The notes under the pieces are model-generated. The model saw only the letters and a list, made by a program, of their open reading frames with translations. It was not told the DNA's origin and ran no database searches. From assembly GCA_964304625.1 (NCBI GenBank), contig OZ199838.1, positions 16,537,469 through 16,601,468 on the forward strand: a stretch of 64,000 bases of DNA, read 5' to 3'. Within the stretch, counting starts at the first letter, position 1; the number at the start of each line of letters is the position of its first letter. This document shows, piece by piece, positions 1 through 64,000 of the stretch. The position numbers and the translations under genes are program-made. This stretch comes from Kudoa neothunni. Its lineage: Eukaryota; Animalia; Cnidaria.

Positions 1-3000
1 CTCCAAATATGCTTGATGCACTCATGCTTTTTAAAATGTCATAGGGGAAAGCTACGTGACCAGTTATAGTCACTTGTCTTAACTAAACATTCCTTATTAC
101 ATATAACTTAATTTTGAGCCCCGAATGAACTACAAAATTATCAGATATGGATGAAATTGACGAGACGATACTAGAGTAGAAGATTGCAAAAGATTAATTG
201 GATGGTATTAGCGATAATAGGGACGTTATGAAATCTACAATGAAGGATATCGAAAAGAATAAATTGATTGTGTACATATAAATATAATTTCAAAAATTTT
301 CTTCAACTTAATTACGTGCTTTTTAAAAACTGTGATATAGTTCTAACAAATTATAAAAATCAGGTTTTTTTTGTGTGCGCTTGCTTATTTGGTGCGTAAA
401 TCGGTTACTCAGTGTACTCACATTAATGTTTTGTCCATTCATTAATCAATAACAAAATAATCTAAGTCCCACATTTTATTAAAACTTCTGCATTCAAGGT
501 TGACCTCTGTATTCTTCCATCGTTCGACATTTTTTCTCTCATTATTCCATAATGTAAAACGTATACAAATCAATTCATATATTTGAACATGAGTGAGAAT
601 GAAATCAATAAAAAAACGTGTTACGTATAGATCGGCGTGATGTTTGATTGTTATATATAATTAGAAATTTATTCCAATTATTATAAATGTATATCGATAA
701 ATATTATGATATATTTATCCTACGCAAAGAATAGTATCATCTTACGAATTATGAGAATGTGAGTTGTTCCCAGTTGAGAGCTAATTATAGTATTATTTTT
801 TATCAAAATCAATTTAAGTTATTCATCTAATACACTACTTTAGATAAAATTTTCAAAATTAAGTCCCAAAACAATTTTCTTTTTAATTAACAGAAATGTC
901 AGGGGGTCGTAACTTTGAGACTTCTGATGTTAAATATTAAATAAAATATAATTATTTTTAAAAAAGTTATGTAAAAATTAGATAAACTAATTAATTAAAA
1001 TTTCAAATTATTTTTATATATTTTTTATTTAATACGGATATATAATCAATAAAGTTTAATTTGTGAAAGTATAGTAGCTATTCAATCTATAAATATGTTG
1101 AAATAATTAATTAATATTTTTAAATGCAAATCTTCGGATATTAAACTGCTTAACTCTTCAATTGACGCTTATATTCCTCAAAGTCAAATATTCAAAATCG
1201 TAACAATAAAAATTTATTTTAATCCGCAACGTGCTATATTATTCATTCATAATTTTCTCCGCGTTATTTTGACGTTGGTATCTTTAACAAATGGTCGACA
1301 ATAGCAATTTTCGTCGAACAAATAAGCATATTCCTTTCCTTGGAATTCAATACGAAATAAGCGAATAGGTCAATAAATCATAATTGAGCGTTTATATTAA
1401 AATTGAACTTAATCGTGGAAGTAACTATTGACACGTTCATAATATCCAGGTGAGCGTAGTTTTGACTGTAATCATTTAATTTTTTAAGCCTAAGACTAAA
1501 AATGATAACAATTTATTGAATAAAGCATATTACAAAAAAATAAGTATTATACATCAATTATAAATAGAATTTTCAAGGATTAAAAATATGTGTCGATAAC
1601 AACTGCTTTTAAATAATGGAATAAGAAACATTGACTAAAGTATAATTAATATTCGAATGTAGCGTTTGGAGGTTGGTCGATACGATGAGCAATCTCTCTG
1701 ATATTATACGATTCGCTGCATTATGCCTAAAGAAATTAAAATTCAGAAATTCATTTTTGACTTTTCTCGTATATTAAATACAATAATAAATTTAATTGTT
1801 TCAAGATTTTAGAAATATTAATATAATGAGATAATCAAAGAATCAAAGAATCAAAGAATCATAGAATCATAGAATGTAGGTTATTATTTCCTAAATATTG
1901 AAATAAAATGGTTAAAACGTAGAATAGTGGCCTCATGTACCGATTAAAGATTATAATTAATTCAGACATTAATCCTTATTTTTTTAAATCATATTTGTAA
2001 GAAATATGTTTAACATTTAATGGTAGTAATTAATTATAATAAATGAAATTCTTACTCATATAGACATTCAATTAATAGAAGGCAATTGTTAAGGATGAAA
2101 TATGACGTTTGATAAAAAATCATAGTTGCCACTCAAATTTTAGGATAAATAAAGCAATCTTTACTTGATCGATTAAATGATATATCTTTGTAAATAACTG
2201 CAAAAGGCTAGCAGTTATTCAAAGAATATATTGCAGCAACTAATATTGATAATAAATACAGTGCCTAAACTAAACTAAACTACTGATGATGATGATGATG
2301 AAATAATGATCAATACAAAAATTAAACTAATTAAAATAATCAACAGGTTCGATTTTTATCGTGATCGCTGATTTGGATAACGGTCACTATTCTAAATTTG
2401 AACCAAGAGATGTTATATATGTATCTGAACATTGGTAATTCATAAGATGATGTAAAATTCACCTAATTATAAAAATTGAAAAAACAAACCAATAATATTC
2501 CTTAGTAGCACCTTAAAAAGACAGAAAATTTCAATCGAAATTCTCCCCAACAACTAAGAACGTATAAATATAGAATAAAAAAAAGTCAAGGCAACATTTA
2601 TATATAAACTAAATAATGTATGATTCAAATATATAATTGAATAATCGGAATTTGAGTAAATCGGGAAAAGTCGGTAAATTAAACAGAACCTAATACTTAG
2701 TTTTTTTAAGGTAGAATAAAATAAATCTGCCTCCCGCATAAAATTTTTCTTCAATTAGAATTTTATCTAGCAGCTCATATATACATATATACATATATAC
2801 ATTGGTCAGATTTTATGGAAGAGAATATTATTTGACTGTTGAATTTGATAAGATTAAAGTATTGAATAATATTAACCGATGATATATTCTTTCCCAAAAA
2901 AATAACTTATTTCGATTTTCTTAACGACATAAAATATGGTTGTAATGTGACAACAATCGATTAGGTATTATAGAATTTGAGAAGAATTTTCTCGAGTGGG

Positions 3001-3595
3001 TTTATTTATTCAAAAGATAATCCAATAGATAAAATTTCCAATAACAAAAATATAACGAACGAAAATCACCCAGGGTCACCGCAACACTGCCCCCAATCAA
3101 TAACAATCAACCAAACTCGATAATACCGAGAAATACGCTAAAAACACCAAATTACATCCCATAAAGTTGGGCATAACTCCAGCAACTTTTATTGTTTAAA
3201 TGTACACAACTTTTTAACACGTTACACCCGTGCCGATAGCTTCAATGTAGCACAGTGTGAAAATGTGATTACAATAGAAAAACAAAACAACGAAATCCTA
3301 AAGATATTATCCATTAAAAAGAAGCAAACCTCAACAAAACTAATACGAGAAAATTAGTTTAAACAAAAAGATGCGGAGTTTTCATATAAGTTAATCTCAA
3401 CAGCAACCTCCACAACAGCAATAATCGTGACGACTGCATATGCGCAAGCCATCGATCCTAAGCCTATTAAATTATCAAAGATTTACTACTAAAGCCTATC
3501 CATTTGAAGGTTGGGATTGATTTCTAAATCAAGTAGTATCTTCAGTTATAAGTTGGTAGATTTGTATTGGAAAATAAAACAATTATAATATTGGA

Positions 3596-4622
3596 ATGAA
3601 TTCGAATCCAAAACCACAATCGTTCAAGTTGGTTCTACTAGGTAGATTTTCCATATGTATCTATTGGGGAGAGTGTGTTCGGGTTGAACATGTCGTCATG
3701 AATCATTATTTTTATCGTCCTATTGATCAGATATTTTAAGGCGATGTCTGCTGTTGGGAAATCTAGTTTGGTGTTACGATTTGTCAAGGGTCAATTTCAA
3801 GAATATCAAGAAAGCACTATTGGTGGTATATCTTATGGGTTTTGAATTCACACACATACATATATATACATACATAATTAATTCAGCTGCATTTTTAACA
3901 CAAACTGTTCCATCCAATAACGGCACAATCAAATTTGAAATATGGGATACAGCCGGCCAAGAAAGTATCACCATCCAATGATAGTGTGAAATCGATTTGA
4001 GTGTTTATTGTGAATATTTAGGATATCACAGTTTGGGCGCCTATGTATTATCGCGGCTCACAAGCAGCAATTGTTTGTATATGTATCACTAATATGGTAA
4101 TTAATTGATTGATTGATTCCGATTCTGCTTGACATTTTTGTTATTTGAGCAAAAAATATGACATCTATTGATACCGATGAATAATATTGATCGGAAATTT
4201 TAGGATAGCTACACAAGAGCACAAACTTGGGTAAAAGAATTACAACGCCAAGCCAATGCCGCTACCGTGATTGCTTTGGCGGGAAATAAATTGGATTTGA
4301 GCTCAAAACGAGCGGTAGATGAAAATGTATGTGTGAATGAATCGATGTGAACTATGATTTATGTGGGGTGTTTTTCGGTGGTGTAGATTGGGCAAACTTT
4401 TGCCGAAGAAAATGGCTTCTTTTTATGGAAACATCCGCCAAAACTGCCACCAATGTTAGCGAACTCTTCCTAGCCATTGGTATGGTATTATTTGGGAACT
4501 CAAGGTGATAATATATGTGATTTTAGCTAATAAAATGCCGTTGGATAACACTCAAACCTCGTCTAACAATGGTGTCAATCTAAACAAAACCGGAAATGAA
4601 AACAAGTCAGGTTGTTGTTTAA
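3596..4622 (+). CDS. RAB5: Rab5 family small GTPase, 7 exons, interrupted by about six 1-nt indels (probable sequence errors)
   Basis: Spliced reconstruction gives [16 protein letters not shown](E)[34 protein letters not shown]...[30 protein letters not shown]...[21 protein letters not shown]...METSAKTA...KSGCC. The Rab5 signatures IGAAF and YYRGxQAA and the terminal CC prenylation motif are present, with GT-AG introns. Confidence 0.93.
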
Positions 4623-7600
4623 TTTTTTCCAGTCTACAAATCAATATCCAACCTATCAACAAATACGCATAATTTTTATCCCTTTTGAATTTTTGACCTT
4701 TCTCTTTCCACTTTATTCTATTATCATGTTATAAGTTATGGTTGTGTTGTTCTTTCAAGTTGTTCCAATGGTTTTATTGTAAATTCTATAAGTAACACGT
4801 TTCTGTGACAAATTAGCTATTTTGTTACATGGAATTAAGTTTTAAATATTTTAATCAATAATATGCCATACGATTTATGAGCGGGGGGAGTGTAGCAAGG
4901 AATTTGAGGGTGTGATAATTTATTTTTTATATTGGTTTGATTTCAGTCATTGAACTTAAATAGATGTATGTCTGATTTTGAGCACTTTTTTAAAGCTTAT
5001 AATTTTAATTGTGGAATTTACAGTAGATATGTCACAATTTTTTGGTGTATTTATTAAATAATTAATATAATGTGATTGATATATTTTTGACAATTTTTTT
5101 AAATGGATTAGTTATGTTTCTTTGACAAATAATGGTTCAAAAAATTGAATAAGTATAACATAATCAAATACTTTACGAATATTGTTGCAAAGTGATGCTT
5201 ATCTGTTCATATAAAATAATGTACCATATCCTTCATTTCCAACTCTAACCACATTATTTAAACGAATATAAAATTGAAAAGTGTTTAAAATAACTGTTTA
5301 GTTGTCATTTTAAGTCCATTTATTAAACAAGATTGTAAAAGTTTTAATATTTTTGAAAAAAAAATAGATCGGATCATGCTTGCTTGCTTGCTTGCTTCGT
5401 AGGAGAAGAATACTATGAATTATTCGAGAAAATCTTGAAGTTTATTTTCTGAAATATTCCAACAAAGTTTAAATGGATAGTAATCGGAGAGAAAATCTAT
5501 TTTTTTTTGTTGAATGGATAGGCTTAGAGAATGCAAAAAATGGTATAATCTGTAAATATTAAAAAGAAAAATTATTTTCTACAAATTTTTAAATTTTGAG
5601 AGAATTCTATCCAGTAAATATTAAATAAATAACTTATTATGATGCATATAATGCGCGATGCAGATACAACCATATCAGAAGAAGATTATGGTGACTTTTA
5701 TACTGATTATTCAATTAATGAAGAATATTCATCATTTCGCATAGTTTCGTATTGTATAGGGCATTCAACAACATGTGATAACTGTTTTATGAAATAATCA
5801 CTGTTTACCATCATTCTGTGGTGTTTCTTCGTAATATTATATCGTGTTGGTTATAAAAAGATAAATTAACAAAAAGTAGTTAAATTATATGAGTGTATTT
5901 TTCAAATAAAAAAACCTAGAAATACAATCATATTCCAAAATAACGTATCAACATGTAATTTTGTGCTTGCGCGTAACGAGATATAATATTAATAATTCAT
6001 TATTTATGCCTAATTCAAATGATGAATTTTCCTCATATTTTTTATTTCGATATTAACTTCTATTTAGAACAATTTTAAAAAATAAAACGCAGTACATTTC
6101 CACCCTATTTTATTTGGAAGGTATAGATTTCTCGGCTATCAAGAGGGTAAACAATTCATGTCGTTCTTTATGAATCCATAAAAGAATAAAAATTGTTTTA
6201 TGCAATGTAAAAACTTAAAGTTGATAACACTAGCCAATTTAATAATTAATTACGACTATTTTACTATGGTTCATTAATTTAAATTGAATTTATATTGTTA
6301 CAAGTATGAAAACTAAATTTTCCACAATATATACGTAGGAAAAAACATAGATCAGATCTTCGGATACAATCGAAAGATATCGATTTTGTAGTATTCTTAA
6401 ATTTTTTCCTTATTCCCATGATAGAATTATTTTTTACTAAAAAGCGTGAACTTGTATGATTTTATAAACCAAAATAGATATAAAAAGGTGGGGTCTAGTG
6501 AACCCAAAAAAGGACGTGGTGTATAGGAGATTTTGACGTGCTTGGAGGGTTAAAAAAGCGGTTAAGATATTTCTCTGCCAGTTATTTAGTTTCATTAATG
6601 ACTGGGAAATTATTAATAAAACATTTTTCGTCAGTAAATGATATGTCTAGTTAATTATTCTTTTTATTAAAGCAGTTTTAGATAAATGTTTACATTCTTG
6701 TTAGAATTTTAAAGTTCCAAGTAGTTCTTATTGTTTTTCCTTATTTAGTTCTCATCTAAGTGCCTCTTATTAACTATTTTGTTCTTATCATCCTGAATTT
6801 TCGCATTTAGAGCGTTACTATGTTACAAACATTATAACTTTAGGTAACAACATAAATTTTGCGCACGCGGTTGTAGTTCCTTATTTTTCGGTAACAAACC
6901 ATGGAGTCAATAAATACAATAGTTGTAAACAAAAATTGATAACGTGTTTTAATATTATGATTTAAAGTATGAAGTTTAATATGATGAAATAATCCAAGTA
7001 CTGATTCTTGTCATTATTGTAAGATAAAATAATATTTAGATAACTACAATTTGAATAGATTCAGGGTACTGTGGTGTTAATAGTTAATGTAAATAATAAA
7101 TTTTGTAATTTCTCAAGAATACATAAAAATAAAATAAATCTCAAAATTTTATTCAAAATTACAAAAACGTTTAGTTTATAATATTTAGTATTCGCGAATT
7201 TTAACGTTTTACTAAGCTTTTGAATAATATTATTATAGAATCAATGCGAAATGATTTTGAATTATTAAATATTTTTTTCGTAGCCAAATTAACAAAATCA
7301 AGCCAACATAAAGAATTAAATACGAGCTTAATTTGGATATGTAAAAATTTTTTCAATCAAAATTTGGATTATTTTTTATATTTGAAAGAAAAAGTTGTTG
7401 AAAAAAATTATAAGCTAAAACTATTCATTTTTCAATTATAAACCGAATAATATTGGAAAAAAAATAATTTTGAAACTAATTTACAGATGATGTTTAATTG
7501 TCCAAAACAATTTTGTTCATACTTCTCAGTTATTACCTTAAAAATCGATAAAATTCACTGTATTTAACATTTTATCACATTAAATGTTGTTTTGCAATTT

Positions 7601-7832
7601 ATTTAAATGTAATTATTACTCAATGACTGTATTTATGTCATGTGTATGTGTGATTCACGATTAAATATAAGTTGTCGATGAGATAATTTGTTTACTATGT
7701 TGTAAGAGTGAAACCTACCTGATTAAGACTGGTTTCAAAAAATAGAAGGGATTTATATGTGAGTTATGTATCGGAATAATAAATGTGTATAAGCGTAAAC
7801 TTTATTGCACATGTATTCATTTTAAAAAATTA

Positions 7833-8090
7833 CAGTCAGTAATCGATTTTACACATTTTTTGTGAAGTTATTTAACTATAATTCTAATTGTTTTAATTAT
7901 TTACATAAACAAATATATTCAACTTAACGGAAATTTCTGTTCAAGTAATCGACTGTAAAGGACGCAAATTACATACAAAAAATCACGTGATACAACCCGA
8001 TTTTGCACGCTTTTTCGAGACATTCTGTTGATCAATATTGAATTATTCCCAACAAAGTTAGAAATATGGCGACAAGCGAGGTAAAAATAT
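7833..8090 (+). mobile_element. Partial copy of the 57590-58249 MITE family
   Basis: Starts TA-cagtcagtaatcgattt and is collinear with the reverse complement of 57990-58249. Confidence 0.65.
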
Positions 8091-10185
8091 TTCGAAACTC
8101 GCAGCTACATTGAGCCATGGGGATTCATTTATCCCTCCCCAATTGCACTTCCCCATTTTACAATAATTATTATAGGACTATTTCCTACGCCAAATATAAA
8201 TTATATAAGATTAAATATATTTATTTTATATCATAATTTTTATCTTCAGCGAGATGAATCACAACATAATTCATATTTAACCGGATTTTGAGAGAAAACA
8301 AAAATTATTAAACATTTGAACTGTAGAAATTTACAAAAGCTAATGAATAAGATAATTTGTTTTGGTGTATTTTAAAAAACTTACGTGTGTTCCCATGGGG
8401 GGTCGGTCAGCGACCCCAGTGGTTTTTTACTATAATGATTGAGTATGATTATAACTGTTAATATATAGATGAATTAATCTTTTGACCGTTAAAATATATG
8501 TTTAAAATATCCACGCGACAGAAGAATTGTTAAAAATAACGTAGTCATGTCGAGAGACATTACCAATTAAACTTATCCAAACAAAATTTAAAATGGTGGA
8601 GTATAATAGATATAACTATTTGGGGGTTCGTTTCTAACTGAAGGTGACATAAAAGAAACTTCTACGTCAATTTTAATATCAATATTAGGCTGCTCGTTCA
8701 TGTCACTATCAAGAGATAACTCCGGTGAAGTTTGGTAATTCAACATTGAAATTACACTAAGGTATGTTTACAACACCTCTTGTGAAATAAAGAATAATGT
8801 TGAGTCTAAATAAAGTAAGGATGAATTTATTTGAATTATGAGTGAAAATAGTTTAAATCGTTTCAATAGTTTATATGGAGATGGCCTGGCTTAATTTTAC
8901 TAAAAATTAAACAAATAAATCGATTAACATAAATGTTTATTTGTTAGTTTTATGGAATAGGGAATCGTTGAAATTTGGCGATATCATGACACAGAAATAA
9001 AGTGACTAAGTATAATATTATTAATTATTAGACTAAACTATTAATTTTAATAAATATACGGCCATCTTTTAGTTTATGGAAAAAATAAATATTTAAAAAC
9101 ACATCTGGAAACCTGTTCGGTTTTCAACCCCGCAAAAACCTTGACTACAATAATGATAGTGGGTTTAATCTCTTTTAATCCTATTCCATCTTCGGAATCT
9201 TTATAACAGATAACAAAAATGGATTACAAATTACAATATTCCTCAGTTTTGTCGTAACAATATGTATTCAAATGATCAATGTTCATTTTACTTATCATAT
9301 AAACTAAATACACTTAATACAACCGTATAAAATAATATTTAAGTAACATATATTAGTGGTACGTAACATTAAACAAAAATTGGAACCGATAGAATTCTAT
9401 AATTTATCTGAATTTTTTTATTTCTAAACAATACACTTTAAGCTAAGATTACATGAACCCAAAAATTAAAGTTAAAAGTTTAATTAGGTAAAACAAACAT
9501 TTACCAGAAATGAGGTCACGGATGACCCCGCATGGTCCGGGAAGGGTTAAATAAAAAACTGGTGGAAATGAAAAAGAAGAATTTTCATTTATTTTATTAT
9601 GCCTATCTATAATTTTATCAAATTTGAAATTTTTAAGACTTAATTTCCTTTAGTTTCACAGTTAGCTTATTTTCTACGGTCAGGTGAACTCGTTGGTGAC
9701 TAACATTTTGCCCGATCCTTGCAATCTCACTTTTATAAAAGGAAATTACAAATATAAGAATTTAAATAATTCTCATTTATTATACTAACTAAGATTGAAT
9801 CTTATATGAATATTTTATCGAGAACCAACATAGATATTGTTTACGAATAATATTTCGCAAATATCAGTCAAACTTATTACTTATTCATTTAGGTGATATA
9901 AAGTGATCCTAAAATAAAAATTATAATTCATATTTATCACTAATAAAATTTTACCATTTTTGAAAGCATAGAAAATGAATTTTTCATCTGGTTACATCAT
10001 TATTTTAAAACACCATTTACTACTGATATTTAATTACATATGTATAGTTTTCGAAATTAATAAAAATTGATTAATTATTGTTTAGTGGATCATTAAATGA
10101 AAAAAATATTAATGAGAACTTTTATGAAAGAAAGTAAATTTTTTATAAATTACATACTATCATGATATTATGGATATTCATATAA

Positions 10186-13100
10186 AATTGTATTTATTGA
10201 TGTATCAAATCCTATTATTAAATTCACATGAATATCAATAGTTAAATCGAAATATGCAGTATAATCTGATTTACACTCTTAATCACAAAATGAAATCTCA
10301 ATTAGTCTCGATTAGTTTGCTAATTGCGTTTTCATGTAATTTATTTAAATTATTTATTTTATTAATTTCTTGAAGATATTAATATAAATACCGCCACTGA
10401 AGAGAAAACAGCAGTCCAAACTTCTACAAAAATACTTTCGTACGACATTGTAGACGACAAAATTCAATTGGTTTTGACTGGGTCAGATTATGTAATAGGT
10501 ACGAAACAATGCCTCATAAAAAAGGAGAAGGTTGATGGAAGTGGATTTGATCAGATGAGTACTTGTGTAAGCAGCACTGACTCAAGCAAATGTGTACGTG
10601 TCTGTGCGGGGGATGGAAACAAAATAGCGTTTAATGTGCTTTCACCCAGAACAAAATATATCTTTGTCTTTTCCGGGACGGAAGCCGATGCAGTAAAAGA
10701 TAAAGATAATGGCGGAGAGGTTTTTGGACTTGCTATTCGTAATTTAAATAAAATTATTTATTTTCATTAATTAAAAATAGCGCTCTTGGTGAATCCATCA
10801 ATAACAGTGTCCATAGATACTAATACGAAAAAATTAACGCTTGCAGCCAAGACATGTAAAAAAAGTTGCCTGTCCTATTGTTTATAAAGGTATTCAATAC
10901 GCGGCCGGTACAATGGGAGACAATTGTGATTCTGATAACAGCGATAACAAAGTTGATTTTGACCTTATGATTCCTTACTATGAGATGATATGCACGAATT
11001 ACCCGAGTTTCTTCTATCAAATGCCAAATCCGTACATGAAAGAAAATATTGACATATACAAACCCCAATACTACGTTACTTACAAGAAAGGTGACACTGA
11101 AAAGAAAAAATATATTCTAAACTTCACCAACTCATTCCCTTCCGAAATTTGTTTATTCAGTATTAAAGACGCTTCAAGTGTTGCTACAGAGCCTCCGAAC
11201 TCTTACGTATCAGTGTGCGGAGGAGGAACTGATAAAAAGTGTTTTGCACCTTGTGATACTGTTGAATTAACACTAACTGAGTCTAAACCAATAGTCGAAA
11301 TATTAGTTCAGACCAGATATCATAATTTAGAAACAAGCAGTGGAGCCACTGAAGGTTATGAAGAGAGGAAATATGGTACGATTTTTGTTAAGAGAATGTA
11401 ACTATTCATTTATTATAGCTATCGAAGAGGCTGGCGATACGAATACTCTTTTTAGTTCGCAAACAACTGCAGGGATTACACTTAACCTTTCTGCATACAA
11501 TTCAGCTTCTGCTAGCGCAAAATTTGGTACGTGCACATTAAAGCATTTTCCAGCAGACAAATTCAGGAAAACCAATGGAGAAACAACAAATTGCCAACCC
11601 AGTCAAGCTTGCACTCAGACTTGTGCAACACCTTCTGTTATACAGGGACTATCTGCAGGGAAAGCATACATAATTGAGATCACTCCCGACAACCATAACT
11701 GACCACACAGATTTTAAAGAATACCTGTTTTTCAGAACACGTAAGGGAAATATTCATGTCGTTTATTTAATTATTCTTAGAAAAATCAGATGGATCAAAC
11801 TTCGTCGACACAGCACCCACACCAACTGACGTGACTGCTGCAATTAAAGCGGTTGATGGTGACGTTGGATCAGCAGCAAACTGAACCGACCTGTTCCTAT
11901 TACGTCAGTATAAAAGATAAAAACACGTTCGTAGAAGCAGAATGTGAAGACAGCAATCCATGTAGAGGATTTTGTAAAGACACCAAGAAGTTGATAAATC
12001 TAAACCCTAAAACAAACTACGATATTAAAGTCGTTTCACACGAAGACTATGGAATCAAAATATTTGAAAATATTTCAACTAGTAAAATAATTTAAATTTA
12101 AGCTAATATAAATTATATTCTTTAGCTTGGTCAACCATGACCCCTATCCCAAAGATTCCTAGATAAAGGGTTTAAAGTGGCTGGAACTTTGACATCCGTT
12201 TATCCACAAGCAACATGTCACTATAAAATAAGAGAAAAAGACGGAGAGACTCTACAAGATGTTTATTCCTGTCCAGCAGTTGTCCCCTCCGCTGCCGCCG
12301 ACCAGTCCCAGTCACTGAAGATATTGCTGCTCCTCCTTCACCTACTCAAACTCAGGAAACGACAGAATCAAGGCCGGCCAGCGTTTCAAATTTGTCTGGA
12401 ATAAAGATAGCAAGAGCAGTTAATGCAGAAGAAGAGAATTCGACATCCACTGAACCCGCCATTACTCAATCTATGTTTCCACCATGTAGCAAACCACCAC
12501 TCTGCAGCAATATAATAATTAGTGATGGTTATGAGGCTAATAAAGAATACCAAGTATTGGCGACGGCTGTAGGTCGTTCAGAGGAAGTTACAATCGATAT
12601 TCCTAAAAGTACTATAACAAAATTAATATAGATATTTTCTAAATTGTCATATAAATATAGATTCACTCCCAGAACTATCTCAAGATACGAACAAACAAAT
12701 TACCGTTGTTATTGAGAGAGTAGGAGATACGTTAAAAATCACGTCATTGCTTCCAAAAGAAAAGGATGATAATTCAGTATGTCGATGGATACTGAGAGAC
12801 ATCACTGATGTTTCTCAACGAATAGTGAAAAAAATGTGATTCCAGTAGAAGTAAAGTTTGCAAACTTCCAACTTGCAAATCATTTACCATCAAAGAGGTA
12901 AGTGATACCAATGATTATCATTTAACACTTATTCACTCCCGAGATTCCAATGTTAAAGGAATTGGAATAATAAAACGAGGTAACTAACAATTAATAATAA
13001 TTTTTGATTATTATAATTAATAATTTAGGAGAGGACCTCTAATCAATCCAGGTAAAATTAATGTTATAATGTTTAATGTAATGTATTTCTAGGGCGAGCA

Positions 13101-13916
13101 CCTCAATGTATTAAATTTTGAGTTGATATGTTGGAATAAGTTTTCATTTAGGATTGTTGGAATCATTGTTCCAGTCGCTATTGTTATTGTAGGGGTTGGA
13201 TTTTACTTTGGTTATATGAAGAATAAAGGATAACTTTGATTAACTCAGTTAAACATTTGGAACATTTACATTATTTCTTATTAGTTTATAATTTTATAAT
13301 TGAACATATTATAAATATTTGTAAATTTATTTACTAGTAATTATCCATTTTATTTGTAATATTGCTAAATCAAGATGAAATTTCTACGGAAGATTTAACT
13401 TTAATTAATAACTCAAATATCTATTTTTTAGCTAATTGGACAGAATATTATCAATCCTCCGTTGTTTTTACCTAGTTTTGAAGAGATCTGCATTGTATGA
13501 TTAGTTAAACCTATCCAGAAAAAATATTTTATTGTATACGTCTATCTTTATTAGAAAATAACATTTTAACTGTATCTCCTCCACGATTTGTATGATAGTC
13601 ATATACAAAATAACCGATTGATTGATAAATGTCTTCATAATCAATATCTTTTACATTTATATTCAGATTGGTTCCCCGTTTACGTCTTGGAATTTTTTAA
13701 AACATTTATAATCTAAATTAAATGTTCTTAGTATAACCCAACCGAGTATCTACCGCGGAAAATGAGGTTCATTTTGACTACAATTTACTTTGAAGGTTTC
13801 AAACTGCACAAATTCACTGAAATAATAATTAAATATCTTAAAACATATTATTAAGAGATTAATACATAATAGTTAAAATGTAAAAGTCTGATCCCTGTTG
13901 ACAAGAAAATTTTTGA
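10186..13916 (+). repeat. Segmental duplication unit 1 (partner ~21030-24766)
   Basis: Shared from attgtatttattgatgtat (~100 bp upstream of the ATG) to aaaagtctgatccctgt..acaag about 680 bp past the stop; the 3' flanks are nearly identical. Confidence 0.9.
10290..13233 (+). CDS. Cys-rich FN3-like repeat type I membrane protein, copy A (10 exons, about eight +1 frameshifts relative to copy B)
   Basis: Signal peptide MKSQLVSISLLIAFS and TM/tail IVGIIVPVAIVIVGVGFYFGYMKNKG*. Collinear with 21133-24083 and has the same splice sites. Frame is broken by single extra bases near 10864, 11690, 11880, 12142, 12285, 12307, 12834 and 13034. Confidence 0.8.
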
Positions 13917-16767
13917 AAAATATGCGTCATTATTTCGTCTCGGGTCCATATAAACTTAATTTTACTTACTGAATTAATTATCTTTAAAAGGAAAATGTTG
14001 AGAATAATATATTGTAATTTTGGTTCATTTTGCAATATAAGGAGTCAATCAGTCTCAAAAATACCCTTATAATGGATTGTCATATTGATTTTTTTCTGGT
14101 TCTGTTGAGTTAAACTTTAATATTTACTAATAAGGGAACATTTAAAAAAATTAGCACTTTATTATCTTCATAATCATAAATCCTTGGATTCGTTCAAATA
14201 TAAATAAAGTAAGGGTCACTGTTTTTGCTTAAATTCGATTTTAGTCGTCGTACTTTTGAAAAATTCATAATCCTTTGAAAAAGTTGAAATAATTAGTAAC
14301 CGGATATAAATTGATAGTTTTTTGTTGAATGGATCGACTTATAAAGAATGAATTATGAATTATACTGTAAATATTTCGAAGAAAAATTTTCTCAAAAAAT
14401 ACAATTTCCGAGGAAATGTAGTCAGAGAAACATAATTAATTAAAAAAGACGTCAAGACACTTCAACAGCTACGTTTTTAACCTTCCGAGTGTCCTTGAGG
14501 TCCAATGAACCCCAATGAATGTTTGAATCAATTTTAGAGGACCTGATTTTACAACAGTGACTTAAATATCATATCTATTCTCTTACTAATATAAGTTCTG
14601 TTAAAATATTACAGAAAATTTGAATTTTTACGTTCAGGTCACGAGGTAATCAAAATACTTACCACATTACATCTTTTGGGCTCCAATGGATTCCACGTTT
14701 TTTTTACCAAACAAAAAAAGAAAAATATGTTAAAACAATTTTGAGAATTGAATAAAATTTTATCGAGAAGAAGCAGAGATAATTTGAAAAAACGACGTGT
14801 ACCTAAAATACCTATCATTACCGACGAGCGAAATGCTGCCATACATGGTTCTTAGTGTAATATTTTGATGAAATTGAATCCGATATCAATGGTTTTTATG
14901 ATAACTTTTGATAATTTGACTATTAACGTCATTCCATTGTTTCTGAAGATAATAAATGCTGTCGAAATATATACGTAGATAAGGATGACGTTAATTGGTT
15001 TTCTGAGGAATTTCAAATAAATAAAAGCTCTAAAAAATATTTTTCAAAACCTTAAGGTTCCCGTTCCTACGTTTCAAACAGAATCAACTCCACAACTGAT
15101 ACACTCCTCATATTTTATGGCAAGTCTTTTTCTCAACTGTTATTTCATATACTAACAAGTTTGACAATTATAACTATTAGCATTGTTTGAAGACTTGGCA
15201 AACCAACAGTCATTGGCTTATATTGGAATCCCTGTCTATATGTTAATTTTCAGATCTAAATTATAATCATTCAAATTTCTTTGTCGCGAGTGATGCTGTT
15301 ATTGTTCAAGATCTCGAGACAGAAAAACGAGGAATTTTTTATGTTTGTAGAATCAATTGTAATAAAATCTATTCAAATGTTTTTTTCGTGGTATATTGTA
15401 ACATTAAAAACTAAAATAATATAAATATCTCGCATTTTATCTATTTGAAACAATATGTATTTCGGGTTTTATTGGGCGTGACTATTAAGAAATTAATTAT
15501 AGAGGGAACAATTTTTAAGTCTTCGTTAATGTGGAATGATATATATGTTCATTAAAACCCATTAAACTAAAAAATAATCCCCAGCCAAGTTTTACCGGAG
15601 GCAAAGATTGATAATCGCGCTCACACTAGAATTTCTTGTTATTTAGTCTTTTTGTAGGTTAAAAATGTTGCTATTTAATAAATTCATGTATTGTTCAATT
15701 ATATTATAGATTTTCTTACTTTTAATGTATAATTGATGTATTCAGATAGATCAGTTGACACGTAAACATATCTTTGCTTTTCTCAATGATGTGTTGTCAT
15801 TTGTTGTTTTGTGTGCTCATTATAAAATATGATAGTGTCTATTTGCACCAAGATGTCCAAACCTTGGATTTTCCCCCCAGATCTTGAGATTTTTCTTCTA
15901 AACTTGGCTTCTTTGGAGGTCTTTTCGCTTTAGGCCAACTCTTGGGTTTTTTTGATTATTTACAAAACTTTTAAATTATTGAATTCTTTGAGGTGAGTTT
16001 ATAAATAATAAATTTAAGAATTAGATAGAATAATCATAATTATTGTTTTAGTGATGGAGAGAATTAATATTATTCCAAATTCTAAAAAGATATCACGATC
16101 GTCGTCAACACGCTGTTTTCCGATTCTTGAATAATTATTATTTGAACAACTTTAATTATTATTCAGTGGTTGTATTTGGATATTTCAACGCTGTCTTAAA
16201 ATTTTCTAGTTTTTTTAATTACATATTTTGAAGTTACCGACGTATATTATTTTAAAATATGCGTGAAATTTCGAACGGAGATCAACAAAGAGGATGGGAT
16301 AATGTGTTCCAATCAAAATTGGTTAAAAGTAGACTTTAAATATTGGCTTGATTAATATGCTAAGTAGAGAAATTTCAGCTACTACAAATGTAGAACTAAT
16401 TTATTCATTAATGAACACAGTAAAAACAAAACAAACTAATTCATTAAAGGTTAAAACTGTAAAATGTAAACTCATCGCAAAGCAGTTGATCAGAAGAAAT
16501 AATAATACATGTTTAACGTCGCATCCAATAAATAAACTAATACATGATGTGAACAGCGGTGTTGTGAGACAACAATACCTTGAGAGCTCGTAAAATAAAT
16601 CAACCTTCCTAACTGAGGGTTGTGAGGATGTTGAAGACAATTCAATTGACGATAAAATTAGAAAACGCATTTAAAATAAAAATTTCTATTATTTTAATAA
16701 TATTATTGTATTTTCTTTGCAACGTTGGGTTTTTTCCGATAGTCTCATTGGACGCCCTGATTGGCAA

Positions 16768-18140
16768 CAGGGTTGCCAGAAGATTAGCGAAAAAATACCA
16801 AAAATTTTTGAAAAATGGACCAAAATAAAATAAAACTTACCAACAGCTAATCTGCAAGAAACAGAGATTAAGGAGGAAAAGCGTAGTTATTTAAAATGTT
16901 TTTAATCTATCTAAAATGAAATTGTTTCATTACAGTTATCTTCATAAAGGTTTGTCTCTATGAACGCTGTTACTAAATTTTCAGGCGGGTTCTATTTTGT
17001 ACAATCTGTATTATAAAATAAATCAAGCTATTTAACGTTTCGGTCTTCAATAATGATCTATTTTTCATTTTGTTTATGTTCAATTGGGAAAATATTCTTT
17101 CGGCAAAAGCAGAAGAATAAGGTAATGTGAGAAAACTCATCATTAGTTTTGAAATTAATGGATATTTAGGAACATCGCCAATTCTTTTTTCTGATAAATC
17201 GTATCAAAATTTTTCGGGGTCACTTATCGAAAAGAGATTTGAGTCTTCGAGAGTTAATTATCTCCATTCAATATCCACATTGGTGCAGTCTTCATCCGAT
17301 ATAAGATTGGGGAATCTTGCTCCAAGGGGTATGATACACTCATGCTTACCTTCATTTACGTTACTCAGATCAGTTGCCTCAAACAATTCAAGTTCTTTAA
17401 ATGAATTATTGTACAGAAATCGATAAAGTATTTAATTTATTATGTATGAATTCATTGTATATATGCAAGTCACTTTGGATCCACGTCAAATACTATCTAA
17501 TGGAAGATAATTTGAGTGGTTATTAATATTCCAGCTACCCATACTTTTTATGATTTCTCTCTTCATAAATAAGCTGAGAATGACTTTTACTGTAAAACTA
17601 ATTGAATTTTGTAGCTTGTGCAATCGAAAGGTTTCTGATTGGGATTCAAGATTAAGTTTGTTCATTACTAGGAGTATAAAGTTTAAGAATTCAAAATAAA
17701 TATGATTGACTGGTTTATTAAGTTTATGATTTATTAATTTCTCTGATTTAAAACCATTTCTTGATACTGCAGTAGCGAAAAACATTTTAAGTGCATTCCA
17801 TTGATCGGGTATTCTAGCGACGACTTGTTCGAGTGACAACCATCTCGTGCTACAAGAGAGTAATATCTTTCTAGGACAAATATCCATCATCTTTTGAAAT
17901 TCCTTGTATTCACTAAAACGTTTTGATCTATTCAAAACGTATGTGTAAATACTTATGGCTAAATTTTCCAACTCGTTGGGAAGTTGATGACAAACTTTAG
18001 AAGCACATACAAAATTTACTGAGTGACAAACGCAATCTTGCACGTAAAGCGAAGGAATAATTTGTTTCAGTAAACTCTGGACACCACTTTTGTTACCCAT
18101 CATAACATTTGCATTGTCACTGGAAAATCCGATAAGATTA
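16768..18140 (-). mobile_element. hAT transposon 3' part, degenerate transposase
   Basis: Minus strand reads GFSSDNANVMMG...CVCHSVN (CxxH motif), TRWLS, and the dimerisation motif LTLPYSSAFAERIFSQLN near 17080-17140. TIR-like cagggttgccaga at 16768. Confidence 0.88.
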
Positions 18141-18181
18141 TGAATGGAGATATTATTAATTTTAAAAAATTTTTATTAATA

Positions 18182-19970
18182 CAAAAATTCTCGTTATTGC
18201 GGGGTTTTTTGTGGTCAATTTGTTTAAATCAGATAGTGTTTTTTCATTGTGTCCTGTGATAAACGCAATATTTCAGAGAAAATGGAAATCATCCATTACT
18301 ATAATTCAATAAAAACGTTGAAGGGTTCTAAATCAATGACAATATCCAAGTTTAAATTGAGTGGTATAATAGTCTTCTATTTAATATTAATGTAAAATCA
18401 CATTTAAGGTCATTCAACACTTCAGAGAATTCTTTCGCACGAAGATAAATTCAAAAATATAGACGATGAAATGTATGATTGGTTTGTTAAACAACGGTGG
18501 AATGGTAACGTTCCGTCGGGAGATGCCATTATCAAAAAGGCTTCTTATATCGCAAATGAGAACAAAGTTTCCAATTTTAAGGCCACCAGGGGATGGCTTT
18601 CAGGGTTCAAGTCAAGATATTGGATAGTTTTCAAAAAGTTCCATGGCGAAGCTGCGAGTGTAGATAATGTATCTGTCGACTCGTGGATTATTGAAAACAT
18701 TGATTTGATTGGAGCATATAATCCAAAAGACGTTTTAACATCGACGAAACTGTTCTTTATTATGAGCAGTTACACAACATTGGTTATGTTTTAAAGGATG
18801 AAGTTCGAATATAAGGGAAAACATATCCAAAAAGGGTGACTGTTTTGCTGTCCTCAGCTTTAAGTGGGGATAAGTTCCCATTAGATGTTAGCGGGAAATT
18901 TCAAAATCCTAGATGTTTTAAAAGAGTCAAACACCTCCCATGTGAATATTATGCACAAAAAAGTGCATGCACGGATGACGTCTAGTATATTTATAGAAAT
19001 AATGAAAAAGTTTAACTGAAGGATGATAAATCAGAATAGAAAAGTCTTAATTTTATTGGATCAATGTCCAGGCCACCCAAAAAACATTGATTGATTTGAA
19101 AATATCAAATTTTTTTTCTTACCCAAAACTACAACTAATATTTAACAACCTCTTGATTCAGGTATCATTTGCTGCCTTAAAAGCAGGTACAAAAGTTCAA
19201 TGACCGAGCGAATGGTTTTATGCGAAGATTCTGTCATAGAAAAATATACATTGCTTGATTCAATGAAAACATTACCTAAATGTTGGGAGATTATTCAGCC
19301 GAAAATTATTTTTAATTGCATTAAAAAATCAATAATATTTAGAGGTATTAAATAAAATTACGATAATAATGTTATTATCAGTTTATAGACCAAGAAGATA
19401 TGAGAGAGATACCTCAAATCAGCAACTGTTCTCAAAGTGATATTTAACGTATACCAAATTAATTTTTTCTAGATGAAATCGAAGATTCAGAAAATATGTT
19501 TGATGACGATTATGAAGCAACATGTGAGGAAGAAAATAATGAGGACTTATTGTCCATAAGTGACGAATCTGATGATAGCGAGTCAATCATTGAAGACATC
19601 AAAATTTCAATTAATCAAATGAAAAATGCAGTGAACGTTCTGAGGGAAGCTTTTATTAAAGAAGATTCGACGGGATCGTTTGATTTACATCCCACAATGG
19701 ACCGAGTTTTAAAAATATCAAGAGAAAGATTCCGACAAAAATTACAAGATTTTTCGACAAAATTTGATAAATCACATTTCATTTCATTTAATTAAATAAT
19801 ATATTTATACATAAAAAATTGATTTTCACTAATTGGCATCGGACGTAAACACAAAAAAATCGTATTTTATAGTACAACGCGCACGCAAAGGACTGGATAT
19901 TGCGTAAAAACTTTTTGTTGCGTGGGTTTTTGTTGGTCTCAGAAACCCACGCAATATCCAATCTCGACTG
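18182..19970 (+). mobile_element. pogo/Tigger (CENP-B-like, DDE_1) transposon, degenerate, transposase with introns
   Basis: Motifs FKLSHSTLQRIL (after a 48-nt intron), FKATRGWLSGFKSR, HGEAASVD, NIDET, LLDQCPGHP and QPLDSGII, then an acidic tail. Right end ...atctcgactg-TA. Contains stops and frameshifts. Confidence 0.9.
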
Positions 19971-20142
19971 TATTTTCAACTGTCTAAAATTCTTCAGACA
20001 TATCATAAATCTCTTCTATTTCATACAATAAATTTTATTTTCTATTACTATTGGCTTTGATATGTGTTTTTAATTTCGCACACAATCAATTTCTTCTTTT
20101 GATGGAACTTTATCCTTATGTATCTACCTATCATCTATCTAT

Positions 20143-21018
20143 CAGGCACGTGGCGTCAGAGTAAGCAGCGCCTGCCTCAGAGTACAAAACAACAACAAAA
20201 ATTTTCGTATACAAATAGTTTTAATTTAATATTGTTATATTAATTTATCTTCTTATTTTGCATAAAAATTGAAAACTTAGATAATCTTTTGATAGCATAA
20301 GCACGGATTAGCGCTGCCCTCAGGCCACCCTTGTGACTCTACAGGCGCATCACAACCTAGCACGTATCGCATGTGCCAGTCAACACACGGGGTTCTGTTC
20401 TATTGACCCCTGGGATCATAATCTTCGCTGTCCCTCGAATACCTTCGATTCCATGTTCGAAATTAAAATGTGTTTACACTCTGATTGACAACTTTTATTC
20501 GTTTTTTTTCAGTTTCAAGTTAATAAATTTTTTATAAATTATTTATAGGAATACCAGATATTACACTTTACGGAATAAACCATTTTTAATGATTCAACTC
20601 TAACCGTTAATCCCTGGTTTGTTTACTTTAAAAATAACCGTAGGAATCATGAACAACAGTGAATATTTTAAAGCATTTTCAAAACTTTCGTACAAAGGAA
20701 AAATTAAAATTATTACTGATGGTAGACCTCCTCTAGAGCTTCCATAATTACAACAAAAGATAGATTGGATTACCAGAACATTCCAAACTATCTGGTACAA
20801 CAAAAAAGAATGGATATGTGGTTGTATCACAACAAATAGACTTTTTTTGGTTTTCATGCATGCTTTTCTCAGCATCCCTCGAAAGTGTCTGGGTGAATGA
20901 AGAGTATTATGACTTAAAAAACTTTTGACAGCTTCAAAACTCATGACGATCTAATATCTAATACTGGGGTAAAATCATTGAGTGCTTACTCAAAGCAACT
21001 ATCTACGCCATGTGCCTA
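20143..21018. mobile_element. Non-autonomous hAT-like element abutting the copy B promoter
   Basis: Terminal inverted repeats caggcacgtggcgt / acgccatgtgccta plus inverted gagtaagca / tgcttactc. Confidence 0.6.
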
Positions 21019-21029
21019 ATATATATAAC

Positions 21030-24000
21030 ATTGTATTTATTGATGTATTAAATCCTATTGTTATGCTCATATGAATACCAAGAGTTAAATCGAAATGTGC
21101 AGTATAATCTGATTTGCTCTCTGTACCACAAAATGAAAACTCAGTTAGTCACAGTTAGTTTATTAATTGCATTTTCATGTAGTTTATTTACATTATTTAT
21201 TTTATTAATTTCTTGTAGATATTAATATAAATACCGCTGCTGAAAATAATCCAGCAGCCCAAACTCCTACAAAAATACTGTCATATGACATTGTAGACGG
21301 CAAAATTCAATTGGTTTTGACTGGGTCAGATTATGTAACGGATTCAAAAAAATGTCTCATAAGAAGGGAGAAGAATGATGGAAGTGGATTTGATCACATA
21401 AGTACTTGTGAGGCGAGAGATAGCACTGGTGGGAATGACAGATGTGTACGGGATTGTGCGGGAAATGACAACACAATAGCTTTTGATGTGCTTTCACCTA
21501 GAACAAAATTTATTTATGTTTTTTCTGGAGCGGATGCTGGAACAATAAAAGATAGTAATACTGGTGGGGATGTTTTCGGACTTGCTATTCGTAATTGAAA
21601 TAAAATTGTTCTCTTTTAATTGGAAGTAGCGCTCTTGGTGAATCCAAAAATTGCGATATCCATAGACAGTGAAACAAAAAAATTACAGCTAGCAACTAAA
21701 ACATGTAAAACAGTTGCCTGTCCTATTGCTTATAAAGGTATTCAATACGCGGCCGGTACAATGGGAGACAATTGTGATTCTGATAACAGCAATAACAAAG
21801 TTGATTTTGACCTTATGATTCCTTACTATGAGATGATATGCACGAATTACCCGAGTTTCTTCTATCAAATGCCAAATCCGTACATGAAAGAAAATATTGA
21901 CATATACAAACCCCAATACTACGTTACTTACAAGAAAGGTGACACTGAAAAGAAAAAATATATTCTAAACTTCACCAACTCATTCCCTTCCGAAATTTGT
22001 TTATTCAGTATTAAAGACGCTTCGAGTGCTGCTACAGGATCTACAAAGAATTATGCATCAGTGTGCGGAGGAGGAACTGACAAAAAGTGTTTTGCACCTT
22101 GTGATAACGTTGAATTGACACTTGCTGTGTCCAAACCAATCGTTCAAATATTAATTCAGACTAGACATCATAATTTAGAAACAAGCAGTGGAGCCACTGA
22201 AGGATATGAAGACAAAAAATATGGTACGATTTTTGTTAAGAGAATGTAACTATTCATTTATTATAGCTATCGAAGAGCCTGCCGCTGCGAATACACTTTT
22301 TAGTGTGGAAACAACTGTAGGGATTACACTTAACCTATCTGCATATGATCTAGCTTCGATCGTACCAAAATTTGGTACGTGTTCATTAAAACATTTTCCT
22401 GCTGACAAAATCAGGAAAACCAATGGAGAAACAACAAAATGTACTGGCAGCACCGCGTGTGATACAGGATGTTCAACACCTTCGGTTATACAAGGGCTGG
22501 ACGCAGGAAGAGCTTACATCATTGAGATCACTCCAGGAAGCATAGAAAATCACACAGGCTTTAAAGAATACCTGTTTTTCAGAACAAGTAAGAGAAACAT
22601 TCATTGCACCTATTGAAATTTTCTTAGAAAAATTGGATACATCAAACTTCGCCACCACAGCACCCACACCAACTGACGTGACTGCTGAAATTAAAGCAGT
22701 TGATGGTGAAGTGGTAAAAACAGACGCAACAACTGAACCGACCTGTTCCTATTACGTCAGTATAAAAGATAAAAACACATTTGTAGAGGCAGAATGTGAA
22801 GACAGCAACCCATGTAGAGGATTCTGTAAAGACACTAAGAAATTGATGAATCTAAACCCCAAAACATACTATGATATTAAAGTTGTTTCACATAAAAACT
22901 ATGGAATCAAAATATTTAAAAATATTCAAACTAGTAAAAATAATTTTAATTTAAGCTAATATAAATTATATTTGTTAGCTTGGTCAACCATGACTCTTTC
23001 CCATAGATTCCTAGATAAAGGGTTTAAAGTGGCTGGAACTTTGACATCCGTTTATCCACAAGCAATATGTCACTATAAAATAAGAGAAAAAGACGGAGAG
23101 ACTCTACAAGATGTTTATTCCTGTCCAGAAGTTGTTCCTCCGTCGCCGCCGGTCGGTCCAGTCACTGAAGATATTGCTGCTCCTCCTTCACCTACTCAAA
23201 CTCAGGAAACGAACCAACCTACGCCGGTTAACAGTTCAAATTTGTCTAGAATAAAGATAGCAAGAGCAAGTAATGCAGAAGAAGAGAATTCGACATCCAC
23301 TGAACCCGCCATTACTCAATCTAAGTTTCCACCATGTAGCAAACCACCACTCTGCAGCAATATAATAATTAGTGATGGTTATGAGGCTAATAAAGAATAC
23401 CAAGTATTGGTGACGGCTGTAGGTCGTTCAGAGGAAGTTACAATCGATATTCCTAAAAGTACTATAACAAAATTAATATAGAAATTTTCTAAATTGTCAT
23501 ATAAATATAGATTCACTCCCAGAACCATCTCAGGATACAAACAAACAAATTACGGTAGTTATCGAGAGAGTAGGAGATACGTTAAAAATCACGTCATTGC
23601 TTCCAAAAGAAAAGGATGATAATTCAGTATGTCGATGGATACTGAGAGACATCACTGATGTTTCTCAACGAATAGTGAAAAAATGTGAATCGAGTAGAAG
23701 TAAAGTTTGCAGACTTCCAACTTGCAGATCATTCACTATTGAGGATGTAAGTGATACCAATGATTATCATTTAACACTTATTCACTCCCGAGATCCCAAT
23801 GTTAAAGGAATTGGAATAATAAAACGAGGTAACTAACAATTAATAGTAATATTAATTATTATTATAATCAATAATTTAGGAGAAACTTCGAATCAATCCA
23901 GGTAAAACTAATAAAATAATGTTTAATGTAATATATTTCTAGGGCGAGCACCTCAATGTATTAAATTTTGAGTTGATATGTTGGAATAAGTTTTCATTTA

Positions 24001-24766
24001 GGATTGTTGGAATCATTGTTCCAGTCGCTATTGTTATCGTAGGGGTTGGATTTTACTTTGGTTATATGAAGAATAAAGGATAACTTTGATTAACTCAGTT
24101 AAACATTTGGAACATTTACATTATTTCTTATTAGTTTATAATTTTATAGTTGAATATATTATAAATATTTGTAAATTTATTTACCAATAATTATCCATTT
24201 TATTTGTAATATTGCTAAATCAAGATGAAATTTCTACGGAAGATTTTAATTTTGAATTAATAATTCAAATATATATTTTTTAGCTAATTGGACAAAGTAT
24301 TATCAATCCTCCGTTGTTTTTACCTAGTTTTGAAGCGATCTGCATTGTATGCTTAGTTAAACCTATCCAGAAAAAATAGTTTATTGTATACGTCTATCTT
24401 TATTAGAAAATAACATTTTAACTGTATCTCCTCCATGATTTGTATGATAATCACATATAAATTAACCAATTAATTCATATATTTCTTCAGAATCAATATC
24501 TTTACATTTATATTCATATTGGTTCCCATTTACTTCTTTGAATATTTTAAAGCATTTATAATCTAAATTAAATGTTCTTAGTATAACCCAACCGAGTATC
24601 TACCGCGGAAAATGAGGTTCATTTTGACTACAATTTACTTTGAAGGTTTCAAACTGCACAAATTCACTGAAATAATAATTAAATATCTTAAAACATATTA
24701 TTAAGAGATTAATACATAATAGTTAAAATTTAAAAGTCTGATCCCTGTCGACAAGCAAATTTTTGA
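21030..24766 (+). repeat. Segmental duplication unit 2 (partner ~10186-13916)
   Basis: Direct by-eye alignment to unit 1. Confidence 0.9.
21133..24083 (+). CDS. Cys-rich FN3-like repeat type I membrane protein, copy B (10 exons, intact, ~850 aa)
   Basis: Nine GT-AG introns of about 39-52 nt join the ORF-track pieces 21311-23836 into one open frame. It has a signal peptide, modules ending in LSPRTKFIYV / LDAGRAYIIEI / LNPKTYYDIKV / YEANKEYQVLV / VSDTNDYHLTL, 22-nt and 15-nt micro-exons, a TM helix and the tail MKNKG*. Confidence 0.88.
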
Positions 24767-24996
24767 GCTTTTTAATGTAGTAAATCTGTGTTGTCTGATA
24801 TAAAGCACTTTGCAATTGTTTACTTAATTTTGTTTTCGGTGCATATCAGATATAAATATTTTGTATAATGTAATATGGTTTCGACTAAATGGCCCCTCAA
24901 AGTCTTTTTATTGAGTTTATGCGTTATTTATTCAAATGAACATTTTTATTTTTAATTCAATTTGTAATTATCTAAGTAATTAACGTTTCTATTGCA

Positions 24997-25281
24997 AAAG
25001 TTCCAATTTTTTACCAATATTTCTTTCTTCTTTCACAATATCGAACGTTCAAATGTGGAATTTAGCGAATTAATCGGATTAAAATTGAAAGTAACCACTG
25101 TCCGTCCAATAGCAAGACTCTGAATTTTACAAAAAATGCATTTTTTAAATGTTATTTCGTATTTTTAGGTATAGCACTAGAGTAGATTAAATACATCGAA
25201 AAATTTACAATGTTGGTTACAGAAATTTGATAAAAATGTCGACTACTCTATATCGAACCCCGCAATATCGAGACCTTACTG
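24997..25281 (-). mobile_element. pogo-like element 5' end, inverted copy of 37989-38260
   Basis: About 280 bp reverse-complement match, ending gagaccttactg-TA. Confidence 0.8.
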
Positions 25282-26977
25282 TATTTGTAACTTAATCCTA
25301 AAATCTGCCGTTGTATTTATATATTAAATATGATTTATGATGAAAAATAGATTCATTGTGGTAAATGTTCTAATATATTTTGATGTTACATTGCTAATAA
25401 AAGTTTTTTTGGGTTAATATAATTTTACATTTTATTATGTATTGGAAATAGAATATTAATGGGATATATCGCACATATTTTTAATTGTTCTAATCAAAAA
25501 AATGAATATAATCTAATATTTTTAATAAAATCTCTGAAGGCGGTCGACGAAAATAAGTTTGGATAGTTCTTCTCTAGAAGGAATTCATTTGTCAAAAATG
25601 GTGGCTATAAAGATGTACAAAAATAATTTATTATACGAATAAACATAAAAATTTAATGGTACATATGAAATTTATTTCCTGCATATAATAAGTGTTATAT
25701 TTTATGATCTCTAACTCGAATGACAATTCATCATACATTCCATTTCTTTTAGAAATACAAAATAATATGAGGAATAAAAATATGTAAAATTTTTTATATT
25801 AAAAATGATAGATTATGTTTTTATTTATCCAAGTTCTCAAAAATATGTGATAATTACGCTAGATTATTTGTGGACTCAGCATGGTTGCACTACCGAAAAT
25901 TTATTCTTCTTCAAACTTCCCAAAATATACGAAAATTAAGTTAAGTAAATAATAGATAATATGTAAAACGTTAATAAAATATATGCAGTAGTTTTAGAGA
26001 AATTCATTCCCCGAGATGTAGCCACTATCTTTCTTCAATATTTTTTGGGATTTAAGGTGCTCCGCCGAGCGCACGCGCAACATGGAACCAACCTAAGTAA
26101 ACGTTGAAAACAACTACCTCTAAGTATGAATGATTTGGGAAATATTAGCATTAATAACAGTACACTCATGGCTGTAATCCAAAAAACAATTTTTAAAAAA
26201 TAAAAAAGATATCCATACTTTAACTTGTAGAGGGATAAAAATCATTTTTTCTTTTAATAATTTTATATTTATCAAATAAAATATTTTAATATTGAACAGC
26301 TTTTTAATTTATGTTAAAACATAAAAAAATATGTGTTCCCTCTAATCCCCATTTTACAAATAATATTTTAAATATAAAGATTTATCAAAAAATTAAATAT
26401 TACGATAAATCCACTTTTATTTGGATGATTATGCAATTACGTTATATAAGAAATATAATCATTACTTAATCAATAGGTCTCAAATTAAATTACTCTATCC
26501 TCATCTAGGTCAATGTTTCTCAACTTTTTTAATAGAATTCCATGCCCATCTTTGTCAAAAGTATTGATTTTTAACTTAAATTATTTATAACTTTGAATAA
26601 AGTTTTCCGTCACATTAAAATTTCAAAGCGAAATATATATTTATATTTCTTTTTTCATTAAAATCAAAATGTAATCGATCAGATCTAATTTAATTTATCG
26701 ATGGGCCTTAAACATTAACGTCCATAGTTCCTCAATCCATCAAAACCAGCATCAAATGGAATTCGAGGTAATCCAACTCACATTAGGCAAGACTTTGATG
26801 TAATTGGGTGTATAAAACGGAAATAAATGATTTAAATAGAAAATTAATCAACACTTCATTAGGCCCAATCAGAAACAGGGAAGATAGCGATTATAAATGG
26901 GACAAGATTGGGATTAAAACCATCCCGATTCTGATTCTATTCAGGTAAAGACCACATTAAACTTTTTTGTTTATTTA

Positions 26978-28099
26978 CAGTCGAACCCCGTTTATCTGAA
27001 AATCGCGCTATCCGATCGATTTTTTAAAATTTATTTGAAATTGGCGTATATTCTAAATAAAAAATTTCGGGTAAACATACACTGGAATGTGAATTCATTT
27101 TTACTACGCATTTGATATATATATATTTAGTTTAATTTTATATTTGATTAATAGGAACAAAATGACATTTTAATATAATAGCTTGAGCCAAAAATGAAGT
27201 CATGTTGATTGTGAACAGTTGAATGTAGGGAAAAGAAAAATTACCGTTTATATTTTCCTGAGTGCCTTAATATATATTGAATAATGAAATCTAATGGTTT
27301 TTTAATCACAAACTATCAGTGATCTCGTATGACAAATTTATCTATTAAGCTGGCTTAATTAAACAATCATCACACTTGCATTTTTCAACAACCGTACTTT
27401 TAAATTCTTATCGCAAGGTAATTTACACCAAGTAATAGTAAATTATATGAATAAGTTCTATTTAAAAGAAGAGGAAATAGTACAGATCGTTATGGATAAT
27501 CCAGAGAAACTACTCCTCAGTGGTATTTTAATTATTCTTACCCTCCTTATTCGTATAACTTACAATATCCAAACAGAGAAGAATTTATTAATAATAACTC
27601 ATTTTCTAGAATGTATCATTCTAATATAGCTCAATAGGATTCTGGTCGCACATGTCACTAGTATGCACACACCGACTGCATTGGATCTAGAAAAGTGTTT
27701 CCCAACGTGGAGCATGGAGATTTTTAAACGTTTAATGAACGGCTGCGTTGTGACGGGGATAACTCTGAGAATTGGTGTGACACGGATAACGATGATATAA
27801 TTGGGCAATGTGACGTCCTTTCAAATTAATATTGCAAATTATTAAATGACGATTAACACCACAAACAATTTTGAGAAAGGTGGGGCGAGATACAAAAAAG
27901 GTTGGGAAACACTGATACTGATCTATAAGTACCGTGTCTTAGAATGAGTTACTCACCTTTTAATCGTCATTTTAACTTACATTTGATAGATTTTCATTTT
28001 TAAATATAAAACAAACGTCGAACTTAATCTAACCGGAATTTCAGTATCCGAAAGGAAAATGCCAGGTCCCAACATTTTCGGATAAATAGGGTTCCACTG
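26978..28099. mobile_element. Tc1/mariner-pogo type MITE with TA target sites
   Basis: TIRs cagtcgaaccccgtttatctgaaaat / attttcggataaatagggttccactg, both flanked by TA. Confidence 0.8.
27693..27914. mobile_element. Small hAT-type MITE nested in the previous element
   Basis: TIRs agtgtttcccaac / gttgggaaacactg; internal sequence matches 48725-48765 in reverse. Confidence 0.65.
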
Positions 28100-28931
28100 T
28101 ATATATAATTATTCGTTACTTTTATTATTGTTTTATGACATTGATAGTCACTTAACAATAAACGATGTCAATAATCGAGACATTGATTTAAAAGTGCGTC
28201 ACACTGTCGAATTATCTCACCATTGTCCACGTCACACCATTGATGGGGCGTGGCTCCCACATTGGAAAAACATTGATCTAAGTCCTAACATGTCTCGTGA
28301 CGACAAAAACTTTATTTAGTGTCGTCCTAAACTGGATGGTCCTATAAAACATGCGTTAAATCATGAAGCAAAAAATCACAATTTTGTATATATTTTAACA
28401 TATGTTTTCCCGTAATTTCTTAGCACATCCTCCAACATAAGTCATGAACCTAAGAGCATTTTGCTTTGCTAATTAGTTGGCATGATTTTGTTCTAATAAA
28501 ATCTAGTATATCGCAAAATCCGGGTTTGGAAGTAAATCCCGATAGCTTAAAAATGAACTCTATTTATTAAATGTTTAATTCAAATAAAAAATATAGATAT
28601 TTATTTTTCATCATTATTTCGACTCAATATGACGCCATAATTTCTCAACTAAATCCAATATATTCAAGACTACATTTTGCATTGAATTTTTTAAAATTTA
28701 TTCAAAAGAATTCAAACTAAAATATTGAAAAAACGGAAATTTTTAACTTAACACCCACAACAATTCGCAAATTTCTTCACTAAAAATACATTAAATATTA
28801 TAAAGTTTTAATTTATTTTATTAATTTCTAATAATATCAACCAGGAAAGTTCAAACTCACCCAACCTTAGGGACGATCAGTTACGAACGTTTCCCGTTAC
28901 TGATCGTAAGCCAACCACTTGTCTCATCGCG

Positions 28932-30943
<2,012 letters not shown>

Positions 30944-33809
30944 GATGAAAACTTCTTTTAGGAAAACATTTTTGTATCTCAAAATTAAATTACTTGATTA
31001 TTTAGCGCATTGAATATTTACCCACTTCAATTATTATTATTCCAGTTAAATTGTTATCTTTTTATTAAAATAATAATTAATTCGAATTAAACTCATTATT
31101 ATGTCTCTAAGATATGTTGGCTACAAATTACTGTCAATTTTTAATGTCAGACAAAATAAAATTTTTATTCGAAAACTGTTTTATTTTAAGTTTATGAGTA
31201 GCTAAATTTGAAGAGTTGTTGGATGCACACATAGTCCATTGTATGTTAAATTGATGTTCTTAATCGTCATCATATTCAAAATAAACGCTAATATTGAATA
31301 AGCTGATGTTATGAACGATTCTGATGGATAATCTGAAATTTGTTGGTCACAAAGAGGCATTTGTCTCATCTGTTGTCAGTAAAATTAATTTTGTATTTTA
31401 AAAATAAATAAACTTTCACGTTAGATTTTCCCGCCGATTGCAGTTCAACAATGAAATCTTAATTTTATTAGTGCTATATGATTTTTTTGAGATATTTTAA
31501 ATGACAAGGAATAATATAAATTAATTTTAAATTTTTAACTCAGTAAATTGACATATTATTGATCGTGTCTAATATAAATGGTGTCTGAGTTTAATTCTTA
31601 TGACGATTTATAAAAATAACGCATTGACTATTATTGGTATGGAGATTTTTAATCCTGATAACTCCTATTTATAGTTAACCCGAGTGATGTCATATGGCAT
31701 CATGCTTTTATTATTTTATCTATAATATTTTATTTTCAAAGGAGTTTATTATAATTTATTTTACCATATAAAGTTATTATTTAAGTCGATTATTTTTCGA
31801 GTCGAAAGGGTCAAAATTTTTATGTTTTGTTATTATTTAAGGGGGAATTTGGATTTAGAACAAATAGTTGTTCAAAAATAAATAAATTAAATTAATAATA
31901 TGATTTAAATGTTTGTTGATAGATAAATACATTAGAATTACTTGAAAAATTAGTGGCTGTGATAATCTGTTTTTTACTTTGTAATTAACAAATCGACGAA
32001 ACCAACATTTTGATATTCATATTTTAGAAACGTTTATGACCATTTCAAGTAGGGAACCAGGATACTATAATATTGAGGTTAGAGAGTCCTAAAAACCGCG
32101 TAAGAATTTTTAACTTGATTTAGAAGAGTCATTGATCTATTTTACGATTATACAGTTAAAAAAAATATTTTATAATTTAGAGCGGTTTTTATACGAAATA
32201 GAAAAACCTCATTTTATTATCTATTAATCTATTATTCATTATCCATTATCCATTATCCCAAATGGTGATTTCGTAATAAATACGAAATTAATGTATCTAC
32301 AAAATTTTGAATTCTTATTTTCTATAATATCTTCAAAAATACTAATATTGGTCAATAATTTACTAAACCAATATAGAACTTGATGAAATAACTAAAATAT
32401 TTTTTCACTTCAGGACTCCAATGGCTTCTGGTGCACAAACTGTATAGTAAAACCTTTTTATAGTTATAAAATGGTCATATTAGAAAGATGGCGTTAAATT
32501 TTATATTTTTAATTAATATTGTCAAAACATTATCAAGCGATGAATACTGGGTCGAAAACGCCCCAACAAAATTAATGGGTTAATCTATAAAACTTATTCT
32601 TTATAATCTGCTGTATTTAATTATTTTTGGCCGATCATCACTACTATTAGGAAGAAAAAATAATTAAATACATTCGAAACTACCCATACCTAGATATTAT
32701 GATCTATGTCAATGGCTGCTTCCTAACAATAATAATAGGCATGGTTGGGAACCTTTATAATTATAATTAATTATAATTATAATCATTATGGAGGGGAGGT
32801 TTGTGTATTAAGAATGGCTCAATTACCAAATATTTGTTCATATTTCTAGAGTTATTCACTTTAATTATTATTATTATTATTATTATTATTATACTAGAGG
32901 AAAAAGAATTGTGTGAAATTTGGCGCCATTATGATATTTAAGGTTGCAAAATTGCCACTAATGTAAGCATCTTGTGTGTTAAATAAATTCTTACTCTAAA
33001 GTCATTCGAAAGTAATTTTAAAGGAGTGTTGGTATTTTTTATAAGATTTAAGAATAAAAAGGAAAGTTGATAACGAAAAAAGTATCAAAAAAATTAATTC
33101 CAAATAAATCATACTAAATCATACTAAATAATACATAATTATTGCGTTACTTTATTTAAGTATGATTTATTACATGAATATAAAATGACCAAATTTATAC
33201 TATCTTATTTAAGATTAAAAGATACTCCTACATACATCGTTTAGCGAATATATTAAACTGTCTCTTGTAATAAATTGTTATCACTTTGCATCGAATGGTA
33301 ATTAAGTTAAGAAAATTAAAACTTTTTTTTTAAATTGGTGGAACAATACTTACAATAATTATTATACAGAGAAACCCTCAGTTATCTCAAAATTAACTCG
33401 ACAACTTCTCACAAAATTTATTATTATAGAATTATGGAGATTACAGGCGGAAATGTCACCAATTTTTTATTATTATTATTATTATTGATAATTAACAATA
33501 TTTATATTTTAAGTTATCAAAAATATGAAATAAAAATATTTCCTAATTTTACTCTTATAAAAATTAATTGGAATTGGGGTGTAAAGCATTTTAGGGCATT
33601 GGAAGGTTAATTTAGTCTAATGATAAAGCTTAATATAAAATTAGCATATTTGATTTTTGTATAAAATAAACGAATTAGTTAGAATGTCAAAACAAAAAAT
33701 TAGAATATTAGCTGTAAGAGGAAAAAAACGACAAATTCAGTCTCGATAATACTCGTACTAACATCGGCGTATTCAACATTTGGTGCCAAACTGAAACGTG
33801 GTCGATTCA

Positions 33810-35239
<1,430 letters not shown>

Positions 35240-35789
35240 TTAGTATTTTCAAATATTTATCCAAGCTAGTATGTATTTTTTGAATTGGATAGTTATACTC
35301 TAGTTTTATGTATTATGCTAGTGTAATAAGTTGTTTTTTTGCGTATTATTAAATATTTTTTTCTCCCATGAATGTTGTCTTTAAATAAAAAAGTTGGTTT
35401 ATTGTAATATTTGAACTTTCTATTATATCTCATTTTAACAACCGTTAGGATAAAAATATACATATTCAATTTATGCAGCAGGCTAGAAAGAAACTACCCT
35501 GAAAGAGGGTTTGAGATAGTTCCTTAGAGCTGATAAATTACATTTGGTACGAAATTTAGAGAACAGTTCAGATATTTTTTCAAAATAAAAATCAATATTA
35601 AAAATTGAATAGAGCCAAATGTTATATTAGATTTAATTAATTCTGCGCGTGTTGATAAATCTGTTGGGTACTGTATTGGAATTTTGTAATAACCCACAAC
35701 TGATGTATACTATTGAGCTAACGTTTAGAATGTCCCTAGTCCCTAGTCGTCGGGGAAAATCAGGTAGACATTTTCGACAATTCGCGAAT

Positions 35790-36040
35790 AATGTTACCTG
35801 ATGTTTATACCGCCGGGAGTTTAAACAACCTCACTCTTGAGGATATTTTTTATTTCAAAAACAATCACACTGATTTAATTGATTTTTTACAAAATATATA
35901 TATTCTCCCGAGAAGGAGAGTGTATGATTGTGGCGCTACAATGAAACTTATTCCCAGAAAAAAAGTGCCGATGGATCTAGTTTTATATGCTAAGCAAAAA
36001 AATCAATTCGATTTAGGTCATTTTTTACCTGTCTAAGCTA
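35790..36040 (+). mobile_element. Merlin/IS1595-like transposase N-terminal remnant
   Basis: LIDFLQNIYILPRRRVYDCGATMKL resembles the FLQxxxLLP...CxCGxxMxL start of eukaryotic Merlin transposases (recalled, not searched). Confidence 0.45.
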
Positions 36041-37988
36041 TCATTATATAAAATATTGAAGATAATATATTTTTGGAGTTTTATTAATGCGCACAATCAT
36101 AACACTTATTTTTAAAGTAGGTCATCGGAAAACCTGAATAAATTCGAAATATAATACTGTTTCTTTTTTTGTGGATTCAATAATCAACAACTTCATATTA
36201 TTGTTTATGTTGTGGGTTATGAATTACATCTATTTTTATCATTTTATTTTAAGCTATTGTAGTGTACTAACTTCAACGGTAGCAGCTGTTTCATAATCGG
36301 ATTATTTGGTGTACTTTAAAGGGGGTGTTTTTATACACACTGGATACAATATATATTTGAGATATGTGACCAAATTAATTTGGACTTATTACTTTTTAAT
36401 AAATGTAGCTATGCCCGTGGGGAAATTGAAGCCTAACTACGGTGTTAAGCTTGCGAGTCCGGCATTTTCAATAACAGCAACTCCTATTTATATGCGATCT
36501 GCGTAATTAATTTTTTGAATTTGTTAAATTTAATTAATCATTAATGAATATCATGGTTCGTAACAATAACTACTTCCTCTGCCATATCCATAAACGATTA
36601 TTTAATTTCGCGCGACGGTAATGAACCGCTTGTTTGTATCATCTCTAGTACGTACATTGAAAATATTGTTGCTTAATGCCTCGTTACTCATCATGAATCG
36701 CTCAAAATTCAAATTTATTATAAAATTTGTTCATTTATTGCGTCAAATATTCAGTATAAATATAAGACAATAAAAGCACGTGTGACATGTGAATCAATAG
36801 TTCGCATCATGTTGTTTGATTCTAGGAGTATAATCTAAGGTTGTACATACTTTTAAATGTGAAATGATTAAGCGATTTGAAAAAGGAAATTGAGGTAATC
36901 GTGAAGCATGTGGCTCCCCAATTTTTGCGAGATTTTAGCGGGTTTTTGGTCGGAAGCGAAACCAAAAAATGTTATATGCTGTTTGCATCTGAGTAAAATC
37001 TAAAAAAATACAATTTCCTTCTAATTGAAATCACAACCGCAATCACATATATGACGATGTAATAAACATTATAATCTCCATTTCAAACACTCATTTCTAT
37101 ATTTCATTAGGAAGGAATATATATTGAATAACAATCGTACAATTAAATATTTATTATATTATATATTGCTTAAAAAATAACACAATAAATCATTATGAAG
37201 AATTGTTTTTTTCAGGAATGTAGAAATTTCAACATTTCTTCATACTCACAACACATTTTCATTTACATTTGTTTTCAATCAAAGCAATATATCTTTTGTT
37301 AGTATTATAAATTTTTTCAGTCAAATCATTACTTTAATAGAGGAAATTATTAAATGTTATTTGATAAATTGACTCTTAATTGGGCTTTGAGGGTGATTTT
37401 AATAAAAATATGTATTAATAACTAATTGAATTGTTCCTAATAAAGTTTATAATTATCATTTATTTTGAATGATTATTATTGTTTCAAGATTAATCTGGTT
37501 AAGTAATAAGTTTAAATAATTTTTAAACAATCATTGTTTTATTTTTAATTTGGATTTATTACATTAAAGATCTTTACGGTATAAAACGTTGCATGAAACC
37601 TTAAATAAAATGAACGCAACCTTTTAAGTTTTAAAAATGATCTTATAAGCTTCGAGGGATCGAGATACATTCCACATTATTCAGAGGATTAAAATCAACT
37701 TTATATTTATTTGCGCACAATGAGAAAATTATTTACTAACTAATTTGAATCATTAGTTCAAATTATTTACGCTTTACTAGGAGGATTATAAACGTGCTGT
37801 TCATTATTATAGTTATAGCCGATGTGTTTGCTTCATAAATGATGAATTCAACAAGATTAAGACTGTAATCTCTCACGTAAACTTGAATTTATGAGGAGAA
37901 ATGCCATCGAATTAATAATACGTTAACCATTGGATTCGCGCGTCCAACTTTCTATTATTTTGCGTAGTTTCGCCAAAATTTTAACTAC

Positions 37989-38780
37989 AGTAAGGTCTCG
38001 ATATAGGGTAGTCGACGTTTCTTTCAAATTTCTGTAACCAACATTGTAACCTTTTTGACGTATATAGTCTTCTACTCTAGCGCTATACCCAAAAATACGA
38101 AATAACATTTAAAAAATGCATTTTTGTAAAATTCAGGGTCTTGCTATTGGGCGGACAGTGGTTACTTCAATTTTAATCCGATTAATCCTCTAAATTCCAC
38201 ATTTAAACGTTCGGTATTGTGAATGAAGAAAGAAATTTCGGTAAAAAATTGGAACTATTCAATATTATGATTCAATTACCTCAACCTGAAATTCCAAAAA
38301 ATTACTCTATAGCGCCATAGAATATCATGAATTCTGTTATTGTGGGTTTTATTCAAATTAAATCTAATTATTCTTTTCTGAATAGAATTTTATCTAATAA
38401 ATCTGATATAGTTAACTCCAACGTTGTGTCTCTCAGTGAAGGAATTAAAACTAGAAAATACATCAAACTTAAAATTGCGTTATATGACTGGATTGTATCA
38501 AAACACCAAAAAAGGCAAATATTCCAGTTTTTATCACTGAGAAGGCAAAACTTTTTATTGATGATCTTAAATCATTTGTTTAAGTAGAACAAAAGATTTC
38601 CTTAAAAATTTTAAGATTCTCTGTTGTTTAAAAATTTACTCTTCCTGGAGGTGGGGCAAGTTGATGATAATATTGTTAGTGATTAAGTAATCAAATTTTG
38701 TAACGTAAAAAGTAGATATGAAAAATAAAACATTAAATCTCTATGAGACTGCTCTTCCCTAAGAATAATGCACTCAACAA
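37989..38780 (+). mobile_element. pogo/Tigger remnant
   Basis: Starts TA-cagtaaggtctcgata; encodes RKYIKLKIALYDWIVSK (CENP-B HTH-like) and degenerate GEVGQVDD and ETAL motifs. Confidence 0.7.
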
Positions 38781-39775
38781 GCGTCTATCTATCTATTATC
38801 TACTATGTATATATATTGAAGGTGTAGTGTCCGTGTGTCAGCAAATACGCATATGCCTCAAAATTTTTACCTTATAGAGAAATACTTATGGAATTTTTTA
38901 AAAATAACAATTTTTCAAAAAATAATTCAACCGTTTTTACATTTCCAAATGTCCAAAAAAGAGTTTAGAAAATAGTGATTTTGTCGATTCAAAGTTTGTT
39001 AAATGGGTTACCCAATTACAACCACAGGATTAACACCTGCTTATGACCTGTTGGTGGTCGGTTGAAGTTAATTTTGCCCTTTCTACGCTCTATCAAGTGT
39101 TGATTAACTGCAGCCATCTGACTTTTTATATAAATTTAGATGTTCGTGCAGATACACTTCTTATTTGTGGAGTTTTGACGTATATGACTTGATAAGTATA
39201 TTTTAAAAGTTCTATTAATAGTTTAAAAAACGGGGAAACATCTATATTTGTACCATTTATAGCGATTTTGTAAGGAATTATATAATCAGATAGATTGAAG
39301 CTTAATAATACAATCTCCATGTCCGTAGATTTAGTTGAGATCGTTCGCTAAGTTGAATTTTCAGTGATTAAATTCAATGTAGATGGTTGTATTTGTACTT
39401 CATCTGATTATTCAAATTGTTTATGGTTAAGTTGGGGCGATTTGTGGCTGTTAAGGGAAAAAGTGCGTTAAGCCCTTGCCGAGCCAAGAGATATTAATTT
39501 GAGTAATAAAAATTGGTTTTCTATTTACTCGTCCCCCTTCCCTTAACTTAAACAGTAGTGTACAAACTTTCTGATCCGGATCCAAAATAACGTTTTAAAT
39601 AGCACTTTAAGGGAATTAAAATTTCGAAATCAAAATCGTTGAAGGTATGTCACTTAAAAATTTTTAATTATTTTGCATCTATGGGTAAATTTGAAACTTC
39701 AATATATTTTTTGAATATTATTAAGAAACGTATCTATGCGAAATCTTCCCCAATCAACTCTATGCAGTTCCCGCT

Positions 39776-40029
39776 AATATGATGTATGATATGATGTATG
39801 ATATGATGTATGATATGATGTATGATATGATGTATGATATGATGTATGATATGATGTATGATATGATGTATGATATGATGTATGATGTATGATATGATGT
39901 ATGATATGATGTATGATGTATGATATGATGTATGATATGATGTATGATATGATGTATGATATGATGTATGATATGATATATGATATATGATGTGATATAT
40001 GATGTGATATATGATGTATGATGTGATAT
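39776..40029. repeat. Minisatellite (ATATGATGTATG)n with 7-mer insertions and decaying right end
   Basis: About 20 units visible directly; explains the spurious HHII / YHTS ORFs. Confidence 0.97.
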
Positions 40030-42494
40030 AAAGAAGGAAATGAAACAATCAAAAAACCTGTAATAGAATTATAGCATGCTTAATTTACAGGGATAACATT
40101 CCCACATAATGTCATTGGTAAATTTAAATAGATCTCTGGTTTTAAGGGAATTTATGAATTTTCTGTTAAATATTAACGATCAAAGAATGGTTGGATGTCT
40201 TCAACTATCTTCATGATATTTTAAAAACTGTTGATCAAAAATTCGCATATTATTAGATCGATGTCTTTCACATCTTTAATTTAATAATAAAAAAAAGATG
40301 AATCATTTTTTTGTTAAAAAATAAACAAATTATTCTATGGGCGCAAGCACGAACCATCGATACATCGATATTGGGCAGTAAAAGCTCAAGTCGCTATTTA
40401 GTACGTAAAATCGATATCATGCTGTAATTTTATTATGTCGATCGGTAGATAATGCATTTTTAAAATGTGGATGAAATTCTGGTGAATATGTAAAAAATAT
40501 AACATACTTAACAACAAAATTTCTAGATAAAATAATATAAATACGAGCGCGCAAATCCAATATTATTCAACCGGGGTTTCGCAAAGCTCGCCTAGGGGAT
40601 CCTCGGCAGGAATACATATGAAAATTTTGTATAGGCATCAAAGTTTAAATAAATATTCCCGCTATCTTTGGCGATGTCGAATATGAACAATTTTAATTAA
40701 TTATTATTCTCATAACAAATATCTAAATATAGAATAATATGAATAATAGAGATTTTAAACTTGTTAATTTATTAAAACCCCACTGAATGCTGGCAGCGAT
40801 GCTCCAAGAATCTGAGTACGTTTTTGAATGCATGAGCCTGAGTTTCATCAAATTTTGTTATCGTTTCGTGTTTTTTCTTTTAAAAATTTTCTGGATAGCA
40901 AGCATTTTGCGATATGAGGGGTTGTGTTGTTCTGTCGCAATTGAAACAACAGAAGGTGAACGACCCATACTTGCTTTCACTTTTTAACAATATCCAAGAA
41001 TTTATCGCTTTTGATTAAACGCTTTAACACGGAGACAGAAAAATCAAAATATTGTAGCTGTAGCTGTAAGACGAAGTCACCAACCACGAATATCATATTA
41101 GTTATTATTGATTTTGGATAGAAAATAAACGTTGAAAATATTTCTGTTATTTTGTTGGTGAGTGCGCAGTTAAATTAAAAAACTTGTATTTTCTTCACAT
41201 GAGTTTAATTTTACATGTGAGGATGCGCAATTCCAAAAAGGTTGAAAACCGCTGCGTTAGCGTTACGCTGCGTCAATGGTTAATATTAATCAAACCAATA
41301 CGTAATACCATCTCATTTTCTATTGGATATTAATTCCATGGTGATATGGTTAAGTGTGAAATTGTGAAGGTGTTTAATCACGGTCACATTGATTCATTAA
41401 TTAAGTTTTACTCTACACACAACACATTCGAAGTATAAATGACAGGTTCTTGGTGGTGTTGGGGTTTTCATTCATATGCTTTGTATTACCTCAAGTCAGG
41501 GTGTTTCCATGGTAAATAACACCTTCAATTAGATTAAATAATAACGAATGGCCCAAGTTGATAATTTGATAATTCAAATAATTGATTCAATTCAAAAACT
41601 ATTATCAACACAGAGTGGGATAAAGGTTGAGTTGTTAAACCAATTTGTAGGTAGAATAGCTGAGCCGCCAGTATTTAAAATAATGGTCCTCGGATCATCC
41701 ATCATCACTTTAGTTTGATATCAAATTAACTCCCTGTTGACAACTCCATCAGATAGATTATTGATGGAGTTGTGTAGAGAGATAATCTTAATATTTTAAG
41801 TAGAAAGATTATTCGGAATTTTCAGCTCAATTCACACATATCCAATGTGAAGTGGTTATTCGATTAAACCTATCCTTAGGACAAGCTGTATTGACTGTGT
41901 CAATGGATATCGCCCAAGTTATCAATCATTAATCGGATTAATTTTAACGAATCCCCTGACAATAGTTCGACTGTGATTAAACCTGTCGGCTTCGTGACGG
42001 CTGGTAGTGTTTTTTTGTTTTGTCATAAATTGTTATCACGGAATTTGTGGGCAGCCAATTTAGAAACAATAACAACTCGCACTAATAAATAAGCTCATGA
42101 AAGCGGCTTTCTACGCAATTTCACACGCTACCAACCTGCTCCCAACCACAGCATCTATCCCACCATCTCATGAGACCTAACAACAACTGTTTTCACTCAC
42201 GAAGTTCACTGGTTGAACGTTTCGAAAACTGTGTTTCTAGCCGCGCCCCATCACTATAGCTTAATTACCAAAATTGTACTTAATGCATCTTTTGTGGTTT
42301 TAATTGGGTAACAATAATCACATTAAACATCAATAGAAATTGTTAACGAACTCGTACCACTCCCTATGAATGTATTCACAAGTATAATAGGTTGTAAATA
42401 GCATTAAGGATTGGTACATCAAACCAAAGGAGTAAGCCGCGTCACACCCGACCTCCTCGTCCCAGTCCACTTTCTGCGTAAACATATCCAATAG

Positions 42495-42635
42495 ATATTG
42501 ACGTGATCAGTCGTTGACGTTCCACCTCGATAAAAAACGTTCAAGTAACTTCGGGTATTCTTCTATTTTACGATTAACATCAGTTGATTTCGTGACTCAC
42601 ATGTATCGTAAAATTCGGAACCGAATTTTCCGATG
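42495..42635. promoter_or_regulatory. Putative DEAF1 upstream motif cluster (CRE-like, AP-1, TTCG palindrome)
   Basis: TGACGT at ~42499 and ~42515, TTCGGG at ~42550, TGACTCA at ~42593, and AAAATTCGG-AA-CCGAATTTT at 42610-42629. Confidence 0.4.
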
Positions 42636-43106
42636 CTTTTCATAGTTCACCAGCGGGCATTTAAATTCTATCTAAAATGCAATCTGGCTGAGTGTAAGCT
42701 GAGGGGATATGGATTGGCGGTTAATCTAGTGGGAAACTGTTGTGACAATTTTTATTTTACATTTCTCCCAACATTTGCCCAAATGTAGATATTTATTTTA
42801 TTGAGCGTATTGTGCGTATACGCGGTGTATTATGTGTGTTGGTTGGGGTTTAATTGGTTGTCACTGAACCACTCACTTTGTGTGTTAGGCGGTGGTTTTC
42901 AATGGCTCATTTTCCACATTAGATAATATTAAGTTTTAAGCCACGCCTGCGTTTACATTAATGGATTAAGTTAAATTAATTGCCCTGCTAATCCACATCA
43001 GCTTCCAACTGCTAGTATTGTTGAGTGTGATCTATTGTGGTTGCTGTTAGGACCGTTTCTACCTACACACACTAATCTCTCAATCTAGATATTATAACAC
43101 TCTAAT

Positions 43107-44434
43107 ATGGGAAATCATGAAGAATCGAATGGTAACAATTGTTGTCGGGGTTTACCGACTACTGACACCATATTCTAGATGTCGGCTCCAATTTGGAGGG
43201 GGTTCCATATGCCTCGGTGCCCTTCTCACATCTTGGCAGTTTCAACCCTGAACAAGTAGTCAACATGCAAGGTGGCGATTGGGCTGCTAATATCACTTCA
43301 TCCACTGTTCTCAAACAAGAAAATACCTCTCATATTGTTGGTTCCGGTATGGGTGATGATAACAACATGGACGATGAGTACAACATCGAACAGGATCTCT
43401 CTATCAAAAATATGAGCAACGATCCATCAGGCTCACCAACCTATCTAAATGATAGACAACGAATTCAAATACACAACCAACTTTCGTGGGAAGAAGCTGT
43501 CAAACAAGATGTTCTAATTGTTCGATGCAGAGACACCACCGCAGAGCTACACAAATCACGATTGGGCTCCGGTTCCAAGGGCAAATGTATCAAGGTAAAA
43601 TCAGTTTGTTTTGCGTTTATTCTATATGCAACTGAGTGATTTGTTGAATGAGCAAATGAGCAAATGAATGAATGAATGTTTTAGGTTGGCGACACATGGT
43701 ATACTCCCACTGAATTTGAAACACGCTCTGGAAGAGGTTCATCCAAGGATTGGAAACGTAGTATACGTTTTGGTGGCTACACATTGCAGAAACTCATCGA
43801 AGAGGGTATTCTTGCGCCACACGCTATCTCCTGTACCTGCTCCATATGCTGTGGTGATAGCACGCTCACCGGGCCAGTACGATTCTTTCAGCCATACAGA
43901 CGAAAGCGCAGAGATGCTGACCATGCCTCACGCTCCGTTTCAATTGACGGCTCACGAAGATCAATGGAACACAGTGCCAACAACTCCATGAGTCAAATAG
44001 CTATGATGCAAAATAGTGGCTATTCGTTTGACCATGTCGACGAGATACTAAACCTCACATTAAGTGCCTCTCAACAACTTAAAATGGCATGGGATCAAGT
44101 TAAACTACAGACTGAAGCCATTCGAGAAGCCGCCATCAATCAAGTCCGTATTCAAGCCGAAATGGAAAAAAGAGAAGCCTTGTCACAACAACGACTAGAA
44201 GTTGTCTCAATATTGAAACGGTTACTCCCTCCCGAACAGGAATCACTACTGCAACAACTTGTCGCCCAAATGCACATGGAAAATATGCCCTCTGCCAAAG
44301 CTTGTTCCAACTGTGGAAGAGATGCCTTTCTCGAATGTACTGCTTGTCGCAGATCGTGCTATTGCAGCACATTCTGTCAACAAAAAGATTGGCCTCAACA
44401 TCAAATCAATTGTGGTATGTCTTCTGTGTTGTAG
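43107..44434 (+). CDS. DEAF1: DEAF1 transcription factor (SAND + coiled coil + MYND), 3 exons
   Basis: SAND domain VRCRDTTAELHKSRLGSGSKGKCIK|VGDTWYTPTEFE...KDWKRSIRFGG, then HAISCTCSICC, TGPVRFFQPYRRKRR, and MYND CSNCGRDAFLECTACRRSCYCSTFCQQKDWPQHQINC. Confidence 0.96.
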
Positions 44435-45242
44435 GTGTCAAATTTACAACTTTCGTCCTTTAGTGCCAGCAACCGACGAACTACACCACGATAATATCAA
44501 CGAGTAAAATTCGAAATCAGCATGTTCAATATCTACCTAAAATTTCGAACTTAGTTGAGTTTTTATCAAAATATATTAACCAATTTATTTTTGTCATGGT
44601 TTTTCTGTTGTAACTTCGTGGGCGTGCGTGTATTCTGATTAACCTGGAGTTTTGTTTTGACCTTAATAGATGTAAGGTATAGATTGATTGCCGAGTCGAG
44701 ATCGTACACTATTGATCATCGTCTTGTGTTTACCATTTGGTCGATTAACCTCAATGATTGCCTTATTGATGTTGGTGCTGTGTCGGGCGAGGTGGTTGTC
44801 GTAATCTGTGTGGAATAGTTGTGGGTGTTATGGATTAACATTTATTATTGCGTGTCTATTCGTTACGACCCCCTATTTGTCTGTTGGGGGTCAGTTCGTA
44901 GGGGTTGACTCGGGAGTTCATCTATTAAATGAGTGACTAGGGAGAGCATGCTTAGACCACCTTTTTTGGTTAACAGGATCTAATAGTGATGCTTTCAGTA
45001 GAAATTCTGTGATATGTGGAATGTTTTCGATTCTATCTTTATATTGTACATGTATCTTAGCATTCATTGGTTTTCCAGTCACGATTTTAATCGGTTAAAT
45101 TGGCAACCGTTATGACCAAATAAATGAAGGGGAGGAACTTTTAATGGGTCAGCGATAGTTAGATTTGGTTTTTGCAGGTAACTACGTAAAGGAAAGAATT
45201 TATTATGTTGGCTCATAAGTGGGCCCTCTGTATTCTATACCT

Positions 45243-45335
45243 CTATATCGTTATATCGTTATCGTTATAGTTATATCGTTATATCGTTATCGTTATAGTT
45301 ATATCGTTATATCATCGTTATAGTTATCTCTATCT
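45243..45335. repeat. Composite microsatellite (TATATCGT / TATCGT / TATAGT)
   Basis: Directly visible. Confidence 0.9.
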
Positions 45336-46399
45336 ATATCAATGGTCGACATTCCGATTGAGTTTCGGGGCTGGATACTCATGCTAAACTGAGAGGCGGG
45401 CCATAATATGTTAAATCCTTTAGCTGCAATGAATTTCCCACGGTAAAAATGAAAATTAGCTTAATTCTTTGAACTCCAAGGTTGCCATATGGAAACATTT
45501 TAATTTTGTGAGCATTTTAACCATTTGGTTACATTTTTTAAATATATCTTTATTATAATAATATAATTAATATTTATTTGATTTTATAAAAACTTGTATG
45601 TTTCATATCAAGAGCAATATAGAGGAATATCTAACTCTACAGCAAGTATAAAAAAGACTAAAAGTATCATGCAATTGAACTTAGAATTTGGAGGTTTCAG
45701 TAAAATTAAAAATATACACATATACTATTAAATAAGTTTATTCTAAGAATGAATCTAAAAAGAAAATATGTTTTGATACGTATAATATAAGGACAGATTA
45801 ATCCATGTTGCCATTTGGCATCATGTGTGTATCTTTCTAATTTTCGAAATGAATATTTCATTTTTTGGATATTTTATATAAAATTATTTAAAATTTAACA
45901 GAATGAGCAAAAAAATTTTTTTCTGCCGCTAAATTAAATTCGAGGTTCAGAGAGTTAATAATTTTGTATTTTGATATTTAAAATCATAATATTTTACTGT
46001 AGAGCGATAAGAATATAATATACGTTCCATATTTTTATGAGAAATGACTGGTTTTATATAATTTGCTAATTTAAAATTAACATAATTCTACGGGTATTGA
46101 ATTTAATATTGGCAGTGTTTATATTGCCCAACACGCTTTTCATCTTAAAATAATTATTCAATCGTTATCATTTTTAACAGAAAATATCTTTTATAAATGC
46201 GGAGTAACAATTTTGTTTCATTTATTTTTTAGTTTACAGTTAGGCATCCAAATGCATCGAGGATATTTTTAATTCTCGTATAAGTATTAATACAAAATAC
46301 TTTACGTTTTCAATAAATCAATGTATATTTCCCTAATAACGCCAATTTATGTAGTGTAATGCCATAAATGAGTAAAATGATCTTTAGAATGAAGTTGTA

Positions 46400-47400
46400 C
46401 CGTTTATAATACCGAGTTCAATCATTATAGATGGAGAGTCTGATCAAACACTACTCATTCAAGGTATTATACCAAACCTAAAGATGGTTGATGCATTCCC
46501 AAACTTTTAGATGGCTTAATAATTAATGAAAACACACTCAAAGCGAAAGAAATTTTGTTACTTGATCGGTTATTCTAGAAAAGTTTTCGCAATAGAAGAT
46601 TTTCCAGTAGCTTGCCAATTTATTTATTAAATATGAAGATTGAGCGGGAAGATTATTAGTTATAGAGCTAATAACTCAAATTGTTGAAAAATTAAACTCA
46701 AACTTTACCATAAGATATAACACATCATTAACGTTATATGCATTAAATATTGTATAAGTTGAAATAAATAATTAAATCGAAACTTATTTCAATATTTGCA
46801 CATGTGTCTTCTACATAAGTACAAAGTTACCATGCAGACATATTATCCCTACTAGAAAGAAAATTAGTATGGATTTATATGACAAAAATTTGTAATAGGA
46901 GGTGACACAAGAATTATTACTTATCATTTATTAAAATGATCAAAGATATACATGTTTAGAATTATTTGTGTAATGTACAGCCAGATATTACAAAAATTTC
47001 GAGTCAATGATCTTCTCTGAATTTTACATTAAATCGATATATTAAGCCAAAATTTTTTGCAATAAGATAGCAATTACTAAGGTCTAAACAAACCAAGACT
47101 CAATATGACTCACTAAAAAAGATTTTGGATGGATTAATCTCGCTTATTTTCAATGAGGATTCTATGGATAAGGTACTCATTTTTTCCAATTTTCATATAT
47201 CAACCTAATTTAGTTCAAATTAACGTCTAAATTTATTATCAGCAACAATCGAAAAATTTCTTATCCAACATGTAATGAGAGTGCCTTTAGTAAAATTTTT
47301 ATTGTACATTTCATTACTGAGGAGTCATGAACGGAGAGGGTGGATATACAAGAAGCAGTTCGAGACAATGACACATCATACATAATTGATATGGGAATCT
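46400..47400 (+). mobile_element. MULE (Mutator-like) transposase remnant with SWIM zinc finger
   Basis: ICTCVFYISTKLPCRHII at ~46794-46850 (CxC..LPCxH SWIM motif), and upstream IPSSIIIDGES resembling the MULE catalytic D region; many stops. Confidence 0.7.
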
Positions 47401-47904
47401 TAGACATTGTGAATGATTCTACTATTTATTAAATACCAATCTATGATACTTTTGTGAATTTTATCCATGTCGCGAGTTTCACGAAATTATAACAATAAAG
47501 TTGCCAACAGTAATGAAGTTGAGAGTTAGACCAAAAGGTGTATTACAAACGATTATAGATTTAAAAAATTCTATGCAGTTACACAGTACCATTTATTTAC
47601 AAATTTAAAAGTCGAATATTTTATTAAATTTTAATATTGTATAAATCATTCCGGGGGAATATTTACCTTATTGTAAGAATTTTAAAAATGAATTGGTCGA
47701 ATAGTTATACTATACCTTGTTTCCATTTGGATTTATTGATATAAATTAGTTATGTTAAAGTACGTCCCGAATTAATGAAAAAAATTCATATTCTGCAGTT
47801 ATACAAAATATTCTCGGAAAAAATTGTAACGATTGAATTATTATTTTAGGAGAAAAAGCGCGCCCGGCAAAATAGACACAGCCTTTAATATTTCATATAC
47901 TTAA

Positions 47905-49477
47905 CCCCCGGACACCTAAGGAAAAAAGTTATACGAAAACCTTGAGGGTAGCCACCACTGTGACCATATGCAAAATTATATTAAGATAATTCAAATTGTT
48001 GCATGTAATATTAATAGAATAATTATTTACAGTTTAAAATATAAACAATTTAATAAAAATAAGTCAATGATGCATTTTCGTGTCTTTAATTTGCGCAAGT
48101 TCGATTAACAGGAATAATTATGGCTGAATATTAGTGTTTCCAAACCTTTTTTTCTATCATGCCCCACATTTTTTAATAATATTGATTTTGTAACTTAAAC
48201 TTCTTATAATTAAAATTCAAGCTTCATACCACATTTGAATTTGAAAGTAATTAATATATACTTTTTCCTCATCAAAATCCGGTTGTATTAGATTATATCT
48301 AACTGGATTTTTAGATGAAACTTGAAGGTTAACATCTTCAGTTCTTCATCCAATCAAAAACAGTTTTAAGTGAAACTCGTTGTAATCTAGTTCGCATTAT
48401 GCAAGGCTTTGATATGGACAGGTTTTATCAACCCAAAAGACATAATCTAAATAGAAAATTTATCAATATTATATGAGGGTAAATAAAAAACAGGGGAGAT
48501 CACGATTATAAATTAGATAAGATCGGGATTAAAACCATTCTTCTTCTATTCATGTTAAGACCTTTCGAATGTTATTATTCATTTTTATGTAATTAATTAT
48601 TTCTTTTGGTGTCGTTGTACGATATTAATGGTCATTTAAAAATAAACGAGATCGAGGTATCGAATTCAAAGTGTCTCACCATTATCCATGTCATATATAT
48701 GCTCAGGATTTTCCGCAACCCATCATAGGCGTTCATTAGACGTTCAAAAATTTCTACGCCCCAACAAAATTTTTTCACGTCCCACCGGTGGGAAACAGCT
48801 GTATATACTTGGAATAGCGTGATAAATTAGAAATATTTAATTATTGCTTCATTTTCACATTTTCGTATTATTATTTTACTATGAAATCTTTTCGTGTGTT
48901 AACAGAAATATGTTAAATGTCTATATTCGTACTTTATAAATTGAAGTTGGCATTATATATTAATTTATGAATAACAAACACATATATATTCTATAGTCTA
49001 TAGTCCATGGATTTTTAGATTTTGAATCTTTGAGTTATGCTAAGATTGTTTAAATTAAACTTTAAATAACTCTGTTTAACTTACTACTTTTTAATTATAT
49101 GAAATTTAGAAAAATTATTATAATACGCGCGACTCCCATGTCAGATTTAATTAGATAACAGAATCAAAAAAATAAAGTTAAAAAAATTCCTTTCTTCAAG
49201 AAAATTTATAAGTTTATTATATCATAGGGAGGCATATTATATATTTTTAGTATCTAAAATTTATTTATATAACGGTCATGTTCAGGTAGGTATAACTTTT
49301 TTCTTTATTTGATTTTAAGCAAAAAATCCAAAGTAAAACTCCATTATTTAAGAATTTTTAAAAGCGCCTTTTAATATAAAATACTCGTAGGGAAAATAGT
49401 GAATTAAATATTTTGAAAAAGTCATTAATATGATAAGCGTTGGTTGGCCACAATGGCCATCTCCAGGTATTCGAGGG
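47905..49477. mobile_element. piggyBac-like non-autonomous element with nested hAT MITE (~48132-48800)
   Basis: TTAA-cccccggacacct ... aggtattcgaggg-TTAA; subterminal gaaaaaagttatac / gtataacttttttc; inner tagtgtttccaaacc ... gggaaacagctg. Confidence 0.65.
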
Positions 49478-52022
49478 TTAAATAATAGTTCGAAATCATA
49501 AAGAACAATAATTAAACGTTTCCGTTCGCAACAATACGACTAGTATCATACAATCAGTAAAAATAATTAAGAAATTTGTCAGGAGAAATATTTTAATCTG
49601 TATTTCGTTTCTTCCACATTTACACAATAAGAAACCAATTTCACGTAATCTCTTCGGGACCAAGAAAAAAATGCACCAAATCGGTCACGTCCAGGGTTTG
49701 GGTTTTTATGGTCACCTTGAGTTCTTGAGGGGTTTTTAATTTAATACTAAATCTTGAGTTTTTATTGAAAACTTGTAAACATTAAAGAATGTTTAAATTT
49801 TTTTATGTACGGCATTAATATTTTTATTTTTAATGACGTATCTTATTCAGATTATATCATGCAGCAGCGCTTCCCAACTAAAATTGGACTCGCACCCGCT
49901 ACCATACGATAATACAATAAGGTGTAACTGACTCAAAATTTCTCAAAAATTATTTTCTATTGTGATCGAATCTCAAACCCCCCAATCCCATAGTGCACAC
50001 CCTTAAGGGTGCTGGAACCATTGTCATGCAGGGTTTAAACATTTGCGATATTGGACAACACATTAGATTGTTTAGCATGGCACGATTATATAATTACTCA
50101 GTAAATATTTTCACACATTATTAGAAAATTTATACGTTGTTTCAAAATATATTTTGAAATACAAAGTAATAAATTGTGAGTGTATTGATCTACACTAGAT
50201 ATTAAGTATGAGTGAATGTTCGTGACTTAACATTGCAATCATACGACGATAAATTTAAATTTAATGTCTAAAGACATACTTATTGAATCGAAAAAAAGTT
50301 AAAAACTTTAATAAATACGATTCAATTTTTGTTATTGTGCTTTAAACTAGTGCTTTTCGATCTCCCATCCTTGATTTTCCAAATCCGTTGGCAGCCCTGA
50401 TCACGTCCAATTTCACGCACTTACACACACAATTATTTCAGAAAAAAATGACGTTTAATATCGATTAAGTTGCATTTAAAGAGGCCAGTTAACTATATAT
50501 TAATTCATAAAAGAATTAAAACTCGAGAAACGTGTCAACAGCACAAAAATATTTTTAGACGATCTATGAAATACTCCCCTTGTTGCTATCGGTAGAATAA
50601 GGCAGTTTCGTCTACATTGTAAACCAAATTTTCAGAATACATTTTAAAAGATGTTCTGATTTGTTTGGTCTACTTAGAAGTAGTTTCGGTGTAGCATCAA
50701 CAGATTAATTAATAAAATTTGATTTTTAAATGTTGGACCTTTTTTTAAAACAACGAAACTCTCAAAGAATTGTACATGAAGGTAAAATTTTTTTCTTAGG
50801 CTAATCGGTTTCTCCTGATGATTATCGTGACGACGCTTACTACAATCTTTTTGCTTCATGTCCACCCGATCCACTCATATACATCTTCATCAACAGAATT
50901 AAATTGTCCTGTATGCAAATAATTTCTATTTTTAGATTCTAGAAAGATTTATAGGTTTTGATTATTTTATTTTTCATCTCTAGGATGCCATTAAGAGTCG
51001 AGATAATAGATATTTTAAAACGTGATATAGTGACAGTTTTTTTCATAATAATAAGTAATATTGTACTTCTCGGCAATAGGTATAGTTATAAAACTTTTTT
51101 GTCATTAAATATCAACTTAACTAAATAATAAACACGAAGTATCTGAAAAAAGTGATGAAATGGGAAAATCACGTGACTTTTAGTTACATTATTTCGCAAC
51201 TTTTTAGAATAATTTTTATAAAAATTTTGATTGAAATATTATAAGAAACATATTATATAAACAATGACTAATCAAAATTCCAACTAAATAAATTTTGAAA
51301 AAATGCGTGAAATTGGTTACTTCCTGTATTTAAAAAAATTGGATAATATTTAATTAATTTCGTTTGCATCGCCATTTAACTTCTTTATATGCTGAATAGA
51401 TCAATTATAAAAATTGGGGAACTTATAAAGTATTGTCTAATAAAAAAAAATTTAACTTTATTACTGACCCCTGCTCTGTATTATCTCAGTGTTTATTCCG
51501 ATTTTAACCTACAACTGGTGGCTACGTATTGGGGTTTGAACTCTGCTAGCGACAATTCATCATAATCAGAAGGACAAATTTTAGATGAATTCAAAATAAC
51601 AAGTACCGCTATGTTTTCTCGAATATAACGCAATCTGCGACTTTTTGTGTTATACATAAATTAAAGGTTTAATTGGAAGATCAATCGTAGAATATTTCTG
51701 CAATGTTAAATTAAAATAACAAGAAATCTAATTTTGGTAGAAATACGGTCACTTGACAACCCACTTTAAATTTTATAAGGGGACAAAAAATTTTGCTACC
51801 GGCTTTTGCAAAAAATGAAACAATAATTGTAGAAAATTTAACAAGAAAATATCTCTATATCTTACTGTAACGATTAAGATTAAATAGAGACCGTAGAAAT
51901 CTAAATAAAGGATGCATTATTGATTTTGAATAATCAGTCAGTTACTAGTGGAATTCATAAAATATAAATTCATAGATCATATATAAAACTTTTGAAAACG
52001 TGTCTATCTTCAAAAAGGTTTT

Positions 52023-52744
52023 TCAGACCGATACCACTAAAGTTGGTAATAAAAATATAAAAATATAAAGTAATCAAGAAATTTTCCAAAAATGTGGTGC
52101 AAAAATCCCTCAAAGTCACCTTTACCATTATATATAACTGAAAAGTTACTTTCGTCATAGATCAAGGTGGTGGAGTCATCATTGTAGGGATTTCTGGTGT
52201 GGAAACGAGAGCTAAGTTGTTGTTGGTTGGTTGTTGTGAACAGAGGAGTTTTTAGTCGAAACCATCGGATCGAATCAATCAATAGAAGTAGTAGAAAAAG
52301 ATCAACGACACTTTGGGATATTATTATGAATATTCTTTGTTTACGATTTTCATTATTATGAGGTAACGTTTGGTGTGCATTTAGTGAATACACACTGACT
52401 ATGAACCAAATAAATAGGTGGATCGCATTTATTAGTACACCATGATAGGAGATGAATGATTTTTCGGAAAGGAATACATTGTTTAAGTGATATTCGTTTC
52501 CATAGATTACATCCAAAAAAAACGCAATCACAAAATACATCACTGTGTACACAGACAGCGCTTTTATTACAGAGCAACACTGAGATAATTCTGCAAAGAC
52601 GCATGTATTCTTTTTTGTATTTGACCCTTGCTTCACCAAAATTGCAATCACTAAAGCCATAATCTTAAAAATCGAGGTCAACCAAATACCGTTTAAAAGT
52701 GTGTACCAGAATGAGATTTTGTATAATGTGTTTTTTGTTTCCAT
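52023..52744 (-). CDS. SYNGR: Four-TM MARVEL protein, synaptogyrin-like
   Basis: Four hydrophobic segments. The C-x8-CS loop followed 21 residues later by the D of LDV, and FIWFI, match my recollection of synaptogyrin CIYNRNPNACS...LDV and FLWFV. A probable terminal intron (gtaaag...ctttag) would give the end ...IYNVVSV*. Confidence 0.6.
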
Positions 52745-54184
52745 AATATATTTTTATTTTTTCAGTCAATTCCATATCACTTGTATCTCTACTTTGAAAC
52801 TAGATGAGGATATTTAGCATAGTTTTAGTTTAAGCGGATAAGTAGATTTAAAATTGTAGCAGATAATCTTGGAAAATATATAGTTTCGACAAGCACCTCA
52901 TAAATACAAAATTGGTCGCTAATTTTGAGTTTATTTGAATATTGTTATACTTTTAATTGTTTATAAATTATTGCTTTTGAATAAATCCCATTATATCTAG
53001 TTGCGTATTGATTATTTTTATTTTGATATTAGGTGACGATTTAGACTATATGTTATGGTACTACGATTAGATGCTTAGTACTAGATATAAATAATTATGA
53101 TGAAATTGAAAGTTTTTGCACTTAATTATAACGATGATTAGAGTCGATTGTATTTGAATCTATTCCATAGTTATTCGGGGAAAAAATAATTCAATTAATC
53201 TGTTTAATTAGTTTTTAACAGAAATTCTGTTCAAATTAGCGCTAAATATTTAGCAATTTTTTTACTTGATTATCTGCAATCAATCTATTTTATCTAAGTT
53301 GGCACAACTAAAGCATTTAAAAAAGATCTCTAACAATGTCATAAAGGAAGTACGATTTCCGTTGGAAAATAAGACCTAATCCAATTTTCAGAGTGTATTA
53401 AATATAAGACCTAGTAATATTTTAAGTGTAAAATTTATATTTGACCCGATCTTTATTCAGAGAGTCATGGTAGTGTTTAATCGACCAAGTTTTCGTTATA
53501 AGGAATAAGCTTCAGCAATACTGAATAATTAATTAATCCGTAGATACCGTAGATATGAGGTTTAAAATTGTTATCGTTTAAACATGAGACGCACAGTTCA
53601 GTTACAAATACTTAATTATTCCAAAAATATTAAAGTTTATATTAATATTACTATGAAAGCGATATTAGTGTGGTCTACATCATATGAACGTAGGTCATTG
53701 AAAAAAGTACAATAAGGTCCCCAGTTCGCGTAATTTTATGGAACCAATGATAAGTAATGCAATCGAAGGCCCTTACGCTATACCGGGTACATTCGCAAGT
53801 GCAATCATGTAATTAACTTTTCAAATAAATTCCTCAGTTATTGAGTATCTATTTTTCTTTATAATTATATTATTATCGTAATATATTACAGGATGTAAAT
53901 TAATATTTAAAACGCACCCATGAATGAGTTAATGACATTAATTAATTCGAAAGATACATCAATTTCATAAAAACTGTTTTTATCTTAATCAAATTAAAAA
54001 TTCATGTCTAAATCATTAGGAAAACTATTAATAAAGTTTTTATTTTCATTGTTGGTTTATTTCGTTACAGTTAAATTCTCATTTCAATCATCTAATGATT
54101 GATTAACAGGAATAAATCCAAAAATTGTCTTTCCTCGCATAATCTCTTGCATTTTTAAAAATATTAATTTCGTTTAACATTAAA

Positions 54185-55430
54185 CCCTAGAAAGCTTGTT
54201 AAAAATAGCTACACAAAGGCTCAATCGGCCCCTTTTTTGTTCCATGTATAAATTGATCAAATAGAGTCACCTCATTATCGTAATGTATTTGTTTTAAGAT
54301 TATTTAAATTTAAAGGATAGAAAATATTTTTAATTCTAATTTCAGGAATTTATAAACTATAAATATCCGTGGAGAGTGATTTTTGTAATATTTAGCTATT
54401 CATCGAAGCTTTTAATTCTTTATCATAAATTAAAATTAATTTGAAAGAAACAAAACATTAATATATTAAGAGCATTTTTTATATGATAATACACGATATT
54501 GATAAGGGACCTAAATAAGCACGATGTAATGTTAGTTGTTGAATGCTTAAAAAGGAAAATAAGTTTTATACACCACGAGATTTGAATTGGCTTGGAATAA
54601 TACTTTTGATTTTAATGCCGACTATTACAGTATACAATTCAGCGTTGAATAATACTTCAAAGAATATGATCATAATATGGAGAAGTTGTGGAGCAACTAA
54701 GATGATAATCCGTTGTTGGATGGCGACCATGATTCCATGAAAACAGCTTTATGGCCTTTCTATGTAAATAATACGTCGTCTTGATTTTTATTAAATTATG
54801 TTGAATTGTTTTGAAAAATTGTTTCCTTGTAGACTACGTTATTATATGAAAAATTATGATGATAACTAATCTTGTTGTGCATAAAACTTAATCTTCTTTT
54901 TAAACATGCGACAACCGTCACGTCGTGCCTATTTTAGGTCCTCTTATAAATATTGCATATTATAACTTGAAAAAAATTCTTTTAATATATTAAAGTTTTG
55001 TTTCTTTCAAATTAATTTTAATTTATGATAAAGAATTAAAAGCTTCGATGAATAGCTAAATATTACAAAAATCACTCTCCACGGATGTTTATAGTTTATA
55101 AATTCCTGAAATTAGAATGAAAAATATTTTCTATCCTTTAAATTTAAATAATCTTAAAACAAATACATTACGATAATGAGGTGACTCTATTTGATCAATT
55201 TATACATGGAACAAAAAAGGGGCCGATTGAGCCTTTGTGTAACTATTTGAAAAATTTGATAAAAAACATACATAGGATGAAAAGAAATTGCTGACTCCTA
55301 CAAATATAGTTACATAAAATTTATAATGTAATTTAAGTGACATGAATTTTCTAATATAGAATATTCCTATAATTTTATAAGCATTTAATTAAATTATGGA
55401 CCAAATAAGGACCCACTGAGCTTTCTAGGG
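54185..55430. mobile_element. piggyBac-like non-autonomous element with ~280-bp internal inverted repeats
   Basis: TIR ccctagaaagct / agctttctaggg, followed by TTAA on the right and preceded by ttaaa on the left. 54203-54480 is the near-perfect reverse complement of 54970-55248. Confidence 0.88.
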
Positions 55431-57589
55431 TTAAAAAAATAATTCCACATTCGATTATTTGTCTATAATTTAACGATTTTTTGAAAGATTTATATTGTTT
55501 AGATTTAATTATTTCCGTTTAAATTAATTTTTTTTCTTTTTTTAACTTAAAACCAAGCTGTTCTATTGTTTTATTTATCTTTATAGTCATATAGTTTCAA
55601 ATATAATTATGCTACGATTAAATTGCATGGGACCACAGCGGTCATCTTCAGGCATTCGAGGGTTAAATAAATTTTCAAAGGAATATAAATTACTTGATTT
55701 TTTACGCCTAAATAGACCAATAATGCATTGGTTAAGTTGCAATTTTCTTATAGAATGCGTATCTGCATTGATTTTTGAATAACACTGATTATAGATGGTG
55801 CAATTTTTATGAGAAATTACAAGGAACGTTGAACTCATTAAAAGCGTTAGCGCGTATACTAAAAATACCCTCATGCATTCAGTTTTGTTTCTATCGATTA
55901 TATCATATTTTCTTAATCAAAGATGGGGGAACAAAATCATTAATATTTTCTCAGTTAATTTTATTATAAAAGTGGATATAACGGGTTTAAAGATCAAATA
56001 ATTGTGATTATTTACTTGTTTTCCCGTTGTATAAAAATGATAGGGAAATTATTATATAATATATATATATATATAATTAGGATACATATTTCATAGAATA
56101 CTTTATTATTTTTATACTTTATATGATTTTAAAGTGTTCGTCTTTGCCTTTTAGGTAATCTAATGACTGTTAGATCAGAACTATTAGGTGGCTCTGCTGT
56201 TCCTAATTTAGAGAAAAATATTAAATCTATATAAATTTGATAAAAAATTCTATATGAGTATTTAATTTTTGAATTTATCGCCGGTTTCGCGTTCATATAA
56301 CTGTTTGTCATTTTGCAAATTGTATAAGTCTTAAGACGAGCCATTAGTAAGTAACTTGGTTTAGGATGCTTCAGAAACTTCATTCGCTTGAAGTTTAATA
56401 TCTAATATTTATTTGAACAAATTATACTTATATTTATTCTTTTATTTAACTCATTATTTTACATCTGAATATCGTATTTCGAATTATTCTCGTCGATTCC
56501 ACTTTGTACTAAAGTTAGTTAAATCGTTTTAAATGAACCTTTTATATCAAAGATTAATAATTTTTCTATTCCTAAAATATTACAATCTCTAATATAGCTC
56601 CGACTCTCTTAATTGCAATTACTGAACTAAGGATAAATTCACTATTATATTCTGCAGACGTTGACATAAGTTGGTTTGTATGGACTTATGCATTTTATAA
56701 ACGCATTGAATAGAGGTTAAATTTATCATTGGATATTTCTTGTAATTTTGCATTATGACTAGATTTTGCATTATTTTTAGCTAGAAAATTATCCTGTATA
56801 TATTCGCTGGCAGGAAATATCTTTATTAAAGTAAATTAAATAATAATGTTTCGCATGATTGACATTAATGCTAAAAAATAAATGGTATTCTTTATCGACA
56901 AAGCCCATTGTAAAAATTTAACCATCAAATAAACGTAAAATTACTCATTTAAATTGAAATTACATTGAACGTAGTTTGTTTACAATCATTGCTACAAACA
57001 AACCACATTGACACCAGGTCAGGTGTTCTTAATTAATGTGTCGGGCATATCGATACTTCTTTTTATATAAAATCAACATAAAATTTGCAAATCGTTTATA
57101 CATTAACTTAAATATGAGTTTTTCGAAGTAAAACATTAAACAATGTCAACTAATTTATTTAGTAATAGTTCATTTATTGTTATATGTATATATTTATGAA
57201 ATTAAAATTTTGATACAAGCGTTATTTTAGAAGACATTCACATCCGTTGTAATAGCCACTGCCTTAGATTAATAGACATTAGGCTTTAATTTCTGAAATT
57301 TTGCCTAGAAATTAAATAACAATTAGCAGAAACCATAAATATCTTATTTCTCATTTTTAGATGTAATTTAGTTCTTTTACGCTAAAAAGGAGACTTAAAC
57401 TTGAAAACAGAATTTAAACTGACTGAATTAATTAATTTTAATGCTTTAACATGAGATTTACTATTTTGGTTTTTTGTAGATCGGAATCATTTCAACCAAA
57501 TTCCTCATTACAATCATTTATATTATTCTAATAGGCTAACTCCTTTATAAATGAATCTTTAAAAAAATTTCTAGTTATATATATGAGTA

Positions 57590-58249
57590 CAGTAGGTAAT
57601 CGATTTTGCACATGCACAAATTAATTACATATCCCCTTTTTTGGAATTAATAAGAAAAATTGATGTTTTTTTATTGAAATAATATCAAAGAACTTAAATT
57701 CTATAACAGATAAAAAAATAAGGTGATACTTAGTTTCAATTCTTGAAAAAATCAATATTTTTGGTTTGTGTCAAAAAATGACATACAAATCAATTTTCAA
57801 CTCTAACAATGATCAGAAACGATCTAAACTTTTTTAAATTAGAGAGAAAATTTAGTTCTTTTTCGAGGAGGCCATTTAATGCTGTTATATTTGATATGTT
57901 GAAATGTTTCACAGTAACTATCTTCACGTTTATTTATGGAAGATCTTCGAAGTATTTCATTATTTTGTACTATCATTCCTTCAATTTTGTTGTATTTTTA
58001 TCTTCGCTTATCGCTAAATTTCTGATTTTTCTCCAAATAATGCTACATCGATCAACAGAGCGACTGGAAAAACGTGTGCAGAATCAACACGTCACGTGAT
58101 TTTGACTGCGTATTTTACATCATTTACAGTCTATTATTTGAACCGAAATTACCGTTGTATTTAATATATTTGTTTATATAAACATTGGAAACATTGAGAG
58201 TCACAATTAAATAAATTCACAAAAAATATGCAACATCGATTACCGACTG
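57590..58249. mobile_element. Tc1/mariner-type MITE; related partial copy at 7833-8090
   Basis: TIRs cagtaggtaatcgattttgca / tgcaacatcgattaccgactg with TA flanks; right ~260 bp aligns in reverse with 7833-8090. Confidence 0.78.
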
Positions 58250-59774
58250 TATTGGAATTTGTAATTTTACATCCATGAGTTAAAATTAAGTTATGATTGA
58301 ATTAAGAACCTTAAATTATTGGAATTATAATACGTCCTTCTGGAAAGATAAAATGTTTTAAAGTCAACTTTTGAATATTTATTTCGTATTTTTTCCTCAT
58401 ACAGTGACAGTGGGTGACGGATAATACGCACGTTTGCTTTTCCGCATAGAATTTGCTGCTTGTCGAACACATTACTTAAGTTTGCGTTTACAAACTTAAT
58501 TTAGTTGACTTTTTACATCTGAAAAATAATTTTTAGCCAAAAATTAAATATTGGAATTTAACGGCATTCTTGGGTAATACATATCTTTTTCTCTGAAATC
58601 AATCTTAAAATCGCGATCAGATATGTATTGCATCCGGCCCGTGTGTATCTCGACCAGGTTTAATGAAGAAATGTGCGAATTTCTGATTTGATTATTAAAT
58701 AATGCAACTAGGATATTATTTAAGTGCGAGACTAATGTTAATGAAGGTACATATATCATGTATCATACGGCCGTGTTAATTTATTTTAATAATATATGAT
58801 AAATAAAACATTGACGTATATTTTAATATGAGTGTGATTCTCCATTAAACGCGATAATGACTGTTCAATGGCCTGTGAAGCGCTTTTTAAATTCAATGTA
58901 ATGTTTGCAATCGAAACACAATCTCGGGTAAAAAGTATATCGAAAGAACACTTATAATCTTGAGCATAGGTTAATAAATGTAAATTTATTCAAAAAATCA
59001 TCGCTATCAACAATTAAGCTCCGCTAAGCCGAACCGCGTAGCCCAATAACCCAAAAGAAATCTTTAGAGAAGGAGACACACCATCTTAACTTTCAAAGCA
59101 TGTAAAAAGCGATTACAGTAATGGATCGGTTGTACGTAATCCCCTTGGGGATGAGGAAATTGTACGTACTTATTTGCAGAAGCACGCAAAAAATATTAAA
59201 ACACATAACTAGCAATAACTTAAATATTAATGAAAAGCCAATTATTTTTTTTAATTACGACTTAAAATGAATAAACATCTGGAATAGAATCAGACGTTAA
59301 TTCCCATTTTTTTGAATCATGATGTTTAAAATAGTTGCCAAACCCTTCTAAATAAAATAAGGCCACTTCTGAAAGGCTCAATTTTTGATCAACAAAATCA
59401 TCACTCGTTTCTGGATTATTGGGAGGGACTGTCATTGCGACATTGATATCTCTATGAATTAGAGAGGACATCATTATAAACCATTTTACTATGTATCTAC
59501 AACATGTGTCTATGTTTATCCTTCATTTTTCAACTAGCTACCACATTTATGTAACTATAAAAACTTATTAATTGTTTAATCGTGATAAAAAAGGAAGAAA
59601 ACTTAATTTAATCACGCGGTCAAGGCAAATAGGTACGTACGACCAATCCTCACATGACTTTTTATTTTTTGCTTTTTTCGTACTAATTATGCTTATAAAT
59701 TATTTAAAGCGAGTAATAATAACATTAAATCATTTTAAATTCGAGAAATATTTTAATATGTAAAATAACTAATG

Positions 59775-60092
59775 TGCGTATGAGGGGCCCATTATTGTAA
59801 TCGATAACGTTGAAGACGGTTCAACAATATGAACAGATAGAATAATTCAGGAAATTTGGATTATTCTCATGGAACCGTTATCCACAAAAGAAAGTTTCTT
59901 TCGAGCGATGGGGTTCACACAAACAAAATAGAGGCGACTTGGGGTGCTTTTAAAAGGAAGTATAGAAACATCACAAATAAGAACTCGGGGAATTTTCCTG
60001 GGTATATAACTGATTTTCTGTTTAGAAAAAAGGTTTCTGAAATGGAAATTAGTACTCTATTTGTATATATTTTGACGGTTTATTCGATTTAA
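59775..60092 (+). mobile_element. Merlin (IS1016/IS1595-like) transposase C-terminal remnant
   Basis: IIVIDNVEDGSTI*TD...HGTVIHKRKFLSSDGVHTNKIEATWGAFKRK...YITDFLFRKK; HTNxIExxW is the family signature. Confidence 0.85.
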
Positions 60093-61925
60093 AAATAATA
60101 TGCGATATTTACCAATGTTTGTTTTTTCCCGCCGAAGTTTGCACAGATACTGTAATTTAGCTGAATTTTCTGTTTGATTACATCAATTAACAGGTTAAAA
60201 AGTATCTGAATATTTATTGATGTTTATTTACTTAGGAGCGATTGTCAATTAGAATGAACTTTCACTCATCATATACAAAGAAAATCTGTTAATTATGATA
60301 TAGAATGTTCTAAAAATTTTACATATTCCTGCTTGGAATAATTTCAAGACAAATAAAGCTATGAACGTCATATTTACAAAAGATGTAGCATTTCCCATAA
60401 AATTTTAAGCATAACCAAATTATTTAATATGTATATTCACTTTTTAAGCGTTATAGATATACTATAAGTAAAAAGACTTATGATAATTTGAAATAAAAAA
60501 CATAATTTGAGATTATAAGTTGTTGCCACGTTGGAATAATTTTGGTCTCTATACACATTCTAAAACTACGTAAGATGTGTGTAGAGTTTTCAAATAATTA
60601 AATTTTTGTGATAACTTCTTAAATGAAAATTTCTTTTTATCAAGTATGTCGATTGAGATTGAAACTATATTCGACTTTTCGATAAGTCGAAATCATTTTT
60701 TGATTTTCCTCAAATTGATTGAAAACCAGCTGGCATAACCAATTCAATAAGTTTCCATATTTGATTAGAAAACTTTTTAAATAGTGTTTAAGTTCTTAGT
60801 GACCTAATTATTCCATACCCCCGAAACTTAAGGTTAATATTTATATCAATATATTATTTTCTATTCGCTAAAAATAGTTCATTATATACGATATAAAAGC
60901 TGCATGAAAATATGCGTCACCGCACTCTATACGTAATTTAAGAATTTATATTCACGATCACTTTTGCACAAAATACAGTCCCCTCTCACTACGTGCCATG
61001 TAAATTAATAAGAAATTATTGTTCTATTAGATCTAACCGATATTTTCACTTAGTTTTCGTTAATCTAAGAATAGTTCAATAAAAAGAAATTTTTTAGGGC
61101 AATCAAACAATACCTTTATTTTTAAAAGGATGCACTCCTTCGAGAAAACCAGTTGTTATTCAAGAATTAGTGCAATTTTCCAAACCAAAACACCTTTACA
61201 TTTTAGATTTAATCGTATTTTGATATTAAATTTGCATACTTTGGAACCATTATGTATTTTTGCCAAAAAGAAAGGTTTCATTTATTTAAAAATCGGGAAA
61301 TTTTGTTAAAATAATGAATACGTAAGTTACCACTCACCGATTTTTACAATATCATTGGCATCATTATAAAATTGCAAAGAAGGAGTAACAATTAATATTT
61401 ATATTTCGGGGGCATCTTAGGTTGATATTATTTTTTTTATCGTTTGTAGACTAATCATAAATTTTATCACTAGAAGGATTAATTTTTATCGTGAAATTTT
61501 GAGAGGAACTGAAATTTTTATTGAAGTTACTTAATGAATTTGTTTAATAAATAAATAAACTTTAATCGTTAATTAAATTGCTCATAAAATTAATTTCATT
61601 GTATTTTTGGTTAATAATGTGTAAAATAAACCTAAAAATACCCATTAATTTCCTTCAATACCTTTATTTATATTTGAATGGAAAGTGCGCGCATAATTTT
61701 GTTTTTCTAAATCATCACATTGCAAAAATAATGACAAGCTTTAAAATGCATAAATTAAAATAGAAAAATAAAATTTACAGGGTTTAAAATGCTAATTAGA
61801 TTAAATCTTACATAGAATTCATCCATTCAAAAATAAAACTAAACGTTAAAATTTTCCATCACAATGCCAGACAAAGCTGGGCATTAACGCTGGTAGTTGT
61901 ATAAGATTGTTTCATATAGTAGATA

Positions 61926-63470
61926 TTAGTTATTGGGTACGGCCGCTCCATCCAAACCAGTTAGTCTGCTCTGCTCTTCTTCTTCTTCTTCCTCTTCTCC
62001 TTCTCCTTCTTCTGCACTTTGAGTGTTCTCATTAGTATCTTCTGTGGTAGGCTCTGTGTCGAGAGGAGTTGATTCAGCTTCGGAATCAGTTTCAGAAGCA
62101 GTAGTAGGAGTTTCGGTTATAGGTTCCGGGGTAGTTGTTGGTTCGGGTAAATTAACTTCATTTATACCTTCGGTACAAACATAATTGCAAAGTGCTTCAC
62201 TATCAAAGTTGTTCGCATTGCCGCCAATTCCAGTATATGCAAATCTTTTACAAACCTTTTCTGCATTATCATAATACCATCTCGGCAATGTGCTTGCTTC
62301 ATTCCCATTACCAGGTTCTTTTGGTTCGCTGCATACAGGGGGTATATCACGAAAATTGGCTTCTGTTATATCGTCGTTAACTTCAAAAATTAAATAATAT
62401 AATTTTAAGTAATAAAAGAAACATACGAGCAGGACAGGCACTAATACATTCGCCGGCTGTATCGAAATAATTTCTGGTTGAATCTACTTCAGTATCAACA
62501 GCCAACATTTGCATACAGAATTGATTTTTAAAATTATAGTAATATTTGGTTGTTATATGCCCTTCCTTTGTTGGTTGGTATGGGTCAGATTTGCACCTTT
62601 TAATTGCTGCATCATCAACTAAATTTACATATTTTTATTATATATTTTAATTGTTAGAATTACCGTGACACTTCTTTTGGCATTGAGAAAATGTCTCGAA
62701 GACTCCACGTAGTCCTTCTTTTTTGTCAACGATCGCATGTACACATGTGGATTTTTCCTTGTCACGTACGATTTTGATTTCTGTTGCAGTAGCCGTATTT
62801 GATGTTAAAATAGCTCCTACTTCGCAGTCAACCTTGTTGGGTATTGCGTGGGGTGCGTCAGTTGCTAAATTCAATTAAAAACAATAAAAATTAATATTAC
62901 ATTACTTATGCACATGTCTTTACATGTAGCGTCACTTGGAAACGAGAACTTTGGTTCGTTACACCCCTTATAATTATATGCTTTGCATTCTCCTGTACCA
63001 CTAGCAGTAGGTCTCTTGAAATAATACCTAGTGACGTGAGTTTTTTCACAAACGTTGAAGTCGTTGTTCCCATGTTCCGTAAGGTCGCCTGTAGAGGTGC
63101 TTGTTGCTGTGCAAACATCAACTCGGCTCGCGTAGTCATACTCAACTAAATTTTTCTTGAAATAGAGAATAATAAGAAAAAGTACATTCTTTGTTGCATT
63201 CTTCTAGTGACGCAAAATTATTGAAGCTAGTCCCACCAGCTCCTTTGTACTCAAATTTTTTGCATGTAGCTGTCCTTGTATCAAGATAATATCTTATAGG
63301 ATATAATCTTAATGGTATTCTATGGTTTCTTTCAAGACTAAAATCGTATTTTGTACTTTCTAAAATTAATGAGAATGAGGTTTTTATAATGTTGAATTAC
63401 TAGTGAGAGAGGAAGAATGAAATGTGAAAGTTGAAATAATATAGATGAAAACTGTTAAGTAAAACTTCAT
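61926..63470 (-). CDS. Secreted multi-Kunitz/BPTI-like protein (5 domains, 6 exons) with T/P/E stalk and poly-Glu tail
   Basis: Signal peptide MKFYLTVFIYIISTFTFHSSSLT; one domain per exon with phase-1 introns. Motifs RYYLDTRTATCKKFEYKGAGG..NNFASLEEC, RYYFKR..CKAYNYKGC..FPSDATCKDMC and RWYYDNAEKVCKRFAYTGIGGNANNFDSEALCNYVC. Confidence 0.88.
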
Positions 63471-64000
63471 ATTCAGGCTAACTGAACTTCTTAATAGAAA
63501 AGATGGATTATAGTTGTATTAATTCGTGAATAATTTAATTCATAATTTAGCCCTTAATCATTTTCGCACTATTATTATCATCAATGAATCGTGTAAACCT
63601 TTCATTGTTAAAAAACAATAATGAATAAGATTGAAAATTTTTCAGCAGTAGTTTAGGCATAAGAAAATCCACATGACAGATCGAATTAATTTTATTTATT
63701 ACTGGAAATTAAAATTATACAAATTATCAATTTTATTTCATATTTTTAGTTGATAATCTTGAATTAATATATCGTAAAAAATAAATTTATATAAACTATT
63801 AAAAGATCATGGATAGGTTTGCATTAAGAGGAATCCATGTTTATACAATAATTCAAGCGTTTCTGTGTTGTATCTAAGATCGCATATAAAAGTGATAGTC
63901 TAAAATATTAACATCTCAAAAATATAAATAATTCGGTAATCATGGAGCGTGTGGCTCCAAAATTAAACACAGTTTCATATGTTCCGCATTCTCAATTTCA

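Follow-up and report, generated by a model that had tools for sequence, protein, structure and literature searches.

An 11-gene tandem array in the myxozoan Kudoa neothunni encodes candidate single-pass surface proteins with variable membrane-distal modules

The SRS proteins of Toxoplasma and the 6-Cys (s48/45) proteins of Plasmodium are parasite-surface β-sandwich modules with conserved disulfides, encoded in tandem arrays and involved in attachment and immune interplay; these apicomplexan proteins are mostly GPI-anchored and have few domains, in some cases only one. To our knowledge, little is known of how myxozoans appear to their fish and annelid hosts. Fisheries and aquaculture lose heavily to these parasites, and Kudoa neothunni, the source of the DNA described here, is a myxozoan parasite of tuna muscle. 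VSP-like genes have been reported in Sphaerospora molnari, a VSP being recognized by more than 10 % Cys, many CXXC motifs and a tail of the form CRGKA, or [KR]X[KR]XK[KR] in S. molnari, and some myxozoans reportedly vary their antigens in the course of development, by a mechanism that is not known (preprint 10.64898/2026.02.11.705288).

The window (the whole 64 000-nucleotide stretch of DNA analysed) contains two segments of 3.7 kb that lie in direct orientation and are 89.7 % identical, as found by self-BLAST and with a repeat finder. Each carries one gene, referred to here as copies A and B. The original prediction described a two-copy receptor system; the A and B pair is real, but the number is wrong, as these are the final two of 11 head-to-tail genes and the family comprises at least 180 loci in the 40-Mb genome. 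The features are as follows.

10180–13916, + strand: duplicated segment, copy A, the gene flanked by ~110 nt on its 5' side and 683 nt on its 3' side
10290–13233, + strand: copy A gene, exon map carried over from B via the alignment
10290–10335, 10376–10738, 10781–11375, 11419–11740 and 11781–12081, + strand: copy A exons 1–5, transferred from B, GT..AG borders
12126–12608, 12661–12979, 13029–13051, 13093–13107 and 13152–13233, + strand: copy A exons 6–10, transferred from B, GT..AG borders
13917–21022, no strand: A–B spacer, single-copy inside the window, with transposon debris
21023–24766, + strand: duplicated segment, copy B
21133–24083, + strand: copy B gene, 10 exons
21133–21178, + strand: B exon 1, ATG start codon and hydrophobic stretch (signal peptide), followed by a 40-nt GT–AG intron
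21219–21590, + strand: B exon 2, module 1 (Cys 61, 79, 91 and 95), open frame, eight intact copies aligned
21630–22223, + strand: B exon 3, encoding modules 2 and 3 (eight Cys), the most conserved exon, which defines the family
22267–22587, + strand: B exon 4, module 4, FN3-like, the most variable exon
22628–22933, + strand: B exon 5, module 5, four invariant Cys, weak Pfam fn3 match
22979–23458, + strand: B exon 6, module 6, with a Pro/Thr/Ser-rich insert between Cys2 and Cys3
23511–23828, + strand: B exon 7, module 7, next to the membrane and almost unchanged across the array
23880–23901, + strand: B exon 8, 22-nt micro-exon, GT–AG borders and phase kept in 11 of 11 copies
23943–23957, + strand: B exon 9, predicted 15-nt micro-exon
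24002–24083, + strand: B exon 10, TM helix, then a basic tail of five residues and the stop codon

The B gene model has 10 exons separated by nine GT–AG introns of 39–52 nt and encodes a protein of 851 aa, with a signal peptide, seven 4-Cys modules of ~100 aa each, a TM helix (Kyte–Doolittle maximum at residues 822–844) and a 5-residue basic tail. Exons correspond to domains and the introns are in phase 1; the exon 3 acceptor is TAG in all 11 array copies. There are 28 Cys residues (3.3 % of the protein, with no CXXC arrays), and the spacing C..C-x5-11-C-x3-4-C is repeated in all seven modules. Every Cys of B is matched in A (28/28), as had been claimed, and 27 of the 28 are invariant over the eight intact array copies. 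What was originally taken for a single last intron resolves into a 41-nt intron, the 15-nt micro-exon and a 44-nt intron, a reading that we favour because it gives back introns of normal size; the unit of AG, 15 nt and GT is retained in 11/11 array copies and in 12 of the 14 divergent family members inspected. A stwintron was considered at this position and rejected, since excising the first 41 nt yields no new donor site. The Pro/Thr/Ser-rich insert of module 6 spans ~70 aa (~23125–23334, from sequence and composition) and is probably O-glycosylated. Copy A contains eight frame-breaking 1-nt insertions (near 10858, 11687, 11878, 12146, 12284, 12307, 12828 and 13033) and, when read in B's register, has no deletions and no in-frame stops; the insertions are either assembly errors or the mark of a very young pseudogene. 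Searches and fold predictions were run exon by exon, and the spliced CDS was used for translation and dN/dS.

Eight of the 11 array copies are intact under the transferred gene model. Genome-wide, exon 3 yielded 471 first-look candidates, of which the best 150 were scored, all with E<4e-58, and the best 150 of 306 candidates were scored for exon 7; a family motif pattern matched 180 times in the genome and 0 times in the control. We therefore place the family size between 180 and about 470, with at least 180 as the lower bound, and the objection that only two copies might exist falls away. Exon 3 is intact in nearly all of the matches listed, and many of the tandem arrays lie towards chromosome ends. 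The module order is the same in 15 divergent loci sampled over all three chromosomes, and a TM helix with a basic tail of 3–6 aa (KNKG, KNRG, KKNKS or KKKN within the family) ends all 14 divergent members in which exon 7 was located. Variability follows a gradient along the protein, from variable distal modules to a nearly invariant anchor, and module 7 shows 93–99 % amino-acid identity across the array (pN 0.016). The gene models and alignments support the original description of an unrecognized single-pass, Cys-stapled modular family with variable distal loops. Outside the family, public protein collections gave only short, unnamed fragments; outside homologues came from SRR33849685, SRR31175926 and ERZ28624939, and a neighbouring orphan ORF had no match in this genome. 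The family appears to be restricted to myxozoan-like genomes and is not described in the K. neothunni genome paper or in the S. molnari papers searched.

When each B exon was searched against Pfam, no match rose above threshold, and neither an Ig nor a VSP domain was matched; the best fn3 (PF00041) match, for exon 5, scored 15.3 bits (E=0.023; gathering cutoff 25 bits), and the other exons gave none. The AlphaFold2 model of module 4 (pLDDT 80.8, pTM 0.73) has seven strands, and its top 50 structural matches in VIA-align are all FN3 domains (Z 6.9–8.0, 75–90 residues aligned), sDscam, LAR/PTP-delta, NCAM2 and contactins among them; the best Foldseek matches are FN3 monobodies and 1fna (probability 1.0, TM ~0.6, E 5e-3 to 5e-2). 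Module 4 is thus predicted to adopt the FN3 fold, with A-B-E and C-C'-F-G sheets, and its variability is concentrated in the BC, C'E and FG loops. Exon 3, modelled with 16 paralogues, reached a pLDDT of 55 with the first 90 residues usable, and in this poor model those residues gave generic Ig/FN3-like sandwich matches (Z≤7.4). Alignment of the module 4 and exon 3 profiles with hhalign gave a probability of 0.2 %, so that homology between modules was not significant in this comparison. Exon 3 was also compared by features with the ESM Atlas; the best score, 0.89, was to discoidin-like clusters with few features in common, and we set it aside as noise.

Comparison of A with B bears out the near-identity that had been noted in their 3' parts: 81 of 82 nt are identical in the TM/tail exon, 43 of 43 in intron 3, 95 of 100 in what had been called the last intron and 648 of 681 aligned nt in the 3' flank. 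The variable-loop peptides originally quoted were all found in the A and B translations, two of these loops being located in exon 2 (module 1), and the loop differences are genuine. It had been argued from these observations that coding divergence exceeds that of neighbouring non-coding DNA, which would indicate diversifying selection. This argument does not hold, as introns 2 and 4 (22 % and 25 %) have diverged as much as the adjoining exons (19 % for exon 2, 22 % for exon 4), and the identical introns and flank are, as read from the alignments, pair-specific gene-conversion tracts. Intron 3 has a mean divergence of 16 % across the array, flank homologies are likewise pair-specific and the 683-nt 3' flank is common only to A, B and array copy m07. 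The tracts are 50–430 nt long; 40 of 55 array copy pairs were significant in a shared-run permutation test, and B's nearest neighbour changes from copy to copy along the gene. Synonymous, fourfold and intron divergence all drop ~3–4 fold from exons 2–4 to exons 6–10, a 3' half in which conversion and selection are hard to tell apart. The A–B spacer, which encodes a Tc5/pogo HTH domain (18471–18794, E=5e-12), is 93–98 % identical to the spacer between m07 and m08, ~48 kb upstream (blastn against the reconstructed array), and the 5' flank of B (20700–21132) is 99.8 % identical to that of m08.

Taken as a whole, we regard it as probable that the locus is part of an 11-gene array within a type I membrane protein family of at least 180 loci, whose variability reflects loose constraint on loops together with gene conversion, that the A–B pair is a copy of the two-gene block m07–m08 patched later by conversion, and that all seven 4-Cys modules are β-sandwiches, the FN3 fold being the prediction for module 4 alone. 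Strands and Cys would be held by purifying selection (ω about 0.3), and, in the membrane-distal modules, the BC, C'E and FG loops would be nearly unconstrained (ω about 0.65–0.7). Ectopic gene conversion and duplication of segments would occur frequently among array members, homogenizing the 3' half, introns and UTR included, and making a patchwork of the 5' half. On the plasma membrane of the parasite, the proteins would form a coat serving adhesion or recognition, in which the varied distal modules may offer many different surfaces for binding or as antigens.

Other explanations of the A and B differences begin with the assembly. All results come from a single assembly and from short reads of the same sample, and the genome was built from ~7x HiFi reads of infected fish and purged of duplicates, its RNA-seq containing too few Kudoa reads (PMC12239612). 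With the error-like 1-nt insertions of copy A, this could suggest that A and B are alleles or haplotypes of one gene mis-joined in tandem, but we consider this very improbable: homology ends at 10180/21023 and 13916/24766 with unlike flanks on either side, the pair is one part of an array of 11 copies whose spacers carry TEs, and the conversion tracts are much shorter than HiFi reads. Moreover, short-read contigs of the source sample contain both junctions and B's own flanks and match B's variable parts with 0 mismatches, and a loose contig end at 24764 continues into A's downstream flank. Word depth over B is ~6–14 in variable parts and 50–117 in shared parts. The runs that contain the locus are DNA, X1–X3 on B covering introns without splice joints, and RNA run X10 gave 0 reads. 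The mechanism originally proposed, in which A and B differ because their Cys-bounded loops are under diversifying selection, seems improbable for other reasons. The loops do vary in length as well as sequence, and their pN (0.35) exceeds intron divergence (0.11–0.22) and slightly exceeds that of regional fourfold sites (0.28), but the ratio to the latter, 1.24, has an interval that spans 1 (0.96–1.57), and the introns are tiny, 70–89 % AT and probably constrained, and hence a poor neutral yardstick. For the four named loops pN/pS is 0.68 (95 % interval 0.51–0.90) and ML ω is 0.64–0.70, below 1 at P=0.012; these loops had been picked for being variable. Taken together, these three measures indicate that the named loops evolve roughly neutrally, not under demonstrable positive selection. 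The one segment with ω above 1 (2.8–2.95, P=0.007), at 23125–23232 in the module 6 insert, may reflect some positive selection; it lies outside the named loops and was chosen after a scan, and recombination may inflate such values.

Programmed antigenic variation, with few members expressed at once and conversion among copies and pseudogenes generating antibody-escape variants, would accord with the developmental antigenic variation reported in some myxozoans (10.64898/2026.02.11.705288). The family has further features of variant surface antigens: a large repertoire with a constant anchor and variable exposed loops, pervasive mosaic conversion, and tandem arrays of which many lie towards chromosome ends. 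We nevertheless think it unlikely, since ω of the loops is below 1, nearly all the exon 3 copies listed are intact and do not resemble a pseudogene reservoir, and tandem arrays of any kind commonly show mosaic conversion; furthermore, Kudoa muscle stages lie inside myofibres and are largely hidden from antibody. A true variant surface coat, with very few of several hundred FN3-like genes active at any one time and ectopic conversion among array members shuffling both the distal loops and the mucin-like insert so as to evade fish immunity, seems to us improbable to a similar degree; if real, it would be the first case of antigenic variation based on metazoan adhesion domains. The proteins might instead act within the parasite, in adhesion where its own cells meet, as in cell-in-cell stages or among spore-forming cells, or in kin recognition between plasmodia, in the manner of the Hydractinia Alr genes. 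The organism is a cnidarian, FN3 chains are classic metazoan adhesion modules, with sDscam, LAR/PTP-delta, NCAM2 and contactins among the structural matches, and exons match domains with phase-1 introns. This is quite unlikely, however, given a 5-residue tail that is unable to signal by itself, several hundred copies, which is far beyond the needs of known adhesion systems, and no Ig or FN3 Pfam match at threshold.

If loose constraint and conversion are indeed responsible, the family would be a clean natural case of concerted evolution giving a constant stem and variable tips, a pattern that can be mistaken for diversifying selection. At ~3 kb each, 180–470 genes would take up roughly 1.5–3.5 % of the genome, a share that makes the family an obvious candidate for the host-facing surface. 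Its members are possible diagnostic or vaccine targets, for which the near-invariant module 7 would be a natural first choice.

The parallels drawn originally with Giardia VSPs and Hydractinia Alr proteins hold in part. The family shares with VSPs a signal peptide, a variable Cys-containing ectodomain, one TM helix, a very short basic tail and a large repertoire, but its Cys content is well below 10 %, CXXC arrays are lacking, the tail is KNKG-like and not of the CRGKA or KxKxKK type, and no Pfam VSP domain is matched, so that the resemblance is best treated as analogy. Similarly, the Alr genes also belong to a cnidarian genome and encode clustered single-pass proteins of Ig/FN3-like domains, whereas they have V-set-like Ig domains and long tails with signalling motifs that contrast with the 5-residue tail and absent Ig Pfam match seen here; Alr genes are polymorphic, and the Kudoa family is known from one assembly, which affords no allelic comparison. 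With SRS and 6-Cys proteins the family has in common lineage-restricted β-sandwich modules, conserved disulfides and tandem arrays, but its proteins have seven modules and a TM anchor and are encoded by spliced genes of a metazoan, and searches found no sequence or profile similarity between them. Short tracts, shifting partners, homogenized ends and a variable interior are also seen in var, VSG and SICAvar mosaics and in ordinary tandem arrays; in the Kudoa family, concerted evolution alone explains the mosaic data. Compared with the metazoan FN3-array surface proteins (fibronectin, tenascin, LAR/PTP-delta, sDscam, NCAM and contactins), it differs in having hundreds of paralogues, an exon 3 domain without a recognizable relative, a 5-residue cytoplasmic tail, no Pfam fn3 match above threshold and, in each module, two presumed disulfides from four invariant Cys that ordinary FN3 domains do not have. 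It resembles them, however, in its type I topology, in the match of single exons to single domains, with introns in phase 1, and in the predicted seven-strand sandwich of module 4, whose variable BC, C'E and FG loops lie at the end of the domain through which engineered monobodies bind.

Genes A and B, the two paralogues in the window (C1:16537469-16601468), are the final two of 11 head-to-tail genes spaced 7-14 kb apart at 16.443-16.561 Mb, the 97 kb upstream of the window also having been examined. They lie in a 3.7-kb direct repeat (10180-13916 versus 21023-24766, both copies on the + strand, 89.7% identity, separation 10.85 kb) within AT-rich DNA (~30% GC across the window). The duplicated genes with variable loops described in the original prediction are confirmed, and all of the peptide strings quoted there are found in the translations. 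The features concerned are:

10290-13233 (+): gene A, frameshifted
13093-13107 (+): 15-nt micro-exon of A
21133-24083 (+): gene B, intact
23943-23957 (+): 15-nt micro-exon of B

Inspection and alignment show B to be an intact gene encoding 851 aa, its 10 predicted exons separated by nine GT-AG introns of 39-52 nt; every intron preceding the first micro-exon is in phase 1, and the intron 2 acceptor is TAG in all 11 array copies. The 100 nt originally read as a single last intron resolve into a 41-nt intron, the 15-nt micro-exon and a 44-nt intron, the micro-exon being placed directly after one of 22 nt and just before the transmembrane (TM) exon. This unit, 15 nt bordered by AG and GT, is kept in 11/11 array copies and in 12 of the 14 divergent family members inspected; its length and borders are conserved in members with only 30-50% protein identity. 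The B protein comprises a signal peptide, seven modules of ~100 aa with four cysteines each (28 in total) and a TM helix followed by a KNKG tail. It has seven N-x-S/T sequons, and in module 6 a Pro/Thr/Ser-rich insert of ~70 aa separates Cys2 from Cys3.

The family extends well beyond two copies. When the genome (40.26 Mb in four contigs) was searched with B exon 3 (198 aa), which encodes modules 2 and 3, at least 150 matches were found, each with E<4e-58, among the best 150 of 471 first-look candidates, and exon 7 likewise gave at least 150 matches among the best 150 of 306. The motif I-P-x-[YF]-E-x-x-C-x-x-x-P, searched as a degenerate DNA pattern, has 180 matches, with none for the reversed control. 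The order of exons and modules is the same in 15 divergent members sampled on all three chromosomes, and a TM helix with a basic tail of 3-6 aa terminates all 14 divergent members in which exon 7 was located. Under a model transferred from B, 8 of the 11 array copies are intact and three, including A, carry frameshifts; the intact lengths of 840-848 aa refer to this nine-exon model, which omits the 15-nt micro-exon.

Outside this genome the family is rarely seen. Of 1.84 billion representative proteins, a profile made from the exon 3 alignment matched only 17, and a search of 5.8 billion clusters gave two. All outside matches are short. None of the ten looked up has a name, all being singletons, and both cluster-search matches are also unnamed. 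Five matches were traced to eukaryote-like contigs in three public datasets, with a GC content of 21-29% in the three cases measured, and the same module order is retained on one contig. We note that on L050, a Logan contig of SRR33849685, modules 1-3 form one open frame (67-1068), the intron that separates exons 2 and 3 in B having no counterpart there; intron-like gaps persist at the later module borders. The K. neothunni genome paper (PMC12239612) mentions neither gene families, surface proteins nor fibronectin. Papers on Sphaerospora molnari report VSP-like (preprint 10.64898/2026.02.11.705288), RIFIN/STEVOR-like and ETRAMP-like genes, with no report of the present FN3-like family. Part of the original interpretation stands, namely a large, undescribed family of predicted surface proteins; antigenic variation, host binding or self-recognition would be possible functions.

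The possibility that A and B are two alleles mis-joined in tandem is opposed by read contigs. B was found in three runs from one sample. The contigs from these runs span introns as well as flanks and show no splice joints, so they represent DNA; an RNA run labelled with the host species gave 0 reads. The variable parts of B are reproduced exactly, at a word depth of ~6-14 compared with 50-117 in the shared 3' parts, and a loose contig end at 24764 continues into the downstream flank of A. These observations support A and B as real paralogues, although the sample is probably the source of the genome assembly.

Relative to the intact copies, A contains eight frame-breaking +1 insertions in exons 3-8 (at 10858, 11687, 11878, 12146, 12284, 12307, 12828 and 13033), several of them in runs of A or C, and no deletions; read in the register of B it has no in-frame stops. 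The published assembly, with three chromosomes and 40.2 Mb and without usable RNA-seq, has ~7x HiFi coverage (PMC12239612); at this depth, changes that all run in one direction suggest error at the read level rather than decay. The eight other copies are clean, however, so that A could be a very young pseudogene. The all-insertion pattern is a consensus-error signature of low-coverage long-read assembly, and such errors could affect gene calls elsewhere in the genome.

Diversifying selection on the loops was originally proposed because coding divergence between A and B exceeds that of neighbouring non-coding DNA. Rate and intron comparisons do not bear this out. The overall A/B dN/dS is 0.39, and identity is mosaic, with blocks of ~100% alternating with blocks diverged by ~20%. 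Introns 2 and 4 differ by 22-25%, comparable to exons 2 and 4, and intron 3 shows 0/43 differences; since intron 3 has a mean divergence of 16% across the array, its identity in A and B is specific to this pair rather than a sign of constraint. The 683-nt 3' flank is similarly restricted, being common only to A, B and array copy m07, while the remaining copies have homology for just ~134 nt downstream and ~112 nt upstream.

Rate estimates for the four originally quoted Cys-bounded variable loops (46 codons, eight intact copies) and the framework of exons 2-4
Measure; loops; framework
pN/pS (NG86); 0.68 (bootstrap 0.51-0.90); 0.35
ML omega (GY94); 0.64-0.70, <1 at P=0.012; 0.36
pN relative to regional 4-fold sites; 1.24 (0.96-1.57); 0.41

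The three loop ratios indicate that these loops, which had been selected for their variability, evolve at an approximately neutral rate, as is expected of unconstrained surface loops. Across the eight intact copies omega exceeds 1 only in the Pro/Thr/Ser-rich insert of module 6 (23125-23232), where pN/pS is 1.94 (0.96-5.5) and ML omega 2.8-2.95 (P=0.007, likelihood-ratio test); because the region was chosen post hoc from a sliding scan, and a single tree was assumed where pervasive recombination may inflate omega, this is no more than suggestive.

Exchange among the copies is evident throughout the array. Shared runs of polymorphic sites are significant in 40 of 55 pairs (permutation test, Bonferroni-corrected), and the nearest neighbour of B varies along the gene among m08, A, m02, m01 and m07. 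Over at least 433 nt, the 5' flanks of B and m08 are 99.8% identical. The A-B spacer matches the m07-m08 spacer at 93-98% identity; A-B is therefore a copy of the m07-m08 block and not the product of a simple single-gene tandem duplication. NG86 pS, 4-fold and intron divergence drop in parallel along the gene, the 4-fold p-distance from 0.27-0.33 (exons 2-4) to 0.08 (exons 6-7) and intron divergence from 0.11-0.22 to 0.065-0.09 toward the 3' half, and the conserved 3' half is therefore homogenized DNA and not only conserved protein. The A/B pattern is better explained by gene conversion together with relaxed constraint than by diversifying selection.

The window also contains other repeats and transposon-like segments. 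The inverted-repeat pairs may be transposon ends and have no relation to the gene family; the segment downstream of B is probably an interspersed repeat.

7831-8089 and 57993-58251: inverted repeat, 76%
17486-18103 (-): 205-aa ORF in the A-B spacer without a Pfam match, possibly a hAT-type transposase remnant
18471-18794 (+): Tc5/pogo-type transposase HTH fragment in the same spacer (Pfam E=5e-12)
24990-25256 and 37998-38264: inverted repeat, 90%
25574-26031: ~450 nt with copies of either orientation (72-79% identity) in several upstream-array spacers
39777-40043: short tandem duplication, ~110-nt units, 85-92% identity
54203-54582 and 54868-55248: inverted repeat, 91%

Sequence methods assigned no module to Pfam fn3 and did not demonstrate homology between modules. 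The structure of module 4, predicted from an input with 23 paralogues, has seven strands (pLDDT 80.8, pTM 0.73). In an exhaustive structural search its top 50 matches are all FN3 domains with Z 6.9-8.0, and the FN3 assignment is made because the matches are uniformly of this type rather than from the height of Z, a value of ~8 being only slightly above the tool's stated background. The best Foldseek matches are FN3 monobodies and fibronectin 10Fn3 (prob 1.0, E 5e-3 to 5e-2). Exon 3 was modelled poorly, its residues 1-90 appearing to resemble a generic Ig/FN3-like sandwich. When module 4 is viewed as an FN3 domain, its variable sites occupy the BC and FG loops and the C'/C'E segment, which also carries Cys3 and Cys4. 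Strands B, F and G are nearly invariant. The pole at which module 4 varies is the binding pole of engineered FN3 binders.
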